Part shown: positions 1-64,000 of the stretch, piece after piece
How the letters are laid out: every line of letters begins with the position of its first letter
Position numbering within the stretch: the first letter of the stretch is position 1
Origin: Bacteroidota bacterium
GTDB lineage: Bacteria; Bacteroidota; Ignavibacteria; Palsa-1295
DNA: 64,000 bases
Assembly: GCA_021324735.1 (NCBI GenBank)
Contig: JAJPIO010000008.1
Span: 22,508 to 86,507 of the forward strand
Direction of reading: 5' to 3'
Position numbers and translations under genes: made by a program
Notes under the pieces: model-generated
What the model was told of the DNA's origin: nothing
What the model saw: only the letters and a program-made list of their open reading frames with translations
Databases searched by the model: none

Positions 1-406
1 CAATTCCAATGATCGCGCTTTTCATTTGCAAGCCATTCCACTGTGCCTCGAGCAATAAGCCCGATATTTTTTTACCTCGAAAGAATATATCATTGGGCCA
101 TTTAAGACGAAAGGCATGCTCAGGTTCTCCGGCATCCCGGGCAAGGCGCCGCAAGGCGTCCAATACGGCGATCGCGGCGCGATACTGTAGCAGATGCGCT
201 GGCTCCGGAATATCCTTCAGAATGACACTAAAAAGGAGAGAAGCACCCGGTTCATCATTCCACACGCGCCCTGCGCCCCGACCACGTCCTGCCGTTTGAT
301 GGCGGGCCTGCACAACATCCCCATGCTCTGCAATTCCTTGCGCAAGCCGTTCGCTCGCTAAGGAATTCGTCGAGTTGACTTCATCGTATTCGATGATGTT
401 CCACAT
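1..406 (-). CDS. birA: Biotin--[acetyl-CoA-carboxylase] ligase, 5' part (runs off window start)
   Basis: Not in the ORF track; manual translation from ATG at 406 gives MWNIIEYDEVNSTN...HQTAGRGRGAGRVW...LKWPNDIFFRGKKISGLLLE, with the BPL motifs STN, QTAGRGR, KWPND and GKK. No N-terminal HTH. Confidence 0.93.
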   Translation of the reverse strand, partial: MWNIIEYDEVNSTNSLASERLAQGIAEHGDVVQARHQTAGRGRGAGRVWNDEPGASLLFSVILKDIPEPAHLLQYRAAIAVLDALRRLARDAGEPEHAFRLKWPNDIFFRGKKISGLLLEAQWNGLQMKSAIIGI

Positions 407-511
407 AGTCGGTGGGGAATCCGGGAATAGATGGAAATAAACACGAAGAGGAAAAATGTGATTCACAAAAGCGGGAAAAGTAGTGTTGCATAATGACAAG
501 AGAATAAATTC

Positions 512-1912
512 ATGGTAGTGTATAAATTTGGTGGTGCCTTGGGTCGCTCGCGTCGAGGGTTAGATGCGCTGGTAAAGATCGTCCGCGAAGCAGCTCGTCG
601 TGAAACGACGAGAATGCACCGAAGCAAGAGATCGGGAGAGATCCATGGTGTCGTATTGGTCGCCAGTGCGATCGGCCATACGACACGTCACCTCGCTCGG
701 GCGGCAGAACTGGCGGAGGATGGAAGACTCGAAGAAGCCGAAGAACTATTAGGACGTGCCGTTGCACAGCACGAACAATTAGCAATTTCTCTTGGGCTCG
801 GCGAAGACGATCTCTTTGAAGAGTTGGAGTCGATCTTGAGAGATGTCGCTTCGCTTTTAGAAGGCATTACGATCGTTCGCGAGGTGTCGCAGCGCACCCG
901 CGACGCCGTGCTTGCATGTGGCGAACGGTTCGCCATTGCCCTTATTGAAGCGCTCTTAACGTATCACGATCTTCCGGTTCGTACCGTCGATGCAAAAGAA
1001 GTTATCGTTACAGACGAAAATTTTGGGTATGCCGCGCCGATCACAGAAGAGGTGTCAAAGGCAGTCCACAAAGTGATCGTCCCGCAACTTAAACGGGGGC
1101 ATATTGTACTGTTACAAGGATTCGTCGGAGCAACACGCGATGGCATTACGACGACGATGGGAAGTGAAAGCTCGGATCTTACGGCAACGCTTGTTGCAAG
1201 CGTACTTCGCGCCGAAGAAGTGGTGATTTGGAAGACACTTCCGGGCCTCTACACAGCCGATCCCGAATTAGTAAAAAGTCCAAAGCTAATAAAGTCATTG
1301 AGTTTTGAAGAGGCGGAAGAAATGGGCCGTCGTGGCGCTCGCGTACTCTTTCCCGCCTTTGCGCATCCGCTCACACAGGACGAACACGAGACGATAGTAC
1401 GCATCGCAACACCCTTTGGTAAATCGTCCCACCACACAGTATTACAACGCGAACCACCTCGTTCAACGGGTACTCGTAGCGGCCTTGCACTTGCGATCGA
1501 GCAGCGGTTAATCCCGATCGTCGTTCGAGAAAGTGGCAGATCGGCGGGCGCGGGCGCTCATCAGCGGGAAGCACGAGCGCAAAAAGCGCTGGCACGTGCT
1601 GCGATGACCTGGAGATCGCAAAGTGAAACACATGCGCTCATTCGAAGGGAAGACCGGCGTTCCATCGTGAGGGATCTTACAGCCGGCGGTTATTCCATCA
1701 CCGAAAGCGCTCCCCAAAGTGCTCTTTCGCTTATTTTACGTAAAAGAAGTACGGAAGACGACGGCTCAACGCTAAGCGCTATCACTCGCAGCCTTCGATC
1801 GTTTCCCATACAGGCGATCGTGCCGGCGGGACGCAGCCTCATCACGCTCGTCAACGACTCCGAGGGACTATCGGCTTTAAGAAAGCTGCATCATGACTTG
1901 TTCGAGACTTAA
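512..1912 (+). CDS. Aspartokinase-family protein with divergent motifs
   Basis: N-terminal VYKFGG, D..LACGERF, QGFVG..G.TTT, LYTADP, LSFEEAEEM..GARVL. The GRGGSD and TDVDG motifs are altered. Confidence 0.85.
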   Translation: MVVYKFGGALGRSRRGLDALVKIVREAARRETTRMHRSKRSGEIHGVVLVASAIGHTTRHLARAAELAEDGRLEEAEELLGRAVAQHEQLAISLGLGEDDLFEELESILRDVASLLEGITIVREVSQRTRDAVLACGERFAIALIEALLTYHDLPVRTVDAKEVIVTDENFGYAAPITEEVSKAVHKVIVPQLKRGHIVLLQGFVGATRDGITTTMGSESSDLTATLVASVLRAEEVVIWKTLPGLYTADPELVKSPKLIKSLSFEEAEEMGRRGARVLFPAFAHPLTQDEHETIVRIATPFGKSSHHTVLQREPPRSTGTRSGLALAIEQRLIPIVVRESGRSAGAGAHQREARAQKALARAAMTWRSQSETHALIRREDRRSIVRDLTAGGYSITESAPQSALSLILRKRSTEDDGSTLSAITRSLRSFPIQAIVPAGRSLITLVNDSEGLSALRKLHHDLFET

Positions 1913-1996
1913 CAGCCCCTTATGGATCGCCTCTAACCACCTCGGAATTCTTTCGGGGTCGGTTTGTTCCTATGCCTCTCAAAAACAGGGAAATAG

Positions 1997-2401
1997 ATGT
2001 TCACTTTAGTGGTAATCCTGATCGTCCTCGTCTGCATCGTGCTGACGATGGTCATTTTGTCGCAATCTTCAAAGGGCGATGGCCTGGCTGGCGCATTGGG
2101 TGCGCCGGGCTCTGTCGGGGCGGTCTTCGGTGTTCGCCGTGCCTCCGATTTCCTTCAACGGACCACGATCTGGCTGGGTGGCATCTTTGTCGTTCTCTGC
2201 ATTTTTGCTAATCTTTTCTTTCTTCCGACTGGAAATAAGATCCCGAGCGCCGTTCAAGGCGGAAAAGCACCGACACCGATGACCCAACCGGCGCCGGCAC
2301 CGGTCCAGCAGTCGGCTCCTGCTGCACAGCCACCTTCGGGTGCCCAACCAGGGACCGGACAGACCAATCCGGATAACTCGCCAATGCCGCCGAAAAAATA
2401 A
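1997..2401 (+). CDS. secG: Preprotein translocase subunit SecG
   Basis: Two TM segments, ILSQSSKGDGLAG, FG..ASDFLQRTTIWLG, Pro/Gln-rich tail. Confidence 0.92.
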   Translation: MFTLVVILIVLVCIVLTMVILSQSSKGDGLAGALGAPGSVGAVFGVRRASDFLQRTTIWLGGIFVVLCIFANLFFLPTGNKIPSAVQGGKAPTPMTQPAPAPVQQSAPAAQPPSGAQPGTGQTNPDNSPMPPKK

Positions 2402-2421
2402 GATTTTTTAATCGCTGGATT

Positions 2422-2454
2422 AAAGGGCCGATCACTTCGGTCCTTTGTGTTTTT
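2422..2454 (+). terminator. Intrinsic terminator after secG
   Basis: aaagggccga-tcact-tcggtccttt hairpin followed by gtgttttt. Confidence 0.65.
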
Positions 2455-2551
2455 AAAGAACGCCAGAAGCTAATTAAAGAACATCGGAAGCTAACTTTCG
2501 AAAAAGATAGTTAGCCCTATGCATTCCATAGGAATGATGCCCGCCCACACT

Positions 2552-3709
2552 ATGAAAGTCGAATTCTATAAGCACCCGCTCGGAGAAGAGGAAATAGCCA
2601 GTCTTGCCGAAGTTCTGCACTCCACGTTCTTAACGACCGGACCAAAGACCAAGCAATTCGAAGCCGATTTTGCCCACATGATGCGGGCTAAATATGCCGT
2701 CGGCGTCACCAGTTGGACGATGGGCGGATTTATCGCGCTCAAAGCACTCGGCATCGGACCTGGCGATGAGGTCATCACTACGCCGATGACCTTTATGGCG
2801 ACCGGCAACATCATCATCGAATGTGGCGCAACGCCGGTGTTCGTCGATGTCGAGCCGGAAACGGGAAATATCTCGTGTGATGAGATAGTAAAGGCAATCA
2901 CACCGCGCACGAAAGCTATCTTGCCGGTCCACCTGTATGGGCAAATGTGTGATATGCGGCGAATGCAAGAGATCGCGCGAGAGTATAAGCTTTTTATTGT
3001 AGAAGACTGCGCGCATTGCGTGGAAGGTGAACGCGATGGTATCAAGCCGGGCGAAGCCTCCGACATGGCGGTCTTCAGTTTTTATGCGACGAAGAATCTT
3101 GCCTCCGGTGAAGGCGGTGCGATCACGACGAACTCCGAAGAGCTCTACGACAAATTGCTGAAGCTGCGATTGCACGGCATGAATAAATCCGCGGCCGACC
3201 GCTACACAGCCCGCTTCAAACATTACGACATGGAAGTGCTCGGTTATAAGTGCAATATGTTCGACCTGCAAGCAGCTATGCTGTTGCCACAGCTCCCGAG
3301 GCTTGAAGAACGCTTGGCACGCCGAGAATATATTTGCCGCCGATATGAAGAGGCGTTTAAGAACGTAGAAGGTATTTCGTATCCTTCGGTACTACCGAAT
3401 TCGATCCATGCAAGGCATCTCTTTACGTTCTGGGTCGATCCGAGCATTCGCGATCTGGTGCTCAGCGATCTACAGGACCGGGGAATCGGTGTCGCGGTAA
3501 ATTTCCGCTCGATCAACCGGCTAACCTATTACAAAGAGCATTTCAAGGTGCCGGAAGGTACCTTCCCAGTGGCAGAGCGTATCGGCGATTCAACGATCAC
3601 GCTGCCGCTTTACACCAAACTTACCGATGAAGAGATCGATTATGTGATCGAGCAGACGATCGAATCGGTCCAGATGCTTTCACGAACCGAGCAGTTAAGC
3701 GCCGCATAA
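2552..3709 (+). CDS. DegT/DnrJ/EryC1/StrS PLP-dependent sugar aminotransferase
   Basis: GIGPGDEVIT, PVHLYGQ, EDCAH, FSFYATKNL.GEGG. Start taken at MKVEF. Confidence 0.93.
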   Translation: MKVEFYKHPLGEEEIASLAEVLHSTFLTTGPKTKQFEADFAHMMRAKYAVGVTSWTMGGFIALKALGIGPGDEVITTPMTFMATGNIIIECGATPVFVDVEPETGNISCDEIVKAITPRTKAILPVHLYGQMCDMRRMQEIAREYKLFIVEDCAHCVEGERDGIKPGEASDMAVFSFYATKNLASGEGGAITTNSEELYDKLLKLRLHGMNKSAADRYTARFKHYDMEVLGYKCNMFDLQAAMLLPQLPRLEERLARREYICRRYEEAFKNVEGISYPSVLPNSIHARHLFTFWVDPSIRDLVLSDLQDRGIGVAVNFRSINRLTYYKEHFKVPEGTFPVAERIGDSTITLPLYTKLTDEEIDYVIEQTIESVQMLSRTEQLSAA

Positions 3710-3712
3710 CCT

Positions 3713-5791
3713 ATGGATCACCCGCGTCCCGGGCATGATCTTCGAACGAGTCTCATTCTCGCCGTAGTAGCTGTTGCGCTCTTTATCTTCGAGAGCCAGC
3801 TCTTTGGCTATCCACTTGCCGTGGGTGTTGATGCATTCGTACTCGCGTTCGTAATATTCATACCTGGGTTTGCCGCTACGCGATTATTTAAGTTATCGCG
3901 TGAGATATCGCTTGGCCCCTTCGAGACGATCTCACTTTCTGGTGCGATCGGGTTTGGTTTAGCTTCGCTGTTCGCTCTCCTAAAATGGGAGTATGGCTTT
4001 CCGATCCGGTCTCTCTATATCGGCTTTGTAGTTGGAAGTGTGATAGCACTTGCCTTTCCCAAGGGTCGTAAGGTTTGGTATCCGGTTGCAGAGTCATTGC
4101 CTGTTTTATTTATATCGCTTATCGGCGTTCTTTGCCTTCTTGCGATCAGCAGTCTTCCCAATCTTCGATTCTTAAGCGATGGTGCGATCCAAACCCGTGG
4201 ATTATTCGGCGTTGATATTCCATTCCTTGCGGGTGAAATTCACGGTATTCGCGATTTTCACGCATTACGTGACCTCCATCAATCGGCGCAGGCGTGGAGC
4301 TATCACGATTGGACCTATCAATTACTCGCTCTTCTTCCGCGCGAGCGAACGATAGACGACGTTGCTCTTGCCTCACCGATCGTTGGTTATACACTCCTTG
4401 CCGTTTCCATTTTTGCATTAGTATTACGGCTAACTAAGCGCAAGTACACCGCTGGTGTTTCGGTAATTGTCTGGTTCGTAGTAAGTGGATTGAATGGCGG
4501 AGAGCTTGGAAGCTACGCGCTTAGCCCCTCGTTCGTTTATGGTAGTGTTCTATTCTTAAATGCACTGCTTGTTGTAGATACTCTTCTGAAAGCGAATAAG
4601 CGCCAACAGTGGATCTATGTTGTCGTACTGGCTTTTCTACTTATAGTTCTTCTTCATACGAAGCTCACTTCATTCCTGGTGCTTCTTATTGGGCTGGGAC
4701 TCCTCGGGCTTTTAGGACTTAGGCGAAGGCCTTATCAGTCGTTAGCGATCCTTGGTGCTTGTGTGATAGCGGTTCTTGTATTCGCTTTTCAAATGTCATC
4801 ACCGAACAGGTTCATGCCGGGCGGCGATTTTCTCATCGGTGCGCCGCTCCTTGGTTATGCGAATCATGTTGCGGCGGCATTGCACCAGCCTGTTTCGTCA
4901 TTCAACCCTGTGTCGGTCGGCCTTCACTTGAAGTGGCAGAGCATCTTGATACTACCATACTTCTTATTTTATTTTCTCCGCTTCGTCGTTCAAGAGCCGA
5001 AACTGCTCGCGGTAATTATTATCATCGCGCTTTTTGGTAAGGTGCTGTGGAAAGAATCGGGTGAGCTTGCTAAGTTGCTGCTCATCATGGTACCGCTCGG
5101 ATTTTTATTGCCGGTCCTCTACTCGCCGGCATGGTATCCGCTGGCTCTTTCCTTCTATGCGCCGCTTGTTAGTTTGCAGGCGGCGGTGATTCTTCTATCC
5201 ATTGCATTTGGTATCCTGAGCCAACGAGAGGTTACTCGTTTCAAAAAAGCAGGAATGGGGTTAGTCGGGATCGTTCTCGTTATCGGTTTTGGAATGAACG
5301 CTCACTCGGTGGCATCAGCCGAATCGATCAAAGCCGATATCGTACCAGCGTGCTCGGTGCAAGCAATGCACTATCTTACCTCCGTTACAAACGATTCGAG
5401 TATTATCGCGACCCACCGATTCGATCTCGATACTACAAAGGATGAATCGTTCTATTGGTATTCGGCTCTATCCGGGCGAGCGGTTATTTCGGAGGGGGCA
5501 AAATACGGTTCGCTGCTTTCAGCCGTGGCCGATACCAATTCAGAAAAGGGCCTTCATCCGATACCGGACGCCCGGCAACTGCTCCTCACCCATCGCGCGT
5601 GGCTGGATACGATCTATATTTCGAACGACCCTGAGCGGGTCCATTCTGCCCTGGCAGCCTCGAAAGTCTCCTATATTCTGCAAAATCCTTCAAAAAACGA
5701 GCATTTGGCGATCGACCTGCATTCGGTCGCAGATTCCATTTTTGCTTGTCAGGACTGCATAATCTGGCATGTCCGCAGCGCTAACCCTTAG
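3713..5791 (+). CDS. Polytopic membrane protein with C-terminal soluble domain (possible GT-C-like glycan-modifying enzyme)
   Basis: More than 12 hydrophobic segments; starts 3 bp after the aminotransferase. Function inferred from context only. Confidence 0.6.
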   Translation: MDHPRPGHDLRTSLILAVVAVALFIFESQLFGYPLAVGVDAFVLAFVIFIPGFAATRLFKLSREISLGPFETISLSGAIGFGLASLFALLKWEYGFPIRSLYIGFVVGSVIALAFPKGRKVWYPVAESLPVLFISLIGVLCLLAISSLPNLRFLSDGAIQTRGLFGVDIPFLAGEIHGIRDFHALRDLHQSAQAWSYHDWTYQLLALLPRERTIDDVALASPIVGYTLLAVSIFALVLRLTKRKYTAGVSVIVWFVVSGLNGGELGSYALSPSFVYGSVLFLNALLVVDTLLKANKRQQWIYVVVLAFLLIVLLHTKLTSFLVLLIGLGLLGLLGLRRRPYQSLAILGACVIAVLVFAFQMSSPNRFMPGGDFLIGAPLLGYANHVAAALHQPVSSFNPVSVGLHLKWQSILILPYFLFYFLRFVVQEPKLLAVIIIIALFGKVLWKESGELAKLLLIMVPLGFLLPVLYSPAWYPLALSFYAPLVSLQAAVILLSIAFGILSQREVTRFKKAGMGLVGIVLVIGFGMNAHSVASAESIKADIVPACSVQAMHYLTSVTNDSSIIATHRFDLDTTKDESFYWYSALSGRAVISEGAKYGSLLSAVADTNSEKGLHPIPDARQLLLTHRAWLDTIYISNDPERVHSALAASKVSYILQNPSKNEHLAIDLHSVADSIFACQDCIIWHVRSANP

Positions 5792-5880
5792 AACTTCTTG
5801 ATTTGGAGGGCTGTTAGGCGCGTCTCTTGCCCAGAAGGCGTCATTCCGGCGCAGTTCTATGGCGAGAATAAGGAAATTGG

Positions 5881-6300
5881 ATGGAAAACGAACTTGCTAC
5901 TGTGGATGAAAAGTCATCCTCCTCTCTGACAAAACTCTATGTCGGCAGCCTGCCTTATAGCTGGACGGCCGAACAACTCGAAGATATGTTCAAGCCCTTT
6001 GGCCGCGTCACCAGCGCAGCCGTTGTTGCGGATCAGCTTACCCGCCGTTCGAAAGGCTTCGGATTTGTGGAATTCGAATCGGGTGATGATGCACAGAAGG
6101 CAATGAGCGAGCTTAACGGTCGTGAGATCGAAGGCCGTAACCTTGCAGTCCGTGAAGCACGCCCGCATGTGGATCGCTCGAACGTAGATCGTGGAGCTTC
6201 CCCGCGCTTTGCGCGCGAGCAGGTCGCAACGTCGTTCGATAATAACGATTCGACCGATACCACGGGCCGCTCCTATGGTAACCGCCGCGGTTGGTGGTGA
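5881..6300 (+). CDS. RRM-domain RNA-binding protein
   Basis: RNP2 LYVGSL, RNP1 KGFGFVEF, LNGREIEGRNLAVREA. Confidence 0.93.
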   Translation: MENELATVDEKSSSSLTKLYVGSLPYSWTAEQLEDMFKPFGRVTSAAVVADQLTRRSKGFGFVEFESGDDAQKAMSELNGREIEGRNLAVREARPHVDRSNVDRGASPRFAREQVATSFDNNDSTDTTGRSYGNRRGWW

Positions 6301-6314
6301 GAATGAGAATCCAT

Positions 6315-6365
6315 AACCTGGATTTGCAGGATTAGATGGATTTTCAGGATCGATCTTAAAGGATT
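6315..6365. repeat. GGATT-periodic intergenic repeat, copy 1
   Basis: aacctggatttgcaggattagatggattttcaggatcgatcttaaaggatt aligns without gaps to 53986-54036; 9-nt GGATT periodicity. Confidence 0.75.
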
Positions 6366-6398
6366 AATAAGAAAGGCGCTTTAAGCGCCTTTCTTATT
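6366..6398. terminator. Perfect 16-bp inverted repeat, likely bidirectional terminator between convergent genes
   Basis: aataagaaaggcgctt-t-aagcgcctttcttatt; overlaps the ferredoxin stop codon. Confidence 0.7.
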
Positions 6399-6731
6399 TA
6401 CGTTCTGGTTGTATTTGGGGTCCGTGATCAAAAGACGCTCGACTGGCTTACCACCAATAATGTGAGATTCCATGATCTCCGGTACATCGTCTACAGACAC
6501 ACCGCCATACCAAATACCCTCAGGATATACAACTACAGAAGGACCATACGAGCAGGCATCGAGGCAACCCGATTGATTCGCCCGCACTTCGCCTCGTAAG
6601 CCACGCTGTTTGATCTCGCGTTTCATCGCTTGCCGAATTTCGGCCGATCCCTTGGCTGCACAACAACCTTTCGGATCGTCTTCCGGACGAACGTTCTCAC
6701 AAACGAAGATATGATGTTTGAATCGTTGCAA
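6381..6731 (-). CDS. Thioredoxin-like [2Fe-2S] ferredoxin
   Basis: HIFVCEN...GCC...SGCLDACSYGPSVVVYPEGIWYG. TTG start at 6731 preceded by AGGA. Confidence 0.88.
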   Translation of the reverse strand: MQRFKHHIFVCENVRPEDDPKGCCAAKGSAEIRQAMKREIKQRGLRGEVRANQSGCLDACSYGPSVVVYPEGIWYGGVSVDDVPEIMESHIIGGKPVERLLITDPKYNQNVNKKGA

Positions 6732-6742
6732 TCGTGTATTCC

Positions 6743-7375
6743 TTAATCTCTGATGTCGATCACTTTCGTACTGGCTTTGGGCTTGAAAACAAAATCGGAT
6801 GCTCGGAGCGTGCGGAGGCTTTCGATCTTTAATCCCTGAGTTTCCGTTGCGCCTCGTGAACTCGCTGCACGTGCCGATACGATCTTCCAACGCTTTCCTT
6901 GCTTTTTTACATCGAGTACCAACTTCTGCATGTTACCCGCGGCCTTCAGTAAAGACTGTAACTTTTGAGAAGGAGTAAGTTCTAATGTATAATGATCCCC
7001 AGGCTCTGTTTTTACTATGGTAGCTGTGTAATTATCCGCAAATCGGAACAGCGCGGATGCTTCCTTATAAGAAGAGGTCGGACCTACATTATCGACCGTG
7101 ACTTGGTCGATCTTCTTGTCGTAATTCCAAACCGATCTTCCATCCGATAGGATGAGTAGGGATGGACTCTCCACCCGAATGTGGTTCGCTTTCGTATCGG
7201 CAATAATATGAATGTGTCCCTCGCTCGCAATAGTAAAGCTGAGTGAGACGCCGGGTGATGCAAGCAGTTGGTCCTGTAATTTCCGGGCGAGCGATTCGGG
7301 GGTCTCATTCGCAAAGGAAGTACCAAATAGAAATATCGAAAATAGAAAAAGTAAATAGATCCGGCGCTGCAACAT
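6743..7375 (-). CDS. LolA-like outer-membrane lipoprotein carrier
   Basis: Signal peptide, RVESPSLLILSDGRSVWNYDKKIDQVTV, LTP, C-terminal FVFKP...VIDIR. Confidence 0.75.
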   Translation of the reverse strand: MLQRRIYLLFLFSIFLFGTSFANETPESLARKLQDQLLASPGVSLSFTIASEGHIHIIADTKANHIRVESPSLLILSDGRSVWNYDKKIDQVTVDNVGPTSSYKEASALFRFADNYTATIVKTEPGDHYTLELTPSQKLQSLLKAAGNMQKLVLDVKKQGKRWKIVSARAASSRGATETQGLKIESLRTLRASDFVFKPKASTKVIDIRD

Positions 7376-7425
7376 TATCTCCGAAGAATACGTAGCGTTA
7401 CGAGAGAGTTTCATTGTCGTCGAAT

Positions 7426-9714
7426 ATGCCTTTCGTTCCGCATCATTGCTTCCTCGCTACGTGTGTCGCTATTTTGCTTTCCGCAATGGTGCCGCAGGCC
7501 ATCGCGCAGATCGATGCAACAAGCGATACATCCTTCCATCCCATTCTCCATCCAAGGCTTGAGGTGCACCGCCGAGCGGGGCCGATCGTAATTGATGGCG
7601 ATCTCTCCGATTCTGCATGGCGCATGGCCGCCCACACCGATGTGTTCACCTGTTGTGCTCCCCATCCTAATACTCATCCTCCGGTACGGACTGAAGCGTT
7701 CGTCACCTATGACGATGATGCCTTATATGTCGCTATGATCGCGCACGATCCGCATCCGGAACAGATCCGAAGCTCGATGATCGGGCGAGACAATATCTTT
7801 GCTGACGATTTTATGGGTATCATTCTCGATACGTACGGCGATGCCACGCGTGCGTTCGAGATTTATTTAAATCCGCGCGGCGTCCAGGGAGACCTGTACT
7901 GGAGCGGTACCAACGAGGACATGACCTACGATCTCATTTATGAGGGGGAGTCCAAGATCACAGCCGATGGCTGGCAAATGGAGATGCGGATCCCGTTTAG
8001 AAGCCTTCGATTCCCAAATGCTTCCATACAAAATTTTCACGCTGCGTTTTGGCGGAGCTATCCCCGAGAAGTCGTTTATAAGCTTTCATCCGCGCCGATC
8101 GACTTTCGTCTGCCTTGTTGGTTCTGCCAATTTGGTACGCTCGCCGGAATTGATAATATTCCTCATTCAAACTCCTTCGCGTTCCTTCCATCACTTGCAG
8201 CATCACAATCTGCTGCGGTTACCGATGTGTTGCAGCCCTCTCCACTTATCAATGACCCCGTAACCGTTAAACCATCTCTTGGAATTAGCTACGGACTGGG
8301 TCCCGCAAGTTCGATCGAGGCGACCATCAATCCGGATTTTAGTCAGGTCGAAGCCGATGCAGCACAGGTAAGTGTCAACACCACATTCGCGCTCCTTTAC
8401 CCGGAGCACCGTCCGTTTTTTCAGGATGGCAGCGATCTTTTTAACACGTACCTGAGCGCGATCTACACCCGGTCCATCGACGACCCGCTTGGGGCAGTAA
8501 AAATATTGCACCGCGATCCGACCCTCAGTATCGGATATTTAGGCGGCTACGATCGGCATACTCCTGTGATCATCCCACTGGAAGAAAAGAGCGTTGTAAT
8601 ACCGGATGCCGGAACAAGCTACTCGAACATTCTTCGAATTGCAAAGACGACCGGTGAGGATAGCTACTTTGGCGCTCTGGTCACGGACCGCCGCTATGAC
8701 GATCGTGGATCGAACACTGTTGTGGGGCTGGACGGCCGAGTTCGACTTTTCGAAAATGTTGCGCTGTTCGGTCAAGGCCTCTGGGGCGGAACGACGGAAT
8801 CTAACTCCCATACAGTTGGCTCGACCGATTTGTTTGCAAATGGACTTCATACAGTCGAATATGATGGTGAGCACTTCAATGGTACGGCATCAGACCTTGT
8901 GCTCGAACGCCTCACCACAAATCTGGACGGTCACCTCGAATATTCGGAGACCAGTCCATCGTTCCGTGCCGGGAATGGCTTCATTTTTAATAATAATCTT
9001 CAAAGCGTGCTTGCGTGGACCAAATATAAGGTCCCGCTGCTGGCGCCTCCCAGTTGGCTTGCCCGGATCGTTGAGATCGATCCGATGGTAACGGGACTGT
9101 ACACGTGGAATTTTGAGGACGTCACAAAATTGCGTGCTTTACGACCGCAGATCAGTTTCGACCTCATCGGTCAGACCAGTGTACGATTCTATTATCGTTT
9201 TTATACCGAACAATTTAAGGAAGTTCTTTTTCCGGGACTGACACAATGGGACTTCTACTTCAATACCGCCTTCGATGCCCACGTCTCTTTGAATGGCGAA
9301 ATAACGGCCGGTCGCTCTATAGCGCGAACGTCGGACGTTCCATTTGCCGGTACCGGTATCGATGTGACGGCATCCGCCAGCCTCAAGCCGGCCGGGAGTC
9401 TGCTCGTAGAGCCAACCTATTTGTTTTCACAACTGACACGCGATGATGGCTCGACCTATTATTCGGGTTCGATCTATCGCTCAAGAGTTACCTATCAATT
9501 CACTCGCGAACTCGATGCTCGGGTCATCTTTCAATATAACGGATTCGACCAACAACTGCAGATCGATCCGTTGGTAACATACAAGGTAAACCCCTTTACA
9601 AGTTTTTATTTGGGTTCGACTCACAATTTCGCCTCACTGACCGGAACTCCTACATCCCTTCGACCGACGGAGCGGCAATTCTTTGCGAAGGTCCAGTACC
9701 TTCTCGAAGGATGA
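7426..9714 (+). CDS. CBM9-like / DUF5916-type outer-membrane protein
   Basis: IDGDLSD..W, YDDDALYV, GWQMEMRIPF.SLRF, TINPDFSQVEAD, YPEHRPFF, C-terminal FFAKVQY. Confidence 0.85.
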   Translation: MPFVPHHCFLATCVAILLSAMVPQAIAQIDATSDTSFHPILHPRLEVHRRAGPIVIDGDLSDSAWRMAAHTDVFTCCAPHPNTHPPVRTEAFVTYDDDALYVAMIAHDPHPEQIRSSMIGRDNIFADDFMGIILDTYGDATRAFEIYLNPRGVQGDLYWSGTNEDMTYDLIYEGESKITADGWQMEMRIPFRSLRFPNASIQNFHAAFWRSYPREVVYKLSSAPIDFRLPCWFCQFGTLAGIDNIPHSNSFAFLPSLAASQSAAVTDVLQPSPLINDPVTVKPSLGISYGLGPASSIEATINPDFSQVEADAAQVSVNTTFALLYPEHRPFFQDGSDLFNTYLSAIYTRSIDDPLGAVKILHRDPTLSIGYLGGYDRHTPVIIPLEEKSVVIPDAGTSYSNILRIAKTTGEDSYFGALVTDRRYDDRGSNTVVGLDGRVRLFENVALFGQGLWGGTTESNSHTVGSTDLFANGLHTVEYDGEHFNGTASDLVLERLTTNLDGHLEYSETSPSFRAGNGFIFNNNLQSVLAWTKYKVPLLAPPSWLARIVEIDPMVTGLYTWNFEDVTKLRALRPQISFDLIGQTSVRFYYRFYTEQFKEVLFPGLTQWDFYFNTAFDAHVSLNGEITAGRSIARTSDVPFAGTGIDVTASASLKPAGSLLVEPTYLFSQLTRDDGSTYYSGSIYRSRVTYQFTRELDARVIFQYNGFDQQLQIDPLVTYKVNPFTSFYLGSTHNFASLTGTPTSLRPTERQFFAKVQYLLEG

Positions 9715-9721
9715 GATCCCG

Positions 9722-10351
9722 TTAGGGAGCAAACTGTTGCAATAGTGCTTCTTTGCAGTCCACCCATTCTTCGAGTGTCATCGCGAAGATATGGGTATCC
9801 TGCCAAGCACCGCCGAGAAACAGCCCGCGAATTGCCGTCCCCTCAAATCGCAATCCAAGCTTCTCGGGAATTCGTAAGCTCTGTTCGTTTTCGATAGCGA
9901 TCCACAACGAAATACGGTGGAGCTTCAGGAAATCGAATGCATATTCCATCGCTAGTACGACTGCTTCCGTCGCATAACCATGCTTCACATAGGGTAGTCC
10001 TATCCAGTATCCGATGAAGCACGATTGAGATACACCACGAATGATCTGAGTAAGCCCTATCTGCCCAATGATCTCGCCCGTTTCGTGTAGCGTGATGAAG
10101 AACCGGTAATCGGAGCCGTCTTCCCATTTATCCAGCGCAGCCAAAATATGTTCACGTGCTGAACGACGAGCAGCAGACTCGGAATCTTCAATTACAGTAG
10201 GCGGCGACCACGGCTCGAGATGGCCCTTATACGATGCCGAAAAAAGCTTGGAATATTCGTCAGCATCCTGCAAGCGATATTGTCGAAGAACGATCCGCTG
10301 GGATTCTATTGCTTTCGGGACGCGGTCCGGCGCGCGAAATTCTTCCAGCAT
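9722..10351 (-). CDS. RimJ/RimL-family GNAT acetyltransferase
   Basis: IGYWIG...GYATEA, LKLHRI, EN..S..IPEKLGLRFEG, WQD. Confidence 0.9.
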   Translation of the reverse strand: MLEEFRAPDRVPKAIESQRIVLRQYRLQDADEYSKLFSASYKGHLEPWSPPTVIEDSESAARRSAREHILAALDKWEDGSDYRFFITLHETGEIIGQIGLTQIIRGVSQSCFIGYWIGLPYVKHGYATEAVVLAMEYAFDFLKLHRISLWIAIENEQSLRIPEKLGLRFEGTAIRGLFLGGAWQDTHIFAMTLEEWVDCKEALLQQFAP

Positions 10352-10384
10352 AGATCGTACTTCGTTCGTCAGAGGTAATGTGCG

Positions 10385-10846
10385 TTAAATTTCTGACAAC
10401 GCTTCCATTACTGCATCGACATGTCCCTCGACCTTGACCTTCGGGAAGATCTTCGCGATCTTTCCTTTCTCGTCGATGATGAACGTGGTACGCTCAACGC
10501 CCATATACTTTCGGCCATACATGGACTTCTCTTTCCAAACACCATACTCGTTTACGATCTCTTTATCTGGGTCCGCGACGAGGGGAAAGGTGAGATCATA
10601 TTTATCCTTGAATTTTTCGTGGCTCTTTTCGGAGTCCGGGCTTACACCGAGCACCACGGCATCTTTACGCTTGATGCGAGCCAGATTATCCCGAAAGTTG
10701 CATGCTTCTTTCGTGCATCCTGATGTATCATCCTTCGGATAAAAATAGAGGACGACCTTCTTACCACGAAAATCCTTAAGCGAAATATCGTGTCCCTTAT
10801 CGTCCTTCGCTTTAAAATCGGGTGCTTTATCACCTTCTTGTAACAT
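10385..10846 (-). CDS. bcp: Thioredoxin-dependent thiol peroxidase (BCP/PrxQ)
   Basis: LYFYPKDDTSGCTKEACNFRD, ERTTFIID. Confidence 0.95.
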   Translation of the reverse strand: MLQEGDKAPDFKAKDDKGHDISLKDFRGKKVVLYFYPKDDTSGCTKEACNFRDNLARIKRKDAVVLGVSPDSEKSHEKFKDKYDLTFPLVADPDKEIVNEYGVWKEKSMYGRKYMGVERTTFIIDEKGKIAKIFPKVKVEGHVDAVMEALSEI

Positions 10847-10891
10847 CGTGCATTCCTTACTTGAAATTCGCTACCAAAAGCCTGAAGTTCG

Positions 10892-11383
10892 TTATCTAAA
10901 ATTTACTTGCGATTCCCCTTTCGTCACCATCGCGACTTTCCAGGGTTTGCCCTCTTCGCGCACCATCCAGAAGAACGCCGCATCCTCACCGGCGTTCGGC
11001 GACTTCACCTTCACCATACCGGTCTCGGCAATATGATTGGTGTCCAAGAGTGCGCCTTCCAGCTCTGGTTCGAGGTTGCGATCGACATCGGCCGAAGAAC
11101 TGCCTTTGAACTTCCTCTCGTGGGCATCATAAAACGTGTTGAACCACGACCGCATGTCGCTTGCGACAAATGGATTCTGAAAATACTCTTTGAATTTGTA
11201 GGTCGCGATCATCGAATCACGTCCTAACGCATTATTATGAGTTACGGCATCGGCGAATTGCCGAGCTGCGCCCACCTCCTCGGATGCGCCCCGGTCACAG
11301 CCAGTAAAAAATGGGATAACGACTACGATCACAACAACACTAAGAAAGTGCCACGGCTGTGAGGACCCGTTTGTCTTTGACAT
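10892..11383 (-). CDS. Hypothetical lipoprotein
   Basis: Hydrophobic stretch ending in lipobox-like FFTGC. Start uncertain because it overlaps the upstream gene. Confidence 0.6.
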   Translation of the reverse strand: MSKTNGSSQPWHFLSVVVIVVVIPFFTGCDRGASEEVGAARQFADAVTHNNALGRDSMIATYKFKEYFQNPFVASDMRSWFNTFYDAHERKFKGSSSADVDRNLEPELEGALLDTNHIAETGMVKVKSPNAGEDAAFFWMVREEGKPWKVAMVTKGESQVNFR

Positions 11384-12194
11384 AAAGAAGATGGTCGTGA
11401 CTGAGAAAAAAATTATCTGGTAGCGCTAAGGGCGTTTCTTTGGCTAAGGTTTCTTGGAAAACAACCCGTTCGCGATCAAAAACCGCAAGTTCGCTCCGTA
11501 GAACATTCTGGAGTCGTGCTTGCGCTCCTTCAGCTCGGCGGTGGTATGCGAGCACCCGATAGCTACCACGTTCGAGCGATTCGATCGCACCACGCAACTC
11601 GTCGGCGCTCGAAACCGTATCGATGAGCCGGCAAGCACTTTGAAACGGCTCGCCACTCCGAACACGCTCTGCAAAATGTGTGAACGGATCGTGCTCGTCA
11701 ATAAGACCCCTGGCGATCTCTACCGGTGCCGAATCACTGCCGAAGTTGTCGATGATCGCTCCTGTATCCGGAAAAAGAGTAAGGTATTCGCGATGAGAAA
11801 ATCCCTGCCGTATAGCATATACCTTACCCTCCGCTAAAAATAAATAGGCCACATCCGCATCCTGCCAACGTAGTGCGCCCGTGGTAATATCCAAGGCAAT
11901 GATGCCTTTGGGCTCGGGAAGATTAGGGCTACGAAATGTTTGGACGAAGAGGGTATCCTTCGTTGCTTTTTCGATACCAAACCACCACGGCTCCGGTAGT
12001 ACGGTATCGCGCCACAGGGTTACACCTGTTTTAATATTAATGGCGAAGAGCGATCCTTGCTTCGCTTCCACGTTGCGCTCTTCACCAACAAGAATACCGG
12101 CAGATGAGACGAGAAGCTTCCAAATGATCGTTTGCTCGTCCCGTGTTTCGAAGGACCATCGCGGTGTTAATTTGCGGCGCGAAAGCAGGCTCAT
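11340..12194 (-). CDS. DUF4905-like / PQQ-repeat protein
   Basis: WKL...GEER, INIKTGVTLW, EPWWFGI, P.PKGIIALDITTGALRW, PDNFFL. Confidence 0.7.
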   Translation of the reverse strand: MSLLSRRKLTPRWSFETRDEQTIIWKLLVSSAGILVGEERNVEAKQGSLFAINIKTGVTLWRDTVLPEPWWFGIEKATKDTLFVQTFRSPNLPEPKGIIALDITTGALRWQDADVAYLFLAEGKVYAIRQGFSHREYLTLFPDTGAIIDNFGSDSAPVEIARGLIDEHDPFTHFAERVRSGEPFQSACRLIDTVSSADELRGAIESLERGSYRVLAYHRRAEGAQARLQNVLRSELAVFDRERVVFQETLAKETPLALPDNFFLSHDHLLYVKDKRVLTAVALS

Positions 12195-12353
12195 TGCTCC
12201 GCAGCAAGCGAAACAACCGAGCACTTCGTTCCGCATAAACCGGGATGTTCTTCGGACCATAAATTCGGAACTACTTACCATAGCTTCGCTTTGACTCGAA
12301 AGCCTTTACTTTGTCTCTTTCGGGACCTTTATTTGTCTCTTTGGAGGTGTGTT

Positions 12354-14318
12354 ATGTTGACCATGTCTCGGAGTTTCCTCGTCCTCATTCTTGCGATAGC
12401 ATTTTCTTTCACGGCCTGCCAGTATCTTAGCCAGCCGACGAATTCCTCACCGTCTGGAAGTGGCAACCTTATAACGGGGCCGACGCGGCAAGTCGCACAA
12501 CAAACCGTTACTCCGACAGGAGGAACGATCAATGTTTCAATGCCCGGCGATTCACTCGATGGCTTAACGCTCACAGTGCCGAACGGAGGGTACGCGGACG
12601 CGCGGTCATTCACTGTTTCGGAAGCACATATTAATAGCCACACGTTTGGCTCCGATTTCGATCCGATCTCACCGCTTATTACCATTTCGAATGGCGGCGA
12701 TTATTCGTCAACGCCGATGCTGCTGCGGATACCGTGTCACATCGCTCCCGGCAAATTTGCGATGGCATTCTTTTATGACCCAAGCACGAACACATTAGAA
12801 GGCATGCCACTCATCGAGGAAGATTCTGCCGGCATTACAGTGGCAACTCGCCATTTTGAATCGCTCACCGACGCGAACCGCGCTGCGCCGGGTGGCAAAC
12901 AAGTGCCGAATAATCTTACCGCGTCCGAGATCGTATGCACGCAGATCGATTCAACGCTACTCGAACAAAAGAACTCAAGTGAATTCGAACCGGGTATCGA
13001 TGACTTGCAGGACACAAATTTCGGATCCTATTTGGCGCCGAACGGCCAATGCGAGGGACAATCGCAAGCAGAGATGTGGTATTACGAGCACCGCAAATCC
13101 GGCCAGGGCGCGCTCTACAATAAGTATAACGGCGGGACACCCAACTTCCAATGGGACGATCGACTTACCATGCGGCTTGCGGGCGTCCTGCAGTCGGATC
13201 GCAACTCTACGGATATTGCCGAAAACCAACTGATCCTGCTGCAGGCTAAAAAGGGCTATATTACTCCGGGCAAAATGTTTTATGCGTTCGCCTATACGAT
13301 CCGACTTACGCATCAACCGCAACTATGTATCGTCGGAACGGCAAAGTTTCCTGGTACTAATAAGCCCGCCTTTCATGCAATCGTCGCCTACGCTACGGAA
13401 GGCATTTCTATTTTAGTCGCTGATCCGAATGAACCTGGAGATGACTCAAGGATGATCCAACTCAACTTTGGCTCTTGGATTCCATATTCCTTTGGAGGCA
13501 ATGGCATACTTCAGCCGAGCATTCCTTTTGAGCAAGTTGCCTATTGGGGTAAGACAGCGTTTTTTAAGTGGCATTCGATCAGCTCCCGCTTTTCCGAATT
13601 CGATGCCGGTACGATCGGTAACGGCAGTTATCCGAACTACACGTTGAAGGTGCTCGATACCAACGACAATTATGTTGTTTTGCACGATGGCGACCAAGTT
13701 GATTCTGTCAGCAATTTTCTGCCCTCCTCTTCCACCAGTTTAAAGCTGAGATTGTGGGATGCGACATTCAAGCTGGTCCCAGGCGACGGTGCTCGGTTCT
13801 CGCTTCCACTTGGCAAACAAAAGTATGGATTCGAAGTGCAGGATACAGGCGGCCATTGGGTCGATTTTCAGTGGCTGACGCTCAATGTTAACGCACCCGC
13901 TCCCTCAATTGGATGTCAATTTTCAGCCTCTCAGGACGGAGTCCCACTTTCCTTCGGAGCTGGTAGTAATTTAATAAGCAACTCGATGATCCTTCCTCAC
14001 GGCGTATTGAACATCGGCGCCACATGGAATGAAGACCCGACCAACTCATTCAACTATAGCAGTATTTATATTCAGACCAAGGATTCGGTTACAGGCCCGG
14101 GTACCTATGATGTTTGGTTTGGTACCAGCGTCACTCGGTACGTTCTAAACCAGGGTCATTATTATCAATCGCAGTATATCTTCACCGATGGAACGGTTAC
14201 GATCACGCAATGGAGCGCTCATACGGTACAAGGTACATTCACCTTCCATGCTTCTCATTCAGGACAAACGACCGACCCGAAAATTTTGGTGACTGGAAGC
14301 TTTTCGTGCACGATGTAA
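12354..14318 (+). CDS. Large surface lipoprotein with putative papain-fold (Cys-His-Asp) domain
   Basis: GGAGGT RBS, lipobox FTAC, ZU5-like N-terminal region (GGTI...LTVP...RHF), then GQCEG, HAIVAY and ADPN. Confidence 0.6.
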   Translation: MLTMSRSFLVLILAIAFSFTACQYLSQPTNSSPSGSGNLITGPTRQVAQQTVTPTGGTINVSMPGDSLDGLTLTVPNGGYADARSFTVSEAHINSHTFGSDFDPISPLITISNGGDYSSTPMLLRIPCHIAPGKFAMAFFYDPSTNTLEGMPLIEEDSAGITVATRHFESLTDANRAAPGGKQVPNNLTASEIVCTQIDSTLLEQKNSSEFEPGIDDLQDTNFGSYLAPNGQCEGQSQAEMWYYEHRKSGQGALYNKYNGGTPNFQWDDRLTMRLAGVLQSDRNSTDIAENQLILLQAKKGYITPGKMFYAFAYTIRLTHQPQLCIVGTAKFPGTNKPAFHAIVAYATEGISILVADPNEPGDDSRMIQLNFGSWIPYSFGGNGILQPSIPFEQVAYWGKTAFFKWHSISSRFSEFDAGTIGNGSYPNYTLKVLDTNDNYVVLHDGDQVDSVSNFLPSSSTSLKLRLWDATFKLVPGDGARFSLPLGKQKYGFEVQDTGGHWVDFQWLTLNVNAPAPSIGCQFSASQDGVPLSFGAGSNLISNSMILPHGVLNIGATWNEDPTNSFNYSSIYIQTKDSVTGPGTYDVWFGTSVTRYVLNQGHYYQSQYIFTDGTVTITQWSAHTVQGTFTFHASHSGQTTDPKILVTGSFSCTM

Positions 14319-14373
14319 AACGAGCTCGGTTCTTTCTTGCGGCCACAATTATATTTCGCGACGCGATTCTTCG

Positions 14374-14381
14374 TAATTTTG
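14374..14381 (+). promoter_or_regulatory. Bacteroidetes-type -7 promoter box (TAnnTTTG) upstream of purD
   Basis: TAATTTTG about 55 bp before the purD ATG. Confidence 0.45.
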
Positions 14382-14433
14382 TAGGCCCCGGAAAGAATTA
14401 CTCCTTACTCGATACTCGTTACAAGCACGATAT

Positions 14434-15747
14434 ATGCGAATCCTTGTCTTGGGCGGCGGCGCCAGAGAGCACGCCATTTGTTGGAAGCTTAAACAATCCC
14501 CTCGTGTAGCCAAAATCTTTTGCGCTCCCGGCAATGCCGGCATCGCGCAAATTGCCGAATCGGTCGAGCTGATCCCCACTGATGTTAAAGCCGTCGTCGG
14601 GTTTGCCTTGCGCGAACGGATCGATCTCGTCGTGGTCGGTCCTGAGGGGCCTCTGGCCGTGGGTGTTGCGGATGCACTGGATAAAGAACGAATTCCCGTC
14701 TTTGGTCCGCGTAAAAATGCCGCGCTACTCGAAAGCTCCAAAGCGTTTGCAAAGGAATTCATGCAGCGGCACGATATCCCGACCGCCCGCTATGCGGTGT
14801 TCTCCTTTGAAGAGCAGATCGAGTGTCGTGCGTTTTTGCGGCATGTTAACTATCCTGCGGTCATCAAGGCCGACGGGCTCGCGGCAGGAAAAGGCGTGAT
14901 GATCTGCGAGACAGAAGCCGAAGCTACCCATGCGCTCGATGAGATCTTTACACACCGTATTTTTGGCGAAGCAGGACAGCGCGTTGTCATCGAAGAATTT
15001 ATGGAAGGCGAAGAAGCGAGCGTCTTCGCTCTTACCGATGGTGTCGATTACGCGGTACTGGCTTCAGCGCAGGACCATAAACGTATCTTGGATGGTGACC
15101 GTGGTAAAAATACCGGCGGCATGGGTGCTTACGCACCGGCGCCGATCGTCACCGAAGACATTATCGAGCAGGTCAAGAAAGAGATCATCGAGCGTACATT
15201 AAAAGGCCTTCGCGAGGAAGGGCGCATGTATAGAGGTGTACTCTACTGCGGCCTTATGATCACGAACGGTTATGCGCGCGTCGTCGAATTCAACGTTCGT
15301 TTTGGTGACCCGGAAGCAGAAGTGGTCATACCGCTCATCGATGGAGACTTTGCCGAGATCCTTCTTGCGTGTGCCGAGGGACGGCTCTCCACCGTATTAC
15401 CGATCAAGCAATTCCAAGCATCGGCTGTGACGATCGTGATGGCAAGCCAGGGCTATCCCGATAGCTACCAAACAGGTGAGGTCATTAGTGGACTGGAAGA
15501 ATTCAATCAGAAGCGTGAGATCGAAGAGGGTACCGTCGTCTTTCACGGTGCTACGAAGCTGGATGATAAAAATCACTATTTAACTTCCGGCGGTCGTGTG
15601 CTTTCTGTTACAGCCGTCGGGTTTGCGGAAGATCTGCGACAAACCATCACTCAAGCCTATAATGCAGTCTCGCAGATCAGCTTTAATGGCGCCTACTATC
15701 GCAGCGATATCGGCAAAAAGGGACTGAAGGCAATGCAAACGGTGTAG
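14434..15747 (+). CDS. purD: Phosphoribosylamine--glycine ligase
   Basis: GGGAREHA, APGNAG, KADGLAAGKGV, QDHKR, GKNTGGMGAY, EFNVRFGDPE, TSGGRVL, YRSDIG. Confidence 0.98.
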   Translation: MRILVLGGGAREHAICWKLKQSPRVAKIFCAPGNAGIAQIAESVELIPTDVKAVVGFALRERIDLVVVGPEGPLAVGVADALDKERIPVFGPRKNAALLESSKAFAKEFMQRHDIPTARYAVFSFEEQIECRAFLRHVNYPAVIKADGLAAGKGVMICETEAEATHALDEIFTHRIFGEAGQRVVIEEFMEGEEASVFALTDGVDYAVLASAQDHKRILDGDRGKNTGGMGAYAPAPIVTEDIIEQVKKEIIERTLKGLREEGRMYRGVLYCGLMITNGYARVVEFNVRFGDPEAEVVIPLIDGDFAEILLACAEGRLSTVLPIKQFQASAVTIVMASQGYPDSYQTGEVISGLEEFNQKREIEEGTVVFHGATKLDDKNHYLTSGGRVLSVTAVGFAEDLRQTITQAYNAVSQISFNGAYYRSDIGKKGLKAMQTV

Positions 15748-15750
15748 CTG

Positions 15751-18015
15751 CTAAAACTCGTACCGTATCCCTACAATTGGTACGATTGGAAGATCGTAGT
15801 CTTCGCCAACGGTCGCGTATCCGTTACTAAACTTTACATATCGGTATACGACGTTATTCACGTCGAGAGCATTTAAGATACTCGCGTATATCGTAAGCGC
15901 CGACCGCTGCCAGTTGAAGTGAAATTCCAGGTTAATATCTAACCGTACATAGGGTGGATTACGAGCGCTATACGCATGCGCCGAATCAAGCACTTCGCGT
16001 CCGGTCGCATACGATTGTTCGAGATCGAAGGGCGTATACATGCCTCCGCCGGCGATCGTAAATTTCTCACCGAGTGTCATCATCGATGACGGACTAAGAG
16101 CGATATCGAATCCACTGACAGCATTCAGAATGTAGACGTTATCGAACGTCCCGAAATGCCATATGCCATTTGACCCGGCAAACTCCTGTCGAACAAGCGA
16201 AGCGGTACCCGTCACAAAGTAGCCCGACGAGTAATGTTTTAATACGGTAAGTTCAGCGCCGTATGTCCGCCCGGTGCCCTTATTTGTAAGGTCACTGAAG
16301 TCAATTCGGCTTGCATATCCTTCATTCAGGAGGGAATAATCATCGAGTGTTGACGCATGAATCGGAACATCGGTATAGTGCTTAAGGTATGTTTCCGCTT
16401 TAATGAGCAGGTCATCCGAGGCGCGAAATGTATAGCCAGCTACATAATGTGCGGCCTTTGTAAAGGCGAACGGCTCCGGTTGCTCGTGTATTCCAAAGGC
16501 GAGGGAAAACGTATGAGCTTCCTCCGGCGACCACGCAAGAGAAACGCGTGGTTCGAGTGTCCAGGTGGAATCGGTCACGACAAATTGAGAAGCGATCCAC
16601 GGAAGATGCCAATACATATATTGGCTAAAGACGCCAGTATTTAGAACGAGTGGAGGAGCAATGCGCCAATTCCAATTCAGGAATGCGGTGTAATCGTTCG
16701 AATAAAACGAGGTATCGAATCGATAGCCATCGATATTTTGAAGCTCATAGTTACCGCGTTGTGCGGAAGCACCCGCCTCTATTGAATGAAACGCATTTGG
16801 AGTGTAAGTGAGAGTTGTCTTCGCGGTGGTGTAACCAGTATATACTTTTTCAGTCCCTGAAAAGTATCCGAGGCCTTCCTCATATCGATTGCCGGCATAA
16901 TTCACATACACATGCCCAAGCAGTGCATCGGAGTATAAATGTTGCCAATCGATACCTCCGACAAGAATACCCGAACCCGAGCCCAGCTCTTCATTGGTGG
17001 TGCTTTGCACATTAACGTGAGCGGCTCCCCACAGTCCGGTCATGTTTATCTGATTCCGCTCACCGGCAGGAATGTGAAGCTTCAGCATCGCGTCGTCGAA
17101 ATCGGGAAGGTCGGTATAATCTGAACTGAGAATGCCGACATTCCGTAATACTTCGATCGTGGAATGTCGGTACCCTACTAAATAGGATGCCCCCTCTAAC
17201 TTTGGCAACGGACCTTCCGCAAGCGCTTCCAAACCATTCAGGCTTGCCTCAAGCCGACCCTCGGTGTTTTCGGTGTTGCCATTTCGAGTGTGAAGGTCAA
17301 ATACTGCGGAGAGCCTTGTGCCATACTCGGCAGGAAATGCTCCGCTAAAGAAATCGCTATTACCGAGCATAGCACTATTGATGGCGCTTACTAATCCGCC
17401 CGTCGATCCATTCTTGCCAAAATGATTGGGATTGGGAATATCAATGCCATCTAACCGCCAGAGCAACTCCGTTGGTGAACCGCCGCGCACAACGAGATAA
17501 TTGTTGGTCGAACCGCGGCCATACACACCTGCAAAATTCTCAGCCATTCGGGAAGGGTCCTGAAATGCCGCCGCATACCGGTTCACATCCTCCACACTGA
17601 ATGGTGTTACACTGGAAAGCGCAAACGGATTGACCGGCGTGAGAGCGAGTGTGCCATAGACATTCAATGTATCTCCTTTTTCACTTCGCCGCTCCTGAAG
17701 ACTAAAATCAAGCACTGCCTGATGCGCCGATGTGACTACTACCTCCTGGGTTTGAGATGCAAACTCATTGGACGTGACAGTGACAGAATAGTGGCCCACA
17801 GCCATATTCTGGATGCGGTACTCACCCGTGGAGTTAGTGATCCCGCCAAGCTTGGTGGTCAGCACCTTCACTCGCGCACCAATGATCGGAAGACCAGTGC
17901 TGGCCGCAGTAACGGTCCCGCGAAGCGTACTCGTCTTTCGAGCGAGCGAATCTGCTTGAGAATGCGCCTGAGAGGAAGCAAGTGTGATAAGACACACAAC
18001 GAGAAGACACTTCAT
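15751..18015 (-). CDS. TonB-dependent receptor with N-terminal CarboxypepD_reg-like domain
   Basis: Signal peptide, VRGG..E....LDGIDIPNPNHF, GAFPAEYG.RLS, Y.RLD, C-terminal GIRYEF. Confidence 0.88.
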   Translation of the reverse strand: MKCLLVVCLITLASSQAHSQADSLARKTSTLRGTVTAASTGLPIIGARVKVLTTKLGGITNSTGEYRIQNMAVGHYSVTVTSNEFASQTQEVVVTSAHQAVLDFSLQERRSEKGDTLNVYGTLALTPVNPFALSSVTPFSVEDVNRYAAAFQDPSRMAENFAGVYGRGSTNNYLVVRGGSPTELLWRLDGIDIPNPNHFGKNGSTGGLVSAINSAMLGNSDFFSGAFPAEYGTRLSAVFDLHTRNGNTENTEGRLEASLNGLEALAEGPLPKLEGASYLVGYRHSTIEVLRNVGILSSDYTDLPDFDDAMLKLHIPAGERNQINMTGLWGAAHVNVQSTTNEELGSGSGILVGGIDWQHLYSDALLGHVYVNYAGNRYEEGLGYFSGTEKVYTGYTTAKTTLTYTPNAFHSIEAGASAQRGNYELQNIDGYRFDTSFYSNDYTAFLNWNWRIAPPLVLNTGVFSQYMYWHLPWIASQFVVTDSTWTLEPRVSLAWSPEEAHTFSLAFGIHEQPEPFAFTKAAHYVAGYTFRASDDLLIKAETYLKHYTDVPIHASTLDDYSLLNEGYASRIDFSDLTNKGTGRTYGAELTVLKHYSSGYFVTGTASLVRQEFAGSNGIWHFGTFDNVYILNAVSGFDIALSPSSMMTLGEKFTIAGGGMYTPFDLEQSYATGREVLDSAHAYSARNPPYVRLDINLEFHFNWQRSALTIYASILNALDVNNVVYRYVKFSNGYATVGEDYDLPIVPIVGIRYEF

Positions 18016-18041
18016 ACGCTTTTAATCCGTAGACTGCCGGT

Positions 18042-19241
18042 CTACTTCCCACCCGGCAGTTTCATTTTAATATCCATGGGTCGACCATCGCGAACTATGT
18101 GGAATGTCACTTTCTCACCAACTTCATGGGCGTAAATAGCACTTTGTAAGCCATCCGTACTTCGCACTTTCTCATCATTCACTGCAACAATGAGGTCGCC
18201 AGCATGGAAACCAGCTTGCTCCGCTAAACCACCACGATAGAGTGGATCAACTACTACTCCAACATCATTCTTAATATTGAGATACTCTTTATATTCATCG
18301 GTAAGATCTTGAAATCCCATTCCCAGATTTCCGATGTTATGATTGACGGTTTCTCCAGCCCGCAACCGATCTACAACTTCCTTTATTTTATTGACTGGGA
18401 TCGCAAAGCCCAGTCCGATAGAACCAGCTTGTTCGCCACCGCCTTCGGTCCTTACTACAGCGGTAGTGCGAATCGTTGCATTCATTCCAATCACTTCACC
18501 ATTCGCGTTCAATAATGGACCACCCGAGTTACCGCTCGAGATAGCTGCATCCGTTTGGATCATTCCGCGGTAATTTCTTCCTTCCTCGACACCGAGGTTT
18601 ACATTGGTATTGCTAATTACTCCGACTGTGACAGTGGGCTTGTCGTTGATCGAGAAGAGGCCAAATGGATTACCCATAGCAATAGCCCACTCACCCACCG
18701 CTAAATCGTCAGAGTTACCAAGCTTTAAATAGGGAAGTCCGGTCTTATCGATCTTCAATAAAGAGACATCACTGGCCCGATCTGTCCCGATAAGCTTAGC
18801 ATCGTACTCAGAGCCATCGGTCGTAGTTACGATGATTTTTAAGGCATCTCCGGCAACATGATCGTTGGTAAGTACATATCCATCCGGAGAAATGATGAAT
18901 CCTGAACCAAGCGCTTTTACTTTTGCTCGCTGAGTATAGGTGAAAAATGGATCCCAACCGCCAAATCCCCCCATACCCCCAAAGGGACTTACTTGCACAT
19001 TCCGAATTTCGGTCACATTAATACCCACCACCGCCGGGCTTGCCTTTGCTACGGCAGCAGTGATCGCATTACGTCGCGAACCGGAAACCGTCCCATTGAC
19101 AGAATCCCGATTAGGGCCATGTTGGCTTACGGTGTAAATGTTGTCCGCACCGATGTCTTTTTTACACCCGGCAGTTGGGGCTAAGAGTGAAAGAACTGTT
19201 AAAAGATGGATCAGTATGAGCATTCGTCCTTTTCCAAACAT
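18042..19241 (-). CDS. HtrA/DegP-like serine protease with PDZ domain
   Basis: GSGFII, TNDHV, D.SLLKI, IQTDAAISSGNSGGPL, one PDZ domain; possible lipobox TAGC. Start may be 19223. Confidence 0.93.
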   Translation of the reverse strand: MFGKGRMLILIHLLTVLSLLAPTAGCKKDIGADNIYTVSQHGPNRDSVNGTVSGSRRNAITAAVAKASPAVVGINVTEIRNVQVSPFGGMGGFGGWDPFFTYTQRAKVKALGSGFIISPDGYVLTNDHVAGDALKIIVTTTDGSEYDAKLIGTDRASDVSLLKIDKTGLPYLKLGNSDDLAVGEWAIAMGNPFGLFSINDKPTVTVGVISNTNVNLGVEEGRNYRGMIQTDAAISSGNSGGPLLNANGEVIGMNATIRTTAVVRTEGGGEQAGSIGLGFAIPVNKIKEVVDRLRAGETVNHNIGNLGMGFQDLTDEYKEYLNIKNDVGVVVDPLYRGGLAEQAGFHAGDLIVAVNDEKVRSTDGLQSAIYAHEVGEKVTFHIVRDGRPMDIKMKLPGGK

Positions 19242-19333
19242 AACAAATCGAGTCAGCGGCAAAGCCGTGCTGGCATTGAACAAACGGAAATTATGGGACG
19301 GAGTTTCGGCCCGTTATGACCTAAACCTATGCT

Positions 19334-19975
19334 CTAAACGGTAGGCCGTTTTCTTATAAGCGAGAGAAACGGGCCAATATGCCGAGACAAAATAATAAGC
19401 GCTACGATCAGGATCGAGCGCCTGAGGTCGTCACCGCTTTCGGCCAGCCCACTCCAGGGTATCGTTGCAAGCTCGATTATCTGAGGGGGAAGAAGGAGCA
19501 GGACCAGGCCAATAAGTCCGGTCGCCACGATAGCCCCAAAATGGACGTCATCGTAAATGCGCTTTGCCAAAAGATAGAAGAGAAGCCAAAAAATAACAAC
19601 GGCCGGATTCACCAAAAGTGAAGCGCCCGCCATTGTTGCCAATCCACGACCACCGTGAAACTTCAGCCAGATGGGATAACAATGCCCGAGAACCAACGCC
19701 GGCATGAGAACGAGCAGTGCGGTGGAGTATCCGGCAATCTCGAACAGAAGGACCGGCAGTAGCCCTTTTAGAATATCCGCCACCAGCACCAGCGAGCCGA
19801 TCGACTTTTTGCCGGTCACTTCATAGGCGTTCATCGTGCCGATATTTCGTGAACCGTGCTCTCGAAGGTCGAGCCCAGCGTGGCGCTTAGTGATAAGGTA
19901 CGCGGAGGGTATCGAACCAATAAGATATCCGATCACCCCTCCGAAGATGAGCGAGTTGGAGGAAAGACCCGTCAT
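19334..19975 (-). CDS. plsY: Glycerol-3-phosphate acyltransferase
   Basis: YLIGSIP, DLREHGSRNIG..N, DILKG, GHCYPIWLKFHGGRGLAT, RH. Confidence 0.92.
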   Translation of the reverse strand: MTGLSSNSLIFGGVIGYLIGSIPSAYLITKRHAGLDLREHGSRNIGTMNAYEVTGKKSIGSLVLVADILKGLLPVLLFEIAGYSTALLVLMPALVLGHCYPIWLKFHGGRGLATMAGASLLVNPAVVIFWLLFYLLAKRIYDDVHFGAIVATGLIGLVLLLLPPQIIELATIPWSGLAESGDDLRRSILIVALIILSRHIGPFLSLIRKRPTV

Positions 19976-19984
19976 CGATCCGTT

Positions 19985-22051
19985 TTATTTTACGATCGAA
20001 AGTTTCACTACCTGCGCCTTATCTGCAAGACCAAGCTTGCAGAAATACTCACCCGCAGGAATAGGAAGCGTTAGCTCTGCTTCTCCATCTGCATTAGGGG
20101 AGAATGTGGTCCGCAACACTTCACGCCCATCGCTGGAAGTAACAATCAGGTCGATCGGACCTTGCAACAGGTTCGAGAACATTACTCTGCCGGCTGAAGG
20201 GTTAGGCCATACAGAAACCGCAATTGCTAGTCGTTCAGGATTCGAAGCTATACCATTAGAAGGCAGCGGTGGTAACGCTCGCGAGTAGATACCGCTATCC
20301 ATCGTCCCCAGATAGGCGGTATTGGAATTCGATACCGTAAGATACGAGATCGTGCTCTTACCGTAGCCTGTATCCAGCACAAATGGCGATGTGCGCATCG
20401 CTTGTTGCCAAACTTGCCGCGCGGTAACAGCAAACGTTTGCCCGCCATGAAGGCCTATAAAGGTAGGCGCGATCTTCGAACCATACGCCTGCGCCGACCA
20501 AGAAACGCCTTGATCGGTCGTTCGATAGAGAAAGCTCTGAGTAGCGACGGCAAACGTATCGTTACTGATACCAATAGCGGTTATGGCCTCGGTCCGATTC
20601 GGTATGGTTATAACATTGAAGGAAATACCATCATCGGTTGAACTATACAGTGAGTCGCCAACAAACGCGTAGAGATCATTCAGCGAATCGCAAACGACAG
20701 ATCGGATGCCCATTTGCAACAGGTCCTGACAACCGTGCCATCCAGTCGATGTTAAATAGTAAAGACCATTTCGCCCGCCAATAAATACTTTGCCTGACTT
20801 ATCGATCACTCCGGACCCAACCGTGCCAGGATCGAAGAATTGCGGTAATGTATGCCACATTCCACCTTCATAAACGAAGGGTTCTGAAGTACTATACGCA
20901 TACATCACATTGCCATGTACCAATAACGAATAAACATCATCGACGAGACTATCATTGGCAAACGTCCACGTATGGCCATCGATGGTCTTAGCAATACCCC
21001 GCGAATTGAAAGAAGCGAACAGTGTATCGCCAAACTGAGCTAACGTATGTACCGCCGCGATCGCAAAGCCTGCATCGATCGGCTGCCAATTGGACATATT
21101 GTTATTGCTGGCAAAGATACCTTCATCGGTCAGGCCAAAAACCGTCGAGCCTTGTCCCTGCAGTACTTCGAAGGGAGTTTTTCCCCACAGGCTCGCCAGA
21201 TAATCGAAGTTCTGTCCATCATTTCGCGAGAAGTATGTTCCATTTCCAGTACCTGCTGTCGAGACTACAATACTGCCATCCCGCAGCTTATTAAGGTGAT
21301 GAAGATTGTACGAGGGAATATCTCGAGAAAGTACTGCCCAGTGCTGACCCATATCGGTCGAGCGATAGATCGCACTGCTCTTTTGCCCGGAAATTGTCAG
21401 TACATTTCCATTGTGGTCCAGGCAAAAATCGATCGTACCATACGGTTGAATACCAGCGTCGGACTCTTGCCAGGTCACACCCGCATCCGTACTCTTATAG
21501 ATATGTACGGAGGTTGCAACAAGGAATACATTGTTCGCAAGCGCGATCGCATGCGTGAAGTTCGAGTCCTTCGGCGTTGTTGTTGTCTGTATCCATCCCG
21601 TATCTTGTGTGCCGCGGTGAAACAGACGAAAACCTGCGAGCAAAACATGACCGGCACCATCTGCGGCGACAGCATTTAGATCCGGAGCAGCGCATACTTC
21701 CGAGTGCCAGGTCTGACCACGGTCCGTCGAGCGATACAATCCATGCGCTCGGATGAACGTAAGCATATCGCCAGTAGGCAGCGTAGCGAGGCACGACTGA
21801 AATGTAGTCGTAAACGTATCTACACTATACGTTTGCCAGTTGATCGCACCGAAGGAGCGGCGCCAATAGGGTCCGCCGGCCTTTGTTACAAAGAGGTCGC
21901 CGCTGGAATCGACCGCAGCAACGCCTGCCGCCTGACCTAAAAGGGAGAACCCGCCCGGCGGTTCTCCAAATCGCGACCATTGAGCGTTGCCCGAAGCGCT
22001 CAGCAATATAAAAAAGCCAACAAATAGAATTCGCACCCAATCACGGATCAT
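19985..22051 (-). CDS. Secreted BNR/Asp-box beta-propeller protein with T9SS-type C-terminal domain
   Basis: Repeated S(T)DxGxxW motifs; C-terminal VWPNPS...DGREV...G.Y. Confidence 0.8.
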   Translation of the reverse strand: MIRDWVRILFVGFFILLSASGNAQWSRFGEPPGGFSLLGQAAGVAAVDSSGDLFVTKAGGPYWRRSFGAINWQTYSVDTFTTTFQSCLATLPTGDMLTFIRAHGLYRSTDRGQTWHSEVCAAPDLNAVAADGAGHVLLAGFRLFHRGTQDTGWIQTTTTPKDSNFTHAIALANNVFLVATSVHIYKSTDAGVTWQESDAGIQPYGTIDFCLDHNGNVLTISGQKSSAIYRSTDMGQHWAVLSRDIPSYNLHHLNKLRDGSIVVSTAGTGNGTYFSRNDGQNFDYLASLWGKTPFEVLQGQGSTVFGLTDEGIFASNNNMSNWQPIDAGFAIAAVHTLAQFGDTLFASFNSRGIAKTIDGHTWTFANDSLVDDVYSLLVHGNVMYAYSTSEPFVYEGGMWHTLPQFFDPGTVGSGVIDKSGKVFIGGRNGLYYLTSTGWHGCQDLLQMGIRSVVCDSLNDLYAFVGDSLYSSTDDGISFNVITIPNRTEAITAIGISNDTFAVATQSFLYRTTDQGVSWSAQAYGSKIAPTFIGLHGGQTFAVTARQVWQQAMRTSPFVLDTGYGKSTISYLTVSNSNTAYLGTMDSGIYSRALPPLPSNGIASNPERLAIAVSVWPNPSAGRVMFSNLLQGPIDLIVTSSDGREVLRTTFSPNADGEAELTLPIPAGEYFCKLGLADKAQVVKLSIVK

Positions 22052-22140
22052 AGGTTAGAGGTTGATTTTTTAACGATTATACAAACGCTGAGATTGCGAG
22101 GGGGTTCATTGTCATGCCATCAGTGTTTTCCTTCCCGATC

Positions 22141-22959
22141 ATGACAGAACATTCTATTCAAGACTATCTCTCACTGGCAATTGAAGTGGCGCGCGAAGCG
22201 GGCGACTATGCCTATCGCGTCAATACAAACGAACTGAAGATCGCTTCCAAGTCCAACGAAATGGACCTCGTTACGGAGGTCGATGGACGCAACGAAAAAA
22301 TGATCCGCGATACTGTACTATCGAAGTATTCGGACCATTCTTTTTTGGGCGAGGAATTAGGAGCAAGCGCTGAAGGAGAAGGCGAGGTTCGATGGATCAT
22401 CGACCCCATTGATGGCACGGTGAATTTCGCACATGGCTTGCCGATCTGGTGCGTCTCGATCGGAGTAGAAGTAAATGGCCAGGTCGAATGCGGCGTCATT
22501 TATAATCCCAATTTGAAGGAGCTGTTTACTGTTCGACGAGGACATGGGGCGTTCTTGAATGGTAAACAGATCCATGTCTCTTCTCAAACGAATTATAAGC
22601 AAGGGCTTTTCGTCACGGGCTTCCCATACAATGTGCACGAAAATCCCGATAAAGTGATCGAGCAGTTCGTAGGCTTCCTTAGTAAAGGGTTGCTCATTCG
22701 CCGATTGGGAAGCGCTGCTCTTGACTTAGCCTACGTCGCGTGTGGCCGCTTCGATGGCTTTTGGGAAGTAGGGCTCTCACCCTGGGATACTTCGGCTGGT
22801 CAATTGATGGTCCGTGAAGCGGGTGGTCGCGCGACGCACTATGATGGCAGTGATTATAATATCTATCGTAAGTCGATCATCGCAACGAGCGGATTGCATC
22901 ACGAGATGGTGATGAAGATCATTGCAGAGGTAAACGGAGCGAAGACTAACACACCCTAA
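22141..22959 (+). CDS. suhB: Inositol monophosphatase family protein
   Basis: DLVTEVD, GEE, WIIDPIDGTVNF, RRLGSAALDL, PWD.AG..VREAGG. Confidence 0.92.
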   Translation: MTEHSIQDYLSLAIEVAREAGDYAYRVNTNELKIASKSNEMDLVTEVDGRNEKMIRDTVLSKYSDHSFLGEELGASAEGEGEVRWIIDPIDGTVNFAHGLPIWCVSIGVEVNGQVECGVIYNPNLKELFTVRRGHGAFLNGKQIHVSSQTNYKQGLFVTGFPYNVHENPDKVIEQFVGFLSKGLLIRRLGSAALDLAYVACGRFDGFWEVGLSPWDTSAGQLMVREAGGRATHYDGSDYNIYRKSIIATSGLHHEMVMKIIAEVNGAKTNTP

Positions 22960-22984
22960 GCGATCGGCAAAGAAATTTGTACAA

Positions 22985-23085
22985 ATAAAAACCGCAGCGT
23001 GCCGAGAAAAGAAGACATCGCTGCGGAGCTCTTGTTTTGTTTGCCCTATTTAGAATACTCACGGCTGTTAGCCATGAGATTCACT
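22985..23085 (-). ncRNA. Candidate ~100-nt sRNA: 5' hairpin plus intrinsic terminator
   Basis: Hairpins at 23053-23082 and 22992-23026 each pair with a G-U wobble on the minus strand (A-C on plus). The second is followed by a U-run on the minus strand. Confidence 0.35.
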
Positions 23086-23207
23086 ATTTCAGACGCAATT
23101 TCTTAACGAACCGTTTCCGAAATTTTACAAAAAATTTACTGTATCTAAAAGTGGGGGAATGTGGCCGAAAATCACTATCTTTCCAGTGCTAATTTGAGAC
23201 AAACCAC

Positions 23208-23231
23208 AAAAAAACAGGCCCGCGACGGCCT
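23208..23231 (-). terminator. Intrinsic terminator of the cyc2-nirK-sco transcript
   Basis: Minus strand reads aggcc-gtcgcg-ggcct followed by gttttttt. Confidence 0.5.
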
Positions 23232-23421
23232 TCGTGTAAAAATCATCGCTGATCATACGGGCAAACCGTCACGGACCCTGAGGAGGCTTCGGTATGTGCT
23301 TTTTACCTGGGGAAGAAGCTCGCAACTATGCGACTAAACGCTGCGTCTTGAACCACTCCCTTATTAAAAGCGACACTCTTATAGAGCGAATAGTTTCAAA
23401 TCAAAGGCCGACAAAAAGCCT

Positions 23422-24027
23422 TTACTGTAGCGATTTAATTATCGCTGCGATCTGCTCCGGATTTCGCTCGATCCCTTCTCGACGAAAGACGATATGGCCT
23501 TGCTGGTCGACTACCAAAATCACATTAGAATGCGAGAAATCGCCGGTAGGCAGCTCTTTATATTTCACATCGAATAAGTTGGCAACGGTCTGGATGTCTT
23601 CCTGGCTACCATGTAATAGTTGCCAGTGATCATCCAAATGAACGGCATCAGAGTAGCTGCGCAACTGCGCCCCCGTGTCGCGCTTGCTGTCGAACGAGAT
23701 AAGGGTAAATCCAACGTTATTTCGCACCGACTCTTGTAGCAGTCCCTCCGCGTGTTTAATTTCGTAGGTGATCATCGGGCACGTAGCCTGGCAATGGGTA
23801 AAGACCATTGCCATTACTTGCACTTTGCCTTTCAGTGATTGCCAGGAAATGTGCTCGCCATTCTGATCGTCGAACATCATATCGACATCGTAGATCGAGC
23901 CGGCACTTCGTGCAATTGTTGTCGGTGCATTCGGTGCATCCACTGCAGCGCTTCCCGTCCGTTCGTGGGAGCAGGAAGAGAGCGCGAACGCACAGAATGC
24001 GCAGATAAGGATCGTATACGTTTTCAT
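23422..24027 (-). CDS. SCO1/SenC copper chaperone lipoprotein
   Basis: Lipobox LSSC, FTHCQATCP (CxxxC), D..RDT, distal His in FSHS. ATGA overlap with the upstream gene. Confidence 0.92.
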   Translation of the reverse strand: MKTYTILICAFCAFALSSCSHERTGSAAVDAPNAPTTIARSAGSIYDVDMMFDDQNGEHISWQSLKGKVQVMAMVFTHCQATCPMITYEIKHAEGLLQESVRNNVGFTLISFDSKRDTGAQLRSYSDAVHLDDHWQLLHGSQEDIQTVANLFDVKYKELPTGDFSHSNVILVVDQQGHIVFRREGIERNPEQIAAIIKSLQ

Positions 24028-24833
24028 TTTACACATCGGAAGCCGAGATCATCGACCACATAATTTGCTTTGAGGCTGCTTCGCATTGCGAAGCGCATGA
24101 ACGTGGCGTAGTCCGTTGGATCGATCGAACCGATGGCGCCGGCACCGCAGACCGCCGGACCACCGGATGTACCGCGAGCATCGCCCGGCACGATCACGCT
24201 TGAGAAATCATCGGTCCACTCCCAAACCTGGCCAAACATATCGCGCAATCCGAATGCGTTCTCATTGACCGTCCCGGCTGGCGCGAGCGTCTTCGCCATT
24301 GGTTTCGAGTACCACGCCAGTATTAAAGATTGCTTCGCACGAGCCGTTGCGCGTACCGGCTCGACGATCGGCGCCGACGCTGCATATTCCCATTGCGCTA
24401 CGGTCGGAAGATGTTTATGGCACCATGCGGCGTAGGCCCGCGCCGCGAACCACGATACATTGACGACCGGTGCATTTACGAGCGCATTATTCCCGATCTC
24501 GAAATCGCTCTGCCACGCTTTCAGGTAACCTTTCTCCGCCAGCATCGGAGAGACGCGCGACCGCGACCACTTCGGATTCGTCTTCACGAATTCCAGAAAT
24601 TCGCCGTTCGTGACAGCCCTTGCATCCATGTGATACGTTGATATCCACACCGAATCGATACCCTTCACGATGTAGAACGGACGGTAATATCCACCTGGAA
24701 TGCAAACCATGCCACTCACTGGTGCAAGCTCGTGCGGATGCTTTCTCTGATGCGACTGTGCGAACGCAGGATGTGCGAGCACCAGCGCAAGAGCGAACAG
24801 GAGAACGGCCTTCGGTCGAATGCGCCCGCTCAT
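24024..24833 (-). CDS. Formylglycine-generating-enzyme (FGE-sulfatase) family protein, NirV-like nirK accessory
   Basis: VTNGEFLEFV, PVVNVSWFAARAY, LPTVAQWEYAA, N.FGLRDMFGQVWEW, LGFRC; directly after nirK. Confidence 0.88.
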   Translation of the reverse strand: MSGRIRPKAVLLFALALVLAHPAFAQSHQRKHPHELAPVSGMVCIPGGYYRPFYIVKGIDSVWISTYHMDARAVTNGEFLEFVKTNPKWSRSRVSPMLAEKGYLKAWQSDFEIGNNALVNAPVVNVSWFAARAYAAWCHKHLPTVAQWEYAASAPIVEPVRATARAKQSLILAWYSKPMAKTLAPAGTVNENAFGLRDMFGQVWEWTDDFSSVIVPGDARGTSGGPAVCGAGAIGSIDPTDYATFMRFAMRSSLKANYVVDDLGFRCVK

Positions 24834-25861
24834 TACTGCCCCTTCTCTGGGTGCGGCGAGTAGACGGTAGAATCGAGATTGCCGGTTGCAACAATATCGG
24901 CCACCGCGCCCTGGTTGAACGCCCGGAAGATCGCGTGATCGACAATATGATAGATGCCCGGCTCTCGGACCTTGAACTCGACGATGGTTGCACCGCCCGG
25001 CGGAATAGAGGTCGTCGCAACGTTGTGGATCACGTCCGTACCACCCTGATTGTAAAGATTGTCGAAGATCTCTCCGATCACATGGAAAGAGGACGTGAGA
25101 TTTGGTCCGCCGTTGCCAACGAAGAGCCGTACGGTTTCGCCGGTCTTAACATTGAGTGCTTTCGGTCCTAACGTCGAACCGACTGCGCCATTGAAGACGA
25201 CGTACGTCGGTTTCTCGTCGATCGCATTCTGAATGGAGAATTCCTGGAGTCCCGTATCAGCGTATTTCCCGACGGTGTAGAGTTCACCTTGCATAAGATA
25301 GAACTCGTGATCGACGGGCGGCAGTGGATGTTCACGCGATTCCACATAGATGAGGCCATACATGCCGTTCGCGATGTGCAGCCCGACTGGCGCAGCCGCG
25401 CAGTGATACACATAGAGGCCCGGGTTCAAAGCGCGGAATGTGAAAACCGAACTATGGCCAGGCGCCGTGTACGAGGCTTCAGCGCCGCCGCCGGGCCCGC
25501 TGACAGCGTGCAGATCGATGCTGTGCGGCATCTTGCTCGAGGAAGGATTCGTAAGATGAATCTCCACCTCATCGCCTTCCATCACGCGAATGAACTTGCC
25601 AGGCACATTGCCGCCAAAGGTCCAGAACGTGTAATACGTACCGTTGGTGATCTGCTTGACGACTTCCTGCACTTCCAAATGCACGATCACCTTTTGCGGG
25701 CCATCGGTCTTTACCTGTTTCGGTACGAGGGGTGCATCGGTAAGTTCAGCGTCTCGTACACCAGTGATGGTGGAAAGATCGGACTTATTTTTCGAGCACG
25801 CAGCAAAATTGAGGAGGAGTGCTGCTAATACAGTATATTTTAGATGCGGACGGATTCGCAT
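24833..25861 (-). CDS. nirK: Copper-containing nitrite reductase, lipoprotein (AniA-like)
   Basis: Lipobox FAAC; PHSIDLH, YHC...[15 protein letters not shown] and VDH supply the type 1 and type 2 Cu ligands plus the catalytic Asp and His. Confidence 0.95.
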
Positions 25862-25956
25862 AAAGCTTTATTTCAAATTATTCAAGCGCAGCCGTGCTTT
25901 CGGTAGTGATAAACTACCGTGGACACAGCATACTTGGTTGGAGAGTGAAGGAGAGC

Positions 25957-25981
25957 GGCGCCCGCCCGTGGGCTGGGCGCC
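25957..25981. other. GC-rich intercistronic hairpin between cytochrome c and nirK
   Basis: ggcgcccgccc-gt-gggctgggcgcc; no U-tract. Confidence 0.5.
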
Positions 25982-26006
25982 TGCTACTCCAGGGGGAGGA
26001 GAATAC

Positions 26007-26453
26007 TTACGGTTTGTACGTCGGGCTGAGCGAGCGTACGTAGGCGATCAACTGGACGACCTGATCATCCGTTAGTTGCGGCTGGGCCGGCATCGTCGGA
26101 TAACCGAACTGTGCACCACCATTCTTAATAACAAGGTAAATGTGCCGGTTCGTTAGTTTATCCATGTAGGCACCGTTCGTATGATCGCGCGGCTTCGGAT
26201 TAAGCGCGGCAGCGGCCGGGCCATCGCCCTTACCACGCGGGCCGTGACACGGTGCGCAGGTCTTCTGGTACAGGTCGTTACCTTTGGCGATGTTATCCGG
26301 AGTCATCGCAACATCGAGCGGCTGCTCCGCGGGAGCGGCTGCAGTCGTTGCCTGCGGCGTACTCGCAGTTTTATCGTCACTATTCAATTTCTCGTCACCA
26401 CCACACGAGGCCAAGGCGCCTACGAGTAGTAATGCTCCTAAGTATTTCATCAT
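26007..26453 (-). CDS. Monoheme c-type cytochrome lipoprotein
   Basis: Lipobox LASC, CAPCHG..GKGDGP, PRDH, distal MP, LIAYVRSL. Confidence 0.92.
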   Translation of the reverse strand: MMKYLGALLLVGALASCGGDEKLNSDDKTASTPQATTAAAPAEQPLDVAMTPDNIAKGNDLYQKTCAPCHGPRGKGDGPAAAALNPKPRDHTNGAYMDKLTNRHIYLVIKNGGAQFGYPTMPAQPQLTDDQVVQLIAYVRSLSPTYKP

Positions 26454-26483
26454 TGGTATGTAGAGTCCTTCCTTAAGTAAAGT

Positions 26484-27344
26484 TTACTGTTGTGAATCAG
26501 AACTTTCGGATCCCGTTTGTTTCGGAGCCGGTGAATCCGTGTTGCGACCATCGACGTATTGATCGGTCGATTGTAACGACCACACATAGTTCGCAAGATG
26601 CCAACGGTCGGTCTCGCTTAGGGAGGCGGCGTACGACGGCATCGGCGTACCATTTAAGCCGGTCGAGAAGATCCGAAATACGTCCAGGACGGAGTGGCTG
26701 AATTTGTAATCGGATGGATTGGTCAGGTCGGTCGGCCGAATCGGATTCTTAAAATCGTCGACTAACGACGAGGCCGAAGGTCCATTGCCTTCGCCGCCCG
26801 ATCCGTGGCAATTGGCACATTGCATTTGCAAGAACAGTGTGCGGCCTCGCTCCAGACTTTGCGGGCTCGGCAGGACCTGCGTCCCGACGTTTAACACATC
26901 GAGCGGGTATTCGGTTGAGTCTGCAAATCGTGGCGACAATGTTTTGATGTACTGCACGATCGCCCAGCGGTCCTGCTGTCGCATTTGCCGGAATGATGGC
27001 ATGGCCGTGTTATGCAAACCAGTCGTGATCGTTCGGAAGAGATCGTAATCGGTTGGCAGTTCGCCACTCGCGGTCGATCGATTAAGGTAGATCCCTTTTG
27101 TAAGGTCTCTTGGCTTCGATCGAAGGTTCGCTGAGATCGGGCCATTGCCCGTACCATCCGCGCCGTGGCACGGGGCACAGGAAATATTGAACATCGCCTT
27201 GCCATGCTCGAGCGTTTCCGTGCTCGGCACTGGAGTGGCTGTCGTCATCGGATCGGGCGTGGTCGATGGATCACCACCACTGAACTTCACCGTTAGACCG
27301 GCAATGCTAATCGCGGCTGCAATAGTTAAAGTTTGTAGATACAT
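26484..27344 (-). CDS. Diheme c-type cytochrome
   Basis: Two internally repeated domains: CAPCH...TAMPSF and CANCH...TPMPSY. Confidence 0.92.
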   Translation of the reverse strand: MYLQTLTIAAAISIAGLTVKFSGGDPSTTPDPMTTATPVPSTETLEHGKAMFNISCAPCHGADGTGNGPISANLRSKPRDLTKGIYLNRSTASGELPTDYDLFRTITTGLHNTAMPSFRQMRQQDRWAIVQYIKTLSPRFADSTEYPLDVLNVGTQVLPSPQSLERGRTLFLQMQCANCHGSGGEGNGPSASSLVDDFKNPIRPTDLTNPSDYKFSHSVLDVFRIFSTGLNGTPMPSYAASLSETDRWHLANYVWSLQSTDQYVDGRNTDSPAPKQTGSESSDSQQ

Positions 27345-27358
27345 GATAGTGTCTCCTC

Positions 27359-28648
27359 TTAAAATCCGAAACGAAATCCGATTCCGGCCGTGCTATTCGT
27401 CTGATCGACGGTCTTGGTACCATTGGGCGTCGCGACTTCATTTGAAATCGTATAAACCCCGGTCATAAAGACGTTGGGCAACAAGTGATATTGAAAGCCG
27501 ATGTCGATCTGATGCTGGTTGTCGCTTGTCTCTTTCTGATTATTGAAATCATAGCGCCCATAAATATAGAATCGCTCGGGTGCGATGATCACGTTAACCC
27601 CAACAAATCCTGCGGTGATACTATAGGATGTACCTGCGGCATCGACATTGTCGTCCGTGCCGATCATATACTGACTGTAGAGATCGATGCGCTTCGTCCA
27701 GGGATCGTAGAGTTCAAAGTTGACGCCTTCGCGAGTCATGGTGTTGTGGGCTTGAATGGGCGCTCCCGCAATCGAGTCATTGATGTTCGTTAAGTTCTCG
27801 AAGCCGGTGTATATAAAGCCGCCAATTCGAAGCGGAGCATTGCTTACATAGAATGTTTGGTTGAGTGAACCAAAGAATGCTCGCGCCTTCGTCAGGTCAA
27901 TATCGCTGCCAGTGCCCCCGCTGATGCCCGCGTCCCATTTGAGACCTTCACCGATTCCTGGTATCATACCAAAGGCCGAAAATCCAAAATTCGGATCGGC
28001 GAACGATAGCGTGTTAGCCCTCGAAACACCGGCTATACTTCCGATCGGATCGTAGGAATAAACTAATGGATCGGCATTCGCCAATAAGACCTGATGCTGA
28101 TAGGGAATGAAGAATCGGAATCGTCCCAATCGAAAATTGAGAGAACCCGAGCCATCATTGAGCGCGTCCGTGTACATGAGGTTTGCCGTCTCGACATCGA
28201 TCGTCGCCGGTTGACCGTTGCCGATCGCCACTGGAAGTCCGGTATAAAAAGAGAAATGTGCACCGAGTGAAGCAGAACTGAATAATCCTACTTCAATACC
28301 AGAAAAGGATGTTGCCGATACTGCCGGAGCGACCGCGCCGGTCGAATCAGCTAAATTATTCTGCGACCGATTATAAAAGATCATCGGCTGCGCCACGACT
28401 CCCATTGCAAAATTGGGCTGGTCCGCCTGGGCGAACCGTTCGAGCGTCCCTGGCAACTGATATCCATTTGCCTGGAATCGAAGCCCAAAGTCATTGAGCA
28501 ACGGTGGCGTCGTGTGGCATGTAAAACACGTCGTGTTATACTTGCGGGCGAAGACGGGTACCGCTTCTGCGCGGTCCACAGCCATTGCAGTGATCAGTAT
28601 CGCCACCGCAATGCTTAACGAAGTAAGGATTCGAGCGTGCGGTCTCAT
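27359..28648 (-). CDS. cyc2: Cyc2-like outer-membrane cytochrome-porin fusion, copy A
   Basis: Signal peptide then AVPVFARKYNTTCFTCHTTPPLLNDFGLRFQANGY, matching the Cyc2 N-terminal AxPxFAR-CxxCH-PxL-G..F...GY signature. About 350 aa of amphipathic strands end in FRFGF. ATG at 28648 overlaps the upstream stop. Confidence 0.82.
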   Translation of the reverse strand: MRPHARILTSLSIAVAILITAMAVDRAEAVPVFARKYNTTCFTCHTTPPLLNDFGLRFQANGYQLPGTLERFAQADQPNFAMGVVAQPMIFYNRSQNNLADSTGAVAPAVSATSFSGIEVGLFSSASLGAHFSFYTGLPVAIGNGQPATIDVETANLMYTDALNDGSGSLNFRLGRFRFFIPYQHQVLLANADPLVYSYDPIGSIAGVSRANTLSFADPNFGFSAFGMIPGIGEGLKWDAGISGGTGSDIDLTKARAFFGSLNQTFYVSNAPLRIGGFIYTGFENLTNINDSIAGAPIQAHNTMTREGVNFELYDPWTKRIDLYSQYMIGTDDNVDAAGTSYSITAGFVGVNVIIAPERFYIYGRYDFNNQKETSDNQHQIDIGFQYHLLPNVFMTGVYTISNEVATPNGTKTVDQTNSTAGIGFRFGF

Positions 28649-29481
28649 TGCAATTCGAAGTCTACAGTGGAAGTACCATCCGCCGAAACGGTGACTTGTT
28701 GCTGCTTTACGACTGCACCGGAGAATGCAGGGCGGCCATTGGGCATGCCGGTGAGTTTCCAGCCTTCGTGCCACATGATGACGTTGTATGTTCCGGCCGG
28801 CAAACCGCCGATCGAATACGAACCATCCGCTTTGGTGACGGCAACGTATGGATTATCGCTGACCCAGATCCAGGAATTCATCCACGGGTGAATGTCGCAT
28901 TCGACGCTCGTCATGCCAGCTTTGCGAAGTGGCTGCGCGGTTTGCTGTCCTTTTGTCGGTTGTCCAAAATTGAATGCCGTCGTCCGATCCGATCCGCTCT
29001 GAAAATAACCATGCACATTATGCATCATGTCATCATCATTGAAGAATGTGACGGAGCTTCCACGAGTGGCCACGGCCATATGCGGTGAGTAACGGCAGCC
29101 CTTTTGGGTGATCGTCACAGCAGGAAAGTTTGCTCGGGGTCCCGCCGGCGGATTGGAAATGTAGACGAGCGTATACTCGACCCCATTACCTTTACTGACC
29201 ACCAGCCGATCGTAAGAGGCTGAAGTACCACACGCCTCCATATTGGTCTTCGCTCGTTCGAGCTTCGGGACGGCCCCGGAAAATGTGACCTTCCCGGAGA
29301 TCGTACCACCGCTCGGAGCGGTACTATGATGACCAGCAGCAGGGCCGGTAGGGGCGCTCGGAAGCATCAAAAACCCAAAGCTCGTCGCAAGGAATAGGAC
29401 TACGAGGAATGCGATGTCACTTTTGGAAACAAGCGGTCCATTGGAGTGGCCGCTTACATTGAAGGGATTCAGATTGTACAT
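28645..29481 (-). CDS. Periplasmic cupredoxin-like protein with carboxypeptidase-regulatory-like domain
   Basis: GAGG RBS, N-terminal hydrophobic segment, QKGCRYSPH, HNVH...CDIHPWM (type-1-Cu-like His...CxxHxxM), DGSYSI..LPAGTY. Confidence 0.75.
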   Translation of the reverse strand: MYNLNPFNVSGHSNGPLVSKSDIAFLVVLFLATSFGFLMLPSAPTGPAAGHHSTAPSGGTISGKVTFSGAVPKLERAKTNMEACGTSASYDRLVVSKGNGVEYTLVYISNPPAGPRANFPAVTITQKGCRYSPHMAVATRGSSVTFFNDDDMMHNVHGYFQSGSDRTTAFNFGQPTKGQQTAQPLRKAGMTSVECDIHPWMNSWIWVSDNPYVAVTKADGSYSIGGLPAGTYNVIMWHEGWKLTGMPNGRPAFSGAVVKQQQVTVSADGTSTVDFELQ

Positions 29482-29721
29482 AATTACCTCATGCAGGATG
29501 ATCTTTTATTTCGGCGTGGGCGAGAAATCGATCGGAATCATGCTTCCACGTCGTTTTACCCTTCCTCCAGGGCCCATCCGAAGCCGTCTCAAGGAAGGCG
29601 TAAAAACTTTACGTTAAAAACTTAGTGTAGAAGTATGCCAGTGATGAATTGGGACAAAAACCGTTAAAAATACTGGCGATAGTGAGAAATTAACCCTCAA
29701 GAAATTTACAGCGCTCGACTC

Positions 29722-29745
29722 ACAGTTAAATTTCTTTACGGTTAC
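29722..29745. promoter_or_regulatory. Candidate operator GTWAA-N5-TTTAC, copy upstream of the cupredoxin-cyc2-nirK operon
   Basis: acagttaaatttctttacggttac matches 36685-36708 at 19 of 24 positions. Confidence 0.4.
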
Positions 29746-29849
29746 AAACCGCCTCTCTTTTAGAGAATAATCCTTTAAAACGGGACAGGCCGCATACACT
29801 TGAGAGCTGTACATGCGGCCAAGGGTAACAATCGTAGGCTTTTAAGCGC

Positions 29850-31352
29850 CTATTTTAAGCTTTCCAGAAACGCGGTGAGGTAGGTCATCTCTTCGTCGGA
29901 GACTTCGACCGGATCCATATTCCCATCACGCATTTTCTGGGTTGGATTGCGAAGGACCTTTATGAGTTCATTGTGGTCAAACTTGAGACTCACTCCGATA
30001 AGCTTTGGTCCATTTTCGGTGCCCTGGGCACTCTCTCCGTGGCAACCATCGCAGGAGTTATCGGCGAAGATCTTTTTACCTTTAGTCGCCTCGGGGCTAA
30101 GCGGCGCTGCCGTTAGCGCGGGCGAACCCATTACTTCCGGCTGGAACGCAGCGCTCATAAATTTCTCGGTCTCGCCGGCTTGCTTCGCTAACTGCTTGGC
30201 AACCGCCGGGTCGCTCTTATCCTGATCACCGCTCTGCCATCCCAGGAAGACCAAGCCTAAGAAAATGATAGCGAAAGAGAACGATGCTACCGGACGCTTC
30301 CACGGACGGCGCTCGCGGCGGCGATCCATAAACGGAAGCACTACCAGCAATGCGGCAATGATACCAGGAATGACAACGATACCAATAACGGCCGTCTCGC
30401 CTTGCCAGTACTTGAGCCATTGGAAGATCGGCAGATAATACCACTCCGGACGCGGAAGGAATTGCGTATCGGATGGATTCGCTTTCGGGCCGAGATCGAC
30501 CGGCGAAAAATAGGATAATAATCCGAGCGTCGCCATGATGATCGTCGCGAACACGAGATCCATAATGACCTGCCGTGGGAAGAATTGCTCCGTCTTCTGC
30601 TTTGGCTCGAACGAATCTTCACTGATGGGGCCTGCGGAGCCTGCTTTACGGAATAAGTAGATGTGCATTCCGACAAATGCGAAAATGCAAGCCGGAATGA
30701 GAAATACGTGCGCAACAAAGAAACGTGATAGCGTCAGTGTGCCCATCTCTGTGCCGCCACGCATGAGGCTCTTGATCCAATCGCCAATGAACGGCACTTC
30801 ACCGGCGATGTTCGTGCCTACGGCCGTTGCAAAATAGGCTTTCTGGTCCCACGGAAGTAAGTATCCCGTGAACGCCATGCCGATCACCATCGCAAACAGG
30901 ATGAGACCGGACATCCAGAGGATCTCGCGACGTCCTTTGTAGGAGCCGAAGAAGTACGTTTGTCCTAAGTGGACGAGCAGTGTTACGACCATCGCGCTCG
31001 AGCCATACGAGTGTAAGCTTCGAAGGAACGCGCCGGCCGTTACTTGCTTCGTGATGTATTCGATCGTCGTATGTGCATGGTCCGCACTGGCGACGTAATA
31101 CATGGCGAGAAATACACCGGTGATGATCTGCGATAATAATATATAGAGCAGGCCCGAGCCGAAAACATAGGCCCATCGGGCGCCACCTGGTATCGGCTCA
31201 TCGAGCGCTTCATGGGAAAGAGCACGAATACCCGTGCGCTTATCGAGCCATCCAATAAAGCCATTCACTTTTGCTCCGTTCATCGCTTTACGAGACTTGC
31301 CGTTCGTTTGCACTTGCGTTTCTACGAGTTCGGTGATAGTGTTTTGAGACAT
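29850..31352 (-). CDS. Cytochrome b (b6 plus subunit IV-like) fused to C-terminal cytochrome c; bc-complex subunit
   Basis: ITGVFLAMYY, RSLH...LVHL, TGYLLPWDQKAY, TLSRFFVAHV...MH, PEWY, C-terminal CDGCH. Confidence 0.93.
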   Translation of the reverse strand: MSQNTITELVETQVQTNGKSRKAMNGAKVNGFIGWLDKRTGIRALSHEALDEPIPGGARWAYVFGSGLLYILLSQIITGVFLAMYYVASADHAHTTIEYITKQVTAGAFLRSLHSYGSSAMVVTLLVHLGQTYFFGSYKGRREILWMSGLILFAMVIGMAFTGYLLPWDQKAYFATAVGTNIAGEVPFIGDWIKSLMRGGTEMGTLTLSRFFVAHVFLIPACIFAFVGMHIYLFRKAGSAGPISEDSFEPKQKTEQFFPRQVIMDLVFATIIMATLGLLSYFSPVDLGPKANPSDTQFLPRPEWYYLPIFQWLKYWQGETAVIGIVVIPGIIAALLVVLPFMDRRRERRPWKRPVASFSFAIIFLGLVFLGWQSGDQDKSDPAVAKQLAKQAGETEKFMSAAFQPEVMGSPALTAAPLSPEATKGKKIFADNSCDGCHGESAQGTENGPKLIGVSLKFDHNELIKVLRNPTQKMRDGNMDPVEVSDEEMTYLTAFLESLK

Positions 31353-31373
31353 GATCGTATTCCTCTCGTATGA

Positions 31374-31991
31374 TTATGCAAGAACTTCTTTTGATTTTAC
31401 CAGCGGACGGAACGACTGATATTTCACCTGCAGGCGCCCATCGGTCACGCGTGTTTCGAGCTCATCGAGGTTACGCGGTGGCGGACCCGAAAGCAATTTG
31501 CCATCAGCAGCAAATGCACCATTATGGCACGGACACTTGAATTGTTTACCGTCGTCATTCCACTTTACCGAGCAGCCAAGATGCGGGCAGGAGGAGGAAA
31601 GCACCGCTAAGCTATTATCTGCCTTCTTCACAACATAGACGGCCTTTTCGCTAACGACTTTGCGCCAACCATCAATATTAGTGATATTGATCGTCCTCTT
31701 TTGTGGAATGCCCGTTTCCATGAAGTCACTGGTGGGGCCGAGATCGGTCCACGAGGTTTCCGTTGCGGCGCGTGTAAGCGGATCGAGTGCGAAACGAACG
31801 AGCGGCACGGACAAAAACCCGCCAACGCCGACCGTCCCTAATCCTAACCAGGCAAGAAAAGCCCGCCGGCCAGTGACCGGGCGGCTTTCGTTATCATCAA
31901 CATGCGTGGTATGTCCTACTGAACTTCCACTGGTCTTTTGATCTTCTCGATCGTCCTTATGGTGTTGGGCCACCGTTCCTTTTTGCATCAT
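31374..31991 (-). CDS. Rieske [2Fe-2S] subunit of bc complex
   Basis: Tat-like GRRAFL plus TM helix, CPHLGC, CPCHNGAF, GPPPR.L. Confidence 0.93.
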   Translation of the reverse strand: MMQKGTVAQHHKDDREDQKTSGSSVGHTTHVDDNESRPVTGRRAFLAWLGLGTVGVGGFLSVPLVRFALDPLTRAATETSWTDLGPTSDFMETGIPQKRTINITNIDGWRKVVSEKAVYVVKKADNSLAVLSSSCPHLGCSVKWNDDGKQFKCPCHNGAFAADGKLLSGPPPRNLDELETRVTDGRLQVKYQSFRPLVKSKEVLA

Positions 31992-32110
31992 AGATTCACT
32001 ATACTGTATTATTATCCTTTCGGGTGATCCGCGGGGGACATCACCACGCATGTTGAGTGTCTATCTTAAATCGGAGTAAGCAGCTACTTCTTTATTAAAT
32101 AGGAAGCAGC

Positions 32111-32467
32111 TTATTTCTTTTTGAGCGACGAAAGCCAGCTCGTGAGGGTCTTGAGTTCATCCGAAGAGCCACCGAACTTTTTCATGTGCTTTTTGCCGTT
32201 CATTTCTTCTTCTTTATTGAGCCACTTCTGCATCCAGTCGGATGTGTGCTTTAGTCCGACGCCGGAAAGATCGGGAGGAAGTTTGCCACCGGCCGGGGCA
32301 GAACCTTGACGCTCAATTCCCTGCGATTCGATCGAATGGCATTTGGAGCATTTGTTGTCCAGGAAGATCGCTTTGCCATCTTTCGAAGCGACGGTTCCGA
32401 GCGATCCCGCGGAGGTCAGCGCAAACGCTGCCGCCGTTAGAATAACAGGTATGGAGAGTTTCTTCAT
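32111..32467 (-). CDS. Small periplasmic monoheme cytochrome c (paralog of 34679-35062)
   Basis: Signal peptide, CSKCH, PDLS.VG, KKHM, L..WL.SL. Confidence 0.9.
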   Translation of the reverse strand: MKKLSIPVILTAAAFALTSAGSLGTVASKDGKAIFLDNKCSKCHSIESQGIERQGSAPAGGKLPPDLSGVGLKHTSDWMQKWLNKEEEMNGKKHMKKFGGSSDELKTLTSWLSSLKKK

Positions 32468-32821
32468 TGTTTTGTTAATTGATACTTTGTGTACACTTGA
32501 AGGAGGACCGAGTCACTAATGAAGGCTATATCAGCGCATCCATCGAAAACGAACCCCTTTCCATGGTATTACCGGGGCCAACTTCCATTCCAACCCGCCC
32601 CCTATAATAATTTTTGCGAATCCACTTCAATCTGCGATATTTTTTCGACACAACCCAAATACATTGTAAAATTATTTTAAAGCGACATACTAAGTTTTTG
32701 AACGGTCTGAGGTGATTATCTCTCAAAGCGTAAAGTTTGTTTATAAAAACAGCGACGGCAGAATGGATCAAACGTCCAGACTGCCGCCAGCCCACTATTC
32801 TATTATCTACTTTCAAATAGT

Positions 32822-34219
32822 TTATTGGATCCAAATCATTCGGATCGTCACACTATTGTCGTTCTGATCCGGCTTCGTAGTGCCATCACTGAAGATTCCC
32901 TTCTTCGTGAATTTGTCCTTGTATTCACCGATAAGTTGAAAACCATCGCCGAATGCGTAATTCACAAATGCTGTGATGGCATTTTGCGCGGTGAGTCCGG
33001 TGGTGCTCGCATTACCGTTCTTGTCCTTGAAGACGAAGGTCGTGGATGGCTCGAAGTAATCGTACCGGGCGCCAAAGCCAAACTGATCGAACGGCATGTA
33101 CCGGCCTTCGAGGAAGTATCCGCTGCTATTGAAGTTGTCGCCGATCACATGGTTCTTCGTGTCCCAGGAAGCGTCGGTGCCAGACTGGTATCCGCCCAGA
33201 AGCAATGCTTTCTGGATCGGATAGCTCGCATAGATCGCATAGCGCAGGAAGTTGTTCGGATAAAACTTCATGTTGCCAAGCGAGTCGCGCTCGGCGGGCA
33301 TTTCGTTCTGACCGCGATAAAAGTAGCCCGAGATACCGCCGCCATCATCCGTCAGCAACTGTGTGACCGTGAATTGAAGGTCGAATGTGCCGCCGAACAT
33401 ATCGCTGAACTTGTTGCGATTCGGCTTGATAAGAAGGCCACCTTGCGCCGGCTGACCGATCCAGCCTCGGCCATCGTCGACCGAGTCCGCGTAAATACCG
33501 TTGAAGATCGTGCCGCGAAGGAACGTGTTCTTGTACGACCATCCGAGTTCCACACCAACTTGATCGAAGCCCCACGGCTGGAATTCCGTCGAGAAATCCG
33601 CGCTCGACGTATTATTGGCCGCATTGCTCGTCTTAGGTGGCGCGCCGCCTTGAAAGATCGGACGCGAGAGGCCAAGCGGACGATCGAACGCACCGTAGCC
33701 TTCGAACGGGTGGAATATACCGGCCTTTACGGACCAATAATTCTCTTCCTCACCCCAATTGTAGCGGACGAACGCGTTCTCGATTTCCCATACGTCTTCC
33801 GGAGAATTCGAGAGCTCCACCAAGCTCGAAATGTTTTTCGTGATCGATCCGGTCAGAGGATAGAGCGTTACCTCGAAGAATTGGATGTCGTTTTGGTTGA
33901 GCGTCGTCGCCGAAGCAGTGGGTGAAGAAGTGGTCTTCGTCTGGGCGATATGCTCCGCATTGACTTGAATGCGGCCGGCAAGATAATCACCGAGATTGAA
34001 CGGGATTTTCGAATCTTTCCCGATCTCTTCCGGAAGCCGGTAGCCCGCCGACCGAAATTTGAAGCCGAATTCGTTCAAACACGGAACGACTGTGTGGCAC
34101 GCAGAACAGCCGAGATTATATTTACGCGCGAAGTTCGGCATCGCCGAACTTGTGCTCGAAAATGTCGCTACCAGCATGGCTGCTGCCAAAAAGCTGATGG
34201 ACAGGCGTAGAGAACGCAT
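32822..34219 (-). CDS. cyc2: Cyc2-like outer-membrane cytochrome-porin fusion, copy B
   Basis: Signal peptide then AMPNFARKYNLGCSACHTVVPCLNEFGFKFRSAGY, followed by a porin-like region (GVELG, GYFLE, GARYDYF). Start taken at MRSLRL. Confidence 0.82.
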   Translation of the reverse strand: MRSLRLSISFLAAAMLVATFSSTSSAMPNFARKYNLGCSACHTVVPCLNEFGFKFRSAGYRLPEEIGKDSKIPFNLGDYLAGRIQVNAEHIAQTKTTSSPTASATTLNQNDIQFFEVTLYPLTGSITKNISSLVELSNSPEDVWEIENAFVRYNWGEEENYWSVKAGIFHPFEGYGAFDRPLGLSRPIFQGGAPPKTSNAANNTSSADFSTEFQPWGFDQVGVELGWSYKNTFLRGTIFNGIYADSVDDGRGWIGQPAQGGLLIKPNRNKFSDMFGGTFDLQFTVTQLLTDDGGGISGYFYRGQNEMPAERDSLGNMKFYPNNFLRYAIYASYPIQKALLLGGYQSGTDASWDTKNHVIGDNFNSSGYFLEGRYMPFDQFGFGARYDYFEPSTTFVFKDKNGNASTTGLTAQNAITAFVNYAFGDGFQLIGEYKDKFTKKGIFSDGTTKPDQNDNSVTIRMIWIQ

Positions 34220-34678
34220 ATGTTTTATCAAATTAAGTTTAATGGGGAGATGGTTTGCGGGGATACGCTTACCATGCTCGCGAACTTCTCTGAAGCGGCC
34301 AACAATCATTCCCCTATGCTATTTGGGCAAAATTGTTAAGGATTCGCATTACGATTTGTTAATACGGTAATAATTTTTACTCTCACTCGACCAATTATTT
34401 AATTTTTGTTTCAACAGTGGTGTGTAAGATTTTTATGGTCGACATTCAACCTATTGAGCTAGGAATTTGAGAGTAAAATGGGACATAAAAATCTTCCTGA
34501 ATCCGTACCGTAATCTTACGAGCGAGAAAACTAAAATCACCTTTGATATACGCTATTGGGCAATTACTTACGAAGGCACGCTATTAGCCTCTGGAGCGAC
34601 ACAAACGAGTCCGTATTGCGAAGATCTGATTTCATGCAGATCATTCGATTTTCCGTCAATCACTAAAAACTTAACGCC

Positions 34679-35062
34679 ATGAAACGTTATCTCTCCCTCG
34701 CATTGAACGTGCGAATGTATGCGACTCTCGCAGTCAGCGTAGCGGTATCGGTGGTATTACTTGGTGCCGTTCCAGTATCTAATCATACAGCTAAGGATGG
34801 CAAACTGATCTTCCTCGAAAACAAGTGCTCCAATTGCCACTCGATCGCTGCCGAAAATATCAAGGGAATGCGTCCGGAGGGCGGCGCAAAGCCGAGCGAT
34901 CTATCGAACGTCGGTACGAAGTTCAAAGCCGAGTGGTTCGAAAAGTGGCTGATGAAAGAAGAAACGCTCTATAACAAAAAGCACATGAAGCGCTTCACAG
35001 GAAGTTCGGAAGATCTTCACACCCTGGCGCTCTGGCTCGAATCGCTTAAGCAAAAGAAATAA
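34679..35062 (+). CDS. Small periplasmic monoheme cytochrome c (paralog of 32111-32467)
   Basis: Signal peptide, KDGKLIFLENKCSNCH, DLSNVG, KKHM, LALWLESL. Confidence 0.9.
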   Translation: MKRYLSLALNVRMYATLAVSVAVSVVLLGAVPVSNHTAKDGKLIFLENKCSNCHSIAAENIKGMRPEGGAKPSDLSNVGTKFKAEWFEKWLMKEETLYNKKHMKRFTGSSEDLHTLALWLESLKQKK

Positions 35063-35087
35063 CTGCTCTAAATCCGCTCTATCGTGT

Positions 35088-35109
35088 GGCAGGAGCGCGC
35101 GCTCCTGCC
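35088..35109. other. Perfect 22-bp palindrome / intercistronic hairpin
   Basis: ggcaggagcgcgcgctcctgcc. Confidence 0.6.
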
Positions 35110-35264
35110 GCCCTTCTTCGGAGTCCGTCCTCCGCCCGGTCTAACATCGACATGAGACGATCATAGCTTCGTCTCCTCACCACGCAAAATAAAGATGATA
35201 CTCGCTCCTATCATCTCTTAAACCGAATATCTGCTATACAGAATATCTTCTTTGCGGAAGTCTG

Positions 35265-36032
35265 ATGATAACTCCTTTAGATGCTCTCATCGCGATCATT
35301 GCAATTACCCTTGCGATCGATCTTTTCCTGGTCTTTCGACCGGCTGCCACTCACGGTTCCGGCGGGCGCCTGCTTGCATTTCTCGGTATCTTCCTCATGC
35401 CACTCCTTATCACTGGTATGGCTTTCGATACCCACATGGAGACATCGAAGCAAACGGAGTATTGCCTCTCTTGCCACACGATGCTAACGCACGGCCTAAG
35501 TTTGTATGTCGACGATAAAGAATATATCCCGGCTGTACACTTCCAGAACCATCGCGTGCCGAAAGAGAAAGCATGTTTTACATGCCATACGCAGTACACC
35601 CTCTATGGCGATTACGCTGCGAAAATGCGTGGATTGCGACACATTTATTATCAGTACATCGGTACGATACCCGACACGATAAAGCTGCACGAGCCGTACA
35701 ATAATCGCGAGTGCCTGCACTGCCATGAAGGTGCGCGAAGCTTTGAGGAACAATCCATTCACACCGGTTCGCCGGGGCAGATGGATTCGATCAAGCGCAA
35801 TGAGATCTCCTGCCTCTCGAGTGGATGTCATGATATCGCGCACGATGCAATGAAGCTCGATCGCGTCCAGCTATGGGAGCCGTACGATGCCCGCTACCGT
35901 CCGGCGTGGTTTCTCGATACGCTCGCGCGAAGCCTCGCACACATTCAGCCAAGCCACATTGTACGAAGTCCGGCGGAAAACAGTACACCAGCGGCATCAC
36001 CAGACGCTACTTCCAATACTGAATCGAATTAA
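35265..36032 (+). CDS. NapC/NirT/CymA-family membrane-anchored tetraheme cytochrome c
   Basis: Two N-terminal TM helices; TS...YCLSCHTM, CFTCH, AK.RGLRH, CLHCH and an atypical CLSSGCH. Confidence 0.87.
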   Translation: MITPLDALIAIIAITLAIDLFLVFRPAATHGSGGRLLAFLGIFLMPLLITGMAFDTHMETSKQTEYCLSCHTMLTHGLSLYVDDKEYIPAVHFQNHRVPKEKACFTCHTQYTLYGDYAAKMRGLRHIYYQYIGTIPDTIKLHEPYNNRECLHCHEGARSFEEQSIHTGSPGQMDSIKRNEISCLSSGCHDIAHDAMKLDRVQLWEPYDARYRPAWFLDTLARSLAHIQPSHIVRSPAENSTPAASPDATSNTESN

Positions 36033-36044
36033 GGGAGAATACAA

Positions 36045-36362
36045 ATGAAACGTACCCTGAACAAACTGGAGCGGCGAATTCGCAAAGCGGCCGCAATGAT
36101 CGTAATAGGTTTAGCAGGCACGCTGGCTTCGCTTCTCATTTTTCATCCGCTTTCATTCATTGGGTTTATCATCGTGGGCATTGCGCTGATGCTCTTTGCG
36201 AATGTTTACTTCCTTTATGCTTTGATTCGCGGTCCAGGCAAGGAGCGGGCGATCGAACAGGCTGCGACACAGGAAGTAATTACAATGCAGCCCGAAGAAG
36301 GGGGTAAAACGGAGCCTGAAATAAAGCCAGAATTGACGCCCGAATACGTCCTGGCACCGTAA
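36045..36362 (+). CDS. Small two-TM membrane protein
   Basis: 12 bp after the NapC-like gene with a GGGAG RBS; two hydrophobic segments. Confidence 0.7.
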   Translation: MKRTLNKLERRIRKAAAMIVIGLAGTLASLLIFHPLSFIGFIIVGIALMLFANVYFLYALIRGPGKERAIEQAATQEVITMQPEEGGKTEPEIKPELTPEYVLAP

Positions 36363-36374
36363 CATTTCTACCAA

Positions 36375-36562
36375 GATTTATTGTGCAAGAGCCTCTCGTC
36401 GAGAGACTCTGTATCATCGCGTGTACCGATCATCTCTGATCGCCGGTCGTGGCAAGTTGCACACTCTCATTTTTTGTGGCAATCTCAACGAGTCTCGCGA
36501 TCGGAGATCGCGAGTACACCGTGCCGATTTATTGTACAAAGAGCCTCTCGTAGATAGGCTCT
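36375..36562 (+). repeat. Imperfect 36/37-nt direct repeat containing a hairpin; second copy acts as terminator
   Basis: gatttattgtgcaagagcctctcgtcgagagactct (36375-36410) versus gatttattgtacaaagagcctctcgtagataggctct (36526-36562, followed by a T-run). Confidence 0.65.
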
Positions 36563-36684
36563 TTTTTTACGCTAAGAAAGGGCGAGAATGTAAGAGATAT
36601 TGCCGTATTTGCATTAAATCATAAAGAATTCGGCTCCGACTTTGGAAAATTTTTACGCATCTGATAAGAAAGCTTACGTTCAAT

Positions 36685-36708
36685 ACAGTTAAGTAATTTT
36701 ACGGTCAC
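36685..36708. promoter_or_regulatory. Candidate operator GTWAA-N5-TTTAC upstream of the decaheme gene
   Basis: acagttaagtaattttacggtcac; a related site GATAA-N5-CTTAC lies at 36663-36677. Confidence 0.4.
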
Positions 36709-36912
36709 GCCCTTTATTGCTTCTTTTTCATAGTTCTTTACCGTGGCACCTACCTTGACTTGCGCTCTCCCTGCATATTGGACCGAATTAGCCAAACTTT
36801 CGCACTGACGGAATAGAATCGGAATCGAGGCCCCTCCTTCCGATCGCAAAAAGTACTTGACTCGCTCGTCCTTTGGCAAAAGTGTATTCACTTATCTCAT
36901 GTGCATTATAGC

Positions 36913-37935
36913 ATGAAGAAACTACTCTATTATCTCCTATCCGCGGCCGGAGTAGTGTTCCTCTTCGCAGCCTTCGATGGCAGCCCGAAGCAGGCAGCAC
37001 CGCCCACGCCCATTATACAATCGCATACCCAGCACTCGGCTGGCGCTTGCGCGCTCCAGGGCGGCGCAACGACCAAGAGTTCTGAGGAATGTTCCTTTGC
37101 GACGAAGAGCACACCTATCGTTAGGGTAACCAGTGCCGGTCCCAGCGCCTGCGCCGAGTGCCATGAAGATGAGGTCAACGCTTTTTATCGCACGACTCAC
37201 TCGAAATCGTGGCAGAATGGCATGGCGTGCGAGCAGTGCCACGGCGACGTTTCGAAACACATCGCATCCGGCGGAGCGCAAGGTACGATCACGAACCCTG
37301 CGAACCTGACGCCACAAAAGCTCTCTGAGACGTGCTTGAAATGCCACGAACAGAAGAGTGAACAAAGTCACTGGAAGGTCAGCGAGCATGCGCGCGCTGG
37401 CGTAGCCTGCGTGACTTGCCACGATGTTCATCCCTCGAAAGAGCAAAAGACGGATATGAACGCAAAAGGCAAGAGCGCAATGATACGCGGCACACAGACC
37501 GAGCTCTGCCTCAAGTGTCATACGCAAACGGAAGCCGACTTCAACAAGCCGACACACCACCGCGTAATGGAAGGCACGATGCAGTGCACCGATTGCCACA
37601 ATCCACACGGCTCCGATAAGCAGCACCAGCTACGCGCCGATACAAAGACGCTCTGCGTGAAATGCCATCAGGATAAACGTGGACCGTTCATGTACGAACA
37701 CAATGCAATGTCGACCGATGGTTGCCTTGCTTGCCACGAACAGCACGGCTCCTCTGCACGCAACATGCTGAAAGTACACGACGTCCGCGAACTGTGCGAG
37801 AGCTGTCATAGCGCCGAAATGGGCGTAGGACCGCCACACGGCCGCGGTAATCTCAGTACCACGTCTGGTGGCGATTGCACACGCTGTCACGTTGCTGTTC
37901 ACGGCTCCAACCGCGATAAGTACTTTATTGAATAG
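36913..37935 (+). CDS. Periplasmic decaheme cytochrome c, DmsE/MtrA/MtoA/PioA family
   Basis: Ten CxxCH motifs (CAECH, CEQCH, CLKCH, CVTCH, CLKCH, CTDCH, CVKCH, CLACH, CESCH, CTRCH), NPHGS, KRGPF.YEH, C-terminal VHGSN. Confidence 0.95.
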   Translation: MKKLLYYLLSAAGVVFLFAAFDGSPKQAAPPTPIIQSHTQHSAGACALQGGATTKSSEECSFATKSTPIVRVTSAGPSACAECHEDEVNAFYRTTHSKSWQNGMACEQCHGDVSKHIASGGAQGTITNPANLTPQKLSETCLKCHEQKSEQSHWKVSEHARAGVACVTCHDVHPSKEQKTDMNAKGKSAMIRGTQTELCLKCHTQTEADFNKPTHHRVMEGTMQCTDCHNPHGSDKQHQLRADTKTLCVKCHQDKRGPFMYEHNAMSTDGCLACHEQHGSSARNMLKVHDVRELCESCHSAEMGVGPPHGRGNLSTTSGGDCTRCHVAVHGSNRDKYFIE

Positions 37936-37947
37936 GAGGACTCACCC

Positions 37948-40371
37948 ATGACACTAAGTAAAAATCTTTCTATCACGAAGAGCCTCCGCTCGCTCGTAAT
38001 CCTTGTGGTGCTCCTCGTTTCGGCGACTGTTGCGAATGCGCAGGAAGCCACGACCACACCTCAGGGTATCGACGCCGGTAATTATCTCTTTAACCTGGGT
38101 CTTACCGCAGGCTATCGCAGTTCGTCGTTGACGAATGCAGATGGCTCGGTCGATCCATGGTCGGAGAGGCGCTTTAACGAAGCGTATAATCTTCAGACGG
38201 GACTCAACCTCAACTCCTTCTATTTCTACGGACAAAAGAAGGGCACGGAGGGATTCTTCGATGAGCTGTACGCAACTGCTTCCGGCATTAACGATCCGTT
38301 CACGACGGGCAGCTTACGGATGCGATCGTTCAACTCGTACGATCTGAAGATCGACTTCCGCCAGCAGAAGTACTACCTCAATCGTAACGATTCGATCCTT
38401 TCCGGTCTGCACAAATTCGACTTCGCACGTTCGACGTTCAATGCATCCCTCGATGTCAATGCATCGGATAACGTCAAAGTCAATTTGCAGTATAACCAGA
38501 CGGGACGTAACGGCAATGCGACCTACACGCACAATGCAATGCTCGATGCGCTCAGCGCTCCGGGGTATTCGCAAGGACCGTTCTGGGTAAGCATTCCGCG
38601 TAACGATGAGACCAAGGACTTCCTGGCCTCGATCAACTGGAAAGCAGATCCCTCCACCGCGATCACGGTCGGTGGCGGACTTCGCTCCTATACTCAGCAG
38701 CTTAATGGCTCATTACTCGCCGATAGCTCGCTTCCGCTTACCTATATTAATCTTGGTCCTGGTGTCTACACCTACGATCCGACGAAGCAGCCTCTTATCA
38801 ATGACTTCTCGGGTATGTACGGTGCGTACATCGCGCCAAGCACAAAAGCGGGTGCGTCGGTCAGTGGTACCAATCCGTTGTGGATGAATAATTACGCGTA
38901 CTCGGAGAACCGCGACAGCAAGACGCCATACTTCTTCTTCGAAGGCTCTTCTCATCCGATGGATAAGCTCGACGTTACGGCGAACGTCTCGTACGAAAGC
39001 ACAGACATGAAGCCGACGATCAGCTTCAATCAGGGTGGCTGGGCTGGTGGCCTGGTAAAGCAAGGCACCAACTACGTTACTTCCGATTCGTCCTATCTCT
39101 ACACGATGCAGGGCAGCGGTATGGAGTTAAAGACCTCCCATTTGAACGCCTCGTTGAACCTCGTTGGACAACTGATGGACGAACTCTCCATCACCGGACG
39201 CTATCAGTACAACACAAGCAGTGAGGACGGCAACGGTTCCTACCTCTACAATGTGCAAATGTACCTGAAGAATGGCTCCGCCGGTAAGGACACGGGCACC
39301 ACAGCAAGCATGCTCTCCAGCTATAAAACGACTCAGCAAGTGATCGAGGGATTCCTGAATTACTCGCCGATCGAAATGCTTGCAGTAAAAGCCGGCGTGC
39401 AATATTCGATGACGACTCCGACGGTCGCGCTTACCACGCCGATCACGGGTATTCAGGAAACGCCGGACTCACTCACCAATGCGATCCTTTCGCAGAAGAT
39501 CAACAACTTCACACCGTACATTAATTTTAATTTACGGCCGTCGAAAGACTATCGTATTGATGGACGCTACAGTCATACGACCAGCACCGAGTACAATGCA
39601 GCAGGTACGCAGGTCGATCAGACCGTACGTATCGATCCGAACACGAGCGATAATTACTCGGTCGGTATCCAGGGCTCGCCGATGGACCACTTCACTGGCT
39701 CTCTGCGCTACACGGGACGCGTTGGTAAGTCAACGTTCCTGGCTACGACCGTTCAGAACGGAACGATCGGTGGCGAAGTACGCCGTCAGATCACGCTGGA
39801 TGCTCGTCCGTACGATAACGAAATGTCGTCGATCGATGCATCGATCGGCTATTCGTTCTCGAAGATGTTCTCCGTCTTCGTTTCGGGCGAATATCGTAAT
39901 AACAAGTACGCTATTCCGTGCACGTGGGGTACGATCGCGAACGGTGGTACTTCGCTATTCGCACAAGCGACCTATGGCGACTCCGGTACCGAAGTCATCT
40001 CGCAGAATACGATCGATCGCTTTATCGATATGACACTGCGTTTGAACCCGATCGATCCGTTGCACATCGAGGCCGGCTTCGCACTTAACTCCACGAGTGG
40101 TGGTACGAACGTAGACACCTCGATGAAGAGCCTCTACAACGCTCAGACGAACCCGACAGGTGTTTACCAGGACCGCATGCTCTATGGCGGACCGTACTCC
40201 TCCTACGATCTCCATGCGCAGATCGCCTATGACATTACGCCGAATGTAGGCATCATGGCTGATTACCAGCTTGTGCAATACAAAGAGGATAAAGTCAGTT
40301 GGGCGGATTTCTACGCGTTGAACAACTATAAAGCGAGCCTGTTACGAGGCGGATTCAGCCTGAAGTTCTAA
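37948..40371 (+). CDS. MtrB/MtoB/PioB-like large outer-membrane beta-barrel
   Basis: 12 bp after the decaheme gene with an AGGAGG RBS; signal peptide, 807 aa of amphipathic strands, C-terminal FSLKF, no CxxCH. Confidence 0.82.
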   Translation: MTLSKNLSITKSLRSLVILVVLLVSATVANAQEATTTPQGIDAGNYLFNLGLTAGYRSSSLTNADGSVDPWSERRFNEAYNLQTGLNLNSFYFYGQKKGTEGFFDELYATASGINDPFTTGSLRMRSFNSYDLKIDFRQQKYYLNRNDSILSGLHKFDFARSTFNASLDVNASDNVKVNLQYNQTGRNGNATYTHNAMLDALSAPGYSQGPFWVSIPRNDETKDFLASINWKADPSTAITVGGGLRSYTQQLNGSLLADSSLPLTYINLGPGVYTYDPTKQPLINDFSGMYGAYIAPSTKAGASVSGTNPLWMNNYAYSENRDSKTPYFFFEGSSHPMDKLDVTANVSYESTDMKPTISFNQGGWAGGLVKQGTNYVTSDSSYLYTMQGSGMELKTSHLNASLNLVGQLMDELSITGRYQYNTSSEDGNGSYLYNVQMYLKNGSAGKDTGTTASMLSSYKTTQQVIEGFLNYSPIEMLAVKAGVQYSMTTPTVALTTPITGIQETPDSLTNAILSQKINNFTPYINFNLRPSKDYRIDGRYSHTTSTEYNAAGTQVDQTVRIDPNTSDNYSVGIQGSPMDHFTGSLRYTGRVGKSTFLATTVQNGTIGGEVRRQITLDARPYDNEMSSIDASIGYSFSKMFSVFVSGEYRNNKYAIPCTWGTIANGGTSLFAQATYGDSGTEVISQNTIDRFIDMTLRLNPIDPLHIEAGFALNSTSGGTNVDTSMKSLYNAQTNPTGVYQDRMLYGGPYSSYDLHAQIAYDITPNVGIMADYQLVQYKEDKVSWADFYALNNYKASLLRGGFSLKF

Positions 40372-40423
40372 AGTCGATTCCTAAGCTTTTCGAAGCTTAC
40401 GATCTGAATAAAGAAGAGCAACC

Positions 40424-40456
40424 ACGCCGGCAGCAATGCCGGCGTTTTTTATTTTT
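40424..40456 (+). terminator. Intrinsic terminator after the porin gene
   Basis: acgccggca-gcaa-tgccggcgt followed by a T-run. Confidence 0.85.
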
Positions 40457-40468
40457 GTCACATAAAGA

Positions 40469-40575
40469 GGATTGATTTTTAAAGATTAAAAAGATATTTC
40501 TCTTACAAGATCAATGATCCTTTCAATCTTTAAAAATCAATCCAGATAATCCATCCAATCCAGTGAATCCTGGTT
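40469..40575. repeat. GGATT/AATCC-periodic intergenic repeat, copy 2, with perfect 19-bp inverted repeat
   Basis: ggattgatttttaaagatt (40469-40487) pairs with aatctttaaaaatcaatcc (40525-40543); followed by aatccatcc-aatccagtg-aatcctggtt. Confidence 0.75.
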
Positions 40576-43249
40576 AAAGCAGTTTCTTCCACTCCGCGAT
40601 CTTGTTCATCGCTTCAATTGGAGTGAGGTTGTTAAGATCGAGCGATCGTAACTCGCTGGCTACGGTATCAGCTTTTTCGTCTCCGAATGTTTCGCGAAGT
40701 TTAGTGAGCCGTTCTTCGCGGGTTGTACGCTCTAAAAATGGAATATCGCGCTGAATATTTGCTTCAGCGATCTTAAGCTCTGTTTCCTCGAGCGAGCGTA
40801 GTATCTCTCTCGCGCGATCGATCACATCCGGCGGAATACCAGCCATTGCGGCTACCTCGATACCGTAGGAGTGATCTGCAAATCCTGGAGCGATCTTGTG
40901 AAGAAAATGAACTTTGCCTTCGGCCTCGCGTACCTCCACTTTGAGATTGTGTATGCGCGGATTCCGGTCGGCAAGCGCGTTGAGCTCGTGATAATGCGTT
41001 GCAAAGAGCGTACGAGCACCTGGAAGATTATCATGCAGGTGTTCGGCAATTGCCCACGCGATCGAAATACCGTCAAAGGTCGATGTGCCACGACCTAACT
41101 CATCGAAGAGTAAAAGAGAATTCTTCGTGGCGTTGCTCAGGATATTCGCAGCTTCGTTCATTTCGACTAAGAATGTCGATTCGCCACTTGCTACGTTATC
41201 GCTTGCGCCAACGCGTGCGAAGATGCGATCCAGAATTGGGAAGCTTGCTTTCGTTGCCGGCACGAACGAACCAGCGTGAGCCAGATAAGCGAGAATGCCG
41301 GTCTGGCGCAGATAGACCGATTTACCGGCCATGTTTGGTCCGGTGATGATGTAGAATTCAAACTCGCCCGGCTTAAAGAGTACGCTATTGGGTGTGAAGC
41401 GCTCACCGACGGGCATTAATTTTTCAACTACCGGATGACGACCTTGTTCGATCGTGAGTTCGCCCGCATCATTGAATTCAGGCCGTATCCATTTGTGCTT
41501 TGTAGCTAATGCGGAAAATGTTGCGAGCACATCGATAAGAGCGATAAGCTCAGCATCGCGCTGCAAAACGAGCGTGTCCTGCAAAATTCGAGCACGCAGC
41601 CGATCGATCATTTCGCGTTCGATCGACATCATACGTTCTTCGGCCCCGAGGATCTTCGCTTCGTATTCCTTAAGCTCTTTTGTAATATAGCGCTCGGCGT
41701 TCGTCATGGTCTGACGACGCTCGTAGTCCTCTGGTACTTTCGCCTGATTCGCCTTCGATACTTCGATGTAATATCCAAAGACGTTATTATAATCGACCTT
41801 CAGCGATGAGATGCCCGTGCGCTCTCGCTCGCGCGTTTGGATATCAAGCAACCGATCGCGACTATTGCGGGTGAGGGAGCGAAGATCGTCCAACTCTGTA
41901 TTCGCACCGTCGCGAATTACGCCAAGGTGAGCGATCGTTGCCGGAGACTCCGGCGCAATGATCTTGTCGATCTCTTCGGCAAGCGCTTGCAATGGGTCCA
42001 ACTCCTTTGCAACGTGAGCAAGTACGCTGTTGCTGTTCGGTATGTCCTTTACGTCTCCCGAAAGCCTCTTTATCTCCGGCAAATGCCACAGTGAGAACTT
42101 GAGCATGAGGAAATCGCGAGGCGAAAGAATGCGCGCACTTGCAAAGCGCCCGACGAGGCGCTCCATATCACCCAATTCGCGAAGCTCCATGCGAAGTTTA
42201 TCTCGGGTTTCGCGGTCGTTCGTCAGCAGTTCAATGGCATCGAGCCGTTGATTGATGCGCTCTTTGCTGCGGAGAGGGCGAGCCAGCCACCGTCGTAACA
42301 GACGCGCACCCATTGGAGTAGACGTTTCATCTAAAACGGCGAGAAGCGACGAATCTTTGGAATCGCCCTGCAACGGTGCAAAGATCTCGAGGTTACGACG
42401 TGTCGTATTATCGAGTGTCAGGAAATCCTTCGCGTCATAGAGCGAGATATGAGTGATATGGCTCAGATTCGATTGTGAACGCGTCTCTCGCAAATAATCG
42501 AGCACGGCACCAGCGGCTGTCATACCAAGCGATAGCTCTTCAATGCCAAAACCTTTAAGACTTGTCGTCTTAAAATGCTGCAAGAGAAGTTCGCGGGCCG
42601 TCTCCTGATGAAAGATCCAATCTTCACGCCTTGTGATGGAAGGCTTTCGGGAAAGAGCAATAAAATAGGGAGCAAGCTCTATCCGGCTAACATCTTTACG
42701 AGCTACCAGCAACTCTGATATACCGATCGACTCGAGATGTTCTGAAAGTTGTGACTCGGCAATTTCACCAGCGACGAACTCGCCGGTTGACACATCGGCG
42801 TAAGCGAGCCCGGCCAGTCCGTTCTGGATCAAGATAGAACCGACGTAGGTATTACGCGAGATCTCGAGCAATTTTTCACTCGTCTGAACCCCGGGTGTTA
42901 CCACCTCAACGACATCGCGCTTAACGATACCTTTAGCGAGCTTTGGGTCCTCGAGTTGTTCGCAAACGGCGACGCGAAAACCTGCGCGGATCATCTTTGG
43001 CAGATACGAATCCAGTTGATGGTGCGGGAAACCGGCGAGCTCGATCTCACTGGCTGAACCGTTGCCTCGCTTCGTAAGCACAATGCCCGTTACTTTCGAG
43101 GTTGTAATAGCGTCTTCTCCAAACGTCTCGAAAAAATCGCCCATGCGGAAGAAGAGGATCGTCTCTGGATACTTTGCCTTGATGGAGTGATATTGCTTCA
43201 TCAAGGGAGTCATTTTTTCCTGGGCAGATTTTGACGGGGCAGAGTTCAT
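40574..43249 (-). CDS. mutS: DNA mismatch repair protein MutS
   Basis: TPLMKQY, FFRMGDFFE, GRHPVVE, ITGPNMAGKS, STFLVEM, DELGRGTS, FATHYHEL, SYGIEVA. Confidence 0.98.
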   Translation of the reverse strand: MNSAPSKSAQEKMTPLMKQYHSIKAKYPETILFFRMGDFFETFGEDAITTSKVTGIVLTKRGNGSASEIELAGFPHHQLDSYLPKMIRAGFRVAVCEQLEDPKLAKGIVKRDVVEVVTPGVQTSEKLLEISRNTYVGSILIQNGLAGLAYADVSTGEFVAGEIAESQLSEHLESIGISELLVARKDVSRIELAPYFIALSRKPSITRREDWIFHQETARELLLQHFKTTSLKGFGIEELSLGMTAAGAVLDYLRETRSQSNLSHITHISLYDAKDFLTLDNTTRRNLEIFAPLQGDSKDSSLLAVLDETSTPMGARLLRRWLARPLRSKERINQRLDAIELLTNDRETRDKLRMELRELGDMERLVGRFASARILSPRDFLMLKFSLWHLPEIKRLSGDVKDIPNSNSVLAHVAKELDPLQALAEEIDKIIAPESPATIAHLGVIRDGANTELDDLRSLTRNSRDRLLDIQTRERERTGISSLKVDYNNVFGYYIEVSKANQAKVPEDYERRQTMTNAERYITKELKEYEAKILGAEERMMSIEREMIDRLRARILQDTLVLQRDAELIALIDVLATFSALATKHKWIRPEFNDAGELTIEQGRHPVVEKLMPVGERFTPNSVLFKPGEFEFYIITGPNMAGKSVYLRQTGILAYLAHAGSFVPATKASFPILDRIFARVGASDNVASGESTFLVEMNEAANILSNATKNSLLLFDELGRGTSTFDGISIAWAIAEHLHDNLPGARTLFATHYHELNALADRNPRIHNLKVEVREAEGKVHFLHKIAPGFADHSYGIEVAAMAGIPPDVIDRAREILRSLEETELKIAEANIQRDIPFLERTTREERLTKLRETFGDEKADTVASELRSLDLNNLTPIEAMNKIAEWKKLL

Positions 43250-43312
43250 AGTTTTATCAACGCGCGCAGCGTAAGTTTCAGATTCGTCGAGGACCAATAC
43301 AAATCTTAAAAA

Positions 43313-44026
43313 TCAGCACCGGGCCTGTTTTTTCTTTTTACCAATGCGTCCCATCTTTTCGATCTTCGTGATATATTCCACGACGCTCGGTACTTTGCAC
43401 TCGGTGCCGTCCACCTCGACCGTTACAGCGCCGATGAACTTACCGGCTTCTTTAGCGGTCGCTGTAAGACCTGGCACGTAAGCACCTGCGCCGATAAGGA
43501 AAGCGTTCATCGCATAGCGTACTTTATCGGGTGCTTTGTGAATCTCCTTCTTCACTCGATCGATCAGTTTCGAGACCGCTTTCATATCGATCTTTTCATC
43601 GGGCGTGATCGATAGATAGCTTGTTAACGTAGACCATCCCGCACCAGCGATATGTGGCTCCTTAGCATCGATCCACTTAAGGCCTAACTCCCATCCATGA
43701 TCGCTTTCAGCAGCGACCCAGGGCACGGTGTACTCGGCGATGCCTGCGTAGGCAGTTTTTACCCATCCTTCCAGGTCTTTTTTCGATATCTTCTTTTCGT
43801 CGGCAATTAGGCCGGCAAGGTACATTGCATCGTAGTTGCCAGTGGAATAGAGCGCGAGGGAAAGATCGTGGTCTTTCTTCACCTTTTTGACGATATTTTT
43901 CATATCGCCCACTTTGACGCCAAAAAGCGGCTCGCAGGCCCCGTGTCGCATTAGCGTCTTTTTTGTCTGCTCGCTTCCCATCCTGGAAAGCTCCCGTAGG
44001 ACTTCATTTTTTGTCATGGTGCTCAT
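43313..44026 (-). CDS. DNA alkylation repair (AlkD-like HEAT-repeat) protein
   Basis: FGVKVGD, KKDHDLSLALY.TGNYDAMYLAGLI, RYAMN.FLI, T.CKVP. Confidence 0.85.
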   Translation of the reverse strand: MSTMTKNEVLRELSRMGSEQTKKTLMRHGACEPLFGVKVGDMKNIVKKVKKDHDLSLALYSTGNYDAMYLAGLIADEKKISKKDLEGWVKTAYAGIAEYTVPWVAAESDHGWELGLKWIDAKEPHIAGAGWSTLTSYLSITPDEKIDMKAVSKLIDRVKKEIHKAPDKVRYAMNAFLIGAGAYVPGLTATAKEAGKFIGAVTVEVDGTECKVPSVVEYITKIEKMGRIGKKKKQARC

Positions 44027-44191
44027 AATCAGGGCTTCTAAGATACTACTTTTACGAGTGGGTGTAGGCGGAAGTGCTACGGATGGGGCCTATTTGTATA
44101 GGAATTTGCAACTCCATCGCCAGCAAGCCGTAATTCTTCCGTATTTTCGCACTCCGCAAACCCGAACGGGGCAAACGGAAGTTCAGTAATA

Positions 44192-44689
44192 ATGCTACTC
44201 GGACCAAAACTCATCGAACGCCTTGCCGAAACGCTGGAAGGTATAGCCATTTCCAATGCGCGTGATTTTGCGAACGACGATCGTCGTGAAGCCAGCGTCC
44301 TGATCTATCATGCCGATCGCTCAGCCGATGGACCCGTAGCAGGTGAGAGCCCATTGCTTGAGCTAAGCCTTACAGAAGCTGGCAGCGAGGCGTCACTCAT
44401 GGCAAGCTCCGCACTCGGGATCGTGGAGTTGCACGGTATCGAAGAGGTACGCTTGCTCGAAGCTACGGAAGAGGCAGCGTTTTATGCACGACCAAGACCG
44501 GGTTGGCTTTCCGTCCTTACCGTTAGTTCGCGCGGCGTTATGCAGGTCTATATGAATGTTGCCGAATCCCTCATTGATGCGGAATTGACCGAGGTCTCCG
44601 ATGACGATCTTCGCGCGGCCGTTGCATTAAAGATCTTTGCGGAGAATGCCGAGATCTTTAAGAGTGAAGTGGCTTCTTCCCAGGCATAG
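44192..44689 (+). CDS. Hypothetical protein
   Basis: Clean acidic 165-aa ORF leading the ybeY-smg-topA run. Confidence 0.65.
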   Translation: MLLGPKLIERLAETLEGIAISNARDFANDDRREASVLIYHADRSADGPVAGESPLLELSLTEAGSEASLMASSALGIVELHGIEEVRLLEATEEAAFYARPRPGWLSVLTVSSRGVMQVYMNVAESLIDAELTEVSDDDLRAAVALKIFAENAEIFKSEVASSQA

Positions 44690-44715
44690 CGGCGGTTCTT
44701 ATTGAGCTACTATAG

Positions 44716-45168
44716 TTGAAGTACTCATTCTCTCTTACTCAAACACGATCATCCCGAAAGAGCACCGTTATCTCACGGGAGCTTAGAGCAACCATGCGAG
44801 AAGCAGCGGCACGAGTTGCTTCGACCGAGCTACCAGAGCTTAAAGAGTTTACGCTTTTGGTTGTTGCAATGTCCGATGACGAACTGTTAGAGCTTAACCA
44901 AACTTCGCTCGGCCACAACTGGCTTACGGACGTGATCACGTTCGAGATCGAGCGGTCGAACGAATCCCTCGAGGCGGAGATATACATCAGTGTAGACAGG
45001 GCAAAAGAAAATGCCCAAAGGTTCAAGCAGGACTTTGAATTAGAACTCGTTCATCTCGTCGTGCATGGGGTGTTGCATCTCGCTGGTTACGACGACAAGA
45101 ATGAGGCAAAAAAGAAACGAATGCGTATACGAGAGCGTTGGTATCTCGCTGAGCTTCGCCCTTCATGA
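44716..45168 (+). CDS. ybeY: rRNA maturation endoribonuclease YbeY
   Basis: LN...H..LTDVITF, EIYIS, HGVLHLAGYDD, M...E. Confidence 0.92.
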   Translation: MKYSFSLTQTRSSRKSTVISRELRATMREAAARVASTELPELKEFTLLVVAMSDDELLELNQTSLGHNWLTDVITFEIERSNESLEAEIYISVDRAKENAQRFKQDFELELVHLVVHGVLHLAGYDDKNEAKKKRMRIRERWYLAELRPS

Positions 45169-45253
45169 TATGGCTCAGCTTGGTGCGACGTCGTCAACTA
45201 TTCGCCCCGTTTGGTTATGACTACGCCCAGTTCTCATTCGTGGAGCGATCGAT

Positions 45254-45802
45254 ATGAACGCTGATCAAACAATCGAAAGACTGTCCGGTATTCCTGATTC
45301 TGGAAGAGAGAGAATTATGGAAATAATTCTTTTCTTACTCTCAGAAATGCGAGAAGATAAGCAACTCATGGATATCGATCTCAAGCCTCTTTCCTCGCGC
45401 GGATTTAGCCAGACTGAAATCTCAACCGCATTCTCCTGGCTGATCGACAAATTTTCTATGGGACTGGATAGTGAAAATCCTGTCCTACTTGCGGTTCCAT
45501 TCGGGAAGAAGAGCATGTTAGATCCTACCAAGAGTGCATCGGAAGTAAGTTTCCGGGTCTACCATGAAGTAGAGCGTTCGGTGATCTCTCCCGAAGCACA
45601 AGGGTTTCTGCTCCAAATGGTCGAGCTTGGTCTTATGAGCGATGCTGAAATGGAAGCACTGGTTGATCGTATTATGCTCTCCGGTGTTCCCTCGGCGTCC
45701 ATTGAGGATGTTAAGCAGTTGGTCTCTGCCACCGTGTTTAACTTCGACTCGTCCATTCCACAAGGCCGTATCATGTGGGGTGGCTCCGACCGGGTACACT
45801 AA
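45254..45802 (+). CDS. Smg / DUF494 family protein
   Basis: L..RGFSQTEISTAFSWL, FRVYHEVE, EAQGFL...LG; typical position before topA. Confidence 0.85.
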   Translation: MNADQTIERLSGIPDSGRERIMEIILFLLSEMREDKQLMDIDLKPLSSRGFSQTEISTAFSWLIDKFSMGLDSENPVLLAVPFGKKSMLDPTKSASEVSFRVYHEVERSVISPEAQGFLLQMVELGLMSDAEMEALVDRIMLSGVPSASIEDVKQLVSATVFNFDSSIPQGRIMWGGSDRVH

Positions 45803-45978
45803 ATCAGAAGAAATTATTCATTTAGGAAGCGCAGGTCTGCATTGCCTGCGCTTTTTGGCTTATTTTAGGATACTTTTTTGCTCTTCTTCGAAAGCGTGGA
45901 CACTCATTCTGAGAACTGCCTTTTGTTCATCCTGTGTTTGCCGCGCTTGGTGTCGCGTTTTTATCTAAAGGAAAAGCA

Positions 45979-48351
45979 TTGGCTAAGTCCAGTAAATCGC
46001 TCGTAATTGTCGAATCGCCAGCTAAGGCGAAAACGATCAATAAATACCTCGGGCCCGGCTATATCGTCGAGGCTTCGGTAGGTCACGTCAAGGATTTGCC
46101 CAAATCCAAACTCGGTGTCGATCTCGATAATGGCTTTGCCCCTCACTACATGACGGTGAAGGGAAAGAAGGATATTATCGATCGGCTGAAGAAATTGGCC
46201 GCAAGTTCGAAAGAGATCTTCCTCGCAACCGATCCGGACCGCGAAGGTGAGGCTATTGCCTACCATCTTGCGAATGAAGTATCACCTAAGAATGCGAACG
46301 TCAAGCGCGTCCTCTTTAGCGAGATCACGAAGACCGGTATTAAAGAAGCGATGCTCCATCCGCGCGACGTCGATCGTGCACTGTTCGATGCGCAGCAAGC
46401 TCGTCGAGTGATGGACCGCATCATCGGCTATCAGGTTTCACCGATCCTTTGGAAGGCGTTTGTTGGCAAGAGTGCGGAAGCGCTCTCGGCTGGTCGCGTA
46501 CAGTCCGTAGCGTTGCGTCTTATTTGCGAGCGCGAAGAAGCGATCACCCGATTCCAACCGATCAGCTACTGGAATTTGTGGGGCGACTTTTCTACCGAAT
46601 CGACCGAATTCCCGATCCATGCTCGGCTGATTTCAGTCGATGGTTCAGAGCTTCGCAATCCGGAAGGTAGCGCACAAGATCTTTCGGAAGACGAGCGCAA
46701 AAGTTTTATTGGCGACGAAGCGACCGCGCGTGGTTTCGCTACCGATGCTCGCACCAAGACGTATCATATTTCGTCGATCACCAAGCGAGAGGTAAAGAAG
46801 AACCCACCACAACCATTCATAACCAGTTCACTTCAGGCAGCGGCAAGCAGCAAGCTCCGCTTAAATCCGCGCCGCACGATGGGCTTAGCGCAGCGCTTGT
46901 ACGAGGGTGTTGAACTCGGTGAAGAAGGTCTGACGGGTCTTATTACCTACATGCGTACCGATTCCACGCGCATTTCGCAGGAAGCGCGTGCGGAAGCGAT
47001 CGCGTATATCGAAGCCAATCATGGTGCACGGTATGTCGGGCAAGAGCGCAAGACAAAGCAGGGTAAGAATGCTCAGGAAGCGCACGAAGCGATCCGGCCC
47101 ACTTCGATGAAGAACGATCCGAAGTCTGTTCGGAAGTATCTCGAAGCAGAAGACAAAAATCTCTTCGCACTGTATGAACTTATTTGGAAGCGATTTATCG
47201 CAAGCCAGATGGCGCCTGCCGAACTGGACCAGACGACGGTCGAGATCGAATCGACGGAGAAAGAAGGTAGCCACTATCGCTTCCGCGCAAGTGGTTCGGT
47301 AATAACCTTCAACGGCTACATGCAGGTGATGGATGATGTCGATGATGCGCCGCAAGCCAAGAACGGTGAGTCAAGTGAAGCAGAAGGGCCGCGTCGACTT
47401 CCGAACGGCATTCGCGACGGTCAGATGGCGAACCTCGAGCATATCGATCTCCTTGATAGCCAGACAAAACCGCCACCACGATTTAGTGAAAGTACGCTAG
47501 TTAAGGAATTGGAGTCACTTGGTATCGGGCGACCATCAACGTATGCCTCGATCGTAACGACGATCCAGGACCGTGGCTACGTGGATCAGGAAGATCGCCG
47601 GTTGCATCCGACAACGCTTGGTCTCGATGTGAATCGCATTCTCGTCAAGAGCTTCCCCGAGATCTTTAACGTCGACTTTACGGCGCAGATGGAGGAAGAA
47701 CTTGACACCATCGCGGCGCACGAACGCACCTATGAAGCGGTCATGACCGATTTTTACGTGCCGTTCAAAGGTGTGCTCGATCAGGTAGAAGAACGCCTTG
47801 CCGAGGAATTACCGACTCGTGCATGCCCACACTGCGGCTCGACGAATACGGAAGTCAAGCCAGGTTGGTGGGGTATGTATCTCGAGTGTGCCGACTGCGG
47901 CAAAAAGACCTCGCTCAAGAACGAAGGCAAGCCCGCGCCGGAGAAAACGGGAGAGGCCTGCCCCGACTGTATCGCACGCAATGACGGCGAAGTTGGTGAA
48001 TTACTTGTCCGTTCGAGCCGATACGGTAAATTCATTGGCTGCAGCCGCTATCCAAAGTGCAAGTACACGCGTCAAATGCCGACAGGTATTAAGTGTCCGA
48101 AGTGCCATGTGGGTGATATTCAGGAACGGCGTGGTGGCAAAGGTAAGCGCAAGTTCTGGGGTTGCTCACGCTATCCGGACTGCGATTTCATTTCGAATGA
48201 TAAACCGGTAAATACCAATTGCCCGGTATGCAACAATAACTGGATCGCAACGAAATGGACACGCGACCGTGGCGAATTCCTCAAATGCCCTAACTGTAAA
48301 CGCGAGTTTACGGCTGAGATGAACGAAATAGCCTCCGAAGAAAAGGCCTAA
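45979..48351 (+). CDS. topA: DNA topoisomerase I
   Basis: LVIVESPAKAKTI, ATDPDREGEAI, SAGRVQS, LITYMRTDS, GIGRPSTY, C-terminal zinc ribbons. TTG start after AAGGA. Confidence 0.97.
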   Translation: MAKSSKSLVIVESPAKAKTINKYLGPGYIVEASVGHVKDLPKSKLGVDLDNGFAPHYMTVKGKKDIIDRLKKLAASSKEIFLATDPDREGEAIAYHLANEVSPKNANVKRVLFSEITKTGIKEAMLHPRDVDRALFDAQQARRVMDRIIGYQVSPILWKAFVGKSAEALSAGRVQSVALRLICEREEAITRFQPISYWNLWGDFSTESTEFPIHARLISVDGSELRNPEGSAQDLSEDERKSFIGDEATARGFATDARTKTYHISSITKREVKKNPPQPFITSSLQAAASSKLRLNPRRTMGLAQRLYEGVELGEEGLTGLITYMRTDSTRISQEARAEAIAYIEANHGARYVGQERKTKQGKNAQEAHEAIRPTSMKNDPKSVRKYLEAEDKNLFALYELIWKRFIASQMAPAELDQTTVEIESTEKEGSHYRFRASGSVITFNGYMQVMDDVDDAPQAKNGESSEAEGPRRLPNGIRDGQMANLEHIDLLDSQTKPPPRFSESTLVKELESLGIGRPSTYASIVTTIQDRGYVDQEDRRLHPTTLGLDVNRILVKSFPEIFNVDFTAQMEEELDTIAAHERTYEAVMTDFYVPFKGVLDQVEERLAEELPTRACPHCGSTNTEVKPGWWGMYLECADCGKKTSLKNEGKPAPEKTGEACPDCIARNDGEVGELLVRSSRYGKFIGCSRYPKCKYTRQMPTGIKCPKCHVGDIQERRGGKGKRKFWGCSRYPDCDFISNDKPVNTNCPVCNNNWIATKWTRDRGEFLKCPNCKREFTAEMNEIASEEKA

Positions 48352-48439
48352 GGGAGCTCCTGTAACCATAGGAATTATCGCCCGTAGGCCTAAGTTCGGT
48401 TTCATATACACACCATAGTTTAGTAACTTCTTCCTCTTC

Positions 48440-49897
48440 GTGGAACATCTCGTTGTCGCACAGTTTGGTATCGAAGGTATAGAGAGCGTCCTTCGGGCGA
48501 TCCTTTATTTTGTAATCACGATCTTCGTCCTCGTAACGGTCCACGAGTTCGGTCATTTTATCGCAGGACGTATTTTCGGTATGCGCGTGCCGGTCTTTTC
48601 GGTCGGCATGGGGCGGCGTATCTTCGGCTTCAATAAGATCGACGGGTTTACGATGGGCCCGCTCAATCCGGAGACCGAACTTCATCTCGAGAACCATACG
48701 GATTACCGACTTTCGCTCCTGCCCATTGGTGGTTATGCGAAGATCGAAGGCATGATCGACGAGACGCAAACGGAGGCGTTACCAAGCGAGATACAACCGT
48801 GGGAATTTCGTGCAAAACCCTGGTGGCAAAAGTCGATCGTTATTTCGGCCGGTGTTATTCTAAATCTAATTCTTGCGTGGGTCATCTTCACGGGCCGCGA
48901 TCTTGCTACCGGCCTGGACGTACCGAAGACAACAACCGTAGGTTACGTGCGGACCGGATCGATCTCCGAAAAAGCAGGCATTCGACCTGGCGATAAGATC
49001 CTCGCGGTTGCTGGTAAACCGATCTCGAATTGGATGCCGGTCGATCGTGCCCCGATCGATAACTATGGTCGCGATTTTTCGATCACCTTCGAGCATGAGG
49101 GCCATCAGTATTCGGCTCTCTATCGCGCGGACGATATGGGGAGTATCAAGGATATTTCAAAACCGTACGGTCTCGATCCCGTTGGTTTTACGCCACCGGT
49201 CTTAGATAGTGTAGTGCCTCACGAGCCGGCGTCCCGTGCCGGTCTTCTGAAGGGTGATAGCATTCTAAGTGTTAACGGCATACCGATCCCCAATGTCAGC
49301 GCGTTTATCGATCAGGTTAGCTCACATCCATCGAAACCGATCACGATCGAACTGATCCGCACTGCGGGATCGTCACACACTCCGAATGCTTCCGGTGCTC
49401 CTATTTCGATCACAGTCACTCCTGACCCGCAGGGCAAGATCGGTGTTATTCCCGCGTCAGATTTCGTTGGGCCGAAAGCACACATCAATTATGGCTTGCT
49501 CGGATCGATTTCCGATGGATGGTATAATCTTAAACTCACCACCCGTTTGACGGTTGAGACTATTCGACAGATATTCCAGGGCCGTTTGAAGGTTCAGGAG
49601 GCGCTGGGTGGCCCGATTAAGATCGCTGCGGCCGCTTCTGCAAGCGCTTCAGGAGGTTTGGATTCGTTTATTCAGTTCATGGCAATGCTTTCGATCTCGC
49701 TGGCATTGCTCAATATTTTGCCGCTTCCTGCGTTAGATGGTGGTCACCTCGTCATCATTCTCATCGAAGCCGTCGTAGGGCACGAACTCTCGCAGCGGTT
49801 CAAGCTGAACTTCCAGAAGATCGGGGTTGCCATCCTGCTCTTCCTGATGGTCTTTATGGTCTTTAACGACATCAGCGGCCTTGTAAAAGGCCTCTAA
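48440..49897 (+). CDS. rseP: RIP metalloprotease RseP
   Basis: HEFGH, PIGGY, two PDZ domains, NILPLPALDGGH. Confidence 0.95.
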   Translation: MEHLVVAQFGIEGIESVLRAILYFVITIFVLVTVHEFGHFIAGRIFGMRVPVFSVGMGRRIFGFNKIDGFTMGPLNPETELHLENHTDYRLSLLPIGGYAKIEGMIDETQTEALPSEIQPWEFRAKPWWQKSIVISAGVILNLILAWVIFTGRDLATGLDVPKTTTVGYVRTGSISEKAGIRPGDKILAVAGKPISNWMPVDRAPIDNYGRDFSITFEHEGHQYSALYRADDMGSIKDISKPYGLDPVGFTPPVLDSVVPHEPASRAGLLKGDSILSVNGIPIPNVSAFIDQVSSHPSKPITIELIRTAGSSHTPNASGAPISITVTPDPQGKIGVIPASDFVGPKAHINYGLLGSISDGWYNLKLTTRLTVETIRQIFQGRLKVQEALGGPIKIAAAASASASGGLDSFIQFMAMLSISLALLNILPLPALDGGHLVIILIEAVVGHELSQRFKLNFQKIGVAILLFLMVFMVFNDISGLVKGL

Positions 49898-49916
49898 GTT
49901 AGACGCGTAAGCAGTT

Positions 49917-50654
49917 CTATGGGTTTTCCTGAGAAGAGGCTTCTTCCAACTCTTTCGCTTGCTTTCGCTTCTTGCGAAGGTACAGGAGGTATATCACCAC
50001 CACGACCGCGCAAATACTGATCGTGATGCCTGCCCGCTTTACCCACGTTTCGAGTAATGGAAGATTCGATCCGAAGGCGTACCCTAACGAACCGTAGATC
50101 GACGCCCAGACGATACCGCCGAGCACATTATAAAGCAAGAACTGGAGGTAGTTCAAGTGGTGTGCGCCGACCAGCACCGCGATCCACGTTCGTGCGATGG
50201 ATACAAAACGACCAAAGAAAACAGCCTTGCCACCGTGGCGTTTTAGATAGTCCTGCGCGCGCTGGTACCGGTCATCCGTTAGGCCAACGAACTTGCCGTA
50301 CCGGCGAATAAGCCTTCTGCCTCCTTCCCGCCCGATCCAATACCCAAGACTATCGCCCGTAATGGCGCCGCCAGCGGCCGAACCGATGACACCGAAAATA
50401 TTAAGTGCACCGGAGGAAGCTGCGTAAGCCGAAGCAATGAGCAGCATCGTCTCGCCTGGGAATGGCACGCCCATGCTTTCTATCATGATCGCCAGAAAGA
50501 CGATCACGTAGCCATAGTCCATGAGCGCCTGCTCGAGAAAATTTATAATGGACGAGCTTATGCTGGCGATCGGATGAAAGGCTGCGAGTATCGCACTCGA
50601 AAAGAGTGGATCGTAAAAATGCCCCGTCAAGAAAATGATGGGAGAATGGGTCAT
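49917..50654 (-). CDS. DedA family membrane protein
   Basis: ESMGVPFPGETML, GDSLGYWIGR.GG, VFFGRF..R. Confidence 0.92.
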   Translation of the reverse strand: MTHSPIIFLTGHFYDPLFSSAILAAFHPIASISSSIINFLEQALMDYGYVIVFLAIMIESMGVPFPGETMLLIASAYAASSGALNIFGVIGSAAGGAITGDSLGYWIGREGGRRLIRRYGKFVGLTDDRYQRAQDYLKRHGGKAVFFGRFVSIARTWIAVLVGAHHLNYLQFLLYNVLGGIVWASIYGSLGYAFGSNLPLLETWVKRAGITISICAVVVVIYLLYLRKKRKQAKELEEASSQENP

Positions 50655-50787
50655 TCGGGGGTCTAAAAGAGAAGCTGCGCAGCGAAGCATAGCCGCGGTT
50701 TCTTCATCATATATAGTCTAACGGTTGAGAAGAGGACTGGGGTTTCGATACGCTAAACATAATTCACATCACCACTCCGACTGCCCA

Positions 50788-50819
50788 ATAAAAAACCGGG
50801 GCCGAAGTGGCCCCGGTTT
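50788..50819 (-). terminator. Intrinsic terminator after the Omp28-like gene
   Basis: aaaccggggcc-N5-ggccccggttt with a U-run on the minus strand. Confidence 0.8.
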
Positions 50820-50859
50820 CGTTTGCCGTTCAGCGTCGCTGCTTTTGGCTAATAATTCC

Positions 50860-53454
50860 TTACTGGTTCACAACGCGTACTTCGTGCGACCCCTTCGAGG
50901 AATGCGCGATGATGACGTAGGTACCTTCCGCAAGCTTGCTCGCATCGAACGAAGCGGTGTAGGTATTGCCACCGGCATTCTGTGTCGAAAGCTGAGCGAT
51001 CTCACGGCCGAGCAGGTCATACGCTGCGAACGTGACGTTCGTCTCCCCGTTCGCTGCCACATACTGGACCGTCGTCATTCCATGGAATGGATTCGGGGAA
51101 GCCGTGATGCCAAGGACCGGCGCATTGCCACCATCAGAAACGCCTGAAGACGAAGCGGTCGCCTGTACTGGCACCTTGATGTTGCCTTCGGTGGAGCTTC
51201 CGATCTCGATCGAAGCAGTTTGCTGACCGGGTGTCGTTGCGTTGAAGGTGACGTTCACCGTCATTGTCCCGCCTGCGGCGAGTGTCGTTGGCAGCGCAAA
51301 GCCACCCAGTGTAAAGTTTGCCGTCGGCGGATTAACCGTGATAGCATTTACAGCGAGGCTCGCTGAACTCGTATTGGTAATGGTGATCGGTAACATCTTG
51401 CTGCCGCCGAGTTTGACCGTACCAAAATCGAGCGAGGTCGGATTTGCTGCAATGCTGACTGGTCCACTTGCCGAAAGAAGCCAGTTGATCGCACGACCCG
51501 CGATCGTATCGGCCTTCGACTGTACGGTGATACCCGAAAGATCGAATCCGAGAAATACTAAACGGCCATGCGTCGTCGCATCCTCATACCGTGAGCCGAC
51601 GATATACTTTGTGTTCTTATCCGAATAATAAAGTGCTATCGAATTCGAATCGATCACATAAATGCCCGTATGGATAGGATAGCCACCAGCATTCGTTACT
51701 GAGATACCCGTCGATACAGGATCCGATGTGCCGTCGATATTATACGACTTCGGGAATGCCTGATTACCACTGATCGTATAACGGTTTGTCGAACGGGTCC
51801 AATCAATACCAAGGCGTGCAAAGAGGTTTAACACATCTTGTGTGCCGGTGCCGTTAGCCGTACCATTTGGATCGAATGCATAATACAAAGCGAAGTCCGA
51901 GTTGATGAACACCTTCTTGCCATTGTCCAAAGCATTCTGAATGTTCTGCACGACAGTGGGATTACTGTATACGCCGCCATTATCGAGGATCGGAATATTG
52001 TCGTAGATATCGACTGCCAGATTCTCCGGTGGGAAATTCCCGACGAGATCGCTTGTCAGAGGAATAACGGCTGTGTGAACCTTCAGGCTGTCAGGAATTC
52101 CGAGCGCAACTGCAGTTTCAACGCTGCCAGTTTCTGTATACAATCCGCAGACCGTATTATCCGACAAAGCATTGATCGTGACTGTCGAACCGGGGATATA
52201 AAATCCGTCCTTTGCTGGGTTGATCGTAACTGGAATTGCAACGAACGCAGACTGCTGTGGGGCAGTGACCGTCATCGTTACATTGGCACTTGAACCGGCG
52301 GCAAGAGCCGTGAGCTTTGCCGGCGTGAACTTTACAGACCAGCCAGCCGGAAGCGAAGCAGATGCGTCGACGGAAAGATTGACATCAACGGCGCTGCTGC
52401 CATTGTTCTGAATGTTCAACGTCGTGCTGGAGTCGCCATTGGCATGCGCGCTAATGTAGTTGCCGCTGCTTGGAACGACATCTACTTGGTTAGCGATCAC
52501 GGGGATGGTTGTGCTCGACAGTTTTACTTCCTGCTCGTCGTATACCGTGTTCTTCGTTTTATCGGTCGCGCTAAATTGATGCACGATACCGACCAGGTGA
52601 ACGTGATTCGGATTTACTACAACGGTCGGCAGCGGGAAGGTGAACGTGTAAGAATATGTAGCGCCCGCTGTAACGCTTGCAGGAATTACACCTTTCTGTC
52701 CATAAATACCACCAACTGCCTCGCGAAATACATCCATGTACTGCCAATTCGAGATCGAACCGGGCGAATTATAAAATGGATTGTTCGGAAGGTTTGCGCC
52801 AACGCTGGAGTTCGTGCTCGAATAATAATTATGCTGGTCCCACGTGGTGCCTGCTGGTCCACTGACGCTATCCTCTGTTACCATGAGATTGAGACGGAAA
52901 TCGCCGGTCATGGCATTGACGAATGTGGCCGTCACCCGAGCGGTAACCATGTGTGTGTTCATGTCAAACGACACGTTATCAACTTTGCAGGTTACAGTAG
53001 CTGTCTGAGCATTGATCGCATCGACAATACCGTCTGGATATTGTGACGGATTGAGACCGAATAAGGTCGTTACGCCAGTACCCCACTGTGAAGGATCGAT
53101 ATTCCAACTTGTTGCCGGCGAAATAACGGAGCGGGTTGCCCAGCTATCCGGGAAGCCAGGGACTGCCTGACCGGCGGGATATCCCACCGCCTGCGTCAGA
53201 GAATCGCCCTGCGCATTGGACATTGGATCACCGTTGTGAATTGACACGATACCAACCTGACCATTTGGGTATTTCTGCTTGAGCGTCTCAATGCAATACG
53301 AACCGCGCACACAGAAGCCGCACCAGGAGCCTGTGAACTCCTCGAGGTAGGCGTGTCGGTTCTGGGCGCGAAGGCTGCCCGGAGCCGGTAAAAGAGCGAA
53401 TATCGCTGTAACCAACAGCGTTACCGCTACTATAGAACTGTAACGTTTTAACAT
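50860..53454 (-). CDS. Omp28-related secreted protein with CxxC thioredoxin-like, Ig-like (ASH-like) and T9SS C-terminal domains
   Basis: LEEFTGSWCGFC, IH.GDPM, LMVTED, Q.NYY, PTSLDFG.V, ASPNPF...YDLLGRE...GTY. Confidence 0.85.
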   Translation of the reverse strand: MLKRYSSIVAVTLLVTAIFALLPAPGSLRAQNRHAYLEEFTGSWCGFCVRGSYCIETLKQKYPNGQVGIVSIHNGDPMSNAQGDSLTQAVGYPAGQAVPGFPDSWATRSVISPATSWNIDPSQWGTGVTTLFGLNPSQYPDGIVDAINAQTATVTCKVDNVSFDMNTHMVTARVTATFVNAMTGDFRLNLMVTEDSVSGPAGTTWDQHNYYSSTNSSVGANLPNNPFYNSPGSISNWQYMDVFREAVGGIYGQKGVIPASVTAGATYSYTFTFPLPTVVVNPNHVHLVGIVHQFSATDKTKNTVYDEQEVKLSSTTIPVIANQVDVVPSSGNYISAHANGDSSTTLNIQNNGSSAVDVNLSVDASASLPAGWSVKFTPAKLTALAAGSSANVTMTVTAPQQSAFVAIPVTINPAKDGFYIPGSTVTINALSDNTVCGLYTETGSVETAVALGIPDSLKVHTAVIPLTSDLVGNFPPENLAVDIYDNIPILDNGGVYSNPTVVQNIQNALDNGKKVFINSDFALYYAFDPNGTANGTGTQDVLNLFARLGIDWTRSTNRYTISGNQAFPKSYNIDGTSDPVSTGISVTNAGGYPIHTGIYVIDSNSIALYYSDKNTKYIVGSRYEDATTHGRLVFLGFDLSGITVQSKADTIAGRAINWLLSASGPVSIAANPTSLDFGTVKLGGSKMLPITITNTSSASLAVNAITVNPPTANFTLGGFALPTTLAAGGTMTVNVTFNATTPGQQTASIEIGSSTEGNIKVPVQATASSSGVSDGGNAPVLGITASPNPFHGMTTVQYVAANGETNVTFAAYDLLGREIAQLSTQNAGGNTYTASFDASKLAEGTYVIIAHSSKGSHEVRVVNQ

Positions 53455-53637
53455 GACTGCTATCCGAAATTAGTTGTGAACTATAAGGAATAAACTTCGA
53501 ACTCGAATCAAGGAATGACGGGATCGCCCCGGAGGGCGTCGCAACGTGCATTCCTTAAGCTCGTAAATATACGTAATGTCAGGGGCGGCTTACATGAAAT
53601 TCGCCTGGGAGCCTTAACGAAGGGGACACCAAAATCC

Positions 53638-53940
53638 CTACTGAGGCCGGGCCGAGAAGTAACCGCCGATGACTTCCTTTACATTACGATAACCTAATGC
53701 CCTCAGCAATCGTGCGGCATGATGAGACCGTACGCCGAGGTCATCATAGAGGACGACCGGGTAATGTTTGTTGGGATATTTGGCAACAATTTCTTTTGCC
53801 AATTTTGGTAAGGGAATAAGTTCAGCGCCCTTTAGGTGTCCACGAGCAAACTCTTCCGGCTCGCGGATATCTATCACTTTTGGCGGTTTTGGTCCAGCAA
53901 GCGCCTTATCTAATTCCTCTATAGTGACCTGGGCAAGCAT
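53638..53940 (-). CDS. Single-domain rhodanese-like protein (no catalytic Cys)
   Basis: IDIREPEEF..GH..GA..IP, VLYDDLGVRS, LGY.NV...GG. Confidence 0.88.
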   Translation of the reverse strand: MLAQVTIEELDKALAGPKPPKVIDIREPEEFARGHLKGAELIPLPKLAKEIVAKYPNKHYPVVLYDDLGVRSHHAARLLRALGYRNVKEVIGGYFSARPQ

Positions 53941-53985
53941 TCCGTACTCTGCCTCAAAGTCCGCGCCAGACCAGGACCAAGATTT

Positions 53986-54149
53986 GACCAGGATTTTCTG
54001 GATTAGAAGGATTTATAGGATTGATTAAAAAGGATTGGTTGATTTTATCGTGAGATCCAAAAATTGGAAAGGTTATTCGAATTCCTATCGCAAAGTAAAT
54101 CTTTTAAAAATCAATCTTGTAAATCCTTCTAATCCAGAAAATCCTGGTC
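53986..54149. repeat. GGATT-periodic intergenic element, copy 3: 41-bp inverted arms (REPIN/MITE-like)
   Basis: Arms at 53986-54026 and 54109-54149 are complementary at 39 of 41 positions. Confidence 0.85.
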
Positions 54150-54150
54150 C

Positions 54151-55206
54151 TTATTCGAAGTCGTGCTCAAAATATGGTATCACCCGATCTCCTCGTGATA
54201 CTTTCTCCCCGCCTTTTTTCAAAAGTACTTGTTCGAGCTTTGTCGCAAATTCTCTGCTCGCATCGTATCCGTAATGCTTTAGCAGATAATTAAGAGCAAT
54301 GACCTCTGCAATGACCGTGATGTTCTTGCCGGTTACGATGGGCAAACGAACGTGAGGAATATCGACGCCTAATATTTGTGCTGTCGATTCATCGAGGCCG
54401 GTGCGTGTGTATTCGCCGTCGGCATGCCATTCTTCGAGCTCCACGATCACTTCAACGCGCTTCTGGAATCGGATCGCGCGAATGCCGAACATCTCGCGAA
54501 CATTGATAAGGCCGAGCCCGCGAATTTCCATAAAGTGACGAACGAGGTCGGTACCGGCACCCATAAGAATGCTCTCACCTTTTTGCGTTACCATAACAAC
54601 ATCATCCGCAACCAGTCGGTGGCCGCGCTCGATAAGATCGAGTGCCACTTCTGATTTGCCAATACCACTACGGCCAACGAATAGCACACCGACGCCGTAC
54701 ACATCGACGAACGCGCCATGAATGACCGTCTGCGGATTGAACTGATCCTCTAAAAAATCGCTGAGAAAGTAAACGGCCTTTGTCGTTTCAAACTTTGTTT
54801 CGAAGACCGGTATTTTTCGTTCGTCACAGATCGCAAGTAATTCCGGGTCGAGTCCGTTACTACTCGTAACTACGATGCACGGAATCGAAAACGAAGCAAG
54901 AGTGGAGAATGCTTTGATCTTCTCTTCTAACGTAAGCGATCGCAAATAAAAGATCTCGGTATTGCCGAAGATCTGGATCCGATGATAGGTAAACAAGCCA
55001 ACATATCCGGCCAGAGCGAGGCCCGGACGGTGCAGGCTTTTATCGGTGATCAGGTTTGCGAGTCCTTCGCCACCGGCAAGCAGGGTCAGCCGAAATCGCT
55101 CTCGCGTCGCATCATAAAAATGCTGCACGGTGATCGATTCGCGTTGGATCGGCTGCGTGTTACGCCAGCCCGACGGACGGTCATACTGTTTAGTCTCTTT
55201 GCCCAT
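54151..55206 (-). CDS. hprK: HPr(Ser) kinase/phosphorylase
   Basis: RPGLALAGY, HG.FVDVYGVGVL..GRSGIGKSE.ALDLIERGHRLVADD, MEIRGLGLIN. Confidence 0.96.
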   Translation of the reverse strand: MGKETKQYDRPSGWRNTQPIQRESITVQHFYDATRERFRLTLLAGGEGLANLITDKSLHRPGLALAGYVGLFTYHRIQIFGNTEIFYLRSLTLEEKIKAFSTLASFSIPCIVVTSSNGLDPELLAICDERKIPVFETKFETTKAVYFLSDFLEDQFNPQTVIHGAFVDVYGVGVLFVGRSGIGKSEVALDLIERGHRLVADDVVMVTQKGESILMGAGTDLVRHFMEIRGLGLINVREMFGIRAIRFQKRVEVIVELEEWHADGEYTRTGLDESTAQILGVDIPHVRLPIVTGKNITVIAEVIALNYLLKHYGYDASREFATKLEQVLLKKGGEKVSRGDRVIPYFEHDFE

Positions 55207-55356
55207 AAGAGCGGGGTTTATGAGAATGGATTGACAACACGCTCGTTAACGGACAAATCCCGAAAGGGATTGCAATGAAGAGCAGCACACCGCACTTCCA
55301 ACTTCTAACTATTATTTAATGTCATTTCTGGAATAGAAAAGCGTCGCAGGCAAGTT

Positions 55357-57603
55357 GTGATACACCGAATTCTTAGCAACTTGCGATTGAAGCATCTCGC
55401 CGCCTTTACTATAACATTTCTGTTTATTTCGCTTCGTGTTTATGCACAGCAAGCTGTTATCGCAGGTTTTGTGACAGACAGCGTCACCAACGACGAAGTT
55501 GTTGGCGCGCGTGTCAGGCTCATTTCCCAGAGTGATACAACGAAGCGACTGGGGGCGATAAGCGACCGAGATGGTCGGTTTTCCTTTCAACGCGTTTCCG
55601 AAGGAACCTACGATCTTTTGGTAACCAGTGCTGGGTATCAACGCTACTCTCGTGTGCTAAGCGTTGGTAAGCATTCGACGGACTCTCTTCCACTAACAAT
55701 CGTCCTGCTACCTATTAAGACGGTTGTAAGGGATGTGGTGGTTTCAGCCACACGTACCGAGCGTTCGATCGAGGATGTCCCGGTCCGTATTGAAACGGTA
55801 GCTCAGGAAGAGATTGAAGAGAAGATGATGGAGCGATCGGCGAACGTTGTCGAGCTCCTGAATGAAACCGTTGGAACGCGCGTGCAAAATACGTCGGCGG
55901 CCAGTAATTCGACGAATATACGTTTGCAAGGGCTGGATGGCCGGTACACGCAGGTGTTGGTCGATGGATTTCCGAATTACTCGGGTCTTTCTTCGACGTT
56001 CGGCCTTACACAACTTCTTCCATTAAATCTCCAGCGAGCAGAGATCATCAAAGGGGCCAGTTCGGCACTATATGGTCCCGATGCGATCGCTGGCATCGTC
56101 AATTTCATCACGAAGAATCCCCAAGAGAAACCAGAATTTTCCGCAGTCCTCAATGGGACGAATCAGCACGGCTATGATGGCTCGGCATATTATGGTGAGT
56201 TATTTGATGAGTTTGGGGTGACGCTTCTCACCGGTTTCCAAAAACAACAACTCTTCGATTCGGACAACGATAATTTCTCCGAAATTCCAGCGAACACACA
56301 TTTCACGATCACGCCAAAATTCACGTACGAGATTGTCGATGGCCTTAACGGGATGACCACCGCGACTTACGTGACCGAAGACCGCCGAGGTGGAGTGATG
56401 AACGCTCCCGATTCCGCGATCGGCAAAGCGGCTCCATACATCGAAACGAATAACACCAATCGTTTCGACATTGCAACGTCATTGACCTGGAAGCAAAGCG
56501 AAAATAATACCGGGACACTACGCGCAGCCGCGACACGCCTCACACGGGATAGCTATTTTGGTGCAGTACCATTTAAAGGCACACAAAATATTCGCTTTGC
56601 CGATGCTCAGTATGTTGATAAGGTAGGCCCGCATACGCTTCAAATAGGCGCGTCGTTACAAGAAGATGCATTCGATGACCGCACTCCGAACAGGGCTCTG
56701 TCGCGGAGTTATGACTATGTGGATGTTGGCACATGGATAGAAGATGAAGCGGCGTTTGGATCCGAGTGGAGTACGGTGGCCAGCACGCGAATCGATCATC
56801 ATAATGCATTAGGCACGTTCGTTACGCCACGAGCTTCGATCCTGTTCAAGCCCGAACCGATCCTGTCCCTGCGGCTCGGTGGTGGAATGGGTTTTAAAGC
56901 TCCCACGATCTTCGTGGAAGATGCCGAAGCAATCGGCTTCAGAAACACGACGCTGTTTCCAGGAATTGTCGCAGAGCGAGCACAGAGTGCTACGTTTGAT
57001 GTTAATTGCCATTCGCCGCTTTTTGGAACGATCGCAGCTAAGTTCGATGCCGCTCTTTTTGTGACCGAACTCGATCATGCTTTGCTGGCAAATTCGGATT
57101 CCCTTGCTGCAGGTGCAATTCATATTCAAAATGCTTCAGGACCTACTACCTCTCGTGGATTCGAATTTACATCCGATCTCAGCCTTGATGAACTTCGATT
57201 TACTGCTTCCTACGCATATACTGACGTACAACAAACAAATAATAATAAGACCTACGAGCTTCCATTAAACCCCCGAAATTGGTTAGGCCTTACGCTCAGC
57301 TACGAAGATGAAGAAGAGGGCTTCCGCACCGGTGTAGAAGCGTACTATATCGGTGAGCAGCACGTTGAAGACGACCCTTTCCGGACGGTTACTCCCTCGT
57401 ACTGGCTTATGGGAGCCTTGATCGAAAAGGCGTTTGGTCCTTTTCACCTGTATCTCAATGCCGAGAATCTCTTAAATATCCGCCAAAGCACCTATGAACC
57501 TCTCTTTCTTGGCAATCCGATGCTTGGCGATTACCGTGCTTTGCCATTATGGGCTCCGGTGGAAGGGCGTACTATTAATGGCGGTTTAAGAGTTGTCCTT
57601 TAA
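55357..57603 (+). CDS. TonB-dependent receptor
   Basis: N-terminal CarboxypepD_reg-like domain, VVVSATR, IRLQGLDGRYTQVLVDG, EIIKG.SSALYG.DAIAG.VN, NAENL, WAP.EGR. Confidence 0.92.
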   Translation: MIHRILSNLRLKHLAAFTITFLFISLRVYAQQAVIAGFVTDSVTNDEVVGARVRLISQSDTTKRLGAISDRDGRFSFQRVSEGTYDLLVTSAGYQRYSRVLSVGKHSTDSLPLTIVLLPIKTVVRDVVVSATRTERSIEDVPVRIETVAQEEIEEKMMERSANVVELLNETVGTRVQNTSAASNSTNIRLQGLDGRYTQVLVDGFPNYSGLSSTFGLTQLLPLNLQRAEIIKGASSALYGPDAIAGIVNFITKNPQEKPEFSAVLNGTNQHGYDGSAYYGELFDEFGVTLLTGFQKQQLFDSDNDNFSEIPANTHFTITPKFTYEIVDGLNGMTTATYVTEDRRGGVMNAPDSAIGKAAPYIETNNTNRFDIATSLTWKQSENNTGTLRAAATRLTRDSYFGAVPFKGTQNIRFADAQYVDKVGPHTLQIGASLQEDAFDDRTPNRALSRSYDYVDVGTWIEDEAAFGSEWSTVASTRIDHHNALGTFVTPRASILFKPEPILSLRLGGGMGFKAPTIFVEDAEAIGFRNTTLFPGIVAERAQSATFDVNCHSPLFGTIAAKFDAALFVTELDHALLANSDSLAAGAIHIQNASGPTTSRGFEFTSDLSLDELRFTASYAYTDVQQTNNNKTYELPLNPRNWLGLTLSYEDEEEGFRTGVEAYYIGEQHVEDDPFRTVTPSYWLMGALIEKAFGPFHLYLNAENLLNIRQSTYEPLFLGNPMLGDYRALPLWAPVEGRTINGGLRVVL

Positions 57604-57676
57604 AGCGTACTTCAAAGCATCTCAGAAAAATTCGATTCCATAATCTCTCAGTAACAACAGGATAAAATAGGTCGGG

Positions 57677-57684
57677 TAAGTTTG
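57677..57684 (+). promoter_or_regulatory. Bacteroidetes-type -7 box (TAAGTTTG)
   Basis: Matches TAnnTTTG about 100 bp upstream of the ATG at 57780. Confidence 0.45.
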
Positions 57685-57779
57685 CACGTTAGTCGCGAAG
57701 CGCACCGCCCGTAATTGTGTGCGACGGTGTCTATACGTCACTGCGCGTCCTTTTTCGATCTATCTTTATCTTTCTGTCT

Positions 57780-59672
57780 ATGATTAAACGGTTACTGTTT
57801 TATGTGATTCTCGTAGTTGTTTCAGCGCACGGCCAAATCCACGCTCAAACCACTACGCTTATACATTATTGGAATTTTAACAAGTTAGGTGGCCCCTATA
57901 GCCGGCCCGTTCCGGCAATCAAAGCCGATTATTCCGTTATCGATACGAATAAAGCGTATCTCGAGTACTATGTTCTTCCTGGTACATCCAGCACATGGGC
58001 TCAAGGAAATAACGGCAACTGCCAGATCGATAACGTTGCTGGTGGTGACACAAGCAATCTTCGTAATGGTGCAACGGCAGGGCTTGCTCTGCGTGCGCGA
58101 AATCCTGTGGATTCCAGCGAACTTCGCTGGCATATTCCCACGACTGGTTTTACAAAGCCAGTCGTCAAATTTGTCGTCGAATCTTCAAGCACGACGAGTG
58201 GAGATTCAACTCATGTGTATTCTTACAGTACCGATGGTGGTACGACCTGGAGATCGACGGGCATGACCGTTAATGGTGCTAACGTCGATACGCTCGATGT
58301 TACCCAGCCACAATATCAAGGTAGCTCCTGGGGATTGGTCACCGTAACCTTTGGCAATGATGCCACGGTAGATAACAATCCGAATTTGATCTTCCGGATC
58401 GTATGTCGCGGTAATACCCACTTGACTGGCGGAAATAACCGTTACGATGATTTTTCGGTCGATGCAAGTGGAAGCGCTGGTCCGCCTCCTGCTATAATCA
58501 CGGTATCTTCTCCGGCGGCCGGAGTAATTTTAATTCCGGGACGCCATGAGACTGTTTCATTCAAGACGCTCAATCAGGTTGGCTCCGTACGCACGATCGA
58601 CTTCAGTGCCGACGGCGGCACCACCTGGACAAACGCCGGTACGGTAACCGAAGCCACAACCTATGATTGGGTCGTGCCGAATACGCCGACCGTAAAGGGC
58701 ATGATCCGCGTGCGCGATTCGGCGAATGTAACCGGAACAGCGGGGTCGTTCATCATCTATTCGATAGCGCCGAGCAACAAGGTTATTCACTACTGGAATT
58801 TCAATACCCTGGGTCAAGCGTATAATAATCCGAACATACCCGATATTCCATCGGATTTTTCCGCCGATCTATCACATTCGGGATCGCTGAAGTACGTTCT
58901 TGCTCCCAATACATCGGGTCATTATGCCGGATATTTGGATCCAGTGCCAGGCGACACACTCAATGCATTGTTTGGCTCAGCCGCGGGGCAGGGTCTGCGT
59001 GTTCGAAATCCAACGGACAGCATGGAGTTACGCTTCGTAATTCCCACGAATGGATATAAATCGATCTCGATCCGCTATGCGCTCCAAACATCCGATTCTT
59101 CGCTTACCGGATCTGCACCGCATACAGAACTTTTCGATTATAGCACCAATGGTGGTACGACCTGGACCACAGCAGGTCTTACTGTCAACGGCGCAGCTTC
59201 CAATCAGTTGAATGTGCACCAAAAACAATATGGCAGTACTGCCAGTGGTGCGGGAGCGTTTGGTTCGGTCGCGATTGGTTTTGGTACCGAAACTTCGGTG
59301 GAGAACAATGCTAACCTCGTGTTCCGTATTCGTTTCGCCGATTCAACTCATGGGACGAGCGGTAATAATCGCTTCGATAATATCTCGGTCCAGGGCACAG
59401 CTTCCGCTTCGGTTGCAAGTGGCGCTCTGAATCCGCTGGAGTGCATAGTGGCTCCGAACCCAGCGTATGATCACGTTGATATTTCACTTCCGATCTCCGG
59501 AGGCAAAGATATTACGATCCTCGATATTCAAGGAAAACCAGTTCAGTCCTTTCATACCGATCGCACAACGTTCTCGACAAGCGTTTTGAATGTGGCAGCA
59601 GGTACCTATTACGTGCTGGTTCACAGTACCGAAAATGGTAAGGAATCCATCGTTCCATTCGTAAAAGAGTAG
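57780..59672 (+). CDS. Secreted T9SS-type protein with two 'HYWNFN' domains
   Basis: Signal peptide, two ~200-aa repeats (HYWNFN...LR.RNP.DS...YS.DGG.TW...NNR.D) separated by an Ig-like segment, CTD VAPNPA...GTYYV. Confidence 0.85.
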   Translation: MIKRLLFYVILVVVSAHGQIHAQTTTLIHYWNFNKLGGPYSRPVPAIKADYSVIDTNKAYLEYYVLPGTSSTWAQGNNGNCQIDNVAGGDTSNLRNGATAGLALRARNPVDSSELRWHIPTTGFTKPVVKFVVESSSTTSGDSTHVYSYSTDGGTTWRSTGMTVNGANVDTLDVTQPQYQGSSWGLVTVTFGNDATVDNNPNLIFRIVCRGNTHLTGGNNRYDDFSVDASGSAGPPPAIITVSSPAAGVILIPGRHETVSFKTLNQVGSVRTIDFSADGGTTWTNAGTVTEATTYDWVVPNTPTVKGMIRVRDSANVTGTAGSFIIYSIAPSNKVIHYWNFNTLGQAYNNPNIPDIPSDFSADLSHSGSLKYVLAPNTSGHYAGYLDPVPGDTLNALFGSAAGQGLRVRNPTDSMELRFVIPTNGYKSISIRYALQTSDSSLTGSAPHTELFDYSTNGGTTWTTAGLTVNGAASNQLNVHQKQYGSTASGAGAFGSVAIGFGTETSVENNANLVFRIRFADSTHGTSGNNRFDNISVQGTASASVASGALNPLECIVAPNPAYDHVDISLPISGGKDITILDIQGKPVQSFHTDRTTFSTSVLNVAAGTYYVLVHSTENGKESIVPFVKE

Positions 59673-59705
59673 ACAACAGTTACCGCGGACGGCGGTAACA
59701 AAGGC

Positions 59706-59751
59706 AGGATGTCCGTGATAAATGAAAGATCGCGGACATCCTTTCCTTTTT
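59706..59751 (+). terminator. Terminator hairpin
   Basis: aggatgtccgtgat / atcgcggacatcct followed by a T-rich tail; a second hairpin lies at 59679-59699. Confidence 0.65.
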
Positions 59752-59867
59752 AATGATTTACTATTCTCTTTGTAAGAGAATAGTAAAATACATACCCTAA
59801 ATTTGAAATTAGTAGTCATATCATATATTCTCATTTCTTGTCCATGTATCAACTCGTTCCTGTTATT

Positions 59868-62800
59868 ATGCAAGGTTTTCGCAAGTTAAGTGCGTTGGTA
59901 ATGCTCGTTTTCTGCTGTGTACCGGCAGGTTCTTTATATAGCCAAACACTCATTCACTATTGGAATTTTAACAAGCTAACGGCGGCGTATCATAATCCGA
60001 ATATTCCTGCGATCAAAGCGGATTTTTCTCAGATCGACACGAATAAAGCAACGGTTGCCTATACGCTGTTTCCCGGAACATCCTCTACCTACACTGGCTA
60101 TATCGACAACGTCGCCGGCGATACGATGAATAGCCGCCTCGGCGCTACCGCCGGTCAGGCATTGCGATTCAGAAATCCGAGCGATAGCGCTGAACTCCGA
60201 CTCTATATTCCAACAAATAATTATAGCAACATCAGCGTCAAGTATGAGCTGCTCTCATCCAGTACGACGAGCGGGCAAAAAACGCAGCTATTCTCTTACA
60301 GCACCGATAGCGGCGTCACCTGGAAGGGGCGCGCGAACGGACTTACGGTAAATGGTGCGAACGTTGATACGCTCGATGTTACACAAAGCAAATATCAAGG
60401 AGCGAGTTGGGGGTTGGTTACGATCGGCTTTGGGGGTGATACCACGGTAAATAACAATCCGCGACTTCTTCTGAGGATCCGATTTGCCGGGAATACTTCT
60501 CTTACCAGTGGTAATAACCGCTTTGATAATTTGACGGTCGAAGGTGGTGCTGTGCCGCGAACGATCACTGTTACGAAGCCTATCATTACCGATACACTGT
60601 ATTCGGGACTTCGTGGCACCATTACTTATTCATCCACCGGTAAAGTATCGCGCAATAAGTATATTTTTTTATCACTCGATTCAGGGCTGACCTGGACGAG
60701 CCTTGGATTAGATACTGCGGTGGCATATAGCTGGCTCGTACCGCAGGTGTTTAATCCGGTGCCCAATGCAATGATCGCAGTTGTAGATTCTGCTCGGGTT
60801 ACCGGTTACAGTGCACCGTTCCTTATTCTTCCGTTCAAAATGCCAGCCGCACCGGTGAACCTCATTCACTACTGGCACTTCAATTCATTCACGGGCAGTT
60901 TTCAATATCCCTTTACACCAACGCTTTCATCCGACTACACAACGCCGCTTCAGGCAAGAGGAACAATTGCCTATTCTCTCACACCATCGACGCCATCGTC
61001 GTATCACGCAGGTGCCATCGAAGGTGTAACCGGTTCTTCCATGAACTCGCAGCTTTTATATCCAGCCGGGCAAGCGCTGCAGATGGATAACCCATCCGAT
61101 AGTGCAGCGCTATTGCTCTATATTCCAACGATGGATCGTAAGAATATCGCAGTCACATTCGCAGCATCTGCGACCAATGGCTATAATGGTCCGTTCGTTC
61201 TTCGATATGATTATAGCCTCGATAGCGGCATTACGTGAAAAACGACCGGTCTTAAGCGAACGAAGGATTCGATCACCTCGTCTAAATTTATTGGCGGCAA
61301 CTGGGGAGTTCTAACGGCCGATCTTTCTTCCGATCCACTGACGGCCAACAATTCCAAACTTGTTTTACGTATTCGCCCTGCAGGAAACAATGGCCAGGGG
61401 CCTGGTCATGTTGCTTTCGATAATGTCGCAGTCACTGGAGATGTCGGTCTTATTGCACCGCCGGGAGCGCCCGTACTTGTTCACTATTGGAATTTCAAGA
61501 ACTTAAATCAAGCATACCATAATCCAAATATTCCGATGCTGAAAGCAGATTATTCGTTGATCGACACGAATGCTGCAACGATTAGCTATGTGCTCCGGGG
61601 TTCGCCGTCTTATGCCGGCTATATCGATAACGTAGCCGCCGACACCACAAATGCACAGCTTGGCATTTATACCAGGAATGCTCTGCGAGTTCGAAATCCT
61701 TCGGACAGCATGGAGTTGCGGATCAATATTCCGTCGACTGGCTATCAAACCCCGGTGGTTCGATATGCGCTCGAGTCTTCGAGCACAACGAGCGGTCAGC
61801 TTACCGAGCTGTTCGATTATAGTGTGGATGGTGGTACGACGTGGCGCACCTCGCAGCTTACGGTCAATGGGTTTGCAATCGATACGCTGGATGTGACTCA
61901 GGCGCAATATCAGGGTACAAGCTGGGGTCTCGTTCAAATCGGCTTTGGGAATGACCAGGACGTCAATAATAACCCGAAGCTCGTATTGCGTATTCGGTTT
62001 AATGGCAACACGAGTAAGACGAGCGGTAATAATCGGTTCGAGAATATTACGATGACCGGCGTTCCAGGCTCCGCACCGTCGACGCTAAAGATGTTGCATT
62101 ACTGGCATTTCAATGGCCTTACCGAGAAGCCGCTCAACTCCTTGCTTGCTGCGGTAAATGCCGACTACTCATTGCCGGGTTTATACCGGGGATCGATGAT
62201 CTACAAGATCGCAAAGGATACGGTCAGAACTCGGTCGTTTGGCAACGCATCCGGAGACACGACGAATGGGAGATTGCTTCAAGGTGGTGGTCTCGCATTG
62301 GTAGCGAATAATCCTAATGACAGCACGGAGATCCGATTTAGTATCCCCACCACGAATTACCGACGCCTCGTTCTGAAATTTTCACAGCATTGCACGAGCC
62401 CTTCCTCATTCCGCGAAACGTTCGACTTTAGTGTCGATGGCGGCAAGACCTGGAGGACCGATTCTGTTAGGATCAACGGCGTTCGCAACGATACTGTAAA
62501 TTCTACACAGTTTACTAATGCCAACTGGGGACTTGTTACCATCACATTCGGCGGCGATACCGCAGTAAATAATAATAGTGGGTTTGTCTTTCGTATTCGC
62601 TACGGTGGCATTGGCTCAACCCTTGGTAATGTAAGCATGCTCGATAACGTGAGTGTTGATGGAGCGTTGATGCCGGGTATTATCACGGTCTCTGCGCCGC
62701 GCGCTACGGATACGTTTATCGCCGGCGCTCGTGCCCTCCTTGCTTACACAACCGTAGGGCCGGTAACGGACTCGCGTGCTATTGACTTTTCAACCAACAA

Positions 62801-63518
62801 TGGGACATCATGGTCGACGATCGCAACCGGTGAAACACCGTTGAATTATTACTGGACGGTGCCTTCTGTTGCCACTTCCAATGCGCTCCTTCGAGTAAGA
62901 GATGCCAACGGAGTGGTGGGAATGAGCCCCGCTTTCACGATCATTCTGCCGGGTACCGTTTCGAGCATTACGCTTTCATCAATGTCGGTACTGGCAGGAA
63001 AAATAGATACGATCGGGTGGTCAGCAAGCGGATATTTAGGCGAGACGGTAGATCTCGACGTTAGTTATGATAATAAAGCGTCGTGGATACCGATCTCTCA
63101 TGGGCTCCCTGTAGCCATGACCAGCTATGTGTGGACCACGCCAATGCTTGCGAAGACCGGGGCAGTGGTACGGGTACGTTATGCATCTGGTGCCACAGGA
63201 TATTCCACTCCGTTCAATATTGTAGTGCCATCAAACGGAGTAATATCGGAAACACCGACTGAACCTACCGTCATTCTTTGGCCGAATCCAACGTCTAACA
63301 TCGCGTACTTGCGGTACCAGTTGACCGCTGCTGCTGGTGCTCAACTCCACATTTACGATGTCACTGGACGCGAAGTTTATCACAATGAAATAGAAGGACA
63401 GCAAGCAGGTGAGCATACACTGGAGATCAATACGCTGGTTCTGCCGCAGGGTAACTACTTCTTTGTACTCGATGCTGGAGTGACTCATTACCCGGGCCAC
63501 CTAACCGTCACACGTTAA
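59868..63518 (+). pseudogene. ~1216-codon T9SS-type protein with four 'HYW(N/H)F' domains, interrupted by one in-frame TGA
   Basis: ORFs 59838-61238 and 61536-63518 share a frame and the intervening frame is open. TGA at 61236-61238 replaces the Trp of the conserved DxGxTW motif. Signal peptide at the start, CTD (LWPNPT...YDVTGRE...GNYF) at the end. Confidence 0.85.
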
Positions 63519-63531
63519 AAGAAGCCATTTC

Positions 63532-63569
63532 ATAACAGCCCGTTCTGTGACGGGCTGTTATCATTTTTT
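63532..63569 (+). terminator. Intrinsic terminator
   Basis: ataacagcccgt-N6-acgggctgttat followed by a T-run. Confidence 0.85.
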
Positions 63570-63576
63570 GCTGTCT

Positions 63577-64000
63577 ATGAAAGTTTGGTCGTCCTTCGTA
63601 TTTCTTTGGCTGGTTGCGATACTGGCTTCGTCGTGCTCGAAAAAAGATTTTCCTACTTCCCCGAGCAATCCACCGGATACAACGGCAAAGAAGGACACGG
63701 TTGCCCTTGCAATATATCAGACCTATCCACTTGATACCACTACATTTTACGATGGCATAACGCTTTGCCGCCTCGATCCAAATGAGCTGCCTAATGTGGC
63801 GGGTATGGCCGCGAGCCGATTACATCAAGGAATGACTTGGGTGTGTAATGATAAAGGCGGTTCGAGTTTGATCTATCTCATCGATACCACCGGTGCTATT
63901 CGTGCGCGCGTTACGGTGGCCGGTGCACCACAAAATGATTGGACCGACATGGCCGTCGGACCAGGACCTGAGTCGGGAATTCCGTACCTATATATAGCAG
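63577..64000 (+). CDS. Lipoprotein, probable beta-propeller (runs off window end)
   Basis: Not in the ORF track; manual translation gives MKVWSSFVFLWLVAILASSCSKK...GMAASR...WVCNDKGG...DWTDMAVGPGP..G.PYLYIA. Confidence 0.7.
   Translation, partial: MKVWSSFVFLWLVAILASSCSKKDFPTSPSNPPDTTAKKDTVALAIYQTYPLDTTTFYDGITLCRLDPNELPNVAGMAASRLHQGMTWVCNDKGGSSLIYLIDTTGAIRARVTVAGAPQNDWTDMAVGPGPESGIPYLYIA

Follow-up and report, generated by a model that had tools for sequence, protein, structure and literature searches.

A minus-strand gene array joins cyc2 and nirK

The window is the whole stretch of DNA that was analysed, 64,000 nucleotides from an uncultured Kapabacteria-like bacterium. Its open reading frame listing places seven minus-strand genes across 23422-29481, as frames at 28645-29481, 27359-28774, 26484-27344, 26007-26453, 24833-25861, 24024-24833 and 23422-24036. 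We reset the start of cyc2 to 28648, the Met preceding the signal peptide, and that of sco to 24027, the second Met. With the reset starts the intergenic gaps are -4, 14, 30, 145, -1 and -4 nt, so that the seven genes and the gaps claimed by an earlier sequence-only reading were reproduced exactly. Its gene names (cupredoxin-cyc2-diheme c-monoheme c-nirK-FGE-sco) were also correct, as judged by family scores and motifs. The same-strand array extends further upstream, through a cytochrome b/c fusion, a Rieske protein, a small cytochrome c and a second Cyc2 paralogue, an extension that this reading had missed. From upstream to downstream, the features are:

32822..34219, minus strand: Cyc2B, second Cyc2-family paralogue, heading the Rieske/cytochrome b block
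29850..32467, minus strand: upstream block as a whole, kept upstream of the module in relatives
32111-32467, minus strand: small cytochrome c of the upstream block
31374-32051, minus strand: Rieske protein of the upstream block
29850-31352, minus strand: cytochrome b with fused cytochrome c, upstream block
28645..29481, minus strand: type-1 copper protein (cupredoxin), membrane-anchored, first module gene, with a C-x2-H-x2-M site
27359..28648, minus strand: Cyc2A, predicted fusion of monoheme cytochrome and porin, Cyc2 family, with motif set and signal peptide
26484..27344, minus strand: diheme c-type cytochrome, CXXCH at residues 56 and 176
26007..26453, minus strand: lipoprotein monoheme c-type cytochrome, last module gene, with lipobox and CXXCH
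25950..25990, minus strand: GC-rich hairpin right after the monoheme c stop, dG -32.4 kcal/mol
25883..25936, minus strand: second, extended hairpin of the 145-nt gap; its end lies ~20 nt short of the nirK start
24833..25861, minus strand: NirK, two-domain copper nitrite reductase (TIGR02376)
24024..24833, minus strand: NirV-like protein of the FGE-sulfatase family (PF03781, 108.6 bits)
23422..24027, minus strand: SCO1/SenC copper chaperone, lipoprotein, last cassette gene (PF02630, 77.6 bits)

A NapC/NirT-type cytochrome, a decaheme cytochrome and an 807-aa outer-membrane-type protein are also encoded in the same 20-kb region. GC content over 24001-26000 is somewhat raised, at 0.553 versus about 0.48-0.53 nearby. 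This rise, the division of the genome into 19 contigs and the fact that the relatives are all metagenome-assembled genomes (MAGs) would fit an assembly artefact, in which the monoheme c-nirK junction is a chimeric join. We consider such an artefact very improbable, because a second, independently assembled species joins nirK to the same module, the 115,705-base contig carries ordinary genes on both flanks, and the junction contains no repeat or N.

Cyc2A and its predicted electron-transfer partners

Cyc2A was compared with the family criteria of Keffer 2021 (PMC8406198), which in the available text of that paper comprise motifs, a length of at least 365 aa and a 16-stranded beta-barrel porin domain. 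Taken from its reset start, Cyc2A has 429 aa, with a single CXXCH at residue 41 behind a hydrophobic leader (signal peptide) whose last residues are A-E-A. Residues 29-37 (A-V-P-V-F-A-R-K-Y) fit the Cyc2 motif A-x-P-x-F-A-R-[Q/K]-[T/Y], and the spacing from motif to Cys is 3 residues, compared with 5 in the available text of PMC8406198. The P-x-L expected ~4 residues after CXXCH is present as P49-L50-L51 behind H45; in the homologue alignment L51 never varies and P49 hardly does. The C-terminal residue is Phe. No Pfam or NCBIfam family was assigned to Cyc2A, and its 144 homologues are all unnamed. Porin profiles matched some of the 61 members of its family (Porin_4 13/61, OMP_b-brl 15/61, Porin_O_P 7/61), and Cyc2A itself reached only E 0.46 against a porin profile. 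Its Atlas model has a pTM of 0.78 and unnamed structural neighbours. By motif, single CXXCH, length and signal peptide, Cyc2A is a predicted member of the Cyc2 family. On our own tree it falls in a Bacteroidota/Kryptoniota clade (support 100), separate from Chlorobiota/Chlorobium sequences. Cyc2B, in which A-x-P-x-F-A-R-K-Y, CXXCH and P-x-L were all found, shares 32% identity with Cyc2A over residues 8-126 and is placed in a clade separate from Cyc2A on this tree.

The cupredoxin gave weak amicyanin-like and blue-copper matches, with whole-protein family scores under the cut-off, and its C-terminus carries a CarboxypepD_reg-like domain. Its copper site lies at residue 195, and 35/35 aligned homologues share the ligands H154, C195, H198 and M201. 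A cupredoxin homologue adjoins the Cyc2 gene in 34/80 loci from several phyla, and a diheme c is adjacent to it in 19/80 wider loci. The diheme c, whose best solved relative is 6h5l_B, was found in 10/10 genus genomes with cyc2A and in 0/5 without (15 genus genomes). Because this co-occurrence is exact, we regard diheme c as Cyc2-specific in the genus, a dedicated Cyc2 partner rather than a general carrier.

In the monoheme c, a conserved lipobox Cys is followed by a Pro/Ala/Thr linker and CAPCH, with the CXXCH at residue 66. Its best NCBIfam match was cytochrome 579; membership of that family was rejected, as 55 bits lies far under the cut-off of 280. Every locus examined within the genus keeps the order cupredoxin-cyc2-diheme c, which also recurs in other families of the class. 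Together with the lipoprotein monoheme c, the cupredoxin, Cyc2A and the diheme c are best described as the predicted components of a conserved, Cyc2-dedicated electron-transfer module.

The nirK cassette

NirK scores about 316.9 bits against TIGR02376, above the curated cut-off of 296.3, and matches the core of the cytochrome c-fused, three-domain NirK enzymes (6qpt, 3ziy) with E 3e-123. Its H-x-x-D-x-H, H-C, H-x4-M, S-S-F-H and D-H columns, which we take to be the type-1/type-2 copper ligands plus the catalytic Asp and His, are the same as in 6qpt and invariant in 16 sequences. NirK also carries S-S-F-H-V, and SSFHV/I/P is given as the Clade II signature in the available text of PMC4770552. 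Its N-terminus has a lipoprotein-like signal, like that of the outer-membrane lipoprotein NirK 1kbv, which is among the solved relatives; the enzyme is probably a lipoprotein of Clade II.

Unlike the three-domain enzymes, this NirK has no C-terminal class I cytochrome c domain (342 aa, no CXXCH, stop overlapping the next gene). The genus NirKs form one clade (100/100) whose outgroups are all long, cytochrome-fused-sized frames in the tree, and the orthologue in genome G050 is the sole genus NirK to keep the C-terminal cytochrome c domain. This suggests that the fused domain was lost from NirK in G000, G157 and G209. A NirK that lacks its tethered cytochrome c domain would therefore need a separate donor. 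Between the monoheme c of the module and the tethered domain of the G050 NirK we found no meaningful similarity (E 0.013).

An FGE/NirV-like gene comes after nirK, and sco after the FGE gene, in 5/5 genus genomes with nirK. NirV is the FGE-sulfatase family protein that accompanies nirK (PMC1262709, PMC4770552): the two form an operon in Rhodobacter sphaeroides (PMC1262709), and roughly 61% of genomes with NirK have NirV as its partner (PMC4770552), according to the available text of these sources. The present genes resemble the R. sphaeroides pair in having FGE after nirK, and differ from it in two ways: they include a SCO copper chaperone (lipobox, CxxxC at residue 79), and the cassette adjoins a putative iron-oxidation module. 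We interpret nirK-nirV-sco as a self-contained cassette of an enzyme with two copper-maturation helpers. Since the cassette occurs beside nnrS and away from the Cyc2 module in G157, G209 and G208, it presumably works without the module.

Linkage of cyc2 and nirK across genomes

In the genus, cyc2A is present in each of the 5 genomes that carry nirK. The neighbourhood search for cyc2 near nirK that the sequence-only reading had proposed gave a divided answer: cassette and module are linked in 2 of these 5 genomes, but nirK lies within 10 kb of Cyc2 in 0/80 wider genome-contig loci. In metagenome loci nirK was near Cyc2 in 0/5 cases. For the class sample we took genomes with a strong cyc2A match plus nirK over the cut-off (n=6), of which 2 showed the linkage and the other 4 held both genes unlinked. 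The cyc2-nirK linkage is rare.

The two linked genomes have two different junctions, the cassette following monoheme c here and lying between diheme c and monoheme c in G050. The G050 array, all on one strand, starts with cupredoxin, cyc2A, diheme c, nirK, FGE, sco and nosZ and continues with nosL, nosD, nosF, nosY, monoheme c, ccoI, ccoNO, ccoP and ccoG, the monoheme c being in frame with nosY. Elsewhere, ccoI-ccoNO-ccoP comes after the module in four species (G080, G189, G060 and G157) and on two metagenome contigs. The earlier proposal that nirK has replaced the oxidase gains real comparative support from this, because cbb3 follows the module in sister species and nirK takes its place here and in one other; the rarity of the linkage, like the hairpin and the respiratory genes not found (both below), weighs against the full claim of the sequence-only reading. 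Judging from gene order, the site behind the module can be described as a docking place for periplasm-facing terminal reductases in the genus. The docked reductases are a cbb3 operon (four species), nirK (here) and a nirK-nosZ island followed by cbb3 (one species).

What lies downstream of the module differs among members of the genus (cco genes, lyase, convergent genes), and the site may therefore be simply recombination-prone. This variability fits an explanation of adjacency without coupling, in which an independent nitrite-detoxification or partial-denitrification cassette was rearranged behind the terminator of the Cyc2 operon and NirK is fed by a chain of quinol, Rieske/cytochrome b and cytochrome c in organotrophic growth, without Fe(II). 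The cassette is indeed autonomous, standing beside nnrS in 3/5 genus genomes, and the Rieske/cytochrome b complex just upstream could feed the same cytochromes. We nevertheless regard adjacency without coupling as a real but minor possibility, since nirK is found at or inside the module via two different junctions in two species, the G050 island lies between two module genes with its end in frame with monoheme c, and diheme c is Cyc2-specific in the genus.

Hairpins and transcription units

The hairpin that had been placed near 25957 is real and spans 25950-25990 (z -3.9; 0/200 shuffles fold as well). It is terminator-like but without a U tract. Relatives have a hairpin plus U tract at the matching position after monoheme c (U tract in G080, G189 and G040), and their terminators at monoheme c are also present where cco genes follow, so adjacency in this genus does not mean co-transcription. 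The whole 145-nt gap folds with -57.4 kcal/mol (z -5.3), and again 0/200 shuffles fold as well. A ~22-nt upstream motif is common to two unlinked nirK genes and absent from the linked ones. The conserved terminator position of the hairpin favours adjacency without coupling, whereas the absence of this motif from the linked nirK genes speaks against it. Most likely there are two transcription units, the hairpin having lost its U tract and being partly read through. A separate promoter in 25862-26006 with full termination at the hairpin, combined with a lack of conserved linkage, had been named beforehand as grounds for abandoning a joint operon; the hairpin is there, and the linkage is conserved in one further species only.

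Comparison with known systems

The rus operon of Acidithiobacillus ferrooxidans comprises cyc2, cyc1, cup, coxBACD and rus, which are co-transcribed (Quatrini 2009, PMC2754497), and the analogy with it that was drawn earlier is accurate as far as the available text of that paper extends. In both arrays a Cyc2 of the outer membrane (predicted here) occurs with a diheme c, a cupredoxin and a terminal reductase, and, as in rus plus petI, a Rieske/cytochrome b complex with its own cytochrome c is encoded nearby. Unlike rus, the present array belongs to a Bacteroidota-like, presumed neutrophilic host, has two Cyc2 paralogues and an amicyanin-like cupredoxin with an extra CarboxypepD_reg domain, and is associated with acceptor genes for cbb3 (sister species) or nirK (here) instead of aa3. 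Co-transcription has been demonstrated for rus and is a possibility for the array described here.

As in Zetaproteobacteria, Gallionellaceae and Chlorobium, Cyc2A is a predicted fused cytochrome-porin with the defining motif (Keffer 2021, PMC8406198), but it differs from Chlorobium in its position outside the Chlorobium group on our tree. The nitrate-reducing Fe(II) oxidiser Ferrigenium straubiae has cyc2, NirK and cbb3 in one organism, and the electron route to its nitrite reductase's redox partner under autotrophy is called unclear (bioRxiv 10.64898/2026.01.22.701106). The physical cyc2-nirK linkage seen here has no counterpart described in the available text of PMC8406198 or bioRxiv 10.64898/2026.01.22.701106. 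In Leptospirillum, electrons pass from the outer-membrane Cyc2-family Cyt572 to the periplasmic monoheme Cyt579 and on to cbb3 (PMC10654088); the present monoheme c recalls this chain through its best NCBIfam match, as a non-member. The genes are clustered here but reported as unclustered in Leptospirillum, in the available text of PMC10654088.

The module might also serve something other than Fe(II) oxidation: Cyc2A and Cyc2B could act outward (on Fe(III) or humics) or on another extracellular donor, and the region would then be a general extracellular-electron-transfer island with NirK as one of several periplasmic sinks. The NapC/NirT-type, decaheme and 807-aa proteins are reminiscent of porin-cytochrome conduits that operate in either direction, Cyc2A lies outside the Chlorobium (Cluster 1) group on our tree, and the family-defining paper, in its available text, allows other Cyc2 functions and states that function outside Cluster 1 needs verification (PMC8406198). 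The biochemically tested Cyc2s named in that text, however, each oxidise Fe(II), the module is usually partnered in the genus by a high-affinity cbb3 oxidase, a sink for electrons rather than a source, and the gene arrangement parallels that of rus and petI in an iron oxidiser (PMC2754497). We therefore judge a role other than Fe(II) oxidation to be improbable.

Respiratory genes and a candidate route from Fe(II) to nitrite

The search for respiratory genes covered the bacterium's own genome, which is 100% complete. In it we found no Nar/Nap (PF00384 gave one weak 36-bit match), no Nor (the heme-copper oxidases being only CoxA-type and CcoNO), no cytochrome d1, no NosZ above 27 bits and no RuBisCO. 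Because nitrate reductase, NO reductase, NosZ and RuBisCO were not found, the organism falls short of being a complete denitrifier or nitrate-dependent Fe(II) oxidiser. That RuBisCO was not found also suits adjacency without coupling.

We give an even chance to a composite explanation, in which a nirK cassette landed behind the conserved Cyc2 module and the two form an auxiliary wire from Fe(II) to nitrite. Cyc2A would oxidise dissolved Fe(II) at the outer membrane and pass the electrons to diheme c, cupredoxin and lipid-anchored monoheme c. This small carrier pool would reduce NirK, a probable lipoprotein without the ancestral tethered cytochrome c domain, at its type-1 copper, and NirK would convert nitrite to NO. 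NirK moves no charge across the inner membrane. For this reason, and because no Nar/Nap, Nor, NosZ or RuBisCO was found, the wire would serve as a secondary outlet for electrons or as a means of detoxifying nitrite/Fe(II) in a microaerophile with caa3 and cbb3 oxidases, and would not support autotrophic nitrate-dependent growth. The array thus makes an enzymatic flow from Fe(II) to nitrite testable, without proving it.

More tentatively, and with the odds against it, the Cyc2 module of the genus may be a dedicated intake for extracellular electrons, whose connection to N-oxide reductases selection has favoured more than once. This reading leans on the capture of nirK at two junctions and on the nirK-nosZ island inside the G050 module. 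If it is true and the arrays are co-transcribed, they would be the first enzymatic pathway hard-wired in the genome to lead from Fe(II) to nitrite (and from Fe(II) to N2O). The cytochrome domain lost by NirK would then have its substitute in the lipid-anchored monoheme c.

The seven-gene array and its products

Seven minus-strand genes occupy 23422-29481 of the window. The spacing ascribed to them in the sequence-only reading (-4, 14, 30, 145, -1 and -4 bp) was reproduced from the open reading frames with adjusted starts, namely a cyc2 start at 28648 (the Met ahead of the signal peptide) and an sco start at 24027 (the second Met). The genome carrying the array (G000) comprises 3.55 Mb in 19 contigs, with completeness rated 100%. 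Below, the first four genes are called the module and the last three the cassette.

Genes of the array, from upstream to downstream
28645-29481, minus strand: type-1 copper protein (cupredoxin), with invariant ligand columns and a CarboxypepD_reg-like domain C-terminal to them
27359-28648, minus strand: Cyc2A, in agreement with the published Cyc2 sequence definition
26484-27344, minus strand: diheme c, a c-type cytochrome
26007-26453, minus strand: monoheme c, with a conserved lipobox and a Pro/Ala/Thr linker
24833-25861, minus strand: NirK (316.9 bits against a cut-off of 296.3)
24024-24833, minus strand: FGE-family protein (the family that includes NirV)
23422-24027, minus strand: SCO copper chaperone

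Whole-protein scores for the cupredoxin were weak (amicyanin, 23 bits; blue-copper chain, E 7.7e-4), and its ligand columns H154, C195, H198 and M201 were invariant in all 35 of 35 homologues. The closest solved relative of diheme c is 6h5l chain B (E 3e-51), named a 'conserved hypothetical cytochrome protein', which we take to be the diheme partner of a nitrite-reducing hydroxylamine-oxidoreductase-like enzyme from an anammox bacterium. The monoheme c is a sub-threshold relative of cytochrome 579. The core of NirK matches the structure of a cytochrome-fused NirK (E 3e-123), keeps the copper-ligand columns and bears the Clade II signature SSFHV, while the cytochrome domain is absent from the G000 protein itself.

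No Pfam or NCBIfam family was assigned to Cyc2A. The Cyc2 definition, as set out in an excerpt of Keffer 2021 (PMC8406198), comprises a single CXXCH preceded by A-x-P-x-F-A-R-[Q/K]-[T/Y] and followed by P-x-L in a protein of at least 365 aa, and Cyc2A shows all of these listed features. For the porin half the support is indirect: the last residue is Phe, hits to Porin_4 came from 13 and hits to Porin_O_P from 7 of the 61 members of the family, and an Atlas model exists (pTM 0.78). A profile of the family searched against solved structures returned nothing meaningful (best E 0.74), and an amphipathicity scan for the strand count was too noisy for use. The named relatives of Cyc2A are MAGs labelled Candidatus Kapabacteria, Kapaibacterium or Ignavibacteriae. 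On balance, we lean towards Cyc2A being an Fe(II) oxidase.

A conserved Cyc2 module with different genes behind it

The comparative search covered 201 genomes at class level, 35 at family level and the full set of 15 from the genus. Strong cyc2A orthologues were present in 10 of the 15 genus genomes, and diheme c was found in exactly these ten and in none of the other five, which indicates a Cyc2-dedicated partner rather than a general carrier. The cupredoxin-cyc2-diheme c synteny extends across the genus, into other families and into Kryptoniota-labelled MAGs. In a set of 80 Cyc2-family loci (L054-L133), a cupredoxin homologue with the same invariant His-Cys-His-Met set adjoins the Cyc2 gene at 34, labelled Bacteroidota, Acidobacteriota, Myxococcota, Verrucomicrobiota, Chlorobium and an Acidithiobacillales MAG; in Bacteroidota-like loci it precedes Cyc2, and in most of the remaining ones it follows. 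The genes that follow the module vary.

Genes following the Cyc2 module (G numbers denote genomes)
G080, G189, G060, G157 and two metagenome contigs: ccoI, ccoNO and ccoP (cbb3 oxidase operon)
G209 and G208: a lyase paralogue
G207 and G040: convergent genes
G000: nirK-FGE-sco
G050, complete order on one strand: cupredoxin, cyc2A, diheme c, nirK (with fused cytochrome c), FGE, sco, nosZ, nosL, nosD, nosF, nosY, monoheme c, ccoI, ccoNO, ccoP, ccoG

The gene orders in G000 and G050 mean that the cassette meets the module at a different point in each of the two species, after monoheme c in the former and between diheme c and monoheme c in the latter. The cbb3 genes of G000 lie on a separate contig with unrelated genes upstream. 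The proposal that nirK stands in place of the oxidase gains comparative support from the sister species in which cbb3 follows the module. ccoNO was not found at E <= 1e-50 in the cyc2A-positive genomes G207, G040, G209 and G208 (completeness 89-98%), so their Cyc2 modules may be without a cbb3 partner; G209 and G208 hold nirK despite this. Downstream of sco, no synteny with relatives was found. At L169:5843-7231 of G050, the NosY permease frame enters the orthologue of the lipoprotein monoheme c (63% identical to that of the window) without a stop. This joint lies directly upstream of ccoI and is either one fused NosY-cytochrome protein or a pair of closely coupled genes.

We are confident that the locus combines two parts, a conserved Cyc2 module and a portable nirK cassette, with the latter apparently docked where the genus places periplasm-facing terminal reductases. 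In its design it corresponds to the Acidithiobacillus rus and petI operons, as these are described in part of PMC2754497, which bears out the likeness to rus noted from the sequence; it also matches the Leptospirillum Cyt572-Cyt579-cbb3 chain in the portion of PMC10654088 that describes it.

Extent of the cyc2-nirK linkage and history of NirK

Five of the 15 genus genomes carry nirK and all five carry cyc2A (5/10 cyc2A-positive against 0/5 cyc2A-negative genomes), a sample too small and too phylogenetically dependent to count as co-occurrence. In the class sample, 20 genomes had a strong cyc2A match, 24 had nirK over the cut-off and six had both. Conservation of the linkage was borne out only in part: among these six it was seen only in G000 and G050. 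In G157, G209 and G208 the same three-gene cassette adjoins nnrS, away from the module, and none of the 80 Cyc2-family loci from genome_contigs, a set without G000 and G050, had a nirK match within 10 kb. Nor was nirK found near Cyc2 at five metagenome loci, a scan that adds little because only these five were returned. Pairs of nirK and nirV are well known (PMC4770552, PMC1262709). In the published main texts searched, we found no case of a Cyc2 module in physical linkage with nirK or nosZ.

The NirKs of the genus form one clade (100/100); the remaining members of the surrounding group have frames of 481-532 aa, as long as cytochrome-fused enzymes, the fused domain being confirmed directly only for G050. 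The two-domain NirKs of G000, G157 and G209 have probably lost the cytochrome domain. The monoheme c was considered as a detached NirK cytochrome domain and rejected, since BLASTP against the fused NirK of G050 gave only E 0.013 over 19 residues. In an RpoB tree, G000 groups with G196, G060, G040 and G050 with moderate support (93/95); of these, G040 lacks nirK and G060 shows the cco genes behind the module. The data are compatible with independent captures as well as with one capture that was later rearranged and in places lost, and the presence of two distinct junctions tells against one ancestral arrangement inherited without change.

The 145-nt gap and transcription into nirK

The 145-nt gap ahead of nirK contains two strong hairpins (-57.4 kcal/mol, z -5.3), and none of 200 shuffles was as stable. 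The hairpin proposed near 25957 was recovered on folding as the first of these (25950-25990, -32.4 kcal/mol), starting 16 nt past the monoheme c stop codon. A hairpin with a U tract stands at the same place in G080, G189 and G040, in the first two although cco genes come next, and the module therefore normally ends in a terminator. This speaks for the main rival explanation, in which an independently regulated cassette landed by chance behind that terminator. G000 has a C/U-rich stretch where its relatives have the U tract, which may weaken termination, and for lack of a T run the 25950-25990 hairpin went uncalled in a terminator pattern scan.

A sigma-70 scan of the window returned 15 sites against 9.7 expected, with no minus-strand site in 25862-26006 or 29482-29849, this consensus being uninformative for the lineage. 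The motif TAnnTTTG, which we take to be the Bacteroidetes-type promoter motif, had 28 matches against 27.4 expected and none in the relevant gaps, and is likewise uninformative here. The unlinked nirK genes of G157 and G209 (L037, L048) share an upstream element of ~22 nt, beginning CGAAATCGG, at which a regulator may bind. The linked nirK genes of G000 and G050 are not preceded by this element, and apart from the G157/G209 pair no 9-mer upstream of nirK is common to G000, G050 and the unlinked genes. We consider a chance landing of a self-regulated cassette less likely than not. Co-transcription of the module with nirK may occur, partial read-through of the gap hairpin being about as probable as its absence.

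Proposed electron flow and physiology

G000 encodes one caa3-type and one cbb3-type oxidase and no other heme-copper enzyme, so no Nor was found; a molybdopterin family search gave a single weak match (36 bits), so no Nar or Nap was found either. Cytochrome d1, NosZ and RuBisCO were not found in this genome, and NnrS is present. NirK is thus the only denitrification enzyme found in G000. Electrons would pass from Fe(II) to Cyc2A, on to the carriers of the module and then to NirK; that Cyc2-derived electrons reach NirK in vivo is something we propose tentatively, with doubt slightly the stronger. The statement as a whole, joining the composite locus, cassette docking and Fe(II)-to-NirK electron flow, seems to us evenly poised.

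No charge is moved across the inner membrane when a periplasmic NirK takes its electrons from periplasmic donors. An excerpt of a Ferrigenium preprint (bioRxiv 10.64898/2026.01.22.701106) likewise attributes no charge separation to NirK. A Cyc2-to-NirK route would therefore act as a sink or detoxifier, unlike a Cyc2-to-cbb3 route, which could support growth by respiration. With NirK alone and no autotrophy gene found in G000, the sink or detoxifier is more likely than a growth metabolism.

Debate continues over whether enzymes couple Fe(II) oxidation to nitrate or nitrite, or whether nitrite and NO oxidise the iron in a purely chemical side reaction. In a model organism, the electron route to the partner of the nitrite reductase under autotrophy is described as unclear in part of a 2026 preprint (bioRxiv 10.64898/2026.01.22.701106). 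The claim made here is bounded by a linkage in only two uncultured species and by a G000 genome in which the rest of the denitrification pathway was not found. The G000 and G050 loci nevertheless name expressible donors (Cyc2, diheme c, monoheme c and cupredoxin) and an acceptor (NirK). The Cyc2 module may serve as a transferable front end behind which cbb3 oxidase, NirK or NirK with NosZ is plugged in, and these alternatives make a long-standing question testable with named proteins.

Neighbouring electron-transfer genes

Further electron-transfer genes lie upstream of the array on the same strand and, beyond these, on the plus strand.

Genes upstream of the array
29850-31352, minus strand: cytochrome b/c fusion
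31374-32051, minus strand: Rieske protein
32111-32467, minus strand: small cytochrome c
32822-34219, minus strand: Cyc2B, a second Cyc2 paralogue with the full motif, at the head of the Rieske/cytochrome b/c block
35265-36032, plus strand: NapC/NirT-family cytochrome with three CXXCH and a variant site
36901-37935, plus strand: 344-aa cytochrome with ten CXXCH
37948-40371, plus strand: 807-aa protein with a signal peptide, a C-terminal Phe and no Pfam family

Together, these genes make the region an iron/electron-transfer island that is larger than the seven-gene array. The Cyc2B-small cytochrome c-Rieske-cytochrome b/c block is kept in G080, G157, G207 and two metagenome contigs, and recalls the petI operon but differs in having its own outer-membrane cytochrome. 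The plus-strand trio at 35265-40371, which adjoins the two Cyc2 genes, resembles a porin-decaheme conduit of the MtoAB/PioAB type, accompanied by a CymA-like quinol dehydrogenase. Between cytochrome b and the cupredoxin, a beta-eliminating lyase of 456-461 aa is present in G080, G189, G050, G040 and G157 (e.g. L032:7809-9194) and missing from G207 and from G000 (29482-29849), where copies of the lyase lie on contigs C12 and C5.
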